A stretch of 64,000 bases of DNA, taken from an uncultured virus (IMG/VR IMGVR_UViG_3300023081_000010). Its lineage: Duplodnaviria; Heunggongvirae; Uroviricota; Caudoviricetes. The position numbers and the translations under genes are program-made. Under the pieces are notes generated by a model. It had not been told where the DNA came from, did no database searches, and saw only the letters and a list, made by a program, of their open reading frames with translations. The DNA is taken from IMG/VR virus record IMGVR_UViG_3300023081_000010; one strand, 5' to 3'. Shown one piece after another: positions 1-64,000 of this stretch; position 1 is the stretch's first letter, and the number at the start of each line of letters is the position of its first letter.

Positions 1-1614
1 CCTGAACAGTTGCAAAAGATGTTTCAAATGGAAAAAGGAATGGCTGATGCACAATTTATGGGGCAAAACATTTCAGCAAATACTTCAAGTGCTTCGGCCT
101 GGACAGGTGACGCTCCTGAACTAGGAACAACAACACTACCAGATGGTGCAGAAATAAAAGTAGGCGATCAATTTAAATCAACAGTTAGCACAAGCGTAGG
201 AGGCATTGAACCGCCAATTTCGTTTACAAGTTCAGTTACAGTTGAAGGTGTTGATGCTAATGGTGATCCAGTATTTGCAGTACAAGAAGTCACTACTCAA
301 CCAACTCATCCAGTATGGGATGCCATCGATAAAGCAAACTTATCAGACGAAGACACTGAAAAATTATTTCAGTTTATGAATGAATATACTGGAGTATCTG
401 CTGATTCCAAAGCGGGCATTAGTGTAGTAGTTGATACATTCAAACAGGACCTTGCTAAATCAATCGGTGCAGCAGCAACAGCAGTTGCAATGAGTGCAGC
501 AATGCAAGATAAAAAGGTCGTTGGTGCTGGAGAAGCACCTGCAAAAGCAGGTGAACCTCAAATGGCAAGCCGTGTTTACACAGGACGTAAACTTTCTGAA
601 GGACAGGTCTACTTGTTGTTCAACAAGATTGCAACAGTAAATGATCATATGCTTGAAAACAAATTAATGTATGAAAGTGTATTTGATGCTGTAAGACATC
701 AACAACTAGACGAACTCACAGGCGGAGTTAAAGGTGCATTACAGGGTTTAGGCAGAGGAGTAGCCAAAGGTGCAGCAGCAGTAGGCGGTGCGTTGAAAGG
801 TGCAGGCAAGCAACTTACAAATAAAGTAACAGCAGAAAAACTATTGTCTGCTTGGAAAAAAGCAGGATCGCCTACAGATTCAGATGAAGTTTATGATGTA
901 ATTAAAAGTCTAGGTGTTAATGACGATGTTATCAAAGGCACATACGACTCAATGAAAATTGAACCACCTAAAGTAGACGCACCAGATGCTGACGCTGACT
1001 CAGATGCTGAAAAAACAGATACCACAGCAGGTGCTCCAACAGATGCTACCGCAGGTGATGCAGGCGGCGATGCCGCAGTACCAGGTGCAGATGAACCTGC
1101 ACAGGATAACACAGCAACCGGAACAGATGCAGCAGCTAATCAAGATGACAATGTTGCTGATCCTGAAAAAGCAACAGCAGGTGCAGAAGGAAATCCAAAC
1201 CCAGCAGTTAAACCAGGAACTAAAGTTGTTGTTAAAACACGAAAAGGAAAAGAAATTCCTGCAACAACTACATCAGGCAGTATTGGAAAATACGATGCTG
1301 ACAAATATGTAGAAGTTGATCCAGATGGACCAGGTGGTAATTTCCCTGCTCAGGTAGCAAACATGACTACACCTGACGGCAAACCTGTTCCTAGTACACG
1401 ATCAGGAAGCCCAGATCAATCAGCAGAAAAAAATATAGCCGCAACAGGTAATCCAGTAGGCGCACCAGATAATGCACAGCAAGGTGGATCGAATGCAGCA
1501 ACCGCTGCCGCAGGTGCTGCTGTTGGCGCTGTAGATTTACAAAAGATTGCTGATCAAATTAAAAAACTAGGACCTGAAGGAATTGAAAGTGCTAAGAAAT
1601 TGTTAGCTGCCTAG
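1..1614 (+). CDS. Hypothetical protein, 5'-truncated by the window edge; acidic Ala/Asp/Pro/Gly-rich C-terminal half, possibly head-associated
   Basis: Frame is open from base 1 (CCT GAA CAG TTG), so the start lies upstream; low-complexity tail; LSE/LDE motifs resemble T4-type prohead protease sites. Confidence 0.6.
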   Translation, partial: PEQLQKMFQMEKGMADAQFMGQNISANTSSASAWTGDAPELGTTTLPDGAEIKVGDQFKSTVSTSVGGIEPPISFTSSVTVEGVDANGDPVFAVQEVTTQPTHPVWDAIDKANLSDEDTEKLFQFMNEYTGVSADSKAGISVVVDTFKQDLAKSIGAAATAVAMSAAMQDKKVVGAGEAPAKAGEPQMASRVYTGRKLSEGQVYLLFNKIATVNDHMLENKLMYESVFDAVRHQQLDELTGGVKGALQGLGRGVAKGAAAVGGALKGAGKQLTNKVTAEKLLSAWKKAGSPTDSDEVYDVIKSLGVNDDVIKGTYDSMKIEPPKVDAPDADADSDAEKTDTTAGAPTDATAGDAGGDAAVPGADEPAQDNTATGTDAAANQDDNVADPEKATAGAEGNPNPAVKPGTKVVVKTRKGKEIPATTTSGSIGKYDADKYVEVDPDGPGGNFPAQVANMTTPDGKPVPSTRSGSPDQSAEKNIAATGNPVGAPDNAQQGGSNAATAAAGAAVGAVDLQKIADQIKKLGPEGIESAKKLLAA

Positions 1615-1814
1615 AAGAAAGGCAGCCCGGTTCTTTTAGTTGTTTCAAGATTATCTTTAATTAACTCACCGATAAGTTCACGTTCTTCGTGACCCAACAT
1701 CACAGCATCAGTATAAGACATACCTCTCATGTACCAACAGATACGAAGTAGGTCTTTTTTCATGTCCCTTGCCTGTTTGTCTATCTTCTTGACTTCTTGC
1801 AAGATCTCCGGCAA
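1611..1814 (-). CDS. T4 gp51-like baseplate hub/tail assembly factor; probably made as the -1 frameshift extension of the upstream ORF
   Basis: Small ORF directly after a gp26-like gene; TTG start with no RBS; frame stays open back to the slippery heptamer at 1844-1838. Confidence 0.6.
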   Translation of the reverse strand: MPEILQEVKKIDKQARDMKKDLLRICWYMRGMSYTDAVMLGHEERELIGELIKDNLETTKRTGLPFF

Positions 1815-1822
1815 AGGTTTGG

Positions 1823-2728
1823 TTAAGATCTTGCGACGAAAAAATCCGCTTGATCCATTGTGATACCAACGTCAAATACGTTTTCACAATTTGAACACTT
1901 TGCGCCTTTTAACGTCAGTGCAAGATCATCTTTCACCGAAGTTAATTTTTCATTAAGTGCATCAAACATTTCTTTTGGACCTTGAGTAATAAATTTTTCA
2001 ATTTCATCTCTATTCTCTTCAGATCCATGTGGTGTATCAATTTTTCTAACCAATTTTACAATACCATCTACTGTAAATTTTGTTAACTTTGTAAACGATA
2101 CTCCGAATTGATCTAACTTTTCTTCATCAGTAAGTTCTGTACTGTTTACAATATTCCAGATCTTTTCTTGTTCTATTTTCATTAGTCCCGCTTTTGTTAC
2201 TTGTCTGTAACTCAGTGGTTCAATATGAAAAACCAATTCACCGTGTTGAATAACTGTTGGATAGCGATAGTTGGCTACTGTTCCTAACCAGTCTGCTAGA
2301 TCTTTTTCAAAACGTAGTTCTTCGTTACATTTTGGACAATTAGTATCAATATCCATCTTTTCGCCATATGTTGCTACTCTAATAGCAACAAGACAAGCAT
2401 CAAGATCGAGTGATGGTAAATTCCATGCATTTTTAATTGCAGGAATACAACTTTGAATAACATCAACAGTTGATTGTCCATTCATTAATGCGTCTGGCGT
2501 CTTTAGCATTAATTCGTCTTTTGCTGTCATTGAATACACAGCATATTTTCCATCTTCACTTTTATCAAGACTACCTTCTGGATAGAATTCACCGTTGCTA
2601 GGCAATGAAACATAAATCTTAGGCTGTCTATAATAATTGGAAAGCGGACTAGCTTTAGGCTGAGTATTTGCCATAGGCTGTGTGTTTCCAGCTATTTCAA
2701 CCTTTGGTAGTTCCAAATTTTCTTCCAT
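1823..2728 (-). CDS. T4 gp26-like baseplate hub subunit / tail assembly chaperone
   Basis: LPS-G..Y, MTAKDEL, IR.ATYGE motifs; two CxxC pairs (CPKC, CSNC); ends DFFVARS; RBS GGAG; divergent from the tape measure gene. Confidence 0.8.
   Translation of the reverse strand: MEENLELPKVEIAGNTQPMANTQPKASPLSNYYRQPKIYVSLPSNGEFYPEGSLDKSEDGKYAVYSMTAKDELMLKTPDALMNGQSTVDVIQSCIPAIKNAWNLPSLDLDACLVAIRVATYGEKMDIDTNCPKCNEELRFEKDLADWLGTVANYRYPTVIQHGELVFHIEPLSYRQVTKAGLMKIEQEKIWNIVNSTELTDEEKLDQFGVSFTKLTKFTVDGIVKLVRKIDTPHGSEENRDEIEKFITQGPKEMFDALNEKLTSVKDDLALTLKGAKCSNCENVFDVGITMDQADFFVARS
1838..1844 (-). promoter_or_regulatory. Candidate -1 programmed ribosomal frameshift heptamer T TTT TTC
   Basis: 0-frame GAT TTT TTC GTC; the -1 frame reads RRKILTKP directly into the 1814..1611 ORF. 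Confidence 0.65.
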
Positions 2729-2740
2729 TTTTATCTCCGA

Positions 2741-2778
2741 TAAATAATAATTATAAAAGCAATTGCTATGAGTATTTA
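2741..2778. promoter_or_regulatory. Overlapping divergent late promoters (TAAATA at 2741-2746 on +, 2778-2773 on -)
   Basis: TAAATA core of the T4 gp55-dependent late promoter on both strands of the 79-bp divergent gap. Confidence 0.6.
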
Positions 2779-2807
2779 TGTGCGTATATTTCTGGGATTT
2801 AAAATAA

Positions 2808-5429
2808 ATGGCTGAAGTAACAGGACAACTGGGCGATCAAGAGATTCTGCTTAATAATGCCGCGACTGAAATTACGCTGCAAAAGATTTTATCGGCTTTA
2901 TCAGCGAAACAAGGCGGTATAGATCCAGCTACTGCGGCAGCAGTGACCGGTCTAGGCGCTGCTTCAATTGCTGCTACTAAATCAAATCAACAATTTGGTA
3001 AAACAACCAAAAGATCTGGTGCAGATGTAGCTAATTTAGGTTCCGCAGCTAGTAAAACTGCCAAGAATTTGAATGGCGGTTTTGCAGGCGCTATTACAAA
3101 AACCATTGGCGTATTAGGTGGTCTAGCCGACGGTGCTATCAATGTTGTTAAACGTATTTCTACTGTTAACAGCACCTTAGCAGGTTTAGATGGTTCGCTA
3201 GCCGGTGCCGGAACTGCACTAGATACAGTCGGAGCGCAAATCCCTGGTATTGGAAAAGGACTACAAGTAGTTGCTGCGGCATTTGGTCCTACACTTGCTT
3301 CATTAGATAAAACAAGAACAGCATTCCAAGAAGCTGCACAAGTTGGTGCTAACTTCGGCGGCAACATGAATGGAGTTGTCCAGGCTGCTGGATCTATGGG
3401 CTTACAAATGAGTGAGCTCACAGGAATAATGAAGGGCAACGGCGAAGCATTAATGTTCTTGGGCGGCAGCACAGATGCTGGTGCTAAACGATTACAGGAA
3501 TTTGGTAAAGAATTTAGAAAGACTTCTGCGTTTGAGGATCTAAACAGATTAGGTTATGGAACACAGCAGATCAACGAAGGTTTCTTAAAATACTCACAAC
3601 TACTTGCTAAAGGTGGTAGACTACAAGGACAAACAGATGCACAACTACGTGCAGGCACATACGAATACTTAAAGAACTTAGATGCTGTATCTAAGTTAAC
3701 AGGTAAAACCAAAGAAGCACTTCAAGCAGAACAAGACGCAAGAATGGCAGATGCTCAATATCGTACGATGTTGAGAAGCCTAGATGCTGATGGTCAGAAA
3801 CAGCTAGAACTGTTGATGCAGACCATTCCAAAACAGCACCAACAAGGTCTTAAAGAAATTCTAGCAACAGGTACTGCAACTTCTGAAGAAGGTATGAAGG
3901 CTATGGCTTTCCTACAGAAATCAGGAATGAGTGCTCAACAGTTGCATCAACAGATGTCAGCAACAGGAACACTTACCAAAGATCAAGTGTTTAAGTTTAA
4001 TGAAGTATATCAAAACGAAGCCAAAGCAGTTGCAGACAGTCCACTATTTAAAACACTAGGTAAGTTTGTTCCTGAATTTAATGATTTGGTTACAGGTGTT
4101 TATGATGTTGCTGAACGAGAAAAATCAATTGGTCAAATCTACGAAGAGCTTGAAACTAATCTTAAAACAATCAAAGATAATATCAAGTCAGGCACCGCTG
4201 GCACTGAATTTGTAGATGCAGCGACAGTAGAAGCAGTAAGAAACAAATTCAACGAAGCTGCTGCATTTATGACATCTGAGTTGAATAAGATTGATATTAC
4301 TCCAGTCAATGATGCATTTGATCTAGTAATGAAGGCTGCAAAAGAGTTTTCACTTCCTATGCAGCAAAAGGCAGGCGAATATGCTACTGAAATGGGACTA
4401 GCTATAGCTGCTATAGGTGGAGTAACTACAGCACTAGGCGCTTTAATGACTGCCTTAACTTTGGCAAAAAGCGGCCTAGGCGCATTTACAGGTTCGAATA
4501 GAGGAGGACCAGGCGGCAACGGTTCTTGGACCAACCAAAAGACACCATCAGGCGCAAAGCCTGGAATGATGGGCAAACTATCATCTTGGGGTGGAAAACT
4601 ATTAAGAGTTGCCGGAAAAGCAGCAGCACCAGTAGCAGTAGGTATGTCTTTATATGACGGATATTCGAGATACAGTGATGCTGATGAAAAACTAGCATCG
4701 GGTGAAATAACTCAAAATCAAGCTACTGTCGAAAAAACAAAAGCAGTAACAAGCACTACCGGCGGATTAACCGGTATGGCAACTGGCGCAATGGCAGGAG
4801 CCGCAATTGGTTCTGCTGTTCCAATTGTTGGAACAGCGATTGGCGGTCTCATAGGTGGTGCAATTGGTTGGTGGGCCGGCTCAAAAGCTGGTGATGCTGT
4901 AGGTGAAGTAATTGGAGAAAAACTTTCAGGTCCTGATACTATTAGAGATCTAGAAGCCAAAGCAGAGAAACTACAACAGGCAATTGCAGATAATAGTTTT
5001 TCTTCGGTTGGTTGGTCAGCAGAAGATGAAAAACAAGAACTAGCCCAAATACAACAACAGCTCATGGCTGCTAGACAACAGGCTTCTCAGCAAATGATTG
5101 CTGACGGAACAGTAACAGAACAAGAAGTACAGGATTTCCAAACCAAAGTAGCAGAAGTTAACGGCGGAGGAGGTTACAGCCAAGGTAATATAACCACTGC
5201 GTCCAATACGCTTCCAGACGCTGCCAAAACTGAAGAAGAATTGGCAACTGGTGTTCCAATGACAGAAGAAGCCCAAATGGCAGCAGCCACAAATGTAGAG
5301 AAAGATCCTATTCTAGAATTAAATAGTAGCATACAAGAATTAGTAGCTTTGGCAAGAATGAATAATAAACTACAACAGCAACATATTAATGTAACTGGCG
5401 GATTAAGTCAAGACGCATTTGTTGTTTAA
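2808..5429 (+). CDS. Tail tape measure protein
   Basis: 873 aa, Ala/Gly/Gln-rich helical composition, glycine-zipper hydrophobic segment (GAMAGAAIGSAVPIVGTAIGGLIGG), next to the chaperone-like pair. Confidence 0.75.
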   Translation: MAEVTGQLGDQEILLNNAATEITLQKILSALSAKQGGIDPATAAAVTGLGAASIAATKSNQQFGKTTKRSGADVANLGSAASKTAKNLNGGFAGAITKTIGVLGGLADGAINVVKRISTVNSTLAGLDGSLAGAGTALDTVGAQIPGIGKGLQVVAAAFGPTLASLDKTRTAFQEAAQVGANFGGNMNGVVQAAGSMGLQMSELTGIMKGNGEALMFLGGSTDAGAKRLQEFGKEFRKTSAFEDLNRLGYGTQQINEGFLKYSQLLAKGGRLQGQTDAQLRAGTYEYLKNLDAVSKLTGKTKEALQAEQDARMADAQYRTMLRSLDADGQKQLELLMQTIPKQHQQGLKEILATGTATSEEGMKAMAFLQKSGMSAQQLHQQMSATGTLTKDQVFKFNEVYQNEAKAVADSPLFKTLGKFVPEFNDLVTGVYDVAEREKSIGQIYEELETNLKTIKDNIKSGTAGTEFVDAATVEAVRNKFNEAAAFMTSELNKIDITPVNDAFDLVMKAAKEFSLPMQQKAGEYATEMGLAIAAIGGVTTALGALMTALTLAKSGLGAFTGSNRGGPGGNGSWTNQKTPSGAKPGMMGKLSSWGGKLLRVAGKAAAPVAVGMSLYDGYSRYSDADEKLASGEITQNQATVEKTKAVTSTTGGLTGMATGAMAGAAIGSAVPIVGTAIGGLIGGAIGWWAGSKAGDAVGEVIGEKLSGPDTIRDLEAKAEKLQQAIADNSFSSVGWSAEDEKQELAQIQQQLMAARQQASQQMIADGTVTEQEVQDFQTKVAEVNGGGGYSQGNITTASNTLPDAAKTEEELATGVPMTEEAQMAAATNVEKDPILELNSSIQELVALARMNNKLQQQHINVTGGLSQDAFVV

Positions 5430-5441
5430 TTAGGAAAAAGA

Positions 5442-7151
5442 ATGAGCTGGAAAAAATATTTTACACCTGTAAACATTGATAACAAGAGTGGTAGTTATAG
5501 CCCAATTAGTGGCGGCGGCCGCGCTGGTCCTGCTCGTGCTAACTACTCATCTTTCTTGCCCGATGTTTATGCAGGTGCGCCAAATAGAATTGAAAGATAT
5601 ATGCAGTATGATACCATGGATATGGATTCAGAAGTTAATGCTGCTCTTGATATTCTTGCTGAATTTTGTACAGGTAAAGACAAAGAAAATTCAACACCAT
5701 TTAATTTTAAATTTAGAAAACAACCTACAGGTGTTGAAACAAAATTATTAAAAGACGCATTACAAAAATGGTCTAAGCAACAACAGTTTGAAACTAGAAT
5801 TTTTAGAGTAGTAAGGAACACATTTAAATATGGCGATTGTTTTTTCATTCGTGATCCAGAAACTAAGAAATTGTTATATGTGGATCAAGCAAAAGTCTCC
5901 AAAATTATTGTTAACGAATCCGAAGGAAAGATTCCCGAGCAGTATGTTATAAAAGACATTAATTTTAATTTTAAAAATCTAGTTGCTACCACACCACACG
6001 GTACGTCAAACACTTCTCCAAGTGGAACCAGCTCATACACAACTGGAGGAGGGTTTGGTCGTGGCTTTGTAGGATCAGCAGCACAAACACCAGGCACACG
6101 TTTCCATAATGCACAAAATGAAATTACAGTAGACGCTGAACACGTGATGCACATTTCACTATCAGAAGGATTGGATAACAATTATCCTTTTGGTAATTCA
6201 CTATTAGAAAGTGTGTTCAAAGTTTACAAACAAAAAGAATTACTTGAAGATGCGATTATTATCTATCGTATTCAACGTGCTCCAGAAAGAAGAATTTTTT
6301 ATGTAGACGTTGGTAATATGCCTTCACACATGGCAATGAGCTTTGTTGAAAAAGTTAAGAATGAAATCCAACAAAGACGTATTCCGTCACAAACAGGCGG
6401 TAGCACAAATGTTATTGATGCAAGTTATAATCCACTATCAACCAACGAAGATTACTTCTTTCCACAAACAGCAGAAGGACGTGGATCTAAAGTTGAAACA
6501 TTACCAGGTGGTACTAACCTAGGTGAAATTACAGATTTAAAATACTTTACTAATAAATTGTTCCGTGCATTGAGAATTCCGGCTTCTTATTTGCCAACTT
6601 CAATTGACGAACAACCTAACACAGTAGCAGACGGTAAAGTAGGAACAGCATATATTCAAGAGCTTCGTTTTAACAAATATTGTGAAAGACTACAAAGCAG
6701 TATTGTAGAAGCATTTGATGTAGAATTTAAATTTTGGTTAAGCAATCAAGGTTATAACATTGATCCTACACTGTTTGATTTGAAATTCCAAACACCACAA
6801 AACTTTGCTGCATACAGACAAGCTGAGCTTGATACTACAAGAGCAAATCTATTTGGTACATTACAACAAGTTCCACACTTATCAAAACGTTTTGCTATGA
6901 AACGTTACTTAGGTTTAACTGAAGAAGAAATCAAAGAAAATGAAAGACTGTGGAAAGAAGAAAATTCACTAATGCTTCAACCACCGGCTGATGCTGGAGG
7001 AGAGCTAAGAACTGCTGGTATTACACCAGCGGGTATGGAAGCAGAAGCAGGAGCGCAAACTGATGCTGAAGCAACACCAGATCAAGCGGCTGCTGCTGAA
7101 CCTGCAGGCGGAGAGGGAGCTGCGGCAGGTAGTGAAACTGTCTCGCAGTAA
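5442..7151 (+). CDS. gp20: Portal protein (T4 gp20-like)
   Basis: LLEDAIIIYRIQRAPERRIFYVDVGNMP, EDYFFP..EGRGSKVETLPGG and ELRFNKY motifs. Confidence 0.97.
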   Translation: MSWKKYFTPVNIDNKSGSYSPISGGGRAGPARANYSSFLPDVYAGAPNRIERYMQYDTMDMDSEVNAALDILAEFCTGKDKENSTPFNFKFRKQPTGVETKLLKDALQKWSKQQQFETRIFRVVRNTFKYGDCFFIRDPETKKLLYVDQAKVSKIIVNESEGKIPEQYVIKDINFNFKNLVATTPHGTSNTSPSGTSSYTTGGGFGRGFVGSAAQTPGTRFHNAQNEITVDAEHVMHISLSEGLDNNYPFGNSLLESVFKVYKQKELLEDAIIIYRIQRAPERRIFYVDVGNMPSHMAMSFVEKVKNEIQQRRIPSQTGGSTNVIDASYNPLSTNEDYFFPQTAEGRGSKVETLPGGTNLGEITDLKYFTNKLFRALRIPASYLPTSIDEQPNTVADGKVGTAYIQELRFNKYCERLQSSIVEAFDVEFKFWLSNQGYNIDPTLFDLKFQTPQNFAAYRQAELDTTRANLFGTLQQVPHLSKRFAMKRYLGLTEEEIKENERLWKEENSLMLQPPADAGGELRTAGITPAGMEAEAGAQTDAEATPDQAAAAEPAGGEGAAAGSETVSQ

Positions 7152-7157
7152 TAAATA
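7152..7157 (+). promoter_or_regulatory. Late promoter TAAATA, 5 nt before ATG (leaderless)
   Basis: TAAATA-GTAGT-ATG, no RBS. Confidence 0.65.
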
Positions 7158-7162
7158 GTAGT

Positions 7163-7402
7163 ATGCTTTTAAGAGAATTTTTATACTTCAACGATTCAAT
7201 CAATGACTTTGCTGTCGACAAAAGATACGACAACAGCAAAGACACGTCTGTTCTTAAAGCGTCAGATACTAGAAAAATCAGGCTTACACTTCGCCAAATA
7301 AACGAAATCAGAATGGCTGCTGAAGCACATACAGCAGAAAAACAATCTGAACTAGAATTTATAAGGCAAATGTATGCAACCCCAGCAGAACCAGCAGAAT
7401 AA
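7163..7402 (+). CDS. Small hypothetical head-region protein
   Basis: 79 aa after the portal gene; N-terminus MLLREF; own late promoter. Confidence 0.75.
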   Translation: MLLREFLYFNDSINDFAVDKRYDNSKDTSVLKASDTRKIRLTLRQINEIRMAAEAHTAEKQSELEFIRQMYATPAEPAE

Positions 7403-8033
7403 GAAAATCTATAAGCGTCCCGCATTTGTACTAGGTAATGGTAAAAGTCGACAAAAAGTCGATATGAAAAAGTTACTTGAGTACGGAATTGTGTACGGAT
7501 GTAATGCACAATATAGAGAATTTGATCCTAACTTTTTAGTAGCAGTAGATGTTAAAATGGTTAATGAAATCATTGATTCAGGCTATCATCACAAGGGTAC
7601 ATTATGGACAAACCCTAACAAAGGCATTAAAACAAAGTCAAGAATTAACTTTTTTAGCCCACATAAAGGATGGTCAAGTGGACCTACTGCACTATGGTTT
7701 GCCGCACAAAATGGGCATAAAGAGATATATATTCATGGGTTCGATTACAAAGGACTTGACGGAAAATTTAATAATGTGTATGCAAATACATTCAATTATA
7801 AAAAAAGTGTAGACTCAGCTACGTTTTTTGGTAATTGGTTGTCGCAAACAGAAAAGGTAATAAAAGAATTTAAGTCTATTAAATTTTATAGAGTTATTGA
7901 ACCAGGAGGATTTATACCTGACAAATTAGGGCCGCAATATACCAATTTAAGGCATATTTCGCATGAAGATTTCGAAAATACCTTCGGAGGGACTATATAT
8001 CATCTTCAAACGGCTCAAAATATGCACATTTAA
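7374..8033 (+). CDS. Maf/DUF115- or GT42 (CstII)-like putative glycosyltransferase-fold protein
   Basis: VLGNGKS, YGCN, WSSG.TALW.A, GHKEIYIHGFDY resemble the CstII/Maf motif order; start codon uncertain. Confidence 0.55.
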   Translation: MQPQQNQQNKKIYKRPAFVLGNGKSRQKVDMKKLLEYGIVYGCNAQYREFDPNFLVAVDVKMVNEIIDSGYHHKGTLWTNPNKGIKTKSRINFFSPHKGWSSGPTALWFAAQNGHKEIYIHGFDYKGLDGKFNNVYANTFNYKKSVDSATFFGNWLSQTEKVIKEFKSIKFYRVIEPGGFIPDKLGPQYTNLRHISHEDFENTFGGTIYHLQTAQNMHI

Positions 8034-8055
8034 CCAGCTTTTTATAAATGTTATG

Positions 8056-8061
8056 TAAATA
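8056..8061 (+). promoter_or_regulatory. Late promoter TAAATA for the head operon
   Basis: TAAATA in the intergenic gap, followed by RBS AGGAG and ATG 8100. Confidence 0.6.
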
Positions 8062-8099
8062 CATAACAAAACAGCCTTACCAATCTATAGGAGAACAAA

Positions 8100-8978
8100 A
8101 TGGCAGATAAATCACAATTAGAACAGATGCTTGAGCATCTAGTTAACGACGATCAAGCAAAAGCCGAAGAGCTTTTTCATGAGTACGTTGTAGGAAAATC
8201 AAGAGAAATTTATGAAAACCTTATCCAGGAAGAAATGACTGACGATGAGGAAGTAGACGAAGCTGCAAAAGACGAAGATGCTGAAGACAAAGAAGTTGAT
8301 GAAGCATCAAAAGACGACGATGCAGAAGAAGACAAAGTTGACGAAGCATCAGAAGATGATGACGAAGACAAAGTTGACGAAGAATTTGAAGAAGTAGCTG
8401 TAGAAGCTGATGACGAAGAAGATCCAGCTGACGACATGGATATGGGCGGAGACGCAACAGACGATCTAGAAGCTGATATCACAGGTGATGACGAAGAAGG
8501 CGACAAAGAGCCAGAAGAGTTATTCCAAGATCTAGACTCTATTGTTGACGAACTACAAGCTAAATTTGATGAAATTAAAGGTGGAGACGAAGGCGACGAA
8601 GGCGAAGCAGGCGATGAAGAAGCTGAAGAAGAATCTTTAGAGCCAGTTGCTGACGAAATTGCTCCAGAAGTAGACGAACTTGCAACAATGCGTGAGTACG
8701 TTGAAAAAGTAGCGGGTGTAAAAAGCACAGAATCAGGCGCTGACACAAAATCACCAGTAGCAGGTAAAAATGATATGGGTGGTACAGCAGCAAACATTCT
8801 CGGAAGCAAAGGCGAAGAGAAAGGTGGAACTGGCGCAAAAGCACCTAAAGTTGATGACTTTGGTAATGTAAACACACCAGGTTCTAAAAACGCTACTAAA
8901 ATGAGCAAAGAAAGTGGTGCAGCAAACAAAGAAAGCGGCGCTGGCAACACCGATTCAATTTTCCGTGGTCGTAGATAA
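8100..8978 (+). CDS. Highly acidic prohead core/scaffold-type protein (gp67/gp68-like position)
   Basis: Asp/Glu-rich with repeated VDEA units; lies between portal and prohead protease. Confidence 0.7.
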   Translation: MADKSQLEQMLEHLVNDDQAKAEELFHEYVVGKSREIYENLIQEEMTDDEEVDEAAKDEDAEDKEVDEASKDDDAEEDKVDEASEDDDEDKVDEEFEEVAVEADDEEDPADDMDMGGDATDDLEADITGDDEEGDKEPEELFQDLDSIVDELQAKFDEIKGGDEGDEGEAGDEEAEEESLEPVADEIAPEVDELATMREYVEKVAGVKSTESGADTKSPVAGKNDMGGTAANILGSKGEEKGGTGAKAPKVDDFGNVNTPGSKNATKMSKESGAANKESGAGNTDSIFRGRR

Positions 8979-8993
8979 TAGGGGATAATAAGG

Positions 8994-9620
8994 TTGAAAA
9001 CTAGCTTAACAGAACATCTGAGCTTCGATCAGGCTAAAATCGTACTTGAGCGTGATGAAGGCGAAGGTAAGTCATTACACTTGAGTGGCATCTGTATTCA
9101 GGGTGACATTCGTAATGCTAACCAACGTGTTTATTCTTCTAAGGAAATTGATAGGGCTGTCAAGACGCTCAACGAACAGATTTCTGGGGGGTATTCAGTG
9201 CTAGGCGAAGTTGATCATCCTCAAGATTTAAAAATAAACCTCGACCGTGTATCACACATGATTACTAAAATGTGGATGGACGGTCCTAACGGCTACGGAA
9301 AACTTAAAATGTTGCCTACACCTATGGGACAACTGATTGAAACTATGTTGACATCAGGAGTTAAATTAGGTGTAAGCAGTAGAGGTTCAGGAGAGGTAGA
9401 CCCGAGCGGTAACGTTCAAGGATTTGAAATTGTTACAGTGGACATTGTAGCCCAACCAAGTGCTCCGGGAGCTTATCCTACACCAGTTTATGAACACCTA
9501 ATGAATACAAATGGTGGATTTCAGGCATATAAAGTTGCACAAGAAGTAAAAGGCGACGCACAGGCACAACGATATATAGCAGAGAGCTTGAAGAAAATAA
9601 TTCAAGGTCTAAAATCTTAA
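8994..9620 (+). CDS. gp21: Prohead core protease (T4 gp21-like)
   Basis: RNANQRVY, LGEVDHP, LDRVSH, LGVSSRGSG, VDIVAQPSAP motifs; TTG start. Confidence 0.95.
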   Translation: MKTSLTEHLSFDQAKIVLERDEGEGKSLHLSGICIQGDIRNANQRVYSSKEIDRAVKTLNEQISGGYSVLGEVDHPQDLKINLDRVSHMITKMWMDGPNGYGKLKMLPTPMGQLIETMLTSGVKLGVSSRGSGEVDPSGNVQGFEIVTVDIVAQPSAPGAYPTPVYEHLMNTNGGFQAYKVAQEVKGDAQAQRYIAESLKKIIQGLKS

Positions 9621-9633
9621 GGAGAATCACAAA

Positions 9634-10725
9634 ATGTTAGATTTCGTAAAACAGTTATTTGAAAATAACGTGATTTCCGAAGATGTCAAGTCGGAGATTG
9701 AGACCGCTTGGGAAACTGCTATTCAAGAAAACCGCGACACAGTCTCTGCACAATTACGTGAAGAGTTCGCTCAAAAATATGAGCATGATAAGTCTGCAAT
9801 GGCAGAAGCAGTAGAAAAGATGTTAGCTGATAGAATTCAAGCTGAACTATCTGAGTTTGCTGAAGATCGTCAAGGACTTATTGAAGCTAGAGCCAAGTAC
9901 GCTAAGAAAATGAAAGATGATTCCAAAGCAATGGAATCATTTGTTCTTAACAACTTGAAAAAAGAACTAGCTGAACTACATGAAGATCGTAAGAGTGTAG
10001 CAAATAACGTTGCTAAATTAGAATCTTTCATAGTTAACGCATTAGCAAAAGAAATTGCCGAATTCCACACTGACAAAAAAGATCTAGCTGAAACTAAAGT
10101 GAAGTTAATTCGCGATAGCAAAGCAAAATTTGAATCTGTCAAGAAAGAATTTATTGCAAAAGCTTCTGATGCAGTCAAAGAAACAGTCTCTAAAGGACTA
10201 CGTTCTGAGATGTCACAACTTAAAGAAGATATTGATGCAGCACGTAAAAATGATTTTGGTCGCAGAATTTTTGAAAGTTTTTCAAGTGAATACGCGGCTA
10301 GTTATCTAAATGAAAAATCTGAGACAGCAAAACTTCTTAAAGTTGTAAAACAGAAAGAAGATGCAGTTAAAGAAGCTGAAGCAAAAATTGCAGAAGCAGA
10401 AAAACTAGTTGAAAGTCGTGAATCAGAGATTGCTCGTATGAAAGATAGCGCAGCTAGAAAAGAAGTGATGAATGAACTTTTATCACCTTTAAGTACAGAC
10501 AAGCGCGAAGTTATGAGTGAACTACTAGAATCTGTTCAGACTAACAAATTACACGCTACTTTTGACAAGTACATTGGCGCCGTGATGGATGGCAATGTAC
10601 CAGCGAAGAAGGCGCTTACTGAAGGCAAAGAAGTTACAGGCGATAAAGCACAGGCACAAGAAAGCAGTGGAGAAAAAACTGCTGAGATTTTTGATATCCG
10701 CAGACTTGCGGGACTTAAAGTTTAA
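9634..10725 (+). CDS. gp22: Prohead scaffolding protein (T4 gp22-like)
   Basis: Coiled-coil 363-aa protein between protease and capsid genes; strong RBS AAGGAG; C-terminal IRRLAGL. Confidence 0.85.
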   Translation: MLDFVKQLFENNVISEDVKSEIETAWETAIQENRDTVSAQLREEFAQKYEHDKSAMAEAVEKMLADRIQAELSEFAEDRQGLIEARAKYAKKMKDDSKAMESFVLNNLKKELAELHEDRKSVANNVAKLESFIVNALAKEIAEFHTDKKDLAETKVKLIRDSKAKFESVKKEFIAKASDAVKETVSKGLRSEMSQLKEDIDAARKNDFGRRIFESFSSEYAASYLNEKSETAKLLKVVKQKEDAVKEAEAKIAEAEKLVESRESEIARMKDSAARKEVMNELLSPLSTDKREVMSELLESVQTNKLHATFDKYIGAVMDGNVPAKKALTEGKEVTGDKAQAQESSGEKTAEIFDIRRLAGLKV

Positions 10726-10738
10726 GGAGAACATACAA

Positions 10739-11929
10739 ATGTCACAACTATTAGAGTCACGCTGGTCGGAAACCAAAGAGGCATTATTAGAAGGCCTTCA
10801 AGGTAACAAGCGTTCAGTTATGGCTGCCACTCTTGAGAACACTCGCAAGTATCTTTCAGAGTCCGCTACAGCTGGTGCTACTTCCGCCGGTAACGTTGCA
10901 ACCCTAAATCGCGTCATCCTTCCAGTGATCAGACGTGTTATGCCAACAGTCATTGCTAATGAACTAGTTGGTGTACAACCAATGACTGGACCAGTTGGTC
11001 AAATCCATACATTAAGAGTTCGTTACGCTGATGCTGTAACAGGTTCTGGTGTAACTGGAACAACAGCTGGTGAAGAGGCATTAAGCCCATTCAAGATTGC
11101 TGAAGGCTATTCTGCTACTACAGCAGGGTCTACAATTTCATCTAACAGAGCTGCTGCTACAGCAACTTTAGAAGGTGAAGCTGGTACAAGACTAAGCATT
11201 CAAATCTTGAAACAAACAGTCGAAGCGAAGACACGTAAATTGTCAGCTCGCTGGACTTTTGAAGCAGCTCAAGACGCTCAAGCTCAACAGGGCATTGACG
11301 TTGAAGCTGAGATCATGGCAGCTCTTGCACAAGAGATTACTGCTGAGATCGACCAGGAGATCATCGGATCTCTTAGCTCACTAGCAGGTACTGCTGCATT
11401 GACATACGATCAAGCTGCTGTATCAGGTACTGCTACATTCGTTGGTGACGAACACGCTGCATTGGCTGTTCAAATCAACCGTGTTGCAAACTTGATTGCA
11501 CAACGTACACGTCGTGGCGCAGGTAACTGGGCAGTGGTTTCACCAACAGTGTTAACACTTCTTCAGTCTGCTACAACTTCTGCGTTCGCAAGAACAACAG
11601 AAGGTACTTTTGAAGCTCCGACAAACACTAAGTTTGTAGGTACTTTAAACAGTGCAATGCGTGTGTATGTAAACGGCTATGCTACATCTGACGATGTACT
11701 AGTTGGTTACAAAGGTTCTTCAGAATCTGACGCTGCTGCGTTCTACTGCCCATACATTCCATTAATGTCAAGCGGTGTTGTACTTGATCCAGGTACATTC
11801 GAACCAGTTGTTAGCTTCATGACAAGATATGGCTACGTTGAATTAAACAACACAGCTTCATCTCTTGGTAATGCTGCTGACTACTTAGGCAAAGTTGCTG
11901 TAACTTCAGCTAACTTACGTTTTGCTTAA
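10739..11929 (+). CDS. gp23: Major capsid protein (T4 gp23-like); true start ATG 10739 (396 aa)
   Basis: RRVMPTVIANELVGVQPMTGPVGQI, AKTRKLSARWTFEAAQD, AAFYCPYIPL, FMTRYG; RBS AAGGAG before 10739. Confidence 0.97.
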   Translation: MSQLLESRWSETKEALLEGLQGNKRSVMAATLENTRKYLSESATAGATSAGNVATLNRVILPVIRRVMPTVIANELVGVQPMTGPVGQIHTLRVRYADAVTGSGVTGTTAGEEALSPFKIAEGYSATTAGSTISSNRAAATATLEGEAGTRLSIQILKQTVEAKTRKLSARWTFEAAQDAQAQQGIDVEAEIMAALAQEITAEIDQEIIGSLSSLAGTAALTYDQAAVSGTATFVGDEHAALAVQINRVANLIAQRTRRGAGNWAVVSPTVLTLLQSATTSAFARTTEGTFEAPTNTKFVGTLNSAMRVYVNGYATSDDVLVGYKGSSESDAAAFYCPYIPLMSSGVVLDPGTFEPVVSFMTRYGYVELNNTASSLGNAADYLGKVAVTSANLRFA

Positions 11930-11950
11930 TTTACACTTTTAAGTGTTACG

Positions 11951-11981
11951 AAAAAGGGCGGTTTTATACCGCCCTTTTTTT
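11951..11981. terminator. Rho-independent terminator (bidirectional type) after the capsid gene
   Basis: AAAAAGGGCGGT-TTTAT-ACCGCCCTTTTTTT. Confidence 0.9.
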
Positions 11982-11986
11982 ATGGC

Positions 11987-12016
11987 TTGACAATCTGCCA
12001 AAAAGAGTGTTAAATA
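11987..12016 (+). promoter_or_regulatory. Promoter with TTGACA (11987-11992) plus TAAATA (12011-12016), 5 nt before ATG 12022
   Basis: Perfect -35 hexamer; the -10 region matches the late motif better than TATAAT. Confidence 0.5.
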
Positions 12017-12021
12017 TTGTT

Positions 12022-12294
12022 ATGGAAGATATTACAAGTCACGAAGATTTCAATAAACTTAGAGATCAATTCGATAAGTGGAAGAAGCGTTTTCCTATGT
12101 TCTCACATGATGTAAGAACAATCCAAACAGCAGTAGAAGGCCATATGAAAAACTATATGGAGCATCTAATACGCTATAAACAAACAAAAAGCACTCACGC
12201 TATTGCAAAAGCACAAGACGAAATAGACAAAATCAATGCACTAATGAATACTATAAGTAAGGTAGAACTTATGGCTTTGTTGAGCAAAAGATAA
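12022..12294 (+). CDS. Hypothetical helical protein (start probably ATG 12022)
   Basis: In-frame ATG 5 nt after TAAATA; 90 aa. Confidence 0.7.
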   Translation: MEDITSHEDFNKLRDQFDKWKKRFPMFSHDVRTIQTAVEGHMKNYMEHLIRYKQTKSTHAIAKAQDEIDKINALMNTISKVELMALLSKR

Positions 12295-12297
12295 ATA
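12292..12297 (+). promoter_or_regulatory. Late promoter TAAATA for the tail-fibre operon
   Basis: Overlaps the preceding stop codon; followed by a structured leader and RBS AGGAG. Confidence 0.6.
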
Positions 12298-12302
12298 CTT
12301 GT

Positions 12303-12382
12303 GTCAGATAGTGTGCCACCAAGGTGGTGGACTTATGGGGAAACCAAACCTCGTAGCGGCTAGAACCCGCATCGGACTTCTA
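12303..12382 (+). ncRNA. Candidate structured cis-regulatory RNA (four-way junction with possible pseudoknot)
   Basis: P1 12303-12309/12371-12377, P2 12310-12333, P3 12334-12355, P4 12356-12370 abut with no linker bases; P4 loop TAGAA is complementary to TTCTA at 12378-12382. Confidence 0.65.
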
Positions 12383-12399
12383 AACATAGGAGAAAACAA

Positions 12400-12795
12400 A
12401 TGGGAAGACCACTTAGAAAAGATGTAAATGGTGTAGATGTAATCAAATCACCAGTTTCAGATACAGGTATCACTGTTAATTTCCACGATGGCACATCAAA
12501 TAGAACAGACGGTGTTATTATTAAACAACGTGGAGCAACTTCATTCACAGTAGTAAGAGTTGGCGACATTGGAACAACTGCAAATTATCTAACTTGTAAG
12601 TTGAAAAATGGTACACCAGCTGCACAAGGTGAAATGCAGTTACAAGGTTCTACAACAGGTAACCTTGACGCTGATCTAGTAAACATTGCTAAAATTACTA
12701 AGCGTGTTGCTACTGACTTTTCTGGTAACAAGTATACTTGGTATCTAGAAAACGATTCATCAGCAGACTACATCGTATTAACAGCAATTTCTTAA
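12400..12795 (+). CDS. Putative virion structural protein
   Basis: Strong RBS; beta-rich composition; first gene of the fibre operon. Confidence 0.65.
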   Translation: MGRPLRKDVNGVDVIKSPVSDTGITVNFHDGTSNRTDGVIIKQRGATSFTVVRVGDIGTTANYLTCKLKNGTPAAQGEMQLQGSTTGNLDADLVNIAKITKRVATDFSGNKYTWYLENDSSADYIVLTAIS

Positions 12796-12808
12796 TAGGT
12801 ACTGAATA

Positions 12809-13774
12809 ATGGCACAGTTCGTACAAACTAACGGCGATTACACAATCAAGACCGGTGAAGGGAATAAAATTTTATTCGACACAGGTCCGGGTATTGGTGA
12901 AGTAAAGGTTACAGGTAACCTTGTCGTTGAAGGTGACACACTAACTGTATCAGCAGAAAACCTAAATGTAAACGATAACATCATAGTTTTAAACTATGGC
13001 GAAACAGGTGCAGGAGTAACACTAGGTTACTCAGGTATTCAAATTGATAGAGGAACCGAAACTCCTGCAACTATCGTTTATAACGAAAGCGATGATACTT
13101 TTAACTTTGCATTTGGTTCACCTGAAACTACATTTAACTATGCCAACAGTGCAATTCGTGTTAGAAAAGTTTTAACTAATTCTGAAACAGATGATGGTGA
13201 CTTAACACTTATTGGTACAGGTACAGGTGTAGTAAAAGTTTTAGGAACATTAAATTATGAATTGCAAATCACTGATGATGACGACATACCTAATAAAAAG
13301 TATGTAGACGATTCAATTAGAGATAATCCGACCTTCCAAATTATTGATGATAACACAAGAGTTATTATTACAGATAAAGATGTGTCAGGAAGTTTAGCAT
13401 ATTTGACTGACAATACTGGTTACAGTTCTTTCGGTGAAAGTGCAGTATCTGTATTAGTCGACGGAGTATTAAACTCGCAATTTTATTCTAACAGAACTAC
13501 AATACAAAGTTTAGAGTTTTCGGGAAACGAAATTACTAATAACGATACAAACGCAAATATTTTTGTTCGTACTCAAGGTACTGGTAAATTACAAGTAAAC
13601 TACGGTATTGAACTAGAAAAAATTGCAGTTACTCCAGCGTATGTAGTAGATAGTACTATTGTTTATAGCAACGAACCTGCTGTCGGAAAAACAGGTATGT
13701 TCTTTACTAACTCAACAGATACTGGAGAATTAATAAGTAAGAATAGAGCATTGCTCTTTAGTATGCTTTTTTAA
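12809..13774 (+). CDS. Tail fibre/baseplate-associated structural protein
   Basis: VTGNLVVEG, LNVNDNIIVLN, GIQIDRG, IPNKKYVDD fibre-type motifs; hydrophobic C-terminal helix. Confidence 0.7.
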   Translation: MAQFVQTNGDYTIKTGEGNKILFDTGPGIGEVKVTGNLVVEGDTLTVSAENLNVNDNIIVLNYGETGAGVTLGYSGIQIDRGTETPATIVYNESDDTFNFAFGSPETTFNYANSAIRVRKVLTNSETDDGDLTLIGTGTGVVKVLGTLNYELQITDDDDIPNKKYVDDSIRDNPTFQIIDDNTRVIITDKDVSGSLAYLTDNTGYSSFGESAVSVLVDGVLNSQFYSNRTTIQSLEFSGNEITNNDTNANIFVRTQGTGKLQVNYGIELEKIAVTPAYVVDSTIVYSNEPAVGKTGMFFTNSTDTGELISKNRALLFSMLF

Positions 13775-13783
13775 GGGAAAACG

Positions 13784-14161
13784 ATGATAACAAGTACACA
13801 ATTAACTGGATCTTCAATAACTGTACCAAGCAAAGTTTTCACTGCGTCAACTACAGGAGCTCCTATTGGGGGTGCTGTAACAGGGCAAACAACAGCTATA
13901 ACAACTATGATTTTATGTAATACAGGAACACCTGATATTACAGATGAGTCAGTAGATACTTGTGCTGTTAATATCTATCTAGTAAGAAGTGGTGACACCG
14001 CAGCAGCTGATAATTTAATTGTAAGTAATCTTACAATACCTGCAGGCGAAACTGTATTTTTCAGCGATGAAAAAATTATTTTAGATAGCGGTGATGAAAT
14101 TTGGATTGGAACTAGTGCAGCAAGTTTAGTTACTGCTACAATTAGTTCACTTGCAGTTTAA
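13784..14161 (+). CDS. Small beta-sandwich virion protein, paralogue of 17285 and 31199
   Basis: Shared CN...IP.G....E(K/R).ILD.GD pattern. Confidence 0.65.
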   Translation: MITSTQLTGSSITVPSKVFTASTTGAPIGGAVTGQTTAITTMILCNTGTPDITDESVDTCAVNIYLVRSGDTAAADNLIVSNLTIPAGETVFFSDEKIILDSGDEIWIGTSAASLVTATISSLAV

Positions 14162-14170
14162 GGAAGGACT

Positions 14171-14716
14171 ATGAAATTTTTAAAGTCACAGAATACATCG
14201 AAGTATAGTCCTAGTGATAATACCTTTCAGGTAAACGCACACGGTCGTGCTGTGATGGATTTTAATGGAGCAGTAATGGTTCCTAAAGGATCACAAGCAC
14301 AGCGTCCTGACGTAACTGCGGTAAGACAACCAGCAGATGGTAATTCAACTTATCCTGGAAATGGTTATTTAAGATTTAATACAGATACAGATTCGTTTGA
14401 AGGCTACATTAATGGCACTTGGGAAACTATTAGAGCTCCAGGAGCATCAGCAATTTCCATCGAATCATTTGGACCAGGAGATGCTACAGAAACAGTCTTT
14501 GGTCCTTTAGCAAACATTCCTTCTAGTGCTAATAACATAATTGTTTTAGTAGAAAATGTCATGCAAATTCCTACAACAAACTTTACACTAGAACAAAGCA
14601 CAAGCGGAAGTTTAACCGGTCCAGGCGCACCATATGCAGATGGATGGTATTTAAAGTTTACAAGTCCAATACCTTACAGCAAATATGTAACAATGTTCTT
14701 TGGATTTGCAAACTAA
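14171..14716 (+). CDS. Virion structural protein (fibre connector-like)
   Basis: VPKGSQAQRP...LRFNTDTDSFEGYING.W motif; IIVLVENVMQIP. Confidence 0.65.
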   Translation: MKFLKSQNTSKYSPSDNTFQVNAHGRAVMDFNGAVMVPKGSQAQRPDVTAVRQPADGNSTYPGNGYLRFNTDTDSFEGYINGTWETIRAPGASAISIESFGPGDATETVFGPLANIPSSANNIIVLVENVMQIPTTNFTLEQSTSGSLTGPGAPYADGWYLKFTSPIPYSKYVTMFFGFAN

Positions 14717-14726
14717 GGAGTTTTAA

Positions 14727-16097
14727 ATGGCACAATTAGGGCGAATTGGCGGCCACTTATTAGAGCAAAACCTAAAAAGAGACAACGTTGATCTTAAATT
14801 CTCTAACACAACATTTGACTCTACCTCTCTATTATACCTAAGTGTTACCGACGGCAAAGTTGGTATTAGGAATGACGCTCCATATTTTGATTTAGACATT
14901 TCGACAGATATTCGTTCAACTGATGTATCAGTTGATGATTATTCTAAATTAGATAATATCATTATTAGATCTAACGGAACTATTTCTACTATTGTAGGTC
15001 CTTTATATATTAATCAACTTAATATTTCTGATACAGGAACATATTACTTTGATAGACTAGAGTCGGACGAATTATATTTTACTGATAACATTATAGGAAC
15101 TTTAGATTCAAATTCTTCAGTTACCTTACAAGCTAGTGGAACAGGAACTGTTGATGTTACTGCTAATACAAATATCTATGGTGATCTTGCTGTTACAGGA
15201 AACATCACCATTGATGGCGATTTAACAACAGCAGGAACAGTTATACTTGGAGATGAAGAAATTGATGTTATTGTTATCAACCCAGACCTAACACAAGATA
15301 TTCTTCCTGGAAAAGATCTAACACACGAGCTAGGACAACAAGCGAATGATAGTACAGCAAGAAAATGGCTATCACTACACACCCCAGATTTAACAAACGT
15401 AGTTACTAATAGACCTTACTCTTCATTGGTAAGTGATCAGTTATATATTAATGGTGTAACAAATGAAATATTTGGAGCACAATCTGATGACTTTGTAGAA
15501 TTAAATCCAGATACAGGTATTACATTTATTGAAGACACTAAATGGCAAGCAAACGACATTACAAATTTAAACGGAACTACTCCACTTAAATTTGGAAGTA
15601 CAGGTGCAGGCTATCTTAGATTTATGGGTACAAATGCAGTTAGGATACCAGGAGGCGGTGACGCATCAAGACCTAGTAAACCTGAACTTGCTGATCTACG
15701 TTGGAACACAGATAGACAATATTTAGAAGCATTTGCTGGTGAAATTGATAATGTATCATTTACTGGTGGATTATCAGGACTTGCAGATCAGATTCAATAC
15801 CCAGTATCACAAATAAGCACATCAGGTATTGGTACAGGTGCAGATTTTAGATTTACTCTAGTAAGCGGAGTATTATCTATAGAAATAACAACTAAAGGTG
15901 TTGGCTACAACGTAGGCGATACTCTACTAATACCAGGAACTGTGTTTGTAGGTGGTGCTAGTCCACTCAACGATATTACTATCACAGTAGGGTCTCAAAC
16001 TGGCGACGGATATAGACGTTCAACAGGTGGTGGTGAAGAAGTAAACGAACCATTAATGGAACAATTAGCTGTCGTATATGACCTAATGTTAGGGTAA
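14727..16097 (+). CDS. Tail fibre-like structural protein, paralogue of 16214
   Basis: N-terminus GRIGGHLLEQNL.RD.VDL, GDLAVTGNITIDG repeats, P.G....RP...RWNT motif, C-terminal DLMLG. Confidence 0.7.
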   Translation: MAQLGRIGGHLLEQNLKRDNVDLKFSNTTFDSTSLLYLSVTDGKVGIRNDAPYFDLDISTDIRSTDVSVDDYSKLDNIIIRSNGTISTIVGPLYINQLNISDTGTYYFDRLESDELYFTDNIIGTLDSNSSVTLQASGTGTVDVTANTNIYGDLAVTGNITIDGDLTTAGTVILGDEEIDVIVINPDLTQDILPGKDLTHELGQQANDSTARKWLSLHTPDLTNVVTNRPYSSLVSDQLYINGVTNEIFGAQSDDFVELNPDTGITFIEDTKWQANDITNLNGTTPLKFGSTGAGYLRFMGTNAVRIPGGGDASRPSKPELADLRWNTDRQYLEAFAGEIDNVSFTGGLSGLADQIQYPVSQISTSGIGTGADFRFTLVSGVLSIEITTKGVGYNVGDTLLIPGTVFVGGASPLNDITITVGSQTGDGYRRSTGGGEEVNEPLMEQLAVVYDLMLG

Positions 16098-16213
16098 TTC
16101 TCCTTTTGGCATAAATACAATTGTCAACGTAGTCCATGCGTTGATCTATTACTGTGGTCAACTCGCAATGTAAGGTAGTTGGAGGGACAGGATCCCCGTG
16201 TAAAGGAGAGCAA
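16098..16213 (+). promoter_or_regulatory. Late promoter (TAAATA 16112-16117) with structured leader and an upstream anti-SD sequence
   Basis: 9-bp hairpin 16123-16145; second stem 16152-16190; TTCTCCTTT (16098-16106) is complementary to RBS AAAGGAGAG (16202-16210). Confidence 0.55.
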
Positions 16214-17278
16214 ATGGCAGTTGGACGTATCAGTGGGCCGCTCTTAAAGGCAAATCTCATACGTGATGGTGTGGATTTAACCTTTAGAAATGGAGCAACA
16301 GACCCTGACATATTATACCTAGATGTAAACAACGCTCGTGTAGGTGTAAACACTTCTTCGCCATCGACTGATTTACACGTTTCAGGAACAACAAGATCAA
16401 CAACACTAACAGTAGATAATCAACTTGACGTTGGTAATCTTCATTTTACCGGTAACACTATTTCAAGTGATACTACGTTATCTTTTGCACCTTCAGGATC
16501 AGACCCAGTAGTTTACAATTCTAAATTACAAGTTGATGATATTGAAATTCATAACAATGTAATTTCAACCATTAACAGTAATGTTAATTTAGAAATCCGC
16601 CCTAACGCTTCAGGAACACTAGAAGTATTTTCAAGCACCAATATTGACGGTAACTTATATGTTACAGGAAGCATCAATGCAGACGGAAACATCACACTAG
16701 GCGGAAACATCACCATTGGTGATGCACTAACAGACGAAATTATTTTTAATGCAAGTATTGCTTCTGATTTAATTCCAGAAACAAACTTAACTTACAGTTT
16801 AGGCTCAGCAACACAAAGATGGTTAACAGTACACGTTGGCGATTTATATGCAGACACATTGAATGTTCCGACACTTGATATCGGAAATTTAATATTTAGA
16901 AATAACGAAATAACAACTCAACCAGGATTAGATTTATACATTGACGGCGCAGGCGCAGGCGGTGTTAGATTAGGAAACTTTGAAATTGTTGACAACACAA
17001 TTACTAACGTTTCTAATAATGCAATTACACAAATTGCACAAACAGGTACTGGTTATTTTAGAATTGATACAAACAACGGATTTGTTCCTCCAAGAGGAAC
17101 TGATGCAGAAAGACCTACTGCTTATGCAGTATTAGGTATGACAAGATATAACACAACGTCTAAGGCGTTGGAAACTTGGGACGGCGCTGCATGGAGTTCA
17201 CCAGCAGGTGCTTCAGGTGCTGTTTCTGAAATTACAGCAAATGACATTGCAGCATCATTTGCATTAATGTTAGGATAA
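16214..17278 (+). CDS. Tail fibre-like structural protein (true start ATG 16214)
   Basis: RBS AAGGAG; MAVGRISGPLLKANL; PRGTDAERP...RYNT motif; C-terminal FALMLG. Confidence 0.75.
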   Translation: MAVGRISGPLLKANLIRDGVDLTFRNGATDPDILYLDVNNARVGVNTSSPSTDLHVSGTTRSTTLTVDNQLDVGNLHFTGNTISSDTTLSFAPSGSDPVVYNSKLQVDDIEIHNNVISTINSNVNLEIRPNASGTLEVFSSTNIDGNLYVTGSINADGNITLGGNITIGDALTDEIIFNASIASDLIPETNLTYSLGSATQRWLTVHVGDLYADTLNVPTLDIGNLIFRNNEITTQPGLDLYIDGAGAGGVRLGNFEIVDNTITNVSNNAITQIAQTGTGYFRIDTNNGFVPPRGTDAERPTAYAVLGMTRYNTTSKALETWDGAAWSSPAGASGAVSEITANDIAASFALMLG

Positions 17279-17284
17279 AGAAAG

Positions 17285-17617
17285 ATGCCAACAGTATTTA
17301 AACAGTCAGTGGTAACACAAGTAGGAACAACACCGGTTGATATCGTACAGATTCCAGAAGGTGTTAGAGCTACAATAATTGGTTGTAACCTTGCTAACAC
17401 GTCAGATTATGACACAGTTCTTGTAGATGTTTATGTAGTTGATGAAAACTCTACTCAAGGAAATTATGTTAGACAGGTACCGATTCCTCCGGGGTCGAGT
17501 GCTAAGGTTATTACACAAGGTGAAAGATTAGTTTTGCCTGCTACTGCCGGTTTAAGAATTGCATCTGATACAGACGACAGTGTTGATGCTACTGTCAGTT
17601 ACGTGGAGATTTCATAA
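17285..17617 (+). CDS. Small beta-sandwich virion protein, paralogue of 13784 and 31199
   Basis: GCNLAN...IPPG...ERLVL pattern. Confidence 0.65.
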   Translation: MPTVFKQSVVTQVGTTPVDIVQIPEGVRATIIGCNLANTSDYDTVLVDVYVVDENSTQGNYVRQVPIPPGSSAKVITQGERLVLPATAGLRIASDTDDSVDATVSYVEIS

Positions 17618-17988
17618 TGGCGAGTCCTTATTACTTTGGTCAAGATCCTGAAAGAGGATTAGGAGACAGTCCTAGATATTTCTATGCTATTCGCAGAAAT
17701 GCAGATGGTGAATTATATCTAAGACGTGTTGATAATTTAAAAGACAAAGATACTATTGATATTAACCTTCCAGGAGCACCAGAAGACACATTTGAAGATT
17801 TTGAACCAGGTGTTGATTTCTTTGACGGAATTGCAGCAGATCATGAACAAAATTATACAAATATGTATTATACACAATATCGTTGGGATGAAAGAAGTAT
17901 ACTTTATTATGTAGACAACGAAGGTATGTTAGTACAAAGAATTAATCAAAACTATGAATATCCAACAGGACATTCATCAAACGGTTAG
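17617..17988 (+). CDS. Hypothetical virion protein
   Basis: TAATG coupling to the upstream gene; Tyr/Asp-rich; internal YAIRRNADGEL / YYVDNEGML similarity. Confidence 0.65.
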   Translation: MASPYYFGQDPERGLGDSPRYFYAIRRNADGELYLRRVDNLKDKDTIDINLPGAPEDTFEDFEPGVDFFDGIAADHEQNYTNMYYTQYRWDERSILYYVDNEGMLVQRINQNYEYPTGHSSNG

Positions 17989-17998
17989 GATATAAGAT

Positions 17999-20900
17999 AT
18001 GGCAGAGTTTAAGATAAGCAGAATTAGGTATACCTGGAGAAGCAACTGGGCTACCTCTACATCATATAACAAAGATGATGTTGTATTATACGCAGGTAGT
18101 TCTTGGATTTGTATTAGACAGCATACTTCAAGTAATTTCAATGCAGATTTTACATTTGTTCCACCAGGTGACACTGTATCACAACCAGCATGGAAAAAGC
18201 ACACCGACGGTGTTTATTATAGAGGAAGTTGGGCAACAGCTACCGATTACTTCCCAGGCGAAGTAGTATCCTATGGTGGTAACGTTTGGCTTGTCGGAAC
18301 TGCACATACTAGCGGAACTTATTTTGACGATAACCTTTCTGACTGGACAGTTATTGCTCAGGCAGTAGGGTGGAAAGGTGATTGGGCTACATCAACAAGA
18401 TACGGTGTTGGCGATCAAGTTAGATACAATGGTATTGTTTATAGATGTATTACAGGTCATACATCAGCTGCTACAACAGCAGAAGGTTTAGAATTAGATC
18501 AAGTAAAATGGGGTACTGCATACACAAATATTCACTATGCAGGCGAATGGGCTTCAGATACAAAATATAAAGCCAACGATATCGTAGAATACGGCGGCAC
18601 TTTAATGAGAGTGTTGATTGGACACGTCTCTGGATCGTCAATTACAGATTCAAACTTTACAGTTTATATCGCTGGACATAAACTTAAAGGAACATGGGAT
18701 TCAACAACTTACTATGCAATCGGTGATGTTGTACAGCACGGCGGATATGTTTATAGAGCGTCGGCAAATAGCTATGGTAGAACACCAGGTGACTCAATTT
18801 ATCAACCAGATGGTGGTACTTACTGGGCTATTATTGAAAAAGGATTTAATTTAAGAGGCCCTTGGGCAGCATCTGGTAATTATAAAACAGGTGATGTTGT
18901 GCAACGAGGCGGCAATCTTTATATTGCGTTACTTGATTCAACAGATGACGGTTCGAGTTTAGATTATTTAGATGCAGGTAACTGGGAAGTTGTTGTAGAA
19001 AGCCAGGCATGGAAAGGTTCTTGGGTACAAGGTACAGTTTATGCTGTAAATGATGTTATTATTTACAGAGGTACTGCATATTCATGTAACTATGAACACG
19101 AAGCTACAGCCGAAAATTTCCCTGGAGACAACGGGTCAGGATTTGTATATTGGGATGTATTACTCTTAGGTGATGATCAAATTGGTATGATCAACCCTGG
19201 AGACTTGTTAACTTATGGTTTAACAAGAACATTAGCCGGTGACCAAAGTACACTTGGTGCAGCAAACGTGCCAATTGGTAACCAAGACGAATTATTAACA
19301 GTACAATCAGAACAAACACTTGGATATGATAAATTTGGTTTATCGTCTAGATTTTTCTATGTAGATCCTTATAATGGTGTTGACGATAGAGACAATCCAA
19401 ATGCAGGTATTGATCCATTTAAACCTTTAAAAACTATTAGATATGCACTAGAACGTGCAAATGATGAATACACTGGAACTACTACAGTTAAATTAAGCAC
19501 TGGTGATTATACAGAAATTCTTCCACTTATTATTCCAGCAAAAACTTCATTGTTAGGTGACGAATTACGTTCAACTACTGTTAGACCAAATGAAGCTAAT
19601 ACTGCTTTATCAGGTGATACAGTATATAGATTTGCAGCATTAAATCATTTGAAGAACGTCGCCAGAACAATTATTCTAAACAATTCAGTTACAAGAACAG
19701 CAGGCAACGAAGAAGAACAAGTGTATGTTATCGACTCTGTATTTTCAGGAGAATACACAGCAGCAGTTGTTGGCGAAGGTGGAGAAATTATTCAGCCTGG
19801 ACAACCAATTTATGATGATGTTCCGATCTATGGCGATGATGCAACAGCAAATCAAATAGATAATAGAGTAACAGACTTTATTGATTACGTTAACTTCCAT
19901 ATTAATTCTGTAGGAACAGATGTAGACGTAACAGGAACTAATGATCTAAGTAGCGATAGTGCTAGAATTAATGGTGCTAGAGCAATTGGTGCAAATGCTA
20001 AGTTCTTGGCACACGAAGTTAACGCATACATGAAGGTAAATTATCCAGATTATACTGGATATCCAGAAGCACTTTATGTTGAAGACGTACAACGTTATGT
20101 AGATGCTTTTGTTTATGATTTAAGATATACAGGAAATTATAGAACTATTCTTGAATCAAGATACTATGCTAATCAAATTAATGGATCTCAAAGAGAAGAT
20201 ATGTTCTATTGCAGAGATGCAACAGGCGTTAGAAATTTAACAGTTAAAAATTTAACAGGTACACTAAATCCACCTAACGTATTTGATTTATATCAAAGAC
20301 CAACAGGGCCTGCATATTGTTCACTTGATCCAGGCTGGGGACCAGCTGATGAAAAATGTTGGATTGCAACACGCTCACCATATATTCAAAACGTAACAAC
20401 GTTTGGCGATAACTGTACAGGTCAAAAAATTGACGGTTCATTACACAACGGTGGTTACAAGTCAATGGTGTCCAACGACTTTACACAGGTTATCAGTGAC
20501 GGTATTGGTGCCCATGTTTTAAATAATGGTAGAGCAGAACTTGTTTCTGTGTTTACATATTACTCACAGGTTGGATATCTAGCAGAAACTGGTGGAACAA
20601 TTCGTGCAACAAACGGTAACAACTCTTATGGTTATATTGGTGCATTAGCTGATGGTAATGATCCTTCAGAAACACCACTTACTGCAACAGTTAACGGAAG
20701 AACAGAACACGCTAAAATTGCTTCAGCATTTGCAGGTGAAGTAAATGATGAAATTTTATTATTCGAATATACAAACTGTGGACAAAATTATACAACTGCT
20801 GAGTATACTGTAATTGGTTCTGGTACAAACGCTGAAGTCATTCAAGAAGAATTTAGAGATGATTCATTATTCGAAGCAAGAATTGTAACAGGCGCAAGTT

Positions 20901-23599
20901 CAGGAGCAGCTGGCGGTGGCGGTTATATTCAAGTTGGTAACCAAGCACAGTCTGGCGATGAAACATCAATAACTCTTGCAACTAACGATGATAATGAAGA
21001 AGCATATTTGTTAGGTTGTAGAATTATTATTACATCAGGTGACGGTACAGGACAGTACGGAAAAGTTGCTTCTTACAATACAACAACTAAAGTATTAAAT
21101 GTTGTAAAAGAATCAACAGGTGAACCAGGATGGGATCATGTAATTCCAGGTTATCCTATTAAAACTAGTTTAACCACTAGTGCTAGATACTTGATTGAAC
21201 CAAGACTTACATTTTCAGCACCAGAATTTTCACAGGAAAATATTACACTTGACGCTGGTACACAATGGTCTTCAATAGCATATAACGAAACTACATTTAC
21301 ATACACAAGTATTACAGGAACAGGTGATCAAAATGGTTCAACAATTGATGTTTTACCTGCAACTGCATCTTGGGATGTTAAGAGAAGCGGAAAATACTAT
21401 ACTGTAACCATTAGAGGAAGAGGCGCAGGTTATACAACAGGCGATACAATTACTATTCCTGGTACAGATCTAGGAGGTGTTTCACCTGATAACGATCTTG
21501 TAATTACTGTATTATCAACAAGTGACGATAGTATCAACGAAATTGTAACATTTGAATATGCAGGAACTGCTACAAGCGGAATATTCTGTGTAGTGTCGGC
21601 AATTGGTAATACCGCTAACATATCTAAAGACGGTACTACTTGGACAACAAATAATTTACCTTCAACAGGTAATTGGATTAGTATAACAGGCGGTCACGCA
21701 TTAAGCGGAAACTATGTACTTGCTACTGTAAAATATGGAAGTAATAATCTTGCATATACATTAGACGGAAATACATGGGGAATCAAAGCATTACCAGCAA
21801 GTGCTAATTGGGAATCAATCACTAGTGGCGGCGGAGTTTATGTTGCTGTAGCAAGTGATGGAAACAATGCTTGTTACAGTACAGACGGTATTAATTATAC
21901 CGCTGCAAACATTCCAGCATTTGGTGATTCTACAATTAACCAATGGAAATCAGTTGCTTATGGTAAAGGAAAATTTGTTGCAGTTGCTCAAAGTAATAAC
22001 TTTGCAGTTTCAGGTGCATATGATTCAGTAACAGATACATTTACATGGGAAACTCCTGTGATCATGGATGTTATTGCAGACAGTTCACAGAAAGACTGGA
22101 TTAAGATCGCATATGGTAACAATAGATTTGTTGCTATTTCAGAATTTGGTGATATTGCTTACAGCTTTGATGGAGATTTTTGGTATCCAGGCACAATGCC
22201 TACACCGGATGGATCAACTAGAATGACATGGCGTGATCTAAAATTTGGTGGCGGTATGTTTATAGCTACTATGGATACAGGCGGCGTTGATATTTCAGGA
22301 GATGATCCAACAGCAGGACCTGTAAATTATATCTATCAATCATATGATGGAATTAATTGGGAACTTAAATCTGTTGTTGACAACGGCTACTGGGGACCAG
22401 TTGCATTTGGTAATCCAGATGTTACAACAGACGATGGCGGCGATAACAGAAAAGGTCAATGGATATTAATTAGTAGAGATATCACATTTACACACAAACG
22501 TTTCTACACAGGTGCTAGAGCATTAGGTAGAGTTGTAGTTGGTGGTGGTAGAATTAGTGAAGTAAGATTGTGGGAGCCAGGTAGTGGTTATGCTGCACCT
22601 CCGACATTTACAATTGTTGATCCTAACAACACAGGTGATTTAGAATTAGATTTAAATAGAATGGGTGATAGAGTGTTAGCACAACCTAGCTGGATAAACA
22701 GAGGAAATGCTTACAAAACAAGTACCACCCAAGTTACTGTAACAGGTGATGGTTTTGCTGATATTGTTGCTGTTGGTAAATTCTTAACAATTAGTGACAT
22801 TAATACAGTTATTGGTCCAGGTGCCCAGTTAAGATTAAGTGGTAATCCTGAATTATACACAGTTGTGTTAATTGAAAAAGAAAGTGAAGAGTCCAACGGA
22901 ACGTTTACACTTAGACTTAGAGTCACACCTGAGTTAAAAATTGAGGACGATCCAAGTAACTTCCACGGTAACGCAGTAGAAATTAGATTAAGATATTCAA
23001 ACTGTAGAATTACAGGACACGATTTCTTAGATGTTGGAACTGGAAACTTCTTACAAAGTAACTATCCTGAATTATATTCAGGAAACTATGTAAGTTATCC
23101 AGAAAACGAAGTTATTGAACAGAACGGTGGTAGAGTGTTCTATACATCAACTGACCAATCAGGAAACTTTAGAGTTGGTGAGTTGTTTGCTGTTGAACAG
23201 GCCACTGGTATTGTTACAATTAGTGCAGACTTCTTCGATCTAAACGGACTGACAGAACTTGCACTAGGTGGTATTAGAGTTGGTGGTACTGGAACTGTTA
23301 TTAGAGAATTCTCGACAGACCCACTATTCACAGCAGACTCAAATAATATTGTTCCTACACAGAGAGCAATTAAAGCATACCTACAAAATAGATTGAACGT
23401 TGGTGGTGCTGACTTGCTTACAGCCAGCTTTATTGCTGGTACTGTTAAAGTAGGACCAGGAGAAATTGGAAACTCAGCAGGACTTAGAGTTACAATTCCT
23501 GTTAAAACAAAATTTGTTGGTGACGAAGCAGGTGTCCAAGGATCTATATTGGCACAAGCAATGTTCCACAGATCCTTCGATAAAAACAATTCGAGGTAA
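17999..23599 (+). CDS. Giant multidomain tail fibre/spike protein (1866 aa)
   Basis: N-terminal W..AT.Y..GD.V.Y.G..Y repeats (CBM5/12-like), pectin-lyase-like beta-helix region (SPYIQNVT, SNDFTQ), S.DG..W propeller-like repeats; paralogue of 23632. Confidence 0.8.
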   Translation: MAEFKISRIRYTWRSNWATSTSYNKDDVVLYAGSSWICIRQHTSSNFNADFTFVPPGDTVSQPAWKKHTDGVYYRGSWATATDYFPGEVVSYGGNVWLVGTAHTSGTYFDDNLSDWTVIAQAVGWKGDWATSTRYGVGDQVRYNGIVYRCITGHTSAATTAEGLELDQVKWGTAYTNIHYAGEWASDTKYKANDIVEYGGTLMRVLIGHVSGSSITDSNFTVYIAGHKLKGTWDSTTYYAIGDVVQHGGYVYRASANSYGRTPGDSIYQPDGGTYWAIIEKGFNLRGPWAASGNYKTGDVVQRGGNLYIALLDSTDDGSSLDYLDAGNWEVVVESQAWKGSWVQGTVYAVNDVIIYRGTAYSCNYEHEATAENFPGDNGSGFVYWDVLLLGDDQIGMINPGDLLTYGLTRTLAGDQSTLGAANVPIGNQDELLTVQSEQTLGYDKFGLSSRFFYVDPYNGVDDRDNPNAGIDPFKPLKTIRYALERANDEYTGTTTVKLSTGDYTEILPLIIPAKTSLLGDELRSTTVRPNEANTALSGDTVYRFAALNHLKNVARTIILNNSVTRTAGNEEEQVYVIDSVFSGEYTAAVVGEGGEIIQPGQPIYDDVPIYGDDATANQIDNRVTDFIDYVNFHINSVGTDVDVTGTNDLSSDSARINGARAIGANAKFLAHEVNAYMKVNYPDYTGYPEALYVEDVQRYVDAFVYDLRYTGNYRTILESRYYANQINGSQREDMFYCRDATGVRNLTVKNLTGTLNPPNVFDLYQRPTGPAYCSLDPGWGPADEKCWIATRSPYIQNVTTFGDNCTGQKIDGSLHNGGYKSMVSNDFTQVISDGIGAHVLNNGRAELVSVFTYYSQVGYLAETGGTIRATNGNNSYGYIGALADGNDPSETPLTATVNGRTEHAKIASAFAGEVNDEILLFEYTNCGQNYTTAEYTVIGSGTNAEVIQEEFRDDSLFEARIVTGASSGAAGGGGYIQVGNQAQSGDETSITLATNDDNEEAYLLGCRIIITSGDGTGQYGKVASYNTTTKVLNVVKESTGEPGWDHVIPGYPIKTSLTTSARYLIEPRLTFSAPEFSQENITLDAGTQWSSIAYNETTFTYTSITGTGDQNGSTIDVLPATASWDVKRSGKYYTVTIRGRGAGYTTGDTITIPGTDLGGVSPDNDLVITVLSTSDDSINEIVTFEYAGTATSGIFCVVSAIGNTANISKDGTTWTTNNLPSTGNWISITGGHALSGNYVLATVKYGSNNLAYTLDGNTWGIKALPASANWESITSGGGVYVAVASDGNNACYSTDGINYTAANIPAFGDSTINQWKSVAYGKGKFVAVAQSNNFAVSGAYDSVTDTFTWETPVIMDVIADSSQKDWIKIAYGNNRFVAISEFGDIAYSFDGDFWYPGTMPTPDGSTRMTWRDLKFGGGMFIATMDTGGVDISGDDPTAGPVNYIYQSYDGINWELKSVVDNGYWGPVAFGNPDVTTDDGGDNRKGQWILISRDITFTHKRFYTGARALGRVVVGGGRISEVRLWEPGSGYAAPPTFTIVDPNNTGDLELDLNRMGDRVLAQPSWINRGNAYKTSTTQVTVTGDGFADIVAVGKFLTISDINTVIGPGAQLRLSGNPELYTVVLIEKESEESNGTFTLRLRVTPELKIEDDPSNFHGNAVEIRLRYSNCRITGHDFLDVGTGNFLQSNYPELYSGNYVSYPENEVIEQNGGRVFYTSTDQSGNFRVGELFAVEQATGIVTISADFFDLNGLTELALGGIRVGGTGTVIREFSTDPLFTADSNNIVPTQRAIKAYLQNRLNVGGADLLTASFIAGTVKVGPGEIGNSAGLRVTIPVKTKFVGDEAGVQGSILAQAMFHRSFDKNNSR

Positions 23600-23605
23600 T
23601 TAAGG

Positions 23606-23611
23606 TAAATA
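23606..23611 (+). promoter_or_regulatory. Late promoter TAAATA
   Basis: In the 32-bp gap before RBS GGAG and ATG 23632. Confidence 0.55.
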
Positions 23612-23631
23612 AGTACAACGGAGTTAATTAA

Positions 23632-26600
23632 ATGGCAGAATTTAAACTTGGTAGAATTAGATTTGTATGGAAAGGGGACTGGGCAGGTTCCACGACATAC
23701 TATAAAGATGACGTTGTCCGATACGGCGGTAAAACATTTATATGTGCTGTAGGACATACTTCAGACCCAGATTTTTATGTAAATTTCAACGATGTTCCTA
23801 GTAAATGGAACACAATGACTGATGGTCAATCATGGAAAGGTGATTGGTCAACAGCAACTTATTATGTATTAAACGATGTTGTCAAATACGGTGGCAACTT
23901 ATACATCTGTAACACTGCCCACACTTCTGCCGCTACTACTTCCGATGGGTTAGAGTTAGATACTGCCAAGTGGGATGTATATGCTGAAGGATTTGATTGG
24001 AAAGGCGCTTGGGTCGCAGCGACTAGATATAAACTTAATGATTTAATTAAGTATGGTGGTGTAACATATGTTTGTAACACTGGACACACATCAGCTGCAA
24101 CAAATGCACTAGGTCTTGAAAATGATCAAGCCAAGTGGGATTATTTTAACCAAGGCATCGAGTACAAAGGCTCATGGGTAGCCGCAACAAGATATAAAAT
24201 TAACGATATTGTTAAGTATGGTGCAAATCTTTATATTTGTACAACATACCACACATCAGATGTTACATCGTTTACCAACGACACTGCTAACTGGGCTTCC
24301 TTTGTTGAAGGTTTTGAATTTTCCAACGATTGGAACAACAGTGCAAACTATAAAATTGGTGATGTTGTTAAGTACGGTGGTAACAGTTACGTTGCAAAAA
24401 CACACAACACTGCAAAAACTCCACCAGACAACGGTTCAGACTGGGGATTATTCAGCGAAGGATTTGATTTCCAAAGTGCTTGGGTCAACACAACAGACTA
24501 TAAAGTTGGTCAGGTTGTAAGAAACAACGGTTACAGCTATGTTGCAATTGCTGATTCACCAAGTAATGACTTTACAGTAACAGCATCTACTAACGGAACA
24601 AATCTTTTCACAACTGCTGACACAACTGGAATGACTGTTGGTCAGTCAGTACAATTTAGTGGAACAACATTTGGTAATGTTAATTCAGATGCACTTTACT
24701 TTGTTAAAACTGTAGACAGCGGTACACAATTTACAATTTCAACAGTACACGGTGGAACAGTATTTGAACCTGACACAGCTACAGGTTCGATGACAGCAAG
24801 AGTTGCTGCTCATCCTACAGAACCTAACTACTGGGGAAGACTAAACGAAGGATTTAGTTGGCAAGGTGACTGGACTGACGATACAGATTATGAAATTGGC
24901 GATGTTGTTAAATTTGGTGCAAACGCATATGTTTGTGTATCAAGACACAGATCAGAAGGCGATGACGGTTCAACAATTGGAGCCGAAGGTGGCGGAGCAG
25001 ATAACTCTCGTCCAGATCAAGACTTAACAGGTACTTATTGGAACCAGTTAATTACAGGTTCAGAAACAGATATTCTAACTACTAAAGGTGACCTTGTTTA
25101 CTATGGCGGTGCTGGTGTAACTAGATTACCAATCGGTGTAGAAGGTCAAGTACTTATGGCAGGTGCTGAGTATCCTCAATGGAGATCATTAGGTTCCTCA
25201 GATCACGTTTACTTTGTTGCACCACACGGTACAAACAATCCGTACCCAGTATTTGGTGGAACATTAGATAAACCTTGGAGCAGCATTAGATATGCTTGTC
25301 AACAAGTTGAACACGGACCAAGACTTCCTAATGCAACAAAACTTCTTGAATTAAACAGAACATTCATTCAGAAAGAAGTAACTGAATGGATTAATTATCA
25401 AATTGAATACAACACAGTTACAGTACCAGATGCTACAAGTATTTGGTATAACTTTACATATGACGACAACAAATGTTACAGAGACATTGGTTGGATTGTC
25501 GATGCTGTTATCTTTGACTTAAGACACGGCGGTAACGTTAAAGTTAGAGGTGCTGCTAATGCATATGTCGGCGGTCTTGAAGAAAGTGAAAACGCAGGTG
25601 TTAAAGAATACACAAGACTTTCTACAGAATCTGCAAACGATATTGCTGCAAACAACTATATGTTAACAGTTGTAAGCAATGTATTAGCACAAACAGATCC
25701 TACAGTTAACTATCAAACAACAAACGGTGACCTTTCAACTGCTGTTGTTGCACAATGGAAAGATAGTGATATTATTGCTGAATCAGGAGTTGATGCTGTT
25801 GTATCTAGTTTAGTTACAATCATTAACAACGCACTTGAAGATGGCGACACAACTAGAATTCCTGAGCGTGTACAGCCAAACAACATTATTAAAGTTAAAA
25901 CTGGACGTTATAGAGAAGTACTTCCGATCTTAGTACCAGAACATACTTGTGTAATCGGTGATGAAATTCGTGCAACTAATGCAGGTCCTGCTGTTGGCAC
26001 AACTCACCATACAGATACATATTACACTTTAAACACTTATCAGCATTTGAAAGGTGTTATTAAAGATGTAATCACAGGTGCTACTGTAACAGCTACAACA
26101 GGAAATACAGAAGTACAAGATATTGCAGTTCCTTTTGCAGACACAGTTGAATCTGCAGAAGTAGATAAATTAATTGAAACAATGATTCATAACATCGACT
26201 TCCGTGTTGGAGGTTTAGATCTTATGACACGTACTGATCCAACAGGATATAATTCATCATATCTAGTTGGTTATGGCGATGCTAGACATTTAATCGAAGA
26301 AAACAAAGCGTTCTTACAAGAAGAAATTACTCTTTGGATTGGTGTTAACTATCCTAATATCAAGTACAGCAAAACAAAATGTAAACAAGACATTGGTTAC
26401 ATTGTAGATGCTATTGCATATGATTTAACATATGGCGGTTATAAAGCAACTGTTGATGCTGCTACAGCATACTATGATGGTATTGCTGGCTCACTTGCTA
26501 TTGATAGTACAGAAAAAACAGCAACAATTGCTGCATACGGAGAGATGAAAACTCAACTTTCAGCAATTGCAGGCAATTCAGTATTAACTAAATTAGGAAA

Positions 26601-29600
26601 CACACTTCAGTATAGATCAGCTACAGCTGGTTCTGCTGCTGCTATTGCACATATTGAAGCAGCACTAGATGTTATCATTAATACAATCACTGATGTAAGT
26701 ACTAGACCTAATTTAACAATTGATAGTATTTCTTCAAATGTTATTACAACAAGTGGAGCACACGGTTTACAAGTTGGTGATAAAATTATTCCGAGAACAA
26801 GCGGTAATGGCTTAACTGCTGATACTACATTCTGGGTTAATAATACAGCAGCTTCTAATACATTTACTGTTTCACAAACATACGGCGGTTCAACACTGTC
26901 ATTATCAAACGGTACTGGTTTAGGACTTGTAGTTGATAAAATTGACTATCCTATTGCAACGAATGGTGTAACTAGTACAACCGCATTGATCACCGCTGCA
27001 GAGACCTTAGATGCGCAGCAAGAGGCCCTTGTAAGCGCAATGTCTAACTATCTAGCAGACAATTATCCAAACTTAACTTACAATGCAGACAAATGTAAGA
27101 GAGATATGAGATTGTTGTTAGAAGGTGCAATGTTTGACTTTATGTTTAACAGCAACTGGCAAACAATTAAAAATGCTTACGCATATCTAAGATCTACTGC
27201 TAGTGATGTTTATGATTTAGGACAGAAAGCAGCAACTAGAGCAGCATATCAATTTGTTGCAGAAACAGTTGCTGGCGATACTGCTACCTACTTAAACGGT
27301 GACACAACAGCAGCATCAAGATTTGCAACATTGTTTGATAATATTGATACAATTATTTACAGTGGAACAACTGAAGGTTCAAGATGTTCTACAGAATACA
27401 GAAACGCACATCATGCAAGAGAGCAACTAGAAAGAAACAGAGCATTTATTGTTGCTGAAGCTGAAGCTTATATTGCTAACACATGGAACGACACTGCAAC
27501 AGCAACAGATGCTGGTACAGATGCAATTACAATTAGTGATACTAGCTGGTTACAACGCGGCTTAGCAATTAAATTTAATGGAACTGTTTTAAGTCCACCA
27601 GTAACAACAGGCGGAGACGGAATTGTTGCAGGCAATACTTATTATGTACATTCAATTTTAAGTAGCACAACATTTACAGTTGCAAAAATGCGTAATGTAG
27701 CAGACGCAATGTCATTAGATACAGACACAGGTTCGATGGGAGTTGAACTTGCATACGATAAAACATTCTGCTTACGTGATGTGGGTGAAGTTATCAATGC
27801 TCTAAAATATGACATTGACTACAAAGGAAATTACAAAACACTATTAGCAGCAAGATGGTATGGTAACTCAGTAAAAGGTTCCTTAGAAGAAGATATGTAC
27901 TATCTAAGAAACGGAACAGGTATTAGAAACCAAACACTTGATGGACTAAGTGGTGATTTAACTCCTCCAAACTCATATGGAACTTCAAGAGTTACAGCAG
28001 GAGCATATTGTTCACTTGATCCAGGTTGGGGTCCAGAAGATTACAGAGTATGGATCACTTCACGTTCACCATATGTACAAGGTGTTACAACATTTGGTTA
28101 TGCTGCAATTGGTCAGAAAATTGACGGTGCATTACACGCAGGTGGTAACGATTCGATTGTTAGTAACGACTTTACACAGGTTATATCAGACGGTATCGGT
28201 GCTTGGGTAGCAAACAATGGTAGAGCAGAACTTGTTTCTGTGTTTACTTACTACTCACACATTGGTTACTTGTCAACAGACGGTGGTAGAATTAGAGGTA
28301 CAAACGGTAACAACTCATACGGTGACTTTGGTTCAGTAGCAGAAGGATTTGATTCAACTGAAACTCCAAACACTGCGATTGTTGATAATAAGTTCCAGTT
28401 CGAAGCTATTATCTCCGAAGTAAACACCGACGGTGCTCAACAAGTTTACAACTTTGAATATGAAAACGCAGGTCAAGAATACACTGAAGTTGATACATTA
28501 ATTTCAGGCGCAGGTACTGGTGCATCATCATACAATGATGAATTTAGAAACGGTGCTGTACATCAAGTATTCTTAAAAGATCTAGTTGACGATAGTACTG
28601 ATGCTCCAGAAGCAGCAGGAAACTTCGGTGGCTTTGGTTATGTTTCAAACGCTAACACTGCACAAGGTGGTACTTCAACAAGTATTACACTTGCAGCTAC
28701 TGATGCTGAAACAAGTTCAGCATATGTAGGCATGGTAGTTTATGTAACCGGTGGTACAGGTGTTGGACAATACGGTGTTATTGCAACATACAACGCAGGT
28801 ACTAAGATTGCTACAGTTACAAAAGAATCAACAGGTGGGTCAGGATGGGATCACGTAGTTGCAGGAACTACTATTGCTTCACCTGATGCTTCATCAACAT
28901 ATGTTGTTCAACCAAGAGTTCAATTTACAAGCCCAGGCTTTGGAAGTTCACTACAAACACTTCCAACTACAGGTACTTGGAAAGATTCAGCATTTGGTGA
29001 AACAACAGGAGTTTATGTTGTAAGTCCATCAGGCGGATCAGGAAGTGGTTTAAGTATTACTGTAACCAAGAATGGTTGGAAATATAAAACTACACTAGTA
29101 AGTGGCGGTGCAAATTATGCAAGACTTGAAAACGTTACGGTACTAGGTTCTGCACTTGGTGGTACTGACGGAACACACGATTTAACAATAACAATTACAT
29201 CAGTAGATAGTAATGGTGCAGTATTAGTATATGACGAAGAGGGTTACGGACAACCAGGTGTATTTGTAGCAGTTAAAACCGCTGCAAATGCAGGTGCTTA
29301 CTCAATGGACGGCACTAACTGGGTAGCAAACACAATGCCTTCAACATCTAACTGGACTGCTGTTGCACACGGCTTAATTGAAGACGGATCAACACTTGCA
29401 AAACAAGGAAGATTTGTTGCAGTTGCAGACAGTGGAACAAGTGCTGCATACTCAGATAACGGTGTTACTTGGGTAGCTTCAGCATTACCAGCAAGTGCTG
29501 ATTGGTGCGGAGTTACTTATGACAACGGACGCTTTATTGCTATTGCAAGTAACAGCACAACAGTTGCTATTTCACTAGATGGTATAGTTTGGGACGTTAC

Positions 29601-31179
29601 AGGTACATTAAACAGCACAGGATTTACTGCAATCACAGCAAGACGTGGCAGACTTGTAGCTGTTAAAGCCGGTAGTACAACTGCTGCATGGTCATCTGAT
29701 GGTGGCGAAAATTGGACAGACGTTTCACTTCCAGCAAGTTCAAACTGGAGCAGTGTTGCTTGGGGTAATGGTAAGTTTGTTGCAACAGCTACAGACAGCG
29801 ATAACGCAGCATTTAGTTTAGACGGTGCTACATGGTCAGCAATGACAATTGGTTCACCTGACTCAACTACACCTGCAGGCATACAAAAAGTTGAATATGG
29901 TCAAGGTCTGTTTATGGCAACAGCATACAACGCTGCTGTTAACGGATATGACTATGTTGCACATTCACAAGACGGTATTAACTGGACATGGACAGGATAC
30001 GGTGACGGTGAAATAAGCTCAAGTAGTGGTGGTATTGCAATTGCATTTGGTGTTAACAAAACTAGACGCGGTGTGTTTAGTGTAATTGTTGGCGATGCAG
30101 GTAGTGATCAGCAAATTGCAATTTACACAGGTGCTACTGCTAAAGGTAGAGCATACGTTGCAGAGAATAAGATCTTTAAGATTACTATTGTTGAACCAGG
30201 CAGTGGTTACACAAGTGCTCCAACAATGACAATTACTGATCCAAGCGAAATCTACGCTGTACCAGCAGATGTTAGAATTGCTTCGGCAGGAACACTTGCT
30301 ACACCAACATTTACAAGTAGAGGAACTGGATATGTTTCTGCATCCGCTGATCTAATTAATGGTACAGGGGATGGTTATGCAGATTACTATCAGAGTGGTT
30401 CGTTTATTGCTGTTAGAAGACTAACAGAAGTTCCGGTAGCAGGATCAAACGTTGTGTTTGGACACCTACCAGGCGAAACATTCAAACTAGTTAACATCTA
30501 CACATTGCTAGGTAATGACAATGGATCTTACACTTGTTTCTTCCAAGTTTCACCTGAAATGAAGTTGTACAATGTTCCAACTCACGGAACAACTGTAACA
30601 ACTAGAATTAGATACTCACAGGTTAGATTGACAGGACATGACTTCTTAGATATTGGTACAGGTAGTTTTGCAGAAACAAACTATCCTAATGCACCAACAC
30701 AAGATCCGATTCCTGCACAAGAAACTAGAGAAAGAAACGGTGGTAGAGTATTCTTTACTTCAACAGACCAAGACGGTAACTTTAGAGTTGGCGGATTGTT
30801 TAACGTTGAACAGAGTACTGGTGTTGCAACATTGAATGCTGATGCATTTAACATTGCAGGACTACAAGAACTTACACTTGGTGAAGTTACACTAGGTGGA
30901 GGATCTGCAAGTATTGAAGAGTTTAGTACAGACCCATTCTTTACAGCGGATAGCGATAGCGTTGTACCTACTCAACGTGCTATTAAAGCATACATTAGTT
31001 CACAAATTGGTGGCGGTGGTGCATCGTTGAACGTTAACAGTGTTACAGCAGGTTTCATTTACATTGCTGGAACACAAATTACAACAACGACAGGCGCGGC
31101 GATAAGTATTAATGCTAATATGAACTTCAAAGGCTCAGTGGATGGTTATCCGTTGGCTTGGAGTTACTTCTTAAACTAA
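23632..31179 (+). CDS. Giant multidomain tail fibre/spike protein (2515 aa)
   Basis: Same architecture as 17999 with extra helical KC.RD repeats and HGL..GD-type domains; shared MAEFK..RIR N-terminus and TGHDFLD.GTG...GGRVF.TSTDQ.GNFRVG C-terminus. Confidence 0.8.
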   Translation: MAEFKLGRIRFVWKGDWAGSTTYYKDDVVRYGGKTFICAVGHTSDPDFYVNFNDVPSKWNTMTDGQSWKGDWSTATYYVLNDVVKYGGNLYICNTAHTSAATTSDGLELDTAKWDVYAEGFDWKGAWVAATRYKLNDLIKYGGVTYVCNTGHTSAATNALGLENDQAKWDYFNQGIEYKGSWVAATRYKINDIVKYGANLYICTTYHTSDVTSFTNDTANWASFVEGFEFSNDWNNSANYKIGDVVKYGGNSYVAKTHNTAKTPPDNGSDWGLFSEGFDFQSAWVNTTDYKVGQVVRNNGYSYVAIADSPSNDFTVTASTNGTNLFTTADTTGMTVGQSVQFSGTTFGNVNSDALYFVKTVDSGTQFTISTVHGGTVFEPDTATGSMTARVAAHPTEPNYWGRLNEGFSWQGDWTDDTDYEIGDVVKFGANAYVCVSRHRSEGDDGSTIGAEGGGADNSRPDQDLTGTYWNQLITGSETDILTTKGDLVYYGGAGVTRLPIGVEGQVLMAGAEYPQWRSLGSSDHVYFVAPHGTNNPYPVFGGTLDKPWSSIRYACQQVEHGPRLPNATKLLELNRTFIQKEVTEWINYQIEYNTVTVPDATSIWYNFTYDDNKCYRDIGWIVDAVIFDLRHGGNVKVRGAANAYVGGLEESENAGVKEYTRLSTESANDIAANNYMLTVVSNVLAQTDPTVNYQTTNGDLSTAVVAQWKDSDIIAESGVDAVVSSLVTIINNALEDGDTTRIPERVQPNNIIKVKTGRYREVLPILVPEHTCVIGDEIRATNAGPAVGTTHHTDTYYTLNTYQHLKGVIKDVITGATVTATTGNTEVQDIAVPFADTVESAEVDKLIETMIHNIDFRVGGLDLMTRTDPTGYNSSYLVGYGDARHLIEENKAFLQEEITLWIGVNYPNIKYSKTKCKQDIGYIVDAIAYDLTYGGYKATVDAATAYYDGIAGSLAIDSTEKTATIAAYGEMKTQLSAIAGNSVLTKLGNTLQYRSATAGSAAAIAHIEAALDVIINTITDVSTRPNLTIDSISSNVITTSGAHGLQVGDKIIPRTSGNGLTADTTFWVNNTAASNTFTVSQTYGGSTLSLSNGTGLGLVVDKIDYPIATNGVTSTTALITAAETLDAQQEALVSAMSNYLADNYPNLTYNADKCKRDMRLLLEGAMFDFMFNSNWQTIKNAYAYLRSTASDVYDLGQKAATRAAYQFVAETVAGDTATYLNGDTTAASRFATLFDNIDTIIYSGTTEGSRCSTEYRNAHHAREQLERNRAFIVAEAEAYIANTWNDTATATDAGTDAITISDTSWLQRGLAIKFNGTVLSPPVTTGGDGIVAGNTYYVHSILSSTTFTVAKMRNVADAMSLDTDTGSMGVELAYDKTFCLRDVGEVINALKYDIDYKGNYKTLLAARWYGNSVKGSLEEDMYYLRNGTGIRNQTLDGLSGDLTPPNSYGTSRVTAGAYCSLDPGWGPEDYRVWITSRSPYVQGVTTFGYAAIGQKIDGALHAGGNDSIVSNDFTQVISDGIGAWVANNGRAELVSVFTYYSHIGYLSTDGGRIRGTNGNNSYGDFGSVAEGFDSTETPNTAIVDNKFQFEAIISEVNTDGAQQVYNFEYENAGQEYTEVDTLISGAGTGASSYNDEFRNGAVHQVFLKDLVDDSTDAPEAAGNFGGFGYVSNANTAQGGTSTSITLAATDAETSSAYVGMVVYVTGGTGVGQYGVIATYNAGTKIATVTKESTGGSGWDHVVAGTTIASPDASSTYVVQPRVQFTSPGFGSSLQTLPTTGTWKDSAFGETTGVYVVSPSGGSGSGLSITVTKNGWKYKTTLVSGGANYARLENVTVLGSALGGTDGTHDLTITITSVDSNGAVLVYDEEGYGQPGVFVAVKTAANAGAYSMDGTNWVANTMPSTSNWTAVAHGLIEDGSTLAKQGRFVAVADSGTSAAYSDNGVTWVASALPASADWCGVTYDNGRFIAIASNSTTVAISLDGIVWDVTGTLNSTGFTAITARRGRLVAVKAGSTTAAWSSDGGENWTDVSLPASSNWSSVAWGNGKFVATATDSDNAAFSLDGATWSAMTIGSPDSTTPAGIQKVEYGQGLFMATAYNAAVNGYDYVAHSQDGINWTWTGYGDGEISSSSGGIAIAFGVNKTRRGVFSVIVGDAGSDQQIAIYTGATAKGRAYVAENKIFKITIVEPGSGYTSAPTMTITDPSEIYAVPADVRIASAGTLATPTFTSRGTGYVSASADLINGTGDGYADYYQSGSFIAVRRLTEVPVAGSNVVFGHLPGETFKLVNIYTLLGNDNGSYTCFFQVSPEMKLYNVPTHGTTVTTRIRYSQVRLTGHDFLDIGTGSFAETNYPNAPTQDPIPAQETRERNGGRVFFTSTDQDGNFRVGGLFNVEQSTGVATLNADAFNIAGLQELTLGEVTLGGGSASIEEFSTDPFFTADSDSVVPTQRAIKAYISSQIGGGGASLNVNSVTAGFIYIAGTQITTTTGAAISINANMNFKGSVDGYPLAWSYFLN

Positions 31180-31198
31180 TAAATGGAGATATAATAAA

Positions 31199-31519
31199 AT
31201 GGCAACAGGAATATTAGGGTCAGGTGATTTAAGTGCAGCCACACTCACTACTCTATATACCGTCCCTGCTGATACATTTGCTGTAGTAACAGTATCGGTG
31301 TGTAACAGAGGCGGAACGGCAAGTGAAATTAGAGTAGCTGCTGCGGCTGCGGACACACCAACTGATGCAGAATACATTGAATATGATTCACTGATTTCAG
31401 CAAACGGTGTTCTAGAAAGAACAGGTATCGTGTTAGATGCTGGTAAGAAAATTGTGGTCAGATCAAATGCGATTAACGTTTCAGCGGTAGTGTTTGGTAT
31501 TGAAACTGCTACAGCGTAA
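31199..31519 (+). CDS. Small beta-sandwich virion protein, paralogue of 13784 and 17285
   Basis: TTLYTVP...SVCN...ERTGIVLDAG. Confidence 0.7.
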   Translation: MATGILGSGDLSAATLTTLYTVPADTFAVVTVSVCNRGGTASEIRVAAAAADTPTDAEYIEYDSLISANGVLERTGIVLDAGKKIVVRSNAINVSAVVFGIETATA

Positions 31520-31533
31520 CGGGAGATAATACT

Positions 31534-31986
31534 ATGGGAAGAGTAGTTAATAACGGTATTGAAATACAGCCAAGAATGTTGATGGGCTCGACAGCAGAAA
31601 GGCCCTCTACAGTTAACGCTGGTGTTCAATATTATAACACCGATAGTAATCATTTAGAGTTCTATAACGGAACTGCTTGGTTACCAGTCGGCGGATTGAA
31701 TAGAGTAGCTATTACCTCCAGTACAGCAGCAGTATCTGGAACTGCTTATTGGGTAGATACCAGTGGTGGTCCAATTACATTAACATTACCTGCTTCTCCT
31801 TCAACTGGTGAAATTATTCAGATTTTTGACTTAAAAGGAACATTTGATACAAATACATTGACAATTGCAAACAATGGTAATCCTATTATGAGAACCTCTG
31901 ATGCAATGACAGTTACTACAGAAGGCGCAGCATTTAAATTAGTGTATTCAACTGCTACAGAAGGTTGGTTAATAGAGAACATTTAA
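31534..31986 (+). CDS. Tail fibre connector-like protein
   Basis: GSTAERP...YYNT...EFYNG.AW plus VDTSGGPITLTLPASP..GE.I.I.D motif (as in T4 gp34-type repeats). Confidence 0.7.
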   Translation: MGRVVNNGIEIQPRMLMGSTAERPSTVNAGVQYYNTDSNHLEFYNGTAWLPVGGLNRVAITSSTAAVSGTAYWVDTSGGPITLTLPASPSTGEIIQIFDLKGTFDTNTLTIANNGNPIMRTSDAMTVTTEGAAFKLVYSTATEGWLIENI

Positions 31987-31997
31987 GGAGTTATTAG

Positions 31998-32849
31998 ATG
32001 GCATTTGATTATCAGTCACTTAAGAAGATATCTAACCAGGCAATTGTTGACGGTACAATAGCTTCTCAAGATATTGGTAACTTGCAAGTTACAGCAGGAA
32101 AAATCGGTGCAGGTGAAATTTCAGCTGCAAAGATGGCTCCTAGCTCTGTTGATTTAGGCGGAGCAAAAGTTACAGGCACAGCTGGTGTTGCACAAGGTGG
32201 TACTGGTTTAACTAGTACTAGCGGTGCTTACAGAATTGTAAGAAGTACTGGAAGTGGCTTAACAACAGATAATCATGGTGTTGCTAGTATACAAGTTTGG
32301 ACAGGTAACGGTACATGGAGCAGACCATCCGGTGTACGATACATTAAGGTACAAGTACAAGGTGGCGGTGGTGGTGGATCAGGTCACGGAGAAGGTGGCG
32401 GAGCCGGTGGCTACGGTGAAAGATTCTTAGACGTTACTGGAATTAGTTCAGTAGGTATTAGCATTGGCGGCGGAGGTGGCGGAACATACTACGCTAACCG
32501 AGGCGGTAATGGTAATACATCATCATTTGGACCATATCTTTCTGCACAAGGAGGACATGGTGCTAATAGACAAAATCAACACTCAGGTGGTGTTAGTGGT
32601 GGCGCAGGCGGCGGTAACTTAAATATTCACCAAGGCGGCGGATTTAGTCATCACGCAAGAAGTGCTCAGAGTTGTGCTAATACGTTCTTTGGTGGAGGCG
32701 CACCTGGAAATCACCCACAAGGTGGACACTTTGCTCACAATCACCAAAACCATTGTACACAAGGTACAGGTGGTGCAGGCGCACACTTCCACGGACATAG
32801 AGGTTCAGACGGAAGACCAGGTATGGTTGTAGTAACAAATTATTATTAG
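31998..32849 (+). CDS. Gly/His-rich tail fibre tip/adhesin-like protein, paralogue 1
   Basis: TW.RPSGVRYIKV.V.GGGGGG glycine-rich domain, HPQGGHFAHNHQ motif, C-terminal G.PG.VVV..Y. Confidence 0.75.
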   Translation: MAFDYQSLKKISNQAIVDGTIASQDIGNLQVTAGKIGAGEISAAKMAPSSVDLGGAKVTGTAGVAQGGTGLTSTSGAYRIVRSTGSGLTTDNHGVASIQVWTGNGTWSRPSGVRYIKVQVQGGGGGGSGHGEGGGAGGYGERFLDVTGISSVGISIGGGGGGTYYANRGGNGNTSSFGPYLSAQGGHGANRQNQHSGGVSGGAGGGNLNIHQGGGFSHHARSAQSCANTFFGGGAPGNHPQGGHFAHNHQNHCTQGTGGAGAHFHGHRGSDGRPGMVVVTNYY

Positions 32850-32862
32850 GAGCAAGAAATAG

Positions 32863-33720
32863 ATGGCATTTAATTATCAAACACTTAAAAAATTAACAAA
32901 CGAATCGTTATTAGACTTAACTGTTAATAGCGGTGACTTTGCTACTGGTGCTATTGATACTGCTCAACTTGCTGATAATACAATCACAGGAACAGAATTA
33001 GGAACAGGTGCTGTTAACCTAGGAAGTTCAACAACATCAGGATCACTAGGAACAACTAAAGGTGGTACTGGAATTACAAGTTTTGCAGGTGCTTATAGAG
33101 GTTTAACAGTAAACAGTTCAAATAACGGATTAACATTCCAACCAATTGGTATTAGAGGAATGACAGTTTTTACAGGTAGCGGCACTTGGAACAAACCAGC
33201 AGGTGTACGTTATGTTTATGTACAAGTACAAGGCGGTGGCGGAGGTGGTTCAGGCCACGGAGAGTCAGGCGCTGCTGGAGGATACTCAGAAGAAATTGTT
33301 GATGTAACTGGTGTAAGTTCAGTATCAGTTGGTGTATCAGGAGAAAGTGGCGGAACATATTATTCTAACGCAGGCGGAAATGGCGGAGGTTCTAGTTTTG
33401 GACCTTACTGCTCTGCAAGTGGCGGTCATGGTGCCAATAGACACAACCAGCATAATGGTGGATTACCTGGCGTAGGATCAGGTGGAAATTTAAATATTTA
33501 CTGTGGTGCAGGTGGTAGTCACGAACAACGTTCGTCAGGAATGGGCGGATCGAGTTTTTGGGGAGGCCCAGCACCAGCAGGACACCCACAAGGTGGACAC
33601 TTTGCTCACAATCACCAAGGACATTCAGCACCAGGAACTGGTGGAACATCAGGATACTTTAGTGGACATAGAGGTTCAAATGGACGTCCTGGTTTGGTAG
33701 TTATTACCGAGTTCTATTAA
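32863..33720 (+). CDS. Gly/His-rich tail fibre tip/adhesin-like protein, paralogue 2
   Basis: Same architecture; 36 nt identical to paralogue 1 (33583-33618 = 32712-32747). Confidence 0.75.
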   Translation: MAFNYQTLKKLTNESLLDLTVNSGDFATGAIDTAQLADNTITGTELGTGAVNLGSSTTSGSLGTTKGGTGITSFAGAYRGLTVNSSNNGLTFQPIGIRGMTVFTGSGTWNKPAGVRYVYVQVQGGGGGGSGHGESGAAGGYSEEIVDVTGVSSVSVGVSGESGGTYYSNAGGNGGGSSFGPYCSASGGHGANRHNQHNGGLPGVGSGGNLNIYCGAGGSHEQRSSGMGGSSFWGGPAPAGHPQGGHFAHNHQGHSAPGTGGTSGYFSGHRGSNGRPGLVVITEFY

Positions 33721-33742
33721 TAAATATGAGTAGGAAATAAAG

Positions 33743-34597
33743 ATGGCATTTAATTATCAAACACTAAAACAACTAACTGGGGTATCGTTTGTCGACGGTA
33801 CTATTCAGACAGGAAAAATTGCAAATACTAGTATTGTTGCTGACGATGTTGCAGGCACAGCAGTTACAGCTGGTAAACTAGCAAATAATGCAGTAAATTT
33901 AGGCTCATCTGTTGTAACAGGTACTATTCCGGTAACAAAAGGTGGTACAGGACTTACAAGTGTTGGCGGAAATAACACAGTTTTAAGAACTAACTCTGCT
34001 AACAATGCACTAGAATATGCACAAGTTGGTTTTAGTGGAATGCAAGTGTTTACAGGTAGTGGCACTTGGAATAGACCATCTGGTGTAAGATATATTAGAG
34101 TTAAACTAGTTGCTGGTGGAGGTGGCGGATCAGGTCACGGAGAATCAGGTGGTGCTGGTGGATACTCAGAAAGAATTATGGATGTAACAAGCATCGGTTC
34201 AGTATCAGTAAGTATTTCAGGAGAATCCAGCGGAACTTACTATAACGGTAGAGCTGGCAATGGCGGCGGTTCTAGTTTTGGACCATATATGTCCGCTCAA
34301 GGCGGCCACGGTGCTAATAGACAGAACAACCACTCGGGCGGCGTAAGCGGCAGTGCCGGTGGAGGAAATTTAAATATTCACCAAGGTGGTGGCGGCGCCC
34401 ATCACGATAGTTTTGGACCAGGCGGAACAACATATTTTGGAGGTGCAGCACCTTCCGGTCACCCACAGGGAGGACACTTTGCTCACAACCATCAAGGACA
34501 CTCTGCTCCAGGTACAGGAGGAACAGGTGGATACTTCCATGGACACCGCGGTTCAAATGGAAGACCAGGACTTTGCGTAATAGAGGAGTATAAATAA
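33743..34597 (+). CDS. Gly/His-rich tail fibre tip/adhesin-like protein, paralogue 3
   Basis: Same architecture; preceded by TAAATA at 33721-33726. Confidence 0.75.
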   Translation: MAFNYQTLKQLTGVSFVDGTIQTGKIANTSIVADDVAGTAVTAGKLANNAVNLGSSVVTGTIPVTKGGTGLTSVGGNNTVLRTNSANNALEYAQVGFSGMQVFTGSGTWNRPSGVRYIRVKLVAGGGGGSGHGESGGAGGYSERIMDVTSIGSVSVSISGESSGTYYNGRAGNGGGSSFGPYMSAQGGHGANRQNNHSGGVSGSAGGGNLNIHQGGGGAHHDSFGPGGTTYFGGAAPSGHPQGGHFAHNHQGHSAPGTGGTGGYFHGHRGSNGRPGLCVIEEYK

Positions 34598-34601
34598 CAT
34601 T

Positions 34602-35102
34602 ATGAAAAAAGCACTTATCGGTTATCAAGGCTGGGTATCCGAAATTAGAAACCCCGGCGAAGAGTATGAGATTTACAACGGCCCAGATGCGAATATGCAA
34701 TGGGTTGATGCACCTGATGAAATCACACTAGATTGGACATTAGAATGGTCTCCGTCTAGACAAGAGATGATTTGGGTTGAAAGAGATATGCCTTATTCAC
34801 CAAATGCTAACGAAGTAGCAAGAAAAGTTGCATACGGTGAAGTTGGCGCTCAATTAGGTATGATTTATGACGAGCTAAAAGCAACAGGAACCATTTCGAT
34901 TAATGGTCCTTGGGCTACACACATTACAAATGTAAAAGCTCTAATTGATAAACCACTACCACCAGAACCACCAATGACACTTGAAGAATTACAAGCGAAA
35001 GCTGCTGTCGAAGAACCTAGTGTAGATAAAGCAAATATGCCAGGTACTCCGGAAATTCCAGCATGGAGACGCTACAGAGGTTGGTGGGGCAACCAACAGT
35101 AA
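34602..35102 (+). CDS. Putative tail fibre assembly chaperone/adaptor
   Basis: ARKVAY..V..QL..IYD.....W...I..VK motif typical of phage fibre chaperones; TATAAATA-N5-ATG start. Confidence 0.55.
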   Translation: MKKALIGYQGWVSEIRNPGEEYEIYNGPDANMQWVDAPDEITLDWTLEWSPSRQEMIWVERDMPYSPNANEVARKVAYGEVGAQLGMIYDELKATGTISINGPWATHITNVKALIDKPLPPEPPMTLEELQAKAAVEEPSVDKANMPGTPEIPAWRRYRGWWGNQQ

Positions 35103-35121
35103 TTACTCACTCCCTATTACG

Positions 35122-35155
35122 GTAAAAAGGCACTTTCTTTAAGTGCCTTTTTTAC
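35122..35155. terminator. Rho-independent terminator ending the fibre operon
   Basis: GTAAAAAGGCACTT-TCTTT-AAGTGCCTTTTTTAC. Confidence 0.9.
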
Positions 35156-35178
35156 TGATCACACCATAAAACTTCAGC

Positions 35179-35184
35179 TAAATA
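35179..35184 (+). promoter_or_regulatory. Late promoter TAAATA for the left arm of the enzyme cluster
   Basis: Directly after the terminator, before RBS AAGGA and ATG 35212. Confidence 0.6.
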
Positions 35185-35211
35185 ATATACGTACTTAATA
35201 AAGGATATAAT

Positions 35212-36834
35212 ATGAAATATAAAACAGTTACCATTGTAGGCGGCGGATCTAGTGGTTGGATGACAGCGGCAGCACTTTCAAAACTTTGCCCACATCTAGA
35301 TATAACACTGGTAGAATCTCCGTTCGTAGGGCCAGTAGGTGTCGGAGAAAGCACACTTGGACACATTAATAAATTTTTACGCTTATTAGATTTAAAAGAT
35401 GAAGATTGGATGGCAGCTTGTAATGCTACATACAAAAATTCTATTAGATTTACAAACTTTAGAGAAAAAGACGGTACATTTTTTGAATATCCTTTTAGTA
35501 ACGGCTTAGACTTTACAGATAAACCTAATGGAATCAGTGATTGGATTTATCTTTCTGCACTTTATCCTAAAGAATTTGGTCCTGAATCTTTCGCTGAATT
35601 CTTTGCTACTGGTAATACACTACTAGCAAAGTATAATAAACAAACTAGAAATGAAGATAAAATTATTAGACATTTTGATTTTAAGTACGACACAGCATAT
35701 CATATGGATGCTAGTTTGTTTGGTCAATATCTAAGAGATAATATTGCTTTGCCAAATGGCGTTAAACACATTAAAGCAGATATTCATTCTCACAAAAAAG
35801 ATAACACACATACATATATTCAACAAGTGTTTTGCGAAGATGGAACTATATTAGAATCAGATCTATGGATTGACTGTACTGGATTTAGATCTATAATGTT
35901 AGAAAATTGGATGGGATCTCACTTTATTCCTTTCAACAAACATCTAGCAAACGATAGAGCATGGGCAGTTAGAATTCCTTATACGGACAGAAAAACACAA
36001 ATGCATAATGTTACTGATTGTCATGCATTAGATAATGGCTGGGTTTGGACAATACCATTGTGGAATAGAATAGGAACTGGTTATGTTTTCTCTACTAGAT
36101 TCACAACAGAAGAAGATGCTAAAAAAGAATTTATAGATTACCTTGCAAAATATCATAGTCCTGAAGTTGCTGAAAATGCTGAACCTTTTATGATTAAAAT
36201 TAAACACGGTAAACGTCATAGAGCATGGAAAGGAAATGTTGTTGGTGTTGGATTAAGTTATGGCTTTGTAGAACCTCTTGAGTCTACTGGGTTATTGACA
36301 ACACACGAAAACATTGTTAAACTAGTTGAAGCATTAAACAGAAGAGAAGGTTATGTAACACGTATGGAAAGAGAAGGCTTTAATATGGCTTGTGATTACG
36401 ATGTTACTAAGTTTAGAGATTTTGTGTCACAACACTATGCATGGAGTATGCGTCAAGATACACCTTACTGGAATTGGTGTACAGAAATAAATGATTATGA
36501 TCCTGAGATGCAAGGAGAGTATTTACTTCGACACACACAGTATTCTCATATGATGGATGCAATTATGGGTAATAGTTCTTATGTATTAGATTATACCGGT
36601 AATATGTTTATTGCCGCAGGTATGGGAATTAGACCAATGGGAACTCCAGAACTAGTTTATAATACAGGCGATAGAATGGACCAAGAACTTCGCGAAGAAC
36701 AAATTGGTTATACTAGACGCAGACATGAAGAATATAAACAATTCATAACAGATTATATTGCTCAGTTACCAACACATTATGAGTACCTAAAAGAAAATAT
36801 ATATGGCGGAAAAGACGAATACGATAGTGAGTAG
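35212..36834 (+). CDS. Flavin-dependent (tryptophan halogenase family) halogenase 1
   Basis: GGGSSG FAD motif, GVGEST, catalytic-Lys motif ATYK, GWVWTIP, FVEPLESTG. Confidence 0.92.
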   Translation: MKYKTVTIVGGGSSGWMTAAALSKLCPHLDITLVESPFVGPVGVGESTLGHINKFLRLLDLKDEDWMAACNATYKNSIRFTNFREKDGTFFEYPFSNGLDFTDKPNGISDWIYLSALYPKEFGPESFAEFFATGNTLLAKYNKQTRNEDKIIRHFDFKYDTAYHMDASLFGQYLRDNIALPNGVKHIKADIHSHKKDNTHTYIQQVFCEDGTILESDLWIDCTGFRSIMLENWMGSHFIPFNKHLANDRAWAVRIPYTDRKTQMHNVTDCHALDNGWVWTIPLWNRIGTGYVFSTRFTTEEDAKKEFIDYLAKYHSPEVAENAEPFMIKIKHGKRHRAWKGNVVGVGLSYGFVEPLESTGLLTTHENIVKLVEALNRREGYVTRMEREGFNMACDYDVTKFRDFVSQHYAWSMRQDTPYWNWCTEINDYDPEMQGEYLLRHTQYSHMMDAIMGNSSYVLDYTGNMFIAAGMGIRPMGTPELVYNTGDRMDQELREEQIGYTRRRHEEYKQFITDYIAQLPTHYEYLKENIYGGKDEYDSE

Positions 36835-36835
36835 T

Positions 36836-37618
36836 ATGCTTAACAAGATTAAAAATTGGTTTAATTTTGATAAGAAGCCTTATATAAGATTTTATTCTAC
36901 ATTTCCAGGTGTTATGGATTTATATCCTCCTATTAGAAGTGTAGAATTAAAGAGACCTTTTACCAAATCAGAAACTCCGCCAAATGTAAGACCAGTTAAG
37001 CAATGCCCGGGCATTTTAAAAATTGCTTCAACAGGATGGATTATTACGGCTCCAGCAGATTTTGTAATTCAAACTACTGGTGACGGAGCAAGTTTTAGTT
37101 GGAGAGAACCAATTCAATTTGACAAAGGAATGCCTGGAACTGAATCTTATATTGCTTCACACGATTCGTCACAAACTGATCCTATTTTAGACAGTGCAGA
37201 AGATACACTAAGAACAGTAATTAAAGTTGAAACTCCGTGGAGAGTTGAATGTAGTGATGACATTGTTTTTATGCAATTACCTGTAACATATAACAATGAA
37301 AGCAGATTCCAAGCAGCTATTGGAATATTAGATCCAAGATATTCACACGTTGTTAACGTGCAATTATTTTGGAAACAACTAAATGGAGAAACGTTAATTC
37401 GAGCAGGAACTCCACTTTGCCAATACATACCAATCAAAAGAAAAGACTTGCAATATAATTCGTTTGATGTTAGTATTGAAAATGCAGATGAGTTAGATTA
37501 CCAAAAAGAAAGAGCATATAACTTTGCAGCCAATTCTATATTTTTAGAAACGGACCAACTGTCTTCAAGACTGCAAAGAGCTTCTAAAATTCTAACTAAG
37601 TATAAACACAGAGGATAA
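36836..37618 (+). CDS. Hypothetical protein, possibly dUTPase-like beta fold (start probably ATG 36836)
   Basis: KQCPGI...GWII.AP.DF, K..TPW, G.LD, I.AGTPL.Q.IP pattern typical of genes in phage oxygenase clusters. Confidence 0.5.
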   Translation: MLNKIKNWFNFDKKPYIRFYSTFPGVMDLYPPIRSVELKRPFTKSETPPNVRPVKQCPGILKIASTGWIITAPADFVIQTTGDGASFSWREPIQFDKGMPGTESYIASHDSSQTDPILDSAEDTLRTVIKVETPWRVECSDDIVFMQLPVTYNNESRFQAAIGILDPRYSHVVNVQLFWKQLNGETLIRAGTPLCQYIPIKRKDLQYNSFDVSIENADELDYQKERAYNFAANSIFLETDQLSSRLQRASKILTKYKHRG

Positions 37619-37623
37619 TAACA

Positions 37624-37884
37624 ATGGAAAAAGTAAAAGGAAAACTGTTAGGTGCTATTGAGAATGTAAAAATTCAAAAAACAGCAGCAGAAGCAGAACT
37701 CGCAAAACTAGAAGAAGATTTTGCAAACGTTAAATTGAATCCATACGGCATTACATCAATTGACTTTAGCAAAAGACAAGAACTGTCTCAAGATGTACTA
37801 AAGATGGAAGGTACAATGATGGGTATACAATTAGCTGTCGATTTGCTTGAGGAACAGGGTCAAAACGATGGAAGCAGTGAATAA
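37624..37884 (+). CDS. Small coiled-coil hypothetical protein
   Basis: RBS GAGGA; helical heptad pattern. Confidence 0.7.
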   Translation: MEKVKGKLLGAIENVKIQKTAAEAELAKLEEDFANVKLNPYGITSIDFSKRQELSQDVLKMEGTMMGIQLAVDLLEEQGQNDGSSE

Positions 37885-38449
37885 TGGCGGTGTTCATTTA
37901 TTCTTGCCATTCATTTACAAGTATAGTTACGAGTTTAATTACGAATCACTACGTCCAAGAATAGAAGAAGCAATATCACACGTTGATCAGAATTCTAGTT
38001 TAGAAGCAGGAGATGCAATATCTACTGTTTCTAATGATGAAATGTTGCAACCTCACACTTGGATGGAACTCTCCGACTTTCAAGCCTGGCTCGGGGATAG
38101 GTTAACACAAATAAAAGACGACCATAACTTCTATGAAAGACAGTCTATGGTGCAAGGTTCTTGGTTTAATAGACACTTTAAAACAGGTTATACACTAGAA
38201 CATCAACATAACTTTGCTACTTGGGTAGCAAGTTGTTATGTTAAATGTCCTCCTAACTCCGGTAATATCGAATTTAGAGATCCTCTGGAATATCATAAAA
38301 CCTCTTTTCCTATTATCGGAGAAAGGAACTATACCGAATTGCCTGTTGAAACTAATGATGTATTAATATTTCCTGGTTGGTTAAAGCATAGAGTACAGCC
38401 TAATAATACCAACGAAGAAAGAATAGTAATGACGTTTAATATAAAATGA
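37868..38449 (+). CDS. 2OG-Fe(II) oxygenase (TIGR02466-like, HxH type)
   Basis: SWFN...HQH...YVK.P..SG.I.F.DP...IFPGWLKH.V...RIVMTFN; ATG 37868 after GAGG. Confidence 0.85.
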   Translation: MEAVNNGGVHLFLPFIYKYSYEFNYESLRPRIEEAISHVDQNSSLEAGDAISTVSNDEMLQPHTWMELSDFQAWLGDRLTQIKDDHNFYERQSMVQGSWFNRHFKTGYTLEHQHNFATWVASCYVKCPPNSGNIEFRDPLEYHKTSFPIIGERNYTELPVETNDVLIFPGWLKHRVQPNNTNEERIVMTFNIK

Positions 38450-39246
38450 TAGATTTTAAAGTTTGTAATCCTGACGCAAATAACTTTCATAAAGTTTTTA
38501 AATTTAAAAAACCTTACGAATTAAATGCTGAATACACAGACCTAGGTGACGGAATAGGGTTTTGGATTGCTGATCATCCTTTTAAAACAGAAGAAGGTTT
38601 TGAAACTTTTCAAGAGTTAATTAAATGTTTTCCTATTGTAAAAGATAATAATCATCCTGATAATTTTGATCCTAATCCTTTTGACACTGTACATCTTCCT
38701 AATTGGGTTTATCAAGATATATGTGTGTTAATTAGAGATTTCTATATTCAGCATTCTAATCCTGATATATTTGAACCACAGATACATGAATGGGGGAATG
38801 TTTATTACAAAGATAGAGCACGACCTATTTCATGTTGGAGAATACCTCACGTTGATTACCCTGAAGGATTAGTTGCTAACCTTTGGTTTACAGATCACGA
38901 TATTAAAGATAGCAGTACAAAACTTTATAAGTATAATGGAGTATTAAAGGATAGTGTATATGATTTTCAAACAGATCAAACACATCCTATGTTTGAAAAA
39001 TGGAGAGCAATGGCTGAAAAACCTTTTAGAGCACCGAGCTGGTTTAATATGAAAGACGAAGAATTAGCAGAATGGGGGTTTGAATATAAAGGACAAGCAC
39101 CAAGTATTAAAGGTAAAATGACTATGTATCATGCTAATATTTGTCACAGTGCAGTGATTTCTGAAAACGTAGACTTTAGATGGAGTCATGCATTTGCATT
39201 TTCACATTTATCTCCACCTAAAACGTTTGGGGAGGTTATTAGATAA
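38446..39246 (+). CDS. 2OG-Fe(II) oxygenase-like protein
   Basis: PHVD facial motif, distal HSA and R.S. Confidence 0.7.
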   Translation: MIDFKVCNPDANNFHKVFKFKKPYELNAEYTDLGDGIGFWIADHPFKTEEGFETFQELIKCFPIVKDNNHPDNFDPNPFDTVHLPNWVYQDICVLIRDFYIQHSNPDIFEPQIHEWGNVYYKDRARPISCWRIPHVDYPEGLVANLWFTDHDIKDSSTKLYKYNGVLKDSVYDFQTDQTHPMFEKWRAMAEKPFRAPSWFNMKDEELAEWGFEYKGQAPSIKGKMTMYHANICHSAVISENVDFRWSHAFAFSHLSPPKTFGEVIR

Positions 39247-39872
39247 TGTGGCACTTTGATCATTTCTTTCCTACTCCAGTATGGTGGACAACAACTAATA
39301 TTGATACTGATAGTATTGAAAAACTTGTTTATAAATTATACGAACAAGATACAAAAGGTAGATATTTAAGTAATCAAGGCGGCTGGCAGTCAATGGATTT
39401 CCGTCCAGGAACTTATCCTGAAATGAAACCTTTAGAAGATTTAATATTAGAACAAGCGCAACGATGCATAATTGATTATGGTTATAATCAAGATGCAGGA
39501 TTTATTGTAATTGAAAATCTTTGGGCCAATATTAATAAAAAAGGCGATACAAATAGTGTTCATATCCACGATAATTCTTTTATTAGTGGAGCCTTTTATG
39601 TTAAAGCAACTCCAGACCAAGGTGGAATAATTTTTTATAAAGATTACAATGCAGATTTTATAGTTGCTTCGAGAGCACCGATTGAGCAACACACAGCAAT
39701 AAGTGCAAGTGCAATAAGATATGAAGCAGAAACAGGAAAAATTTTAATATTCCCTGGAAACTTACCGCACGGTGTAGAAAGAAATAGTACCGACGAAGAT
39801 AGAATTTCTATTTCTTGGAATGTTAAATATTTTAGGACAGATGATGACAGATATTTCCCAAAGAATTCTTAA
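39246..39872 (+). CDS. 2OG-Fe(II) oxygenase (TIGR02466-like)
   Basis: FPTP, SN.GGWQS, WANIN..G..N..HIH, FPG.LPHGV, RISISWN. Confidence 0.9.
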   Translation: MWHFDHFFPTPVWWTTTNIDTDSIEKLVYKLYEQDTKGRYLSNQGGWQSMDFRPGTYPEMKPLEDLILEQAQRCIIDYGYNQDAGFIVIENLWANINKKGDTNSVHIHDNSFISGAFYVKATPDQGGIIFYKDYNADFIVASRAPIEQHTAISASAIRYEAETGKILIFPGNLPHGVERNSTDEDRISISWNVKYFRTDDDRYFPKNS

Positions 39873-40560
39873 AGAAACAGATTTAATGATCAATGATGCT
39901 CCGCATTATTGGGAAAATCTTATTTCTGATCCTAGTATATATTGTACGTGGGACGATGTTGAATGGACTATGAATAATTCAGCACAGTATAATTTTGAAG
40001 TTATTGATCCTACAGGTACTAAAATAGAAGTACCAGCATACAATAAATCGTGGATATGGAATAGGCCTGTTCAAGATAAACAATTTTTATTTGACAAACT
40101 ACACGAAGGTTGCGGTTTAATTAATTTAGATTATGCATTCTATAGTAAAAAAACTATGGAACTTCTTGCAATGTTTGAAAGTATGTACAGTGTAAATTCA
40201 GCTATTCATGTTTACTTTGGTTTACAAGATGCAAAAAGTTTTAATATACATGAAGACTATCCTGCTAATTTTATTATTCAAGTTGAAGGCGAAACACACT
40301 GGAAAATTTTTAATAATAGAATAACTTATATGCATAGAACTGGTTTGCTAAACAATAAACTTAAAGAAGATGATTTAGAACTAGCAATAGACGTTACACT
40401 TAAACCAGGAGACGTTTTATATATTCCTTCAAGAATGTATCATTGTGCATATCCTAAAGGAAAGCGATTGTCTATGAGTATTCCTTGTTGGCAGAAACTT
40501 CCAACTGAAGATGCAACAGGAAGTATTGATAGAAATTTTTATAGGATACAACATGACTGA
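39841..40560 (+). CDS. JmjC/cupin_4 oxygenase (ribosomal-oxygenase-like)
   Basis: SFNIHED..NFIIQVEG..HW, LKPGDVLYIP.RMYH.A, RLSMSI. Confidence 0.85.
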   Translation: MMTDISQRILKETDLMINDAPHYWENLISDPSIYCTWDDVEWTMNNSAQYNFEVIDPTGTKIEVPAYNKSWIWNRPVQDKQFLFDKLHEGCGLINLDYAFYSKKTMELLAMFESMYSVNSAIHVYFGLQDAKSFNIHEDYPANFIIQVEGETHWKIFNNRITYMHRTGLLNNKLKEDDLELAIDVTLKPGDVLYIPSRMYHCAYPKGKRLSMSIPCWQKLPTEDATGSIDRNFYRIQHD

Positions 40561-41158
40561 TTTTGAACCAATTGAAATATATGATGTAATTGATTACAAT
40601 TACTCTATGGAAATTTTAAATAAAGTTACTAATATTGAGTTTGACTGGCATTTTATGAACGATACTACATATGAAGATCGTTTAGATCAAGATCCAAGAC
40701 ATTCAACACCTAGTTTTGCTCATTTAATATATCATCCTAATAATCAACATAATCCTCACTTAGATTTTTTTATGCCATTGTTAAATGCAACTTGTGAAAA
40801 AGCAGGATTAGAATTACATACATTACTTAGAATGAGATTAGGATTTTTGTTAAACACAAAGTATAGTTTCCCTCATTTACCTTATGAATATAATACTCCG
40901 CATAGAGATTATGAACAGGAACATTTTACAGCGTGTTATTATGTTAATTCAAGCGATGGTGATACTGTAATTTTTCACGAGAAAGATCAACCTTTATTAA
41001 CAGGACAAAAGTATCATCGTAAATTTAAAAGCGAGCCTCTTCAAGGAAAAGTTCTTGTATTCAATGGTTGGCACTTTCATGCAAGTACTTGTCCTAAGAT
41101 GCATAACCAAAGAATTGTACTTACTATGAATTTTACAGCAGGTCAAAAGAATGGATAA
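40553..41158 (+). CDS. 2OG-Fe(II) oxygenase
   Basis: PHRD, YYVNSSDGDTVIF, HASTCP, RIVLTMN; start probably ATG 40553. Confidence 0.85.
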   Translation: MTDFEPIEIYDVIDYNYSMEILNKVTNIEFDWHFMNDTTYEDRLDQDPRHSTPSFAHLIYHPNNQHNPHLDFFMPLLNATCEKAGLELHTLLRMRLGFLLNTKYSFPHLPYEYNTPHRDYEQEHFTACYYVNSSDGDTVIFHEKDQPLLTGQKYHRKFKSEPLQGKVLVFNGWHFHASTCPKMHNQRIVLTMNFTAGQKNG

Positions 41159-41858
41159 CGATTATATTAATAGTTTGATAGAAAGCGATAAGGCTTCTAG
41201 TCAGTATATCTCTAATAATCAAATTAAAGATAGAAATCTGTATCCTTACTTTCCAACAACTATTATAGATAACTTCTACGACGAGCCAGATCTATGGAGA
41301 GAATTTGCACTAGATCAAGAATTTTTTAAAGGAAAGCGAGGTAGTTGGCCGGGTCTTAGAACTAAGTTATTTCATGAAAATAATTTACCGTTGTTTGAAA
41401 TGTTCGGAAAAAAATTACTTTTCTGGATTAGAGATTATGGTTATAGATCTTTCTCTGAATTTCAAACAGCATTCCACATGGTAGATGAAACATATGGAAG
41501 AGGTTGGGTACACGACGATGATCCAAAACTTAATATTGCAGGAGTAATTTATCTTAACAAAGAAGCTCCACTAGGAAGTGGAACTGTTGTGTATGAAGAT
41601 AAAGATAATCTAAATTTAGATGAATATGCAGACAAGTTTATGAAAGATGTATTATCTGATACTGAAGAAGAAAGAAAACCATATCAAAAATACAGAGAAG
41701 AACAAACAAAACTTTTTAAAAAAACAGTAACTATGGAGAGTGTCTACAATAGATGTATAATGTTTGACACACGAGCATGGCACAGTGCAGAAGAATTTTT
41801 TGGGAACAGTAAAGACACTAACCGATTAACACAAGTGTTTTTTGTTAAAGCAATATGA
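41151..41858 (+). CDS. 2OG-Fe(II) oxygenase (DUF6445-like)
   Basis: IIDNFYD.P, WPG.RT, WVHDD, AGVIYLN, YNR..MFD...WHSA, RLTQVFF. Confidence 0.85.
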   Translation: MDNDYINSLIESDKASSQYISNNQIKDRNLYPYFPTTIIDNFYDEPDLWREFALDQEFFKGKRGSWPGLRTKLFHENNLPLFEMFGKKLLFWIRDYGYRSFSEFQTAFHMVDETYGRGWVHDDDPKLNIAGVIYLNKEAPLGSGTVVYEDKDNLNLDEYADKFMKDVLSDTEEERKPYQKYREEQTKLFKKTVTMESVYNRCIMFDTRAWHSAEEFFGNSKDTNRLTQVFFVKAI

Positions 41859-42376
41859 TCAAAGACGTTAAACAACCTGTAAAAGTTATAGATGATTTTT
41901 TTGAAGCACCTACACTTGTTAGACACAGTGCTTTAAAATTAGATTATTTAGAACAAGATAATGATGCGTATTACGGATTGCGTTCAAAAACTCTTGACGA
42001 AATAAACTTTAATTTGTTTGATACAATTCTTGCAAAACTAATAGTTCATGTGCCTAACAAATATAGATTTAATTTTGTGCATTGTGATTTTAATTTAGTT
42101 GATAGTAAACATACATCAGAAATAGTTGAATTAAATGGAATGTACAATATAGCAGGAACAATATTTTTAAATCCTAATCCTCCTGAAAATTCAGGAATAA
42201 CATTCTATAGTAAAGTATCAAATGCTATTGTTCCTTCTATTAAAGTAGAAAATGTGTTTAATAGATGTGTTATATTTGAACCTGAAAAACCTCATAAGAT
42301 TGAAAAATTTTACGGAGAAACTAAAGAAGATAGTAGTTTGTTTATAAACTTCTATGGAGTAGCAGTACATGACTAA
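41855..42376 (+). CDS. Degenerate paralogue of 41151 (metal and 2OG ligands apparently lost)
   Basis: Aligns by eye (VIDDFF..P, GLRS, IAGTIFLN, FNRCVIF); HDD position reads ELN and RLTQ position reads SLFI. Confidence 0.65.
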   Translation: MIKDVKQPVKVIDDFFEAPTLVRHSALKLDYLEQDNDAYYGLRSKTLDEINFNLFDTILAKLIVHVPNKYRFNFVHCDFNLVDSKHTSEIVELNGMYNIAGTIFLNPNPPENSGITFYSKVSNAIVPSIKVENVFNRCVIFEPEKPHKIEKFYGETKEDSSLFINFYGVAVHD

Positions 42377-42989
42377 TGATATAATTGTAATTGATAATAT
42401 TATACCTAAAGACTATCAAGACCACATTTTAAATTTAATGACTGGTTGGGATTTTGGTTGGGTATTCAATCAATCAATGGTATCAGGCGATGAAGATTTT
42501 CAAACACAAGAAGACAATCATGCAGGGTTTAATCATTTTTTCTATGAACATAATGAACCTAAAAGTATGCATTTCAATGTAATGTATCCTTTAGTGTTAA
42601 GTATCACAAGTCAAGCCAATGTTTCTTTTAATCAGTTAATTAGAATGCGAGCAAACTTAACATTACCTAACAAAGTAAGTAAATTAGACTGGCATATGCC
42701 GCATATAGATAGTTTTTTTGAACACTGGAATGCAATATATTATGTCAATGATAGCGATGGCGACACTGTTATTTTTAACGAAACCAACGACACATACAGT
42801 AGCGGTCAAGATGATATTATTAGAATAAAAGAAAATAATTTTACAGTTAAGCAAAGAGTAACACCTAAAAAAGGAAGAATACTAATATTTCCTGGAAAGT
42901 ATTATCATAGTTCTTCATGGGCAAGAAATTCTAAATTTAGAATGGTGATTAACATGAATTTGAGAAACATATGGAATACAAACTCATAA
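42369..42989 (+). CDS. 2OG-Fe(II) oxygenase, paralogue of 40553
   Basis: PHID, YYVNDSDGDTVIF, HSSS, RMVINMN. Confidence 0.85.
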   Translation: MTNDIIVIDNIIPKDYQDHILNLMTGWDFGWVFNQSMVSGDEDFQTQEDNHAGFNHFFYEHNEPKSMHFNVMYPLVLSITSQANVSFNQLIRMRANLTLPNKVSKLDWHMPHIDSFFEHWNAIYYVNDSDGDTVIFNETNDTYSSGQDDIIRIKENNFTVKQRVTPKKGRILIFPGKYYHSSSWARNSKFRMVINMNLRNIWNTNS

Positions 42990-43522
42990 CATCTAAAACT
43001 ATTTTAGAAAACTACGACGAAATAGTTCACAGCCTTAATGAAGCACATAAGGTATTTGAAACTGTCTTTCCTGACAAAGATAGTACATGGTCCTATAACA
43101 AGTATAATGTGTTTACACTAACTGCTCCTAGTACAGCATGGTATTCTTTATATGTTGAATTAAGAGAGTTTGTAAGAAAAGAACTTGGCGATGATCGACC
43201 TTTATGGTTGCAATCTTGGATCAACTATCATAAACACGATGAAGTATTAGATTGGCACGGACATGAGTTTGATTATCATGGCTATATATCAATAGATCCT
43301 AAAAAAACAAACACAGTGTTTGAAAATTGGACTATTGAAAATAAACCCGGACAAATATATTTTGGTCCTGGATTTGTAAAACACAAAGTAGAAGTACTAG
43401 AACCTTACGAAGGTTATAGAACTACACTAGGTTTTGATATACATACTATTCCTAATAATGAGTTTATTAGAAACTATGTAGAAAGACCTTTTGGTAACAT
43501 GAGTATGATTCCGTTAGTATGA
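42971..43522 (+). CDS. 2OG-Fe(II) oxygenase-like (HxH type)
   Basis: SWINYH...LDWHGH...HKV...RTTLGFD. Confidence 0.75.
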   Translation: MEYKLITSKTILENYDEIVHSLNEAHKVFETVFPDKDSTWSYNKYNVFTLTAPSTAWYSLYVELREFVRKELGDDRPLWLQSWINYHKHDEVLDWHGHEFDYHGYISIDPKKTNTVFENWTIENKPGQIYFGPGFVKHKVEVLEPYEGYRTTLGFDIHTIPNNEFIRNYVERPFGNMSMIPLV

Positions 43523-44145
43523 TGAAAGAAGATTATATTATTGTTAAAAATGCCGTAAGCAAAGAGCTTTGCGAGTTTATGGCATTAGAATATGAAATGC
43601 AAAACGATGTATGTCAAGTATTATATCCTGGTGCAAACTTATCAGATATGTGTGAAAATACATTTGCAAGATATGCTCCTTTAATGTTTGAAGCATTAAT
43701 GCTAAAACTTACACCATTAGTAAGTGAAAAAGTAGGAAAGAAATTAGTACCTGTTTACAGTTATGCTCGCATATATTACAACGGATCTGAACTAGGAAAG
43801 CACTTTGATCGTAGCAGTTCTGAAATATCTGTAAGTGTTTCTATTACAAAAGAAGATCAAGACTGGCCGTTATACATTAAAAATGAAGAAGGCAACATTC
43901 ACGAAATAATCTTAGATGTTGGAGACATAGTTATCTACAGTGGTCGTAGACACGAACATTGGAGAGAGCCGTATACTGGACAAAAAGTAATACAGGCATT
44001 TTTACAGTATGTAGATGAAAAAGGCCCGTATGCACATTTAAAATGGGATACTAGGCCTTGTTTAGGTTTACCTTCGGAATTTGTTAATCAAGCTATTAAA
44101 GACGAGCTTGAATCTGCTAGAAAAGAAATGGGGTTTGATCGTTAA
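43519..44145 (+). CDS. 2OG-Fe(II) oxygenase (prolyl-hydroxylase-like)
   Basis: YSYARIY..G.EL.KHFDR...EIS...GD...Y.G...EHWREP...Q.FL.Y. Confidence 0.85.
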   Translation: MMKEDYIIVKNAVSKELCEFMALEYEMQNDVCQVLYPGANLSDMCENTFARYAPLMFEALMLKLTPLVSEKVGKKLVPVYSYARIYYNGSELGKHFDRSSSEISVSVSITKEDQDWPLYIKNEEGNIHEIILDVGDIVIYSGRRHEHWREPYTGQKVIQAFLQYVDEKGPYAHLKWDTRPCLGLPSEFVNQAIKDELESARKEMGFDR

Positions 44146-44300
44146 TTGCTAACTGGCAAAGGACCAGCAACAATTAGTTCTACACCGTGTCTTTCTTCGA
44201 AGATTTTTTGTGCTTCTTCAGCGTTTCTTGCCTGACAAGTGTCTTCTCTAACTTCGAGTACTCCGTGTGCCACTCTTAAAATAATCTTATAAGTTTTCAT
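44142..44300 (-). CDS. 52-aa small protein missed by the ORF track (MKTYKIILRVAHGVLEVREDTCQARNAEEAQKIFEERHGVELIVAGPLPVSN)
   Basis: Own TAAATA (44327-44322), strong RBS AAGGAG, fills the gap exactly, stop overlaps the stop of the convergent gene. Confidence 0.75.
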   Translation of the reverse strand: MKTYKIILRVAHGVLEVREDTCQARNAEEAQKIFEERHGVELIVAGPLPVSN

Positions 44301-44320
44301 TACAATTAACTCCTTGCATA

Positions 44321-45859
44321 CTATTTAGCATAATTATCCACCCATTGCTCAATGGTTAAAAATGGAGCAACAAGCTGTTTGTAACGTTGTATATTATTAT
44401 TTAGCACATTTGAGGATATTGTTAGCAGTTTTTCGTATCTAGCTGAAAGTATGCTATGATCATATACCTGTAGTGCTTGTAATACCATCAGCCATGCTGT
44501 TGGACTATACCCGTTATAAAGTGGTTCTGCACCTCCGTGCAAATACCATTGTTTCCAGTCCTCTAATTTTAATCTTAAAGTTTCCGGAATTCTAAATTCA
44601 TCGTTTTGATGACTTTGCCAAAACTCAGTGTCTTTGCGTTTTCCTCTATAATGTAACGCTAAGAAATCTTTAATATCTTCACTCACTGACCAAACTCTGT
44701 CATTAAATCTGTTAGATACATATCCTTTTCTTTCAGGGTGCCAATGATCTTGTAGTGCATATAGGCTTTCTATAATAACAGCAACCCCGTTTGCTTCTAA
44801 CGGCTCTAAAAATCCGTTGCTCAAACCAATAGCTATGACGTTGTTTTTCCAAGTGTTTCTCATCATTCCAGGTTGAAAACTAAAGTTTGCTATAGGTTCT
44901 ATTTTTTTATCAAATCGTTTTTCCGCTTCTTGTATTGCTTGATCTAATGTTAAATGATCTGGATCATATAGATAACCGTTTCCGCTTCTATGTCTTAGAT
45001 TAATGTTCCAACTCCAGCCATACTTCATTGCAATAGCATTTGTTGTAACACAGTAACAAGGATCGTCCCACCAGGCAACTACTGCTCTAGCTGGAAAGTA
45101 ATCTGTATAATCTAAAATAGGTTCCTTCATGGTTTTTTCTAAAAGTAATCTAGCAAAACCACTACAATCAAAAAACCAATCTGCTGTTATTTCTCTATTT
45201 TCATCTAGTAAGATTGATTCACAGTTTCCGTCAGTTTTTAATTTTGCACTTTGAAACTCTCCTTCGATAAGTTCTATTCCTCTTGATAGTCCTATTTCTT
45301 TAAAATAAGCAGCAGCTGATCTACTTTCAAAATGCCACATAGGAATAACAGGCAGGTTGTGTGTACTAGAACCGAAAGGAACTTTATTATTTTTTATAAA
45401 TTGATTTGCATAGAATGCATCTGACAAAGGAACATTATTTGCTATTAATGTTTTTAGATATGTATCTTTTTCTCTTTCTCGTTGCATGATGTTTAGCATA
45501 TTACCAAACAGTAAAGGCTGAGACTCCGGAGTATCGTAATAATCGCTCCATCCATCTAACCAAGGTGCATAATCTGTTTGTAAACAATGTATGAACTCTG
45601 TCCCTACACCGTTCCAGTCTGTAAATTTTCCACCTAACTTAGGTGTAGCAAACACCTTTGTAACAAAATCATCTTTGTCTATGTCAATCTTTCTTAATAG
45701 ATCTACAAACGTAGTCGTTCCACTTTCTCCTGCAATAATAGGAGGTTTCTTAGGATTTTCAACGATAGCAATTTTGAGATTAGGCCAAAATTTCTTAACC
45801 CATAGTGCTGTTAACCAGCCAGCGGAACCGCCACCTAAAATCACTGCATTATAATTCAT
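44321..45859 (-). CDS. Flavin-dependent halogenase-family protein 2 (divergent)
   Basis: GGGSAG, IAGES, ATPK, GWSWNIN, FLEPLEANG. Confidence 0.85.
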   Translation of the reverse strand: MNYNAVILGGGSAGWLTALWVKKFWPNLKIAIVENPKKPPIIAGESGTTTFVDLLRKIDIDKDDFVTKVFATPKLGGKFTDWNGVGTEFIHCLQTDYAPWLDGWSDYYDTPESQPLLFGNMLNIMQREREKDTYLKTLIANNVPLSDAFYANQFIKNNKVPFGSSTHNLPVIPMWHFESRSAAAYFKEIGLSRGIELIEGEFQSAKLKTDGNCESILLDENREITADWFFDCSGFARLLLEKTMKEPILDYTDYFPARAVVAWWDDPCYCVTTNAIAMKYGWSWNINLRHRSGNGYLYDPDHLTLDQAIQEAEKRFDKKIEPIANFSFQPGMMRNTWKNNVIAIGLSNGFLEPLEANGVAVIIESLYALQDHWHPERKGYVSNRFNDRVWSVSEDIKDFLALHYRGKRKDTEFWQSHQNDEFRIPETLRLKLEDWKQWYLHGGAEPLYNGYSPTAWLMVLQALQVYDHSILSARYEKLLTISSNVLNNNIQRYKQLVAPFLTIEQWVDNYAK

Positions 45860-47357
45860 AACGTACTTCCAAATATCTTTCTTTTAAAATATTTAATGCT
45901 TCTCTATGTGTTCGAACAGTACTCATATCTACTGCATTGCCGTGTTTAAATAAATTATCCAAATTTTCTGAATGTTCTTTACTCCAAAATTCTTCCCAAT
46001 ACTTCTTGCGAGCATCATAATCAAATAATGATAGACCGTGCATTACTTGACTCCAATTTAGATAAGAAAACATATACAATGGTTCTATTCCGAACATTTG
46101 TGAATTAACACCATTCTTTTTAAAGTATTCTAAATTTTCTCTAATAAAATCTGTATAAACAATTTCTTTGTTGACCCATTTCCAGAATTCAGTATCATTG
46201 CGTTTAGTAATATAGTGTAATTGAATAAAGTCTACAATATTTTCAGCTATTCTAATCATTCTATCATTAAAAACATTTTCTGTTATTGTTTCTCCTCGAG
46301 TCCAGTAATGGAAACTAGGAATAGCTAATCTAATTTCTTGTATTGTAGAACCTATACTACTTGCTTCTAATGGTTCAACAAACATACCTGATAGCCCAAC
46401 TGTTAAACAGTTTTTAATCCAGAATTTATCTAAATATCCTGCACTAAATTTTACTTTTCTACCTATTTCTAATTCTTGAGTAATTTTTAAATTTTCTTTA
46501 TAATGCTTTGAAACTTCATCGTATGCTTGTGTTTCATTGATAAAGTTGTCACAAAAAACATAACCATTTCCATATCGTTCTTGTGTTGGAATTCTCCATA
46601 CCCATCCACTACTTAATGCTGTTGCTTCAGTATAGGAAGGAATGTTTTCAGTGTAACCTGTTGGAAATGCAATAGCACTATTCATTGGTAATTGTTTTTG
46701 TTTATCAACCCATTTAGCACCTAATTTACTGCTTATAATTCTTCTGAAGCCGCTACTATCAATGTAAAAGTCTGCTTTATATTGTTTACCGTGTTCATCT
46801 ATTAAGTAATCAGCATAGCCATCTTTATCAACGATTACATCAGATATATCTGTGTCAATAACTTCTATGTTTCTTTCTGCACATAACTTATGAAAAAATT
46901 TGTTTAATTTAAATGTATCAAAATGATATTGAGAAATAATTTCATGGAAAGGCTCAGGATGTTTGCTATTTCTTGATAAATCCCAAGCAGTTTCTTCAGG
47001 ATCCCAATTCTCGCCTGTGTATCTAAACCAACTTAATGGGGCATCGTTATCTTGATGTAAAGTGTTATACTGTTCTGTTAAACTATGCCAATAAGATTTT
47101 CCGTCGCCGTTCCAGTTTGTAAATTTAATACCTATTTTAAATGTACTTCCGCACTCTCTTACAATTGTAGGAACATCAACATCGATATATTCCATAAAAG
47201 GTTTCCAGTGTTCTGTACTGCCTTCACCTACACCAATAATACCTATCTTAGACGATTCTAATATTGTAATTTTTAAAGTAGGATATGCTTTACGCATCAT
47301 TAATGCAGAAATTAATCCAGCAGTTCCTCCACCTAGTACACATAATGATCTAATCAT
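45849..47357 (-). CDS. Flavin-dependent halogenase 3
   Basis: GGGTAG, GVGEGS, STFK, GWVWRIP, FVEPLEASS. Confidence 0.9.
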   Translation of the reverse strand: MIRSLCVLGGGTAGLISALMMRKAYPTLKITILESSKIGIIGVGEGSTEHWKPFMEYIDVDVPTIVRECGSTFKIGIKFTNWNGDGKSYWHSLTEQYNTLHQDNDAPLSWFRYTGENWDPEETAWDLSRNSKHPEPFHEIISQYHFDTFKLNKFFHKLCAERNIEVIDTDISDVIVDKDGYADYLIDEHGKQYKADFYIDSSGFRRIISSKLGAKWVDKQKQLPMNSAIAFPTGYTENIPSYTEATALSSGWVWRIPTQERYGNGYVFCDNFINETQAYDEVSKHYKENLKITQELEIGRKVKFSAGYLDKFWIKNCLTVGLSGMFVEPLEASSIGSTIQEIRLAIPSFHYWTRGETITENVFNDRMIRIAENIVDFIQLHYITKRNDTEFWKWVNKEIVYTDFIRENLEYFKKNGVNSQMFGIEPLYMFSYLNWSQVMHGLSLFDYDARKKYWEEFWSKEHSENLDNLFKHGNAVDMSTVRTHREALNILKERYLEVRYEL

Positions 47358-48838
47358 AACTTAATTTCCGTTACACTGTTCTTGACTAAATTTACAGCAT
47401 CACGACAAGTAATCCATGTTTCATCTGGTTGACTTGGCAATTGCAAAAATTCTAATTCTATATTTTTTAAATGGGTATGACTATTATATATCTTCTTGAT
47501 ATTTTCTATATTAAACATACGCAACCCGTGCATTACTTGAATCCAATTTAAACAATCATAAATTCTATAGGTTCCGAACGTTCCGTCTTCTGGTAATAAT
47601 GTTTGACTAATAAAATTATTTTTAAAGTTTGATAAATTCTCTTTATTAAAATCTGTAATCTTCATTTCATTCTTACACCATTTCCAAAACTTAGTGTCTT
47701 GTCTTTGAGTATAATAATGTAATTGTATAAAGTCTAAAATATTAAACATCATGTCATCAACAATTTCATTATATTTGTTAATTGTTCCTTGATCTGATCT
47801 ATTCCAATTCCAAAGAGAACTTGCTAGTAGTCTACTCTGTTGTATAGTAGTTGATATGCTACTTGCTTCTAACGGTTCAACAAAGTTACTGCTTAATCCA
47901 ATACAAACACAATTTTTAATCCATGCTTTGTTTACTTTTCCTGAAGTGTATTTGATTCTACGTCCTATGTTTAAAGGAAAATCAAAGTATTGTTGTACTT
48001 CTTTTAATGCATTTTCTTCTGAAATAAATCTATCATCATAAACATATCCGTTACCGAATCTATCCTGTACAGGAGCTCTCCACATCCATCCAGCATTCAT
48101 AGAACGAGATAGTGTATATGGAGGAATATTTTCTTCGTATGGTGTTTGAAAAGCCAACGCACTGTTTGTAGGTAAGTACTCTGACCAATCAACCCATTCT
48201 GCTCCAAGTCTTGATGCAAGTACTCTTTTAAATCCACTGCTGTCTATAAAGAAATCTGCTGAATATGATAGCCCATTGTCATCGACTATAGAGGAAATAA
48301 ACCCTTCGTTATCTAATACACAATTATTGATCTCAGCATCAACAACTTTAATATCTCTTTCATCACACTTTTTTAGAAGATACGTGTTTAATTTTTCGCT
48401 GTCAAAATGAAACTGATAGTATTGATCTAACGGTTCTCTAATATATCCGTCCATAGGCAATTGCCAGTGCAGATTTTCTGTGCCTGTACCATCTGCAATA
48501 AGTTTAAGCATAGCATACGGAATACCTGTATAACTATCTGTGTCTACTAGAGCTTCAGGCAAACTATGATAGTAACTAGTTCCATCACCATGCCAATTTT
48601 CAAACTTAATTCCTATCTTAAATGTAGCACCGCACTCTCTTATCATATCTACGATTGAAATTCTAGTTGCAGAAGCAAACATTTTCCAATGTTCAGTAGA
48701 TCCTTCGCCAACACCGATAGTTCCAATCTTGGATGATTTAATTACAGTTAGGTTAAGATTAGGAATACTTTCTTTAAGGTATAATGCTGTCATAAGACCA
48801 GCATTGCCGCCGCCTAACACAATTAGGTCTTTTACCAT
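47354..48838 (-). CDS. Flavin-dependent halogenase 4
   Basis: GGGNAG, GVGEGS, ATFK, GWMWRAP, FVEPLEASS; close paralogue of 45849. Confidence 0.9.
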   Translation of the reverse strand: MVKDLIVLGGGNAGLMTALYLKESIPNLNLTVIKSSKIGTIGVGEGSTEHWKMFASATRISIVDMIRECGATFKIGIKFENWHGDGTSYYHSLPEALVDTDSYTGIPYAMLKLIADGTGTENLHWQLPMDGYIREPLDQYYQFHFDSEKLNTYLLKKCDERDIKVVDAEINNCVLDNEGFISSIVDDNGLSYSADFFIDSSGFKRVLASRLGAEWVDWSEYLPTNSALAFQTPYEENIPPYTLSRSMNAGWMWRAPVQDRFGNGYVYDDRFISEENALKEVQQYFDFPLNIGRRIKYTSGKVNKAWIKNCVCIGLSSNFVEPLEASSISTTIQQSRLLASSLWNWNRSDQGTINKYNEIVDDMMFNILDFIQLHYYTQRQDTKFWKWCKNEMKITDFNKENLSNFKNNFISQTLLPEDGTFGTYRIYDCLNWIQVMHGLRMFNIENIKKIYNSHTHLKNIELEFLQLPSQPDETWITCRDAVNLVKNSVTEIKL

Positions 48839-49458
48839 CCTTTATCCTTATTCAATATTTTAATAGAGGCAACGCTATCTGTTGCTAATTTATAATTTAC
48901 AAGCCCCTGCGGCATAGTATTAAAACTAATAACGTAACGATCTTTATCGCCTATGTGTGGAGCACTAAAGTGAAAAAGCCAACTAGGAAAAATAATTAAC
49001 TTTCCTGGTTCTGCTTCTATACTTTGATGCGGGCTTGAATCTTTATCTAGTTCTCTTAAAACTTCAAGTTGTGCTTGTGTACGATGTATTACCGGATCTT
49101 CAAACACTGTAGGAGATCCTTCAGTAAGATAAAAAACTGCACTAAAGAAACTCATACTATGTCTATGCAAATTCAATGACATTTGAGATTGAGGTAATGA
49201 TCTGTTAAACCAACTACTTGTTATTTCAAAACTATCGCAGTCATATTTTTGCTTCAATCTAATTTCATCTAAACACTGTCTAAACCAATCAAATAATTCT
49301 TTCAATTCAGGCTTATCGTGTAGATTTCTCATTGATGAAATAACATCAGAATGTTTAATCAAATCAGCATATTTTTCGCAGTCTACTATAATTTGATCAA
49401 AATCAAATTCTTTTTTAAATTCGAATAATTCTATAGGAAAAAGTTTAATTTTGTTCAT
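48832..49458 (-). CDS. 2OG-Fe(II) oxygenase (TIGR02466-like); start probably ATG 49458
   Basis: LFPI, SWFN...HRH.MS..S.V.Y, IFPSWLFH, RYVISFN; TAATG coupling. Confidence 0.85.
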   Translation of the reverse strand: MNKIKLFPIELFEFKKEFDFDQIIVDCEKYADLIKHSDVISSMRNLHDKPELKELFDWFRQCLDEIRLKQKYDCDSFEITSSWFNRSLPQSQMSLNLHRHSMSFFSAVFYLTEGSPTVFEDPVIHRTQAQLEVLRELDKDSSPHQSIEAEPGKLIIFPSWLFHFSAPHIGDKDRYVISFNTMPQGLVNYKLATDSVASIKILNKDKGW

Positions 49459-50036
49459 TAGTATTCGATCCAACCTGTTAACAAATACTTTTCACCACTT
49501 AGAGGTGGATTACCTCTATGTGTATGAGTATAACCGGCTGGCCAAATTGCTAATGTACCTTTTGTAGCAGGAACCCTTACAGACTGATAAAGCCATTCGG
49601 TTTCTCCTCCCTCATCGACAGTGTTAAGATATAACCCCCACGCAGCAACTCTACCTGAACGTTCTCGGTTATCAGATTCGTAATGCCATACATGATAACC
49701 TTCTCCTGGTAGGGTTTTTTGCAGTTTCATATAGTAAATTCTGTGTGGATCGACAGATGATAATACACTGTAATGATCTATATATTGTTCCCAACAATAA
49801 ATAATTTGCTGGACACTGTCCCTAACCGCAGGGTTTTCTGTGGAAAGATTAAGTGCTGGAGGTTCGAATAAAAATGCAGCAGAGTCCTTTTTTAGGTGCC
49901 CGGGAGAATCGTTAGTGCTAATTCTAGTATGTGACATACCTAAATCTGTTAGTTGATCATAATATTCAATCAATTTATCACAGGTTTCGTCAGTTACTGC
50001 GCTCTCGAATATTCCAATGTCTTTTAAGAGTTTCAT
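49458..50036 (-). CDS. 2OG-Fe(II) oxygenase (prolyl 4-hydroxylase-like); start probably ATG 50036
   Basis: GYHVWHYE, YLN.V.EGGET, WPA.YTH.HRGNPP...KY..TGW. Confidence 0.9.
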   Translation of the reverse strand: MKLLKDIGIFESAVTDETCDKLIEYYDQLTDLGMSHTRISTNDSPGHLKKDSAAFLFEPPALNLSTENPAVRDSVQQIIYCWEQYIDHYSVLSSVDPHRIYYMKLQKTLPGEGYHVWHYESDNRERSGRVAAWGLYLNTVDEGGETEWLYQSVRVPATKGTLAIWPAGYTHTHRGNPPLSGEKYLLTGWIEY

Positions 50037-50041
50037 ATGCA

Positions 50042-50049
50042 TATTTATA
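50042..50049 (-). promoter_or_regulatory. Canonical T4-type late promoter TATAAATA for the right arm of the enzyme cluster
   Basis: TATAAATA-TGCAT-ATG on the minus strand; a divergent TAAATA lies at 50088-50093 on +. Confidence 0.7.
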
Positions 50050-50122
50050 GGCGCTGTAAGCGTGATAGTGAAAGATATGGCATTAGATAAATACTATGTA
50101 ACAAATATGGTGCAAATACAGA

Positions 50123-51661
50123 ATGGCTAGATTACCGATTATTAATAACTTACGAATATCGCCTAGAGATGCTGATTTTCTTGACAGAAAAACCGGCGCC
50201 AAAGGCGAGATTTTTTACGATCAAACAAATAATACACTAAGAGTTTTTAACGCCGAAGATGTTGGAGGAATGCCGCTTGTTAAAGTGGATTTATCGAACG
50301 TTTCAAATGCTGCATTTCTTGCAAAAGCAGAATTAGCAGGAGTTGGTGGCGGCAGTGGTAGTATAGAATTAGGTGATACATCACCAAGTGCTCCTGAAAC
50401 AGGTACAATTTGGTTTAACACATCTAACGCCAGACTGTATGTTTATACTAGTGATGGAAGTTCTAATCAATGGGTTCAGCCAGTAAGTGGATTAGAATCT
50501 TTAGTTACTTCGATTTTAGATTTAGGTATCAGTGATGGCACAAATGGGCAGATACTCACTACAAACGGTTCTGGAACATTTACATTTGAAGACGCACCAC
50601 AAGGATTTGATGGCGAATGGAGTTCATTATCAAACACTCCGACTACACTAGCAGGTTATGGAATTACTGATGCAAGTACATTTGATGGTGCATTTTCATC
50701 ACTAACAGGAACACCAACAACACTAGGCGGATATGGAATTACTGATGGCGTTACATCAACAGCACTAACAACTACACTAGCAGATTACGCAACAACAACA
50801 GCACTAACAACTGCAACAGCAAATTCTTCTCAATGGGATTCAGCATACAGTTGGGGTAATCATGCGTTGTCAGGATACTTAACTGCTATAACTTCTCAAA
50901 GCATTAAGAGTTTATCAGATGTTGATTCAGCAATGTCGCCGGCACTTAATCAAGTTTTAAAATGGAATGGATCACAATGGTCTGCAGGAGACGATTCAGT
51001 AGCAGGCGTATCAGGAGTGGTCAATGGTGCAACACAGGCCAACCCGGTAGTAATTACTTCCTTTGGTGATCATGGATTATATGAAGGACAACCGGTAACA
51101 TTTTCATCTGTCGGTGGTATGACAGAACTTAACGGTAATGATTATTTTGCAGATGTTTTAACAAGTGGAACATTTGCACTTTATTCAGATTCAACATTAA
51201 CTACACCTGTAAACGGAACAGGCTTTACTGCATTTACAACTGGTGGTGTATTTACTGGCGGAGCATCCGTTGCTTCTGTAGGTAACTTTACATTTACAGG
51301 AAACATAATCGATACAGGTGATAGTTCGGCAATATCCTTTACTCCAGCAGTAATAATGAACAGTGATTTAACTGTTGAAAACAATGTAACAGTTAACAAC
51401 GATTTAACAGTAAGCAATAACCTTACTGTTCAAGGAAGTGTTATATCACAAGGTTCGGGTGTACCTGAACTATTTTCAGATAATGAAATACAATTAACAG
51501 CAGGAACCAGAGTAGAAGTAACATCATCTCCTATTAAGATGGCTTCATTTACAACCGCTCAACGAGATCTATTAACTGCACAAAACGGTGATTTAATTTA
51601 CAATACAACAACTAATAAATTTCAAGGTTATGAAAACGGTTCTTGGGTAAACTTAGTATAA
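50123..51661 (+). CDS. Tail fibre-like protein
   Basis: PTTL.GYGITD fibre repeats, G.IWFNT...LYVY motif, ATQANPVVIT..HGL..G domain, C-terminal G.LIYNT...FQGY..G.W. Confidence 0.75.
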   Translation: MARLPIINNLRISPRDADFLDRKTGAKGEIFYDQTNNTLRVFNAEDVGGMPLVKVDLSNVSNAAFLAKAELAGVGGGSGSIELGDTSPSAPETGTIWFNTSNARLYVYTSDGSSNQWVQPVSGLESLVTSILDLGISDGTNGQILTTNGSGTFTFEDAPQGFDGEWSSLSNTPTTLAGYGITDASTFDGAFSSLTGTPTTLGGYGITDGVTSTALTTTLADYATTTALTTATANSSQWDSAYSWGNHALSGYLTAITSQSIKSLSDVDSAMSPALNQVLKWNGSQWSAGDDSVAGVSGVVNGATQANPVVITSFGDHGLYEGQPVTFSSVGGMTELNGNDYFADVLTSGTFALYSDSTLTTPVNGTGFTAFTTGGVFTGGASVASVGNFTFTGNIIDTGDSSAISFTPAVIMNSDLTVENNVTVNNDLTVSNNLTVQGSVISQGSGVPELFSDNEIQLTAGTRVEVTSSPIKMASFTTAQRDLLTAQNGDLIYNTTTNKFQGYENGSWVNLV

Positions 51662-51669
51662 GGTGATCT

Positions 51670-53742
51670 ATGGCTGAGGAAAAATATTACCAACTTGGTA
51701 CGTATACCGAAGAACAATGGGACGAACTACATCACGAACTTGTACACGATGGCCATAATTGTGACGAAGTACCGGAACGTTGTATTGAATGTGATGATGA
51801 TAAATTACATAGTTCAACTCGCGGTACATACCTACTTACACAAGAAGAAGCAGATCAACTTAAAAATGATCCTAGAATAAGATTTATTAATATCGATTAT
51901 TCTAAATATCCAGAAGAATTTAAACCACCACAGGATGAACTACAAGCAGTCCGTCCAGAATTAGTAGCTCGTTATTCCGGAACAATTAAAAACTATAGAG
52001 AGTTTTCAGTTTCTAATACATTGCCAGGTGGAATACCTACAGCAGCAGATTCTAATCGTGCAAGTTATTCACTTTATAGACATCAACAGTTTTTAGATCC
52101 TTGGGTAGATAATTCACTAGCAGATAATGCTATCCCTGAAATAAATCCTACTCAGTACGGAACAGGAAAAAATATTGATGTTATTGTATGTGACGAAGGA
52201 ATGTGGATAGGACATCCCGAATTCCAAAACAATTGTGTATTACTTTCAGATGGAGTAACAGAAGTTGAAAAGCCAACAGGATATACAGGCGGAAATTTAC
52301 TTCCAGGAAACGGTACTTGCGATGTATTGGATCTTGTTCTTGATGCACCTTATTATATTGATCCAGAATGGTTTGATGCTGATCCAGGTACAAGATTAAC
52401 CACACGCTGGGACGGTACAACTGTTCCTGTGGAGAGTGTGGCAAGAGATTGGTGGGGGAATGCCGGTGCGCGAAGCGCAAAGTTTGCGAACGAAGGAACA
52501 GTAACAGTTAGCGCAACTTATACCAGATTAAATACAAGTGGCGATAATACTATTAGACCATCAGGCACTGATGGAGAACACGGCACACCTTGTGGTGCAT
52601 TAACATTCGGAAGAACACAGGGCTGGGCGTACAATGCTAATAAATGGATGCTTGATCTTTATGGAGCTTATGGTTCAGGTATTGAAGAAGGATTTGATAT
52701 ACAAAAACTATTTCATAGACTAAAACCTGTTAATCCTCTCTTTGGTGCAAAAGATCCAACACTAAGTTCTAACAGTTGGGGGTTTCGATCAAACAAGGCT
52801 CCAAGCGGATCCAATGCCAATGTTTCTAATGCATCAACCTTATATTATACTCACCGTGCAACTGCCAATGTATCCTATACAACAGAAACTGGAATTGCTT
52901 GGTTAAGTCATATGGGAACACAGGGGGACGGCGGACGTTGGAAAAGTCAAATGATTGATAATTCACTGACTACTGCTGAGGACGAGATGATAGAAGAAGG
53001 TGTGATATTCATAGGTGCAGCTGGAAATTCTAACCAAAAGGTAGTTAAAGAAGGTCATCCTGATTACAACAATTACATTACAACAACCGACGGCGGAAGT
53101 TTAGAAGGTTCAGTAATGTTTGAATTTGGTGTTGCTGTATACGGAACAACAAATAGAACAGGATTTCCACAACAAGGTGGAAGATACATTAAAGAAGATG
53201 GAACCACTGACTATAAAACTATAAACATCGGAGCATTAGATGATGATTATAATGGTAGTCTTGAAACTAAAGTAAGTTATAGCGATAGAGGTGAAGGTAT
53301 AGATGTGTATGCTGCTGCTGATGGCACACTAGCAGCAAACAAGGCTTATACCAATCAAGGACAGTATCCTGCTACATACAGTGGATTTACATATAACGGT
53401 GGAACTGCATATGATTGTGCTTTCAGTGGAACAAGTGCTGCTTGTCCTGTTGCTTGTGGATTTTTAGCAACAATTATGGAACACAACAGAGACTGGACAT
53501 GGAAAGAATTAAAAGAATGGTGCCTTGGACTTACAGCCCAAGACAGTTCGGACTTTTATTATGGTACTGAATCAACCACTCCTAACGATGCGAATTGGAC
53601 TGACTATCGAAGTTTAGAAGGTGGATCTCCAAGAGTTCTATATCAGGGTGCTGTTGATGCGAGATTTAAGATCGGGCCTAGAAAAGTTATGTCAAATTTA
53701 AACACTAGAAACGGTTTAAATATAAGAGTTAAGAAATACTAA
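51670..53742 (+). CDS. Subtilisin-like (S8) serine protease
   Basis: Catalytic motifs DVIVCDEG, HGTPCG, AAGNS, FSGTSAACP; N-terminal prodomain-like region. Confidence 0.9.
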   Translation: MAEEKYYQLGTYTEEQWDELHHELVHDGHNCDEVPERCIECDDDKLHSSTRGTYLLTQEEADQLKNDPRIRFINIDYSKYPEEFKPPQDELQAVRPELVARYSGTIKNYREFSVSNTLPGGIPTAADSNRASYSLYRHQQFLDPWVDNSLADNAIPEINPTQYGTGKNIDVIVCDEGMWIGHPEFQNNCVLLSDGVTEVEKPTGYTGGNLLPGNGTCDVLDLVLDAPYYIDPEWFDADPGTRLTTRWDGTTVPVESVARDWWGNAGARSAKFANEGTVTVSATYTRLNTSGDNTIRPSGTDGEHGTPCGALTFGRTQGWAYNANKWMLDLYGAYGSGIEEGFDIQKLFHRLKPVNPLFGAKDPTLSSNSWGFRSNKAPSGSNANVSNASTLYYTHRATANVSYTTETGIAWLSHMGTQGDGGRWKSQMIDNSLTTAEDEMIEEGVIFIGAAGNSNQKVVKEGHPDYNNYITTTDGGSLEGSVMFEFGVAVYGTTNRTGFPQQGGRYIKEDGTTDYKTINIGALDDDYNGSLETKVSYSDRGEGIDVYAAADGTLAANKAYTNQGQYPATYSGFTYNGGTAYDCAFSGTSAACPVACGFLATIMEHNRDWTWKELKEWCLGLTAQDSSDFYYGTESTTPNDANWTDYRSLEGGSPRVLYQGAVDARFKIGPRKVMSNLNTRNGLNIRVKKY

Positions 53743-53761
53743 ATACTACTGAGGTACATAA

Positions 53762-54643
53762 ATGGCAATTAATTATCCAGACAGTCCAACAAACGGACAA
53801 CAGTTTTCACAGAGCGGAACCACATGGCAATATGATGCCACTGCCGGAGTGTGGAACGTTCTTACCAGCGGAGGTGCTGGACAAGCTAGTAGTTTTGGAG
53901 TAATTGCTGTAGCAACACAAGACAATGTAGTTGCAGATAGTCCAACTGGCACATTAACATTAGTTGCTGGTTCTAATGTAACACTCACTACAGATGCAAC
54001 AACAGATACAGTTACAATTAGCTCTGTAGGTGCAGGTGGTGGCGAAGCAAATCAGAATGCTTTTTCTACTATAGCGGTAAGCGGACAAACTGATGTTACT
54101 GCTGATTCTGCAACTGATACTTTAACTCTTGCAGCAGGAACAGGAATACAAATTACAACTACTCCTGGAACTGATACCGTTACAATCACTAATACACAAA
54201 GCGGCGGCGCAGCAAACTTTTCTACACTACAAGATGCTGGCAATGCATCTTTAACCATTGACAAAGTTTATCTACCTGCAATTACAATGTTAAGCGTTAG
54301 TGTAAATGGAACAGTAGCATATAGATTCGATCAATATGGTGCAGCAAATGACAATCCTACAGTTTACTGTATTTCAGGAACAACTATAGCCTTTGATTTA
54401 TCTGGAGTCAGTGCTTCGCATCCTTTCCAGATACAAACAGCAGCAGGTTCGAACTATGATGAAGGTTTGTATCATGTATTAGATAATGGTACTGTAACAA
54501 CAGGTGCTTCTGCTAATGCTGCTTATGGTGGTGTTTTATACTGGAAGGTTCCTGAGTCTATATCAGGCGGTTACAGATATCAATGTTCAAGTCATGCCGC
54601 AATGGTTGGCAGTATAACTGTAAAAAGTTTCCAAACTTTATAG
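53762..54643 (+). CDS. Fibre-like virion protein with C-terminal cupredoxin-like domain
   Basis: Two F..IAV..Q..V.ADS.T.TLTL.AG repeats; SHPF...YQCSSHAAM.G copper-ligand pattern; TAAATA at 53740-53745. Confidence 0.7.
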   Translation: MAINYPDSPTNGQQFSQSGTTWQYDATAGVWNVLTSGGAGQASSFGVIAVATQDNVVADSPTGTLTLVAGSNVTLTTDATTDTVTISSVGAGGGEANQNAFSTIAVSGQTDVTADSATDTLTLAAGTGIQITTTPGTDTVTITNTQSGGAANFSTLQDAGNASLTIDKVYLPAITMLSVSVNGTVAYRFDQYGAANDNPTVYCISGTTIAFDLSGVSASHPFQIQTAAGSNYDEGLYHVLDNGTVTTGASANAAYGGVLYWKVPESISGGYRYQCSSHAAMVGSITVKSFQTL

Positions 54644-54916
54644 TTTAGCTCTTTTAATATCTTTAAGTTTACTTTCTAATTTTCTACGTAAAATAGAAAC
54701 GTTTTCTCTACTGTCGTTAGACATTCCTGATAATTTTTTTTGTGGATTTACAAATAGTTGATCATGATACATATCGAGGTTTTTAATCTCGCCGACTAAT
54801 TGTGTTAATAAAGATCCACATTCTTGTTTTAACGACTCGCTCTTAACGTTTTCGATTCTTTCTCTAAAACTAGCAAGTTCTTCTTTAACTCTTGGTTGAT
54901 CAAGTAAACGATGCAT
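54638..54916 (-). CDS. Hypothetical helical protein
   Basis: 92 aa, last gene of the minus-strand neck operon. Confidence 0.65.
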   Translation of the reverse strand: MHRLLDQPRVKEELASFRERIENVKSESLKQECGSLLTQLVGEIKNLDMYHDQLFVNPQKKLSGMSNDSRENVSILRRKLESKLKDIKRAKL

Positions 54917-55286
54917 TTTCTAACTCCAAAACTGTTTCTATCTTTGTTCTTATTAGATTATTATTTAATGTGTTCTTTAAACCTACATGAATATTCTTGG
55001 GTAGATATTCTAATGTAGCCCAACAAAATGTATAAACATCTGTAGGTAGAAATTCTTCGTGTACTAAGCAAATATAGGTGCTATATTCAAATCCTTGATC
55101 TTTGGATAGATATAATTCAATAGGAAGAATTTTACCTTTTGCAAAAGATTCTTGTAAATTTTTTGAATCTTCTAATACATTTTCTGATCTGACAAATGTA
55201 GGAACAGTCCATTTCTCATTTTCTAAAATAAGAAGGACTCGTCGAGTATCAGCTGATAGATATAACAAACCTGCACGTTTTTGCAT
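54900..55286 (-). CDS. Hypothetical protein, possibly degenerate NUDIX fold
   Basis: AGLLY...RVLLI...W..P pattern without a Nudix box; TAAGTA-N5-ATG start. Confidence 0.45.
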   Translation of the reverse strand: MQKRAGLLYLSADTRRVLLILENEKWTVPTFVRSENVLEDSKNLQESFAKGKILPIELYLSKDQGFEYSTYICLVHEEFLPTDVYTFCWATLEYLPKNIHVGLKNTLNNNLIRTKIETVLELENASFT

Positions 55287-55294
55287 AAAACTAC

Positions 55295-56758
55295 TTATGC
55301 GCCTTCTGGATCAAATCTCCAAAAACCTGGGGCATACTCTCCTTCGAATGATTTGAGCCATTGGATGCCATCCCATTTATATTGGATGCCAGTTTTAAGA
55401 TTGGTTATGTAGATGATCGAAACAGAAGTATCAGGATCCATTACAGTTTCCCACGAAGATCCGTCCCATTCAACAATGCTGTTTTGTTTTAATTTATAAG
55501 ATGTTTGACTAGAACCATCACTGCCCTTCCATGCTTCCGCTCCGTCAACATTTCCTTCGTATCCAATTTCTTCTAGTAATAGATAACGAGTTCCTAATGG
55601 AATACTACTTAAACCTCCCCATGCTTCGATAGGATTAAATGTAGTAGGATCAATAACAGCATCTATTGTAGTTAGACTACTTGCTGATCTATTCGATGAA
55701 GCTATTGCTGTGTTTGCAGGTAATGAATCTTGGTCCATACTTACTAACATTATGAAAGGATCTGTTGGGTGTATTGCACACGTTCCTGAAATTTCATTTC
55801 CGTTAGGTTGTCTGAAATGTACCATACTTGTGCCTGTTGTAAATCCGCCAAGCATAGCTGTTACACCGTTCCAGTCAAGTTTTTTACCGTCTGAAAATTC
55901 TTTAACATCTAATCCTAATGATTGTATAGCAGCAGTTTGATCTAATATTGTTAATTCATAATCATAATCTTGACCATTATTTGCTTTGAACAATAACACA
56001 GGATATCTTGCATTTACGTATGCAACAGCATTTGGATTTGAACTGTTGAATACTAATTGCGAAAGATCTTTTACATTGCCTTCTTCAGTAAAGATATTAG
56101 CAATAATACTTCTTACAATTCCTAATTTTTTAACTTTAGCTGGAGGCGAAATCCATACTGGTATTTCAAAGTCTAAACTACAAATATCAATATCTGAATC
56201 TGCTCCTGCTGGAATAGATCTAGATGTAAAGTTTGTTCCTGTTAGGTAAACAACACTCAAACTAGTCCAGTCTATATAGTTGTCATTTGTTTGTATTTCA
56301 AAGGCAGGATTAAACAACACCATAATTTGTTCTAGTATTTGTAATTTTTGATCTGTATTAGATGTCCATAAATCAGCTCTTACTGTGAGCTTATATGGTG
56401 TTGGCATCAATCTTTCAACTGTTACGTTTTTACCTGGTGCACCTGTATAAGTTCTATTTCCACTTTCGTCTACTGTATATTTTCTTTCACGTATGTTTAC
56501 CTTACTAACAAAAGTGGGATCAGTTAATCTTGTTGTGTCCATAGTTAGGCCTGTAATATAACAAGCCATTCTTGGAACTGTAGGCATTTTGTTTTCTGAA
56601 TTTTCACGGATAATATTTGCTACCTGTCTTGTTAGATCACCATACATAACAGGAATAGTCTGTTGATCACCATTACCGGCTTGATACTTAAAGCCTATGA
56701 ATATTCTCATAAACTGTGTTACGTATCTTCTAAGCTGTCCGTCGTAGAAAAAATCCAT
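55295..56758 (-). CDS. gp15: Tail sheath stabiliser / tail completion protein (T4 gp15-like) with C-terminal extension
   Basis: FFYD.Q.RRY..QF..IF, PVMYG, PRM, P.PY, Q.LEQI..LFNP motifs. Confidence 0.85.
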   Translation of the reverse strand: MDFFYDGQLRRYVTQFMRIFIGFKYQAGNGDQQTIPVMYGDLTRQVANIIRENSENKMPTVPRMACYITGLTMDTTRLTDPTFVSKVNIRERKYTVDESGNRTYTGAPGKNVTVERLMPTPYKLTVRADLWTSNTDQKLQILEQIMVLFNPAFEIQTNDNYIDWTSLSVVYLTGTNFTSRSIPAGADSDIDICSLDFEIPVWISPPAKVKKLGIVRSIIANIFTEEGNVKDLSQLVFNSSNPNAVAYVNARYPVLLFKANNGQDYDYELTILDQTAAIQSLGLDVKEFSDGKKLDWNGVTAMLGGFTTGTSMVHFRQPNGNEISGTCAIHPTDPFIMLVSMDQDSLPANTAIASSNRSASSLTTIDAVIDPTTFNPIEAWGGLSSIPLGTRYLLLEEIGYEGNVDGAEAWKGSDGSSQTSYKLKQNSIVEWDGSSWETVMDPDTSVSIIYITNLKTGIQYKWDGIQWLKSFEGEYAPGFWRFDPEGA

Positions 56759-56937
56759 TACTTACTTGCCTTTTTGAAATCGTGTGTAAACGCTGTTTTA
56801 TCACCTTTTGCCGCAGCGGCTCTTCTTTGCTGTAATTTAATTGCAAGAGGTTCGTCATCGTCTTTTTGTGGACGTCTTTTTATCGAAACTTTTTTTGGAC
56901 GACTAGTTGTAAAACCAAATATTTCTTCAATACGCAT
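56758..56937 (-). CDS. 59-aa basic protein missed by the ORF track (MRIEEIFGFTTSRPKK...KKASK)
   Basis: TAATG overlaps with both flanking genes; fills the gap exactly. Confidence 0.75.
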   Translation of the reverse strand: MRIEEIFGFTTSRPKKVSIKRRPQKDDDEPLAIKLQQRRAAAAKGDKTAFTHDFKKASK

Positions 56938-58256
56938 TAATTATCTGCCTCCGGTCTAAGTGCTTTAGATAGACTTTGTTTTTCTTTAACAGTTTGTCCG
57001 TCGATGACCTGTTCGTTGTTGTTATTAATAAACGAAGTTTTTTGTGTTTCTCTAGTAACTTTTCCTGCGAAGTCAGCACCTACTGCAACATCGTTGTCAC
57101 TTAGATTTGTAATATTTGTTCTCACATCATCCTCTACTTTAGCCCATCTATTTTTTCTATAGATAAACAATCTTGTTGGTTTATAATCAGTTCTAAGATG
57201 ATACTGCCCTTCTGATGCTCCCAATGGGAACGCTATGCCTTGTGTAAACGGAGCACCATTAGGTGGAAGTCCGTCGCCTAGTATGTAACCTGCATATCCA
57301 TTAGCTTCAGCATTAGCATATACCGTATCAGCAGTGATTGTATCAATATCTGCATCATTAATAGTATCATCTGCTGATACTAATTCAGGTTTGCCATCTT
57401 CTGTTCTTTGTAGCGTAAACAGTTTAGTTGTATCATATCCACTTTGAGGTGTATCGGCTTCTGCTTGATCAAGAACTGCCTGTGTAATTTGCATTTCTTT
57501 TTCGTATGTAGACATGATGTCTTTAAGTGTGTCAGCAAGTTTCCAACATTCTCCTGGAGGAGCATCTGTTGTCTCGCAAGTTGCTTCGTACTTCTCATTG
57601 TTATATGAAACAACATCTCCCGGATAGTATGTGTTGCCTTGATTGAACTCGCCTTTGAAACCTTCTTGATTAGCAATTTGATCAAGTATATCTTTGAATT
57701 CTTGTGAATCAACTAGTGGTTTACATTTTGCACGATATAAATGAGGATACCAAGTTACTGAAAAACCTTCTGCTGCTCTGTTAACATCTTCTACAACATA
57801 AAATCTTTTTAAAGCAAATTGTAAATTGTTTGTTGCATTGTAATCTTTTAAGTGAGGCAATTCTATAACATCGCCTGATATAATTCTTCTTCCTAAACGC
57901 TCAATAGTATCGTTAATATGAAAGGTAATAAACAATACATCGTTTTGTAGAAATAAACCAAATTGACTAAGATTGAAATCTATATCTTGAACATTGTAAA
58001 CACCACGCATAACATGGACATCAGAGTCATATTTTCTGTCTCTGTTTTCCAGAAATAGCATATCTTGTATATTCGTAGGATCTAAAGTAGAATATGCAGG
58101 TGTACTAGGTGTATCACCCTGTATTGCAGCACCTGACCCTAGGTATTTGTGTAGGTAGATATCAGTACCACCCACCTGGAACATTTCCCAAATAGTTTTG
58201 TCAATGAAACTGTAATCTTTGCCCTTTTCTGGACGATATAAACTTAATCTTGGCAT
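56937..58256 (-). CDS. gp14: Neck protein (T4 gp14-like head completion)
   Basis: LSQFGLFL..D..FITFH, GDVIELP, WYPH.YR.KC motifs; divergent from gp13. Confidence 0.75.
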   Translation of the reverse strand: MPRLSLYRPEKGKDYSFIDKTIWEMFQVGGTDIYLHKYLGSGAAIQGDTPSTPAYSTLDPTNIQDMLFLENRDRKYDSDVHVMRGVYNVQDIDFNLSQFGLFLQNDVLFITFHINDTIERLGRRIISGDVIELPHLKDYNATNNLQFALKRFYVVEDVNRAAEGFSVTWYPHLYRAKCKPLVDSQEFKDILDQIANQEGFKGEFNQGNTYYPGDVVSYNNEKYEATCETTDAPPGECWKLADTLKDIMSTYEKEMQITQAVLDQAEADTPQSGYDTTKLFTLQRTEDGKPELVSADDTINDADIDTITADTVYANAEANGYAGYILGDGLPPNGAPFTQGIAFPLGASEGQYHLRTDYKPTRLFIYRKNRWAKVEDDVRTNITNLSDNDVAVGADFAGKVTRETQKTSFINNNNEQVIDGQTVKEKQSLSKALRPEADN

Positions 58257-58264
58257 AGTATACT

Positions 58265-58295
58265 TATTTACCGTTTCTAGCTTAAGGCATAAATA
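58265..58295. promoter_or_regulatory. Back-to-back late promoters (TAAATA 58270-58265 on -, 58290-58295 on +)
   Basis: 8 nt and 5 nt from the respective ATGs, no RBS for either. Confidence 0.65.
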
Positions 58296-58300
58296 GTTAT

Positions 58301-59059
58301 ATGAGCCAAATTGAACAAGAAAAACAGAAAGTTTTTGATTATTGTAAAGCGTTTCTCGGCGATGGCATGATCGACGTTGAGCTCGATCCTATACACTACG
58401 AAACTGCATTATCTAAAGCACTTGGAGTTTTTAAGCAAAGATCCGACAATGCTGTCGAAGAAAGTTATATTACTCTTGCATTAGAAGTAGACAAAAACGA
58501 ATATATCTTACCAGACGAAATACAGCAAGTTAGACAGATTTATAGAAGATCTGTAGGGTCACGCACAGGCGGCGGAACCGGTGGTACAGTGTTTGAACCA
58601 TTTAACCTCGCTTACACAAATACCTATTTGTTAAGTTCCACTAATATGGGCGGACTAGCAACATATGAATTGTTTGCACAATATCAAGAACTTGTTGGAA
58701 AGATGTTTGGTTCATTTATCAACTTTACATGGCATCCGCAAAGCAAAAAATTAACAATTATGCAGAGACCGAGAGCAGATGAAAATGTATTGCTTTGGTG
58801 CTACAACAATAAACCCGACTTTGTTATTTTACAAGATGTATATGCAAGTCAGTGGGTTAGAGATTATACTCTTGCAAACTGTAAAGTTATGTTAGGACAA
58901 GCAAGAGAAAAGTTTGCAAGTATTGCAGGTCCACAAGGAGGCACAGCTCTTAATGGTGCTTCTATGAAACAAGAAGGATTTGCAGATATTGATAGATTAA
59001 CAGCCGAATTGGTAACACAAGTTCCAGGCGGCCAAGGATACAGTTGGATTATTGGATAA
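58301..59059 (+). CDS. gp13: Neck protein (T4 gp13-like head-tail adaptor)
   Basis: LG..MIDVEL, W...Y.LA..K..LG..R.KF..I.GP.GG..LNG motifs. Confidence 0.9.
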   Translation: MSQIEQEKQKVFDYCKAFLGDGMIDVELDPIHYETALSKALGVFKQRSDNAVEESYITLALEVDKNEYILPDEIQQVRQIYRRSVGSRTGGGTGGTVFEPFNLAYTNTYLLSSTNMGGLATYELFAQYQELVGKMFGSFINFTWHPQSKKLTIMQRPRADENVLLWCYNNKPDFVILQDVYASQWVRDYTLANCKVMLGQAREKFASIAGPQGGTALNGASMKQEGFADIDRLTAELVTQVPGGQGYSWIIG

Positions 59060-59397
59060 TGAAAGCATCAGATTTCATCACAGAAGAACATGAACAAATG
59101 TACACCGAAGTCGCTAAAATGGTTTGGGGTGTTGGTAAACACAATCAGCGTGGCGGACAAACCAAACTGCGTTTTCGTTGTTCAACAGGACCAAGAGCAG
59201 GTAGACAAGTAAGTCATCCTTCCAAATGTGTACAGCAATACGATGTTGCTAAAGCACAACGTATGAAGCGTACTCGTGCTAGAACAGCACCTACACAAGC
59301 AAGACGTCAACAGCGTACAAAAGCAATCAATACAGCAAGTGTATTGGCTCGTAAACTCAATACGGGCAAAGCTGGTCAGCCAAAACCTTATTATTAA
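59059..59397 (+). CDS. Basic Arg/Lys-rich protein, possible internal head protein (start ATG 59059, MKASDFITEE)
   Basis: TAATG coupling; N-terminus resembles the T4 capsid-targeting sequence. Confidence 0.65.
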   Translation: MKASDFITEEHEQMYTEVAKMVWGVGKHNQRGGQTKLRFRCSTGPRAGRQVSHPSKCVQQYDVAKAQRMKRTRARTAPTQARRQQRTKAINTASVLARKLNTGKAGQPKPYY

Positions 59398-59400
59398 CAC

Positions 59401-59429
59401 TTGACATTTAGCAAATAAGCAGTTATAAT
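59401..59429 (+). promoter_or_regulatory. Consensus sigma70-type (early) promoter
   Basis: TTGACA (59401-59406), 17-bp spacer, TATAAT (59424-59429), then RBS AAGGAG. Confidence 0.9.
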
Positions 59430-59456
59430 AATACTCATACTAAGGAGAGTTTTATT

Positions 59457-60089
59457 ATGATTATCGGTGTTTGTGGATTTATCGGTTCTGGCAAAGATAC
59501 AGTTGCGGACTATCTTGTTAATTTCCACGAGTTTAGACGAGAGAGCTATGCCAATACTCTTAAAGATGCAGTGGCGGCTGTATTTGGTTGGGATAGAGAT
59601 CTATTAGAAGGACGTTCAAAAGAAGCAAGAGCTTGGCGTGAAAAGGTAGACAAATGGTGGGCAGATAGATTACATATGCCTACACTTACACCGAGATGGG
59701 TATTGCAGTATTGGGGTACAGAAGTAGCACGTAAAAACTTTCATGATGATATTTGGATTGCTAGTTTAGAAAACAAATTACGAAAAAGCGAAGATAACAT
59801 TGTAATCTCCGACTGTAGATTTCCTAACGAAATTAAGAGTATTAAACAAGCCGGCGGCACTATAATTTGGGTTAAAAGAGGTGATCTTCCTCCTTGGTAC
59901 GAAGATGCTAAAAGAGCGAATGCTGGTATTAATGTTTCAATGAATGCTATGAAGCAACTCGGAATCCATGCTTCAGAATGGGCTTGGGTAGGTACTGAGT
60001 TTGATCATGAAATAGACAATGACGGAACTATTCAAGAGATGTACGATAAGGTTAAAAATCTGCTACAAGATCCCCTTGCTTCCAAGTAA
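59457..60089 (+). CDS. Deoxynucleoside monophosphate kinase (T4 gp1-like)
   Basis: GFIGSGKDT P-loop, TPRWVLQYWGTE, ISDCRFPNE, HASE. Confidence 0.93.
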   Translation: MIIGVCGFIGSGKDTVADYLVNFHEFRRESYANTLKDAVAAVFGWDRDLLEGRSKEARAWREKVDKWWADRLHMPTLTPRWVLQYWGTEVARKNFHDDIWIASLENKLRKSEDNIVISDCRFPNEIKSIKQAGGTIIWVKRGDLPPWYEDAKRANAGINVSMNAMKQLGIHASEWAWVGTEFDHEIDNDGTIQEMYDKVKNLLQDPLASK

Positions 60090-60390
60090 CATTTTCTTTT
60101 GATATTATTACAGCACAGTTCGAGCACACTGTTTTTAAATTAGTTGGTCTACAATTGTTCAAGTTTCCATCTACATGGAATACCTTGAATATGTCATCGT
60201 GTGTTGATTTAAAACCGCACTTGTCGCAAGATTTCTTCTTCTTGTACCCTGACTGTTCCCACATAGTGATACCATAGTTAGTGCCGTACTTTAAACATCC
60301 TTCGCATAGTTTGCGATAGTACGTTTTAGTACCTTTCTTATAATTAACTGCACGTGGGCGTTTATTGCACCCTTTACATAGTGGTCTCAT
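60052..60390 (-). CDS. Zn-finger/HNH-like protein
   Basis: Three CxxC pairs plus HVDG..NN...NL..VC.NC; TAAATA-N5-ATG start. Confidence 0.7.
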   Translation of the reverse strand: MRPLCKGCNKRPRAVNYKKGTKTYYRKLCEGCLKYGTNYGITMWEQSGYKKKKSCDKCGFKSTHDDIFKVFHVDGNLNNCRPTNLKTVCSNCAVIISKENVTWKQGDLVADF

Positions 60391-60458
60391 AATGTTATTT
60401 ACACCTTTTCAATCCCTTTATATATGCACCTTAAAGCACCATTTTTAAAAGATTACGC

Positions 60459-60464
60459 TAAATA
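60459..60464 (+). promoter_or_regulatory. Late promoter TAAATA for the sheath/tube operon
   Basis: Followed by a small hairpin (GTAATG/CATTAC, 60481-60501) and RBS AGGAG. Confidence 0.6.
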
Positions 60465-60515
60465 CATTAGCATAAGTTACGTAATGAACTTTTAACATTA
60501 CCAGGAGAGATTAGA

Positions 60516-63500
60516 ATGGCACTACAATCACCAGGAGTAGAAGTTACGGTAATTGATGAGAGTTTTTATACCCCGGCAGAACCAGGGACAACTCCACTTA
60601 TTATTGTAGCAACTGCACAAGATAAACAAAACGCCGCAGGCACAGGCACAGCAGCGGCAACAACTAAAGCAAATGCTGGATCAGCATTTAAAGTAACTTC
60701 ACAGAAAGAATTAGTAGATCTTTTTGGAGTACCAAACTTTGAAAAGACAGCAAGTAATACACCGATTCACGGTAGCGAATTAAATGAATACGGACTTCTA
60801 GCAGCATATAGTTTGCTAGGTGTTTCTAACGCAGCGTTTGTAACTAGAGCCGATGTAGACTTATCACAACTAGCAGGTACATCAGAGGCTCCGGGAGCGG
60901 ATCCTGACAATGGAACTTGGTGGATTGATACTAGAGGCACTACATTCGGTATTCAAGAATGGAACGGTGCAGCAGTAACAACAAGCGGTGGACAAAAGTT
61001 TGCTGCAAAAACACCAATAGTTTTAACAGATGACGATACAACCAAAATTGACAACGGAGTGCCAAAAGGGTCAGTTGGTGCAATCGGCGAATATGCAGTA
61101 GTTTTTGAAACTGTTGACGGAAGTGGATCATTTACTGCTTCAAAAGAAACAGCTAGAATTTACTATAAATCATCTGGTAACGGTTCAACAGTAACTTCAG
61201 GAAGTTGGGTATTAGTAGGTAGTAACGATTGGACTGCTAGTAATCCAACAGTACAAGGCTCAACATTTACAGCAACATCAGGCCACTTTACAATTAACGG
61301 AACAGACTTTGAAGTAACAGGTACATTAGATGACTTAGTTACAGCAATTAACGGTGCTATTACAGCAACACAAGGTGTTGTTGCTAGAAACGTTAGCGGT
61401 AAACTTTATCTTTACAGCGATGGCACATTAGACGATGCAGTAGGTGATAGTTCACTTGCTAATGCAATTGTTATTGGTGACGGTAATACTTTACCAAACA
61501 TGGACTTTGATGCACTAGGTATTGCAAAAGCAACATACTATGGTCCAGCATTGCAACAGTCAGCACACACATCTGTTCCAGAATGGAAAGTAGATGATAG
61601 CGAACCACGCCCAACAGGCTCTGTATGGATTAAAACTACAGAACCTAACAATGGTGCAAGATGGAGAGCATATCAGTGGTCAAGTGCTACTAAATCATGG
61701 GGCGCAGTTGATGCTCCGATTTATGCTAACGGTAGCACAGCAACTTACACATTAGATAGAAGCGGTGGCGGTGTTAACATTGCAGCTGATACATTGTTTG
61801 TACAATCAAATGCAAACGAAAACAGCAACAATGATACAACTCCTGCAACAGCAACGTTTAGAGTGTGGAGACGTAATGCAACTGAAGCAACATCAATTAC
61901 TTCAGATGAAATTACAAGTAGCTCATTTACAGTAGGATCAAACACTTTTACAATTGCTGAATCAGTAAAAACTTCAGCAACACTAAACGCAGGTGTTGAA
62001 GTATCCTTTACTGCTGCTGGTAATGCAGATGATGCTGAATTAATGGCAAATGCTGTTAACTCCGCAGGATTTACAAACATTCAAGCTTCTATTACAGCTG
62101 ACAACGAAGTTGTTATTTCACACAACTTAGGCGGCGACTTTAGAATTACTGACGGTACAAACACACCAATCGGTGGAGTGTTTACACCATTTAGTATTAA
62201 TACTTTAATTGGAACATCTAACTTCTACACTGCTCCATCAGGTGCAGATGAAGATTATGTTGCTTCTAACTGGCAACCACTTGCAGCAGCAGACTTTAAA
62301 GCAAGTTCAAATAATCCAGAAAATGAACCAGCTGATGGACAATTATGGTACAACCCAGAATTTAGTGAAGTTGACATTATGGTACATAATGGCAGTGATT
62401 GGGTTGGATATCATAATGTTTACGCAAGTGCAAGTCCAGCAGGTCCAATTGTTTCTGCAACAGCACCAAGTGCTACAACAGGACAAAGCGACGGTACTGC
62501 ACTAGTTGATGGAGATCTTTGGATTTCAACAGCTGATCTAGAAAACTTCCCAACAATTTATCGTTGGAATGGTTTATTACTAGAATGGGTACAGTTAGAT
62601 AAAACTGATCAAACAACAGAAGAAGGCGTTCTTTTTGCTGATGCACGTTATGGTTTATCAGGTGCAACAGGTAATACAGAGGCAACTATCAAAGACTTGC
62701 TTACAAACAATTACCTAGACCCAGATGCTCCAGATCCAGCACTATATCCAAAAGGAATGTTGTTATGGAACTTACGTAGAAGTGGCGGTAACGTTAAACG
62801 TTATGCTAACAACTACATTGATGTAACAGCAGACAACCCACGCAACGGCGACGAAGCAATGAGTGGTTATGCAACTGATCGTTGGGTAACACAGTCAGGC
62901 AACCAAGAAGATGGTTCAGGTAGCTTCGGACGTAAAGCACAGCGTATGGTTGTAGTACAGGCTATGAAATCTGTAATTGATACAAGTGAGCAGATTAGAG
63001 ATGAAGAACGTAGAAACTTCAACATTATTGCTGCTCCAGGATACACTGAAGTAATGTCAAACCTTGTTAACCTAAACATTGACAGAGGTTTAACAGCATT
63101 TGTATTAGGTGACACACCTTTAAGACTTCCAGCAAATGCTACTTCATTGACCAACTACGGTTCAAATGCTAACCTTGTTGTAGATAACAGTGACGATGGT
63201 CTTGTTACATTCGACGAATACTTGGCAGTGTTTTATCCAAACGGATTTACAACTGATTTAGGTGGAGCAAACGCAGTTGTTCCTGCTACACACATGATGA
63301 TGAGAACAGTTGCACTAAGTGACCAAGTTGCTTATCCATGGTTTGCACCAGCAGGTACAAGACGTGGTGGAATTTCAAACGCTACAGCAGTAGGATACAT
63401 TGATGCTGCAACTGGCGAATTCCAAACTGTTGCACTTAATGAAGGACAAAGAGATACGTTATATGACCTAAAGATTAATCCAATTACATTCTTTAATGGT

Positions 63501-63863
63501 GTTGGTTTAGTTAACTACGGTCAGAAAACTAGAGGTAGAAATGCTTCTGCACTAGATAGAATTAACGTAGCACGTTTGGTAGTGTACTTACGTAGTCAGC
63601 TTAATAAATTGGCTCGTCCTTACATTTTTGAACCAAATGATAAAATCACAAGAGACGAAATCAAACAAGCGGTAGAATCATTACTACTTGAGTTGGTTGG
63701 TTTGAGAGCTCTGTATGATTTCGCGGTAGTGTGTGATGAAACAAATAATACTCCTGCTAGAATCGACCGCAACGAACTATATGTTGATATTGCGATTGAA
63801 CCAGTTAAGGCGATTGAATTCATCTACATTCCATTGCGTGTCAAGAACACAGGAGAAATTTAA
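60516..63863 (+). CDS. gp18: Contractile tail sheath protein (T4 gp18-like) with large internal insertion
   Basis: L.SPGVEVT.ID, PWFAPAG..RG, RD.LY...INPI, GQKT, DRINV.RL, FEPND..TR, VVCDETNNTP. Confidence 0.97.
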   Translation: MALQSPGVEVTVIDESFYTPAEPGTTPLIIVATAQDKQNAAGTGTAAATTKANAGSAFKVTSQKELVDLFGVPNFEKTASNTPIHGSELNEYGLLAAYSLLGVSNAAFVTRADVDLSQLAGTSEAPGADPDNGTWWIDTRGTTFGIQEWNGAAVTTSGGQKFAAKTPIVLTDDDTTKIDNGVPKGSVGAIGEYAVVFETVDGSGSFTASKETARIYYKSSGNGSTVTSGSWVLVGSNDWTASNPTVQGSTFTATSGHFTINGTDFEVTGTLDDLVTAINGAITATQGVVARNVSGKLYLYSDGTLDDAVGDSSLANAIVIGDGNTLPNMDFDALGIAKATYYGPALQQSAHTSVPEWKVDDSEPRPTGSVWIKTTEPNNGARWRAYQWSSATKSWGAVDAPIYANGSTATYTLDRSGGGVNIAADTLFVQSNANENSNNDTTPATATFRVWRRNATEATSITSDEITSSSFTVGSNTFTIAESVKTSATLNAGVEVSFTAAGNADDAELMANAVNSAGFTNIQASITADNEVVISHNLGGDFRITDGTNTPIGGVFTPFSINTLIGTSNFYTAPSGADEDYVASNWQPLAAADFKASSNNPENEPADGQLWYNPEFSEVDIMVHNGSDWVGYHNVYASASPAGPIVSATAPSATTGQSDGTALVDGDLWISTADLENFPTIYRWNGLLLEWVQLDKTDQTTEEGVLFADARYGLSGATGNTEATIKDLLTNNYLDPDAPDPALYPKGMLLWNLRRSGGNVKRYANNYIDVTADNPRNGDEAMSGYATDRWVTQSGNQEDGSGSFGRKAQRMVVVQAMKSVIDTSEQIRDEERRNFNIIAAPGYTEVMSNLVNLNIDRGLTAFVLGDTPLRLPANATSLTNYGSNANLVVDNSDDGLVTFDEYLAVFYPNGFTTDLGGANAVVPATHMMMRTVALSDQVAYPWFAPAGTRRGGISNATAVGYIDAATGEFQTVALNEGQRDTLYDLKINPITFFNGVGLVNYGQKTRGRNASALDRINVARLVVYLRSQLNKLARPYIFEPNDKITRDEIKQAVESLLLELVGLRALYDFAVVCDETNNTPARIDRNELYVDIAIEPVKAIEFIYIPLRVKNTGEI

Positions 63864-63865
63864 TC

Positions 63866-64000
63866 ATGCCTATTACATCACTTAATAACTTCTCAGTACC
63901 AACAGACGCAGGCAACCAAGTGCTCTTGATGCCTAAATTAAAGTATCGCTTCCGCGTTACTTTATTAGGATTTGGAGTTACTGCTGCAACTGAGTTAACA
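63866..64000 (+). CDS. Tail tube protein (gp19-like), 3'-truncated by the window edge
   Basis: ATG 63866 after RBS AGGAG; MPITSLNNF...LLMPKLKYRFRV; immediately follows the sheath gene. Confidence 0.75.
   Translation, partial: MPITSLNNFSVPTDAGNQVLLMPKLKYRFRVTLLGFGVTAATELT

Follow-up and report, generated by a model that had tools for sequence, protein, structure and literature searches.

A freshwater-2 RNA leader behind a probable late promoter of an uncultured T4-like phage, with a hairpin loop complementary to the start of the downstream gene

The window analysed here, a stretch of 64,000 nucleotides from an uncultured virus, represents the part of a T4-like phage genome that carries the structural genes. 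It encodes a T4-type portal protein (5442-7151), a prohead protease (8994-9620), a gp23-type major capsid protein (10589-11929) and two giant tail-fibre genes across 17999-31179. The two tail-fibre reading frames (17999-23599, 1866 amino acids, and 23632-31179, 2515 amino acids) contain repeated CBM_5_12 carbohydrate-binding modules. As listed, the reading frame 9634-10725 overlaps the gp23-like frame 10589-11929 by 137 bases; the Pfam Gp23 match begins only at residue 103, so that the true start of the capsid protein may lie further downstream. A folded leader is placed between a 95-codon reading frame (12007-12294) and a 131-codon reading frame (12400-12795), and has the following features:

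12291 to 12297, + strand: T4-type late-promoter-like box ATAAATA, with the predicted transcript start at about 12303.
12310 to 12333, + strand: hairpin P2, which is hairpin 1 of freshwater-2; in the Rfam register its stem is 12315-12320 with 12326-12331 (model positions 1-17).
12334 to 12355, + strand: hairpin P3, stem 12334-12340 with 12349-12355, loop AAACCAAA at 12341-12348.
12344 to 12346, + strand: P3-loop CCA, which is proposed to pair with UGG 12401-12403.
12356 to 12370, + strand: hairpin P4, stem GCGG/CCGC, with the near-invariant loop CUAGAAC at 12360-12366.
12371 to 12392, + strand: subclade-specific tail AUCGGACUUCUAAACAUAGGAG, which can form an anti-Shine-Dalgarno (anti-SD) hairpin and contains the 3' strand of the outer stem P1 (12371-12377) and TTCTA.
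12388 to 12402, + strand: Shine-Dalgarno (SD) sequence AGGAG, A-rich spacer and start codon, in conserved columns (Rfam model positions of about 70-84, consensus AAGGAGAAAAcAAAUG).
12400 to 12795, + strand: downstream gene for a 131-residue protein beginning MGRPL, which belongs to no Pfam or PHROG family.

The folded leader is a member of a catalogued Rfam family, and the RNA family itself is already known. In a cmscan search, positions 12315-12402 on the + strand matched freshwater-2 (RF02980), a family of type Cis-reg, with 70.2 bits; the gathering score of this family is 49.9. The match has an E-value of 1.2e-08 on the 64-kb window, runs untruncated over model positions 1-84 of 84, and is the sole Rfam match within the window. 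The whole virus record, which has 114,291 bases and is rated 32% complete, holds one copy of freshwater-2. The RF02980 model has three hairpins in a row, equivalent to P2, P3 and P4, and, 3' of these, the SD sequence and the AUG; neither P1 nor a pseudoknot is part of it. According to the consensus alignment, the window has the UUAUG.../...CGUA stem ends, the loop UAGAAC and the three hairpins in series, and the position of the element is that of a cis-regulator, with AGGAG (12388-12392) and ATG (12400) directly 3' of the hairpins. The model stops at the AUG and so cannot contain a full pairing between a loop and the start codon.

An earlier sequence-only reading of this DNA had described the leader as an RNA that could not be assigned to a known family. 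The match at 70.2 bits contradicts this and removes the novelty of the element, while the element itself stands. The strings on which that reading was built are all present in the window: TAAATA ending at 12297, the strands of P2, P3 and P4, TTCTA at 12378-12382, AGGAG at 12388-12392 and ATG at 12400. The freshwater-2 motif is said to originate from a screen that yielded 224 motifs. Our literature search on freshwater-2 and RF02980 found no paper about the RNA, and the word 'freshwater' is absent from the main text of the paper on that screen (PMC5737381).

T4 late promoters have the consensus TATAAATA, a fixed short spacing to the transcript start and no -35 element. In the window, the box GATAAATA at 12290-12297 lies upstream of the leader. 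Four other TAAATA boxes are followed by an ATG exactly 5 nt downstream (34591-34604 and 58290-58303, and on the - strand 60401-60388 and 50047-50034), and because of this spacing those four late messages would be leaderless. The listed reading frame 49458-50042 begins at an earlier ATG that overlaps its TAAATA box. There are 11 copies of the word ATAAATA in the window, fewer than the 25.7 ± 5.0 that shuffled sequence would contain, and by our own reading of the positions 10 of the 11 sites lie just upstream of a reading-frame start on the same strand. It seems that this word is avoided in the window except as a promoter. Given the four sites with the same offset and the rarity of ATAAATA, it is reasonable to place the transcript start of the leader by the 5-nt spacing from TAAATA, as the sequence-only reading had done. 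A second late-promoter box (16112-16153) is immediately followed by a hairpin, GTCAACG-tagtccatg-CGTTGAT, before the reading frame at 16154, which has a GTG start; the P3-P4 core is not found there.

Parts of 11900-13100 are carried by 19 RNA-library runs labelled salt marsh metagenome, which indicates relatives of the window's phage in a saline habitat. In contigs from four of the 19 runs, coverage within 11900-13100 was confined to 12354-13100; assembled RNA contigs cannot mark a 5' end, and the upstream gap may reflect divergent relatives.

Relatives of the leader were collected in several ways. An 18-base core pattern gave at least 119 viral contigs, a protein search with the downstream product gave 80 loci, and two degenerate RNA patterns gave a further 121 and 119 stretches. 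The comparison set consists of 273 distinct leaders, each taken from TAAATA to 93 nt inside the reading frame. Two sets were used for covariation. The first (150 leaders) comprised the window and 149 of 161 representatives, out of 233 distinct leaders, and the second (149 leaders) comprised the window, 54 leaders whose reading frame opens with AUGGC and 94 of 200 that open with AUGGG. Of the 312 pattern matches accompanied by a ribosome site and an ATG, 295 have TAAATA upstream of the motif; all the compared leaders were pre-selected for this box. Among 50,697 phage records, no match was found to the 131-residue protein by tblastn or to the leader by blastn, and hence no cultured relative. We also observed a diverged branch of the motif (L324, L329, L357, L385 and others), in which CUCUCGGAG...CUCCGGGUAGCCUAGAACGCUA replaces the UUAUGC/GCGUA stem ends. 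It lies upstream of MAKLKI- or MANKLK-type proteins; its P4 loop is retained, as is its complement to the start codon.

Folding calculations point to the + strand as the structured one. The stretch 12292-12402 folds at -30.4 kcal/mol (z = -2.29; 7 of 200 shuffles were equally good), while the same stretch on the - strand is no better than its shuffles (z = -0.36). A longer outer helix in this fold, CUUGUGU/ACAUAGG, was discarded because its 5' strand would precede the predicted transcript start. In the predicted transcript 12303-12410, the pair probabilities of P2, P3 and P4 are 0.80-0.98, with P2 alone at 0.80-0.95.

Comparison of the relatives gives strong support to P3 and P4. Cells of P3 are paired in 99.6% of cases among the 150 leaders and 96.6% among the 149, and those of P4 in 92.7% and 98.7%, respectively, whereas controls slid out of register are 24-50% paired. 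Cells changed on both sides number 272 and 410, against 93 and 112 after shuffling, and none of 500 shuffles was as high. In the set of 149 leaders, such double changes are found at six of the seven P3 pairs and all four P4 pairs, and the pairs of P4 occur as GC, CG, AU and UA among the relatives, with all four covarying. A U.G wobble in P3 is kept in 147 of 150 sequences, and its conservation identifies the + strand as the folded strand. P2 differs from the other two in that its sequence is variable. It can form in 233 of the 273 leaders, with a mean minimum free energy (MFE) of -5.8 kcal/mol against -2.1 for shuffled sequences, and is absent for want of room in the other 40. The three inner hairpins proposed in the sequence-only reading are therefore upheld at the coordinates given above, with the support of the Rfam model and, for P3 and P4, of strong covariation in homologous leaders, while the other two elements of that reading, P1 and the pairing of the P4 loop with TTCTA, do not covary. 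The 5' strand of P3 (12334-12340, UAUGGGG; UUAUGC in most relatives) itself holds an AUG in a context like that of the real start, AUGGG. As a further partner for the P4 loop we considered the 5' end of the transcript (GUCUA, UCUAG or GUUC), where 123 of 273 leaders have a complementary 4-mer against 87 expected. This excess is weak, and in the clades carrying GUUC this sequence is merely the 5' strand of P2, so the candidate was rejected.

The sequence-only reading had closed the three hairpins into a perfect four-way junction by the outer stem P1 and had joined the P4 loop UAGAA to UUCUA just before the SD sequence. All pairs needed for this proposed fold are available in the window: GTCAGAT (12303-12309) and ATCGGAC (12371-12377) form six pairs around one A.G mismatch, as described, and the junction scores -27.3 kcal/mol with P1 against -23.9 without it. 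Of the 273 leaders, 87 carry in their tail a Watson-Crick 4-mer complement to the P4 loop, where shuffles predict 27.6, and as an alternative conformer the junction would release the SD sequence from the anti-SD strand. Against it, the pair probabilities of P1 are only 0.23-0.32 in the transcript 12303-12410, and the MFE fold, at -30.1 kcal/mol, omits P1 and has the anti-SD hairpin in place of both P1 and the P4-loop pseudoknot. Among the 150 leaders 53.8% of P1 cells are paired, with no covariation. The 3' strand of P1 (AUYGGRC) is present in only 88 of 273 leaders, and the tail that the junction needs is missing from the remaining 185. In leaders with the tail, changes from AUC to AUA are uncompensated, yielding G.A or A.A, and the 5' ends of many are unable to pair beyond GUC. 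Duplexes between the 5' end and the tail of the same leader score -2.59, against -2.47 ± 0.09 when partners are permuted (18 of 200 permutations were as good); when all 147 long-tailed leaders are taken, the cognate pairs are worse than the permuted ones. The late promoter at 16112, which has no freshwater-2 motif, is also followed by GTC. Since P1 has only 53.8% of its cells paired, does not covary and is mostly absent, and since the same GTC follows a promoter that lacks the motif, we conclude that the four-way junction is not the architecture of the family; P2, one of its arms, is itself dispensable in 40 of 273 leaders.

The tail has another partner. In the MFE fold, CUUCUA (12377-12382) pairs with UAGGAG (12387-12392) at probabilities of 0.69-0.83. 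A hairpin of the form CUUCU-N3-6-AGGAG is possible in 78 of the 88 tailed leaders and in 6 of 155 tailless ones; in those 78, the same UUCU would act as an anti-SD strand. The P4 loop and the tail never vary together, and their pairing is limited to one subclade; in a sister group with CUACUU, both the P4-loop pairing and the anti-SD pairing are broken or weakened. The P4-loop pseudoknot as originally drawn is thus not borne out, since it competes for the same TTCTA with a more stable hairpin, is confined to one subclade and shows no covariation. TTCTA is better read as an anti-SD strand that belongs to the window's subclade only. Docking of TTCTA on the P4 loop, which resembles an SD sequence, is a possible alternative and would give a conformer with the SD sequence free. 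We regard the closed junction together with its P4-loop pairing as a very improbable functional fold. What is kept from the sequence-only reading is a cis-acting folded leader on the + strand that starts at or near the predicted start site of a late promoter; its lack of a family, its four-way junction and its P4-loop pseudoknot are not.

A different long-range pairing was suggested by the loop of P3, which contains a near-invariant CC(C)A. This loop was compared with 90 mRNA positions in search of complementary 4-mers. For the 4-mer that starts at the U of the AUG, 192 of 273 leaders show such a match, 132 of them by Watson-Crick pairs alone; of the other 89 positions, the adjacent one has 46 leaders and all the rest have 33 or fewer. 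The loop also follows the second codon: reading frames that open with AUGGC mostly go with the loop GCCA, and those with AUGGG go with CCCA. Among leaders in which the loop could be anchored on CCR, the base facing position +5 in 171 AUGGG leaders is C in 128, A in 33, U in 9 and G in 1, and in 50 AUGGC leaders it is G in 32, A in 12, C in 5 and U in 1; a further 46 AUGGG and 6 AUGGC leaders have no CCR anchor and fall outside this count. The base opposite +5 is non-pairing in 42 of the 171 AUGGG leaders and 18 of the 50 AUGGC leaders, and another nine AUGGG leaders have U, which would make a G.U wobble. The window is among those with a shorter match, having only three pairs, CCA (12344-12346) with UGG (12401-12403), and A12343 opposite G12404.

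The pairing of loop and start was also examined in a MAFFT alignment (A3). It has 22 cells changed on both sides; shuffling gives 7.8 ± 2.0, and none of 500 shuffles reached the observed value. Paired cells make up 81.8%, and sliding the strands by one column lowers this share to 63.4% and 42.4%. In some subgroups the loop in A3 is off by one column, so that the figures from this alignment for P3, P4 and the pseudoknot are conservative; the anchor-based count at +5 was added for this reason. The association between loop type and start type has a Fisher p of about 1e-24, a value that ignores relatedness. On a tree built with the trait columns masked, the start type changes 13 times and the loop type 14 times. 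A conservative test on supported branches leaves only four independent pairs, with 2.4 changes in the same direction, none in opposite directions and 1.6 ties, a number with which p = 0.05 is unreachable. Greedy edge-disjoint contrasts over the whole tree (n = 13) give eight co-switches, none opposite and five uncompensated. Only one pair of the putative pseudoknot varies, namely the covarying pair between +5 and the loop, and the helix is not extended to +6. Complementarity between the P3 loop and the start codon thus emerged from the comparison of leaders as a feature of the whole family, with one covarying base pair.

The leader and the gene that follows it are inseparable in evolution. All 312 motif hits with a parsable SD sequence and ATG lie upstream of reading frames starting M[GA][RK]..., 233 of which start MGRPL; about 240 of the loci in this count came from the RNA pattern alone. 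A hidden Markov model built on the family of the window's protein picks up 155 of 217 AUGGG reading frames and 45 of 56 AUGGC reading frames, many of which are truncated by the flank that was taken. Tandem paralogues, each with its own TAAATA box and leader, were found in L171 (leaders at 1732-1804 and 2918-3003), where the two MGRPL genes encode 372 and 131 amino acids, and in L254/L255, which lie on one contig about 1.1 kb apart. In L172 and L173 a second MGRPL paralogue comes after the first and is preceded by no leader, just by an SD sequence. These observations show that freshwater-2 is invariably tied to one protein family, the MGRPL proteins.

For the family of the 131-residue protein, neither Pfam nor PHROGs yielded a match that passed the threshold, and no RNA-binding family was among the matches; a match to Ribosomal_L27 stayed below threshold (E = 0.036-0.056, in two of five members). 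A profile search of the PDB gave no match (best E = 1.7), Foldseek found no PDB structure at E ≤ 0.001, and the ESM Atlas returned only unnamed clusters with scores up to 0.85. The AlphaFold2 model has a mean pLDDT of 87.2 and matches only uncharacterised phage proteins, two of them from Agrobacterium phage Atu_ph07. Its N-terminal half weakly resembles a small barrel of the SH3/Tudor type (best Z 5.3). Our count of its residues puts the charge of the protein close to neutral.

How could such a leader act? The freshwater-2 leader very probably regulates the gene that it directly precedes, and to this extent we agree with the sequence-only reading, which had proposed a riboswitch-like, protein-binding or autoregulatory RNA for this gene. 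The late message would start about 5 nt past a T4-type late promoter, and the leader would act in cis on translation initiation. Throughout the family, the apical loop of P3, [C/G]CCA, could pair with UGG[G/C], which spans the last two bases of the AUG and the two that follow, and the short pseudoknot so formed would conceal the start codon. A second masking, limited to the window's subclade, may be provided by the anti-SD strand CUUCUA folded onto UAGGAG. We lean slightly towards translational control through the pairing with the start codon, as the position and the covariation of the loop suggest. A helix of three or four pairs cannot by itself keep a ribosome away. Since the sequences of the helix ends and of the P4 loop are also conserved, we infer a trans-acting factor. 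The conserved P3-P4 core (UUAUG.../...CGUAG and the loop CUAGAAC) would be the putative site at which this factor stabilises or releases the masked state. To the whole proposal, in which freshwater-2 is the 5' leader of a late message and serves as a translational operator with a putative trans-acting factor at the P3-P4 core, we would give an even chance.

Two other readings of the leader have to be weighed against this operator. A metabolite riboswitch would use the P3-P4 core and the pseudoknot of loop and start as a small aptamer, in which a bound ligand would stabilise the pseudoknot and thereby switch translation off (or on). Small pseudoknot riboswitches do exist, such as preQ1, SAM-II and guanidine-III, and the core of freshwater-2 is likewise small, conserved in sequence, putatively pseudoknotted and next to the ribosome site. 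Moreover, the variable segment between the core and the SD sequence, including the anti-SD hairpin of one subclade, resembles an expression platform. However, the RNA is bound to a single protein family of the virion module that has no metabolic link, its conserved bases are chiefly in helix ends and hairpin loops and not in a multi-helix junction, P2 is missing altogether in 40 of 273 leaders, and there is no candidate ligand. Within 12200-12500, no Rfam riboswitch family matched at E ≤ 1. We consider a riboswitch improbable.

The leader might instead be a constitutive 5' element that does not switch, either shielding the late message from decay that depends on the 5' end, or serving as a standby site or enhancer for very high translation. 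That the structure begins a few bases from the predicted 5' end would fit this reading, as would an SD sequence and spacer that are near-optimal and almost invariant, and the late promoter at 16112 also has an immediate hairpin (GTCAACG...CGTTGA). On the other hand, a stabiliser needs neither the near-invariant loop CUAGAAC nor invariant helix ends, and a constitutive element leaves unexplained why the loop tracks the second codon and why an anti-SD hairpin is present. On balance, such an element is rather unlikely.

If freshwater-2 is a translational operator, what could be its trans-acting factor? Our preferred candidate, with low confidence, is the product of the gene itself, so that a virion protein would be under autogenous control of its dosage; a metabolite, which we consider improbable, or another phage protein might take this role instead. 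The near-neutral charge of the MGRPL protein, its lack of a match to an RNA-binding family and the weakness of its fold match speak against it as the factor. Spelled out in full, the scheme would be a so far undescribed autogenous circuit of T4-like giant phages: surplus MGRPL protein that is not assembled would bind the P3-P4 core by way of a conserved small barrel at its N-terminus, which has the motif I-I-x-Q-[KR]-G, and lock the P3 loop on its own start codon. Each paralogue would in this way dose itself in virion assembly, and some clades would add the anti-SD strand, for which the SD-like P4 loop is another possible partner, as a second layer. This detailed scheme is less likely still than the autogenous factor as such.

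The copy in the window is structurally no different from RF02980, of which it is a member. What the present analysis adds to freshwater-2 is its phage and late-promoter context, the protein family downstream, the putative pairing of a loop with the start codon, and the anti-SD hairpin of a subclade. The window and about 270 leaders place the family in uncultured T4-like phages, some of them giant, behind predicted late promoters. If both the pairing with the start codon and the autogenous factor hold true, freshwater-2 would be a new class of translational operator for structural genes of phages.

Pseudoknots at the start site are used by ribosomal-protein translational operators of E. coli, namely rpsO/S15, which acts by 'entrapment', and the alpha operon/S4. 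The proposed action of freshwater-2 would resemble theirs in that a hairpin loop pairs at the initiation codon, the SD sequence stays single-stranded and a short pseudoknot needs a bound protein. Freshwater-2 is unlike these operators in that it is unrelated in sequence and family, its predicted pseudoknot has only 3-4 bp, it precedes a late gene of a phage and its binding protein is putative. Autogenous repressors are also known in phages, as in the gp32 and gp43 operators of T4, the hairpins bound by coat proteins of RNA phages, and the scaffolding protein of P22. With these freshwater-2 would share a structured operator at the ribosome site and, as we propose, a phage protein that limits its own synthesis, and the P22 scaffolding protein is a precedent for a virion-assembly protein as a regulator. 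It differs from them in shape, which is that of two abutting hairpins with a predicted pairing of loop and AUG.
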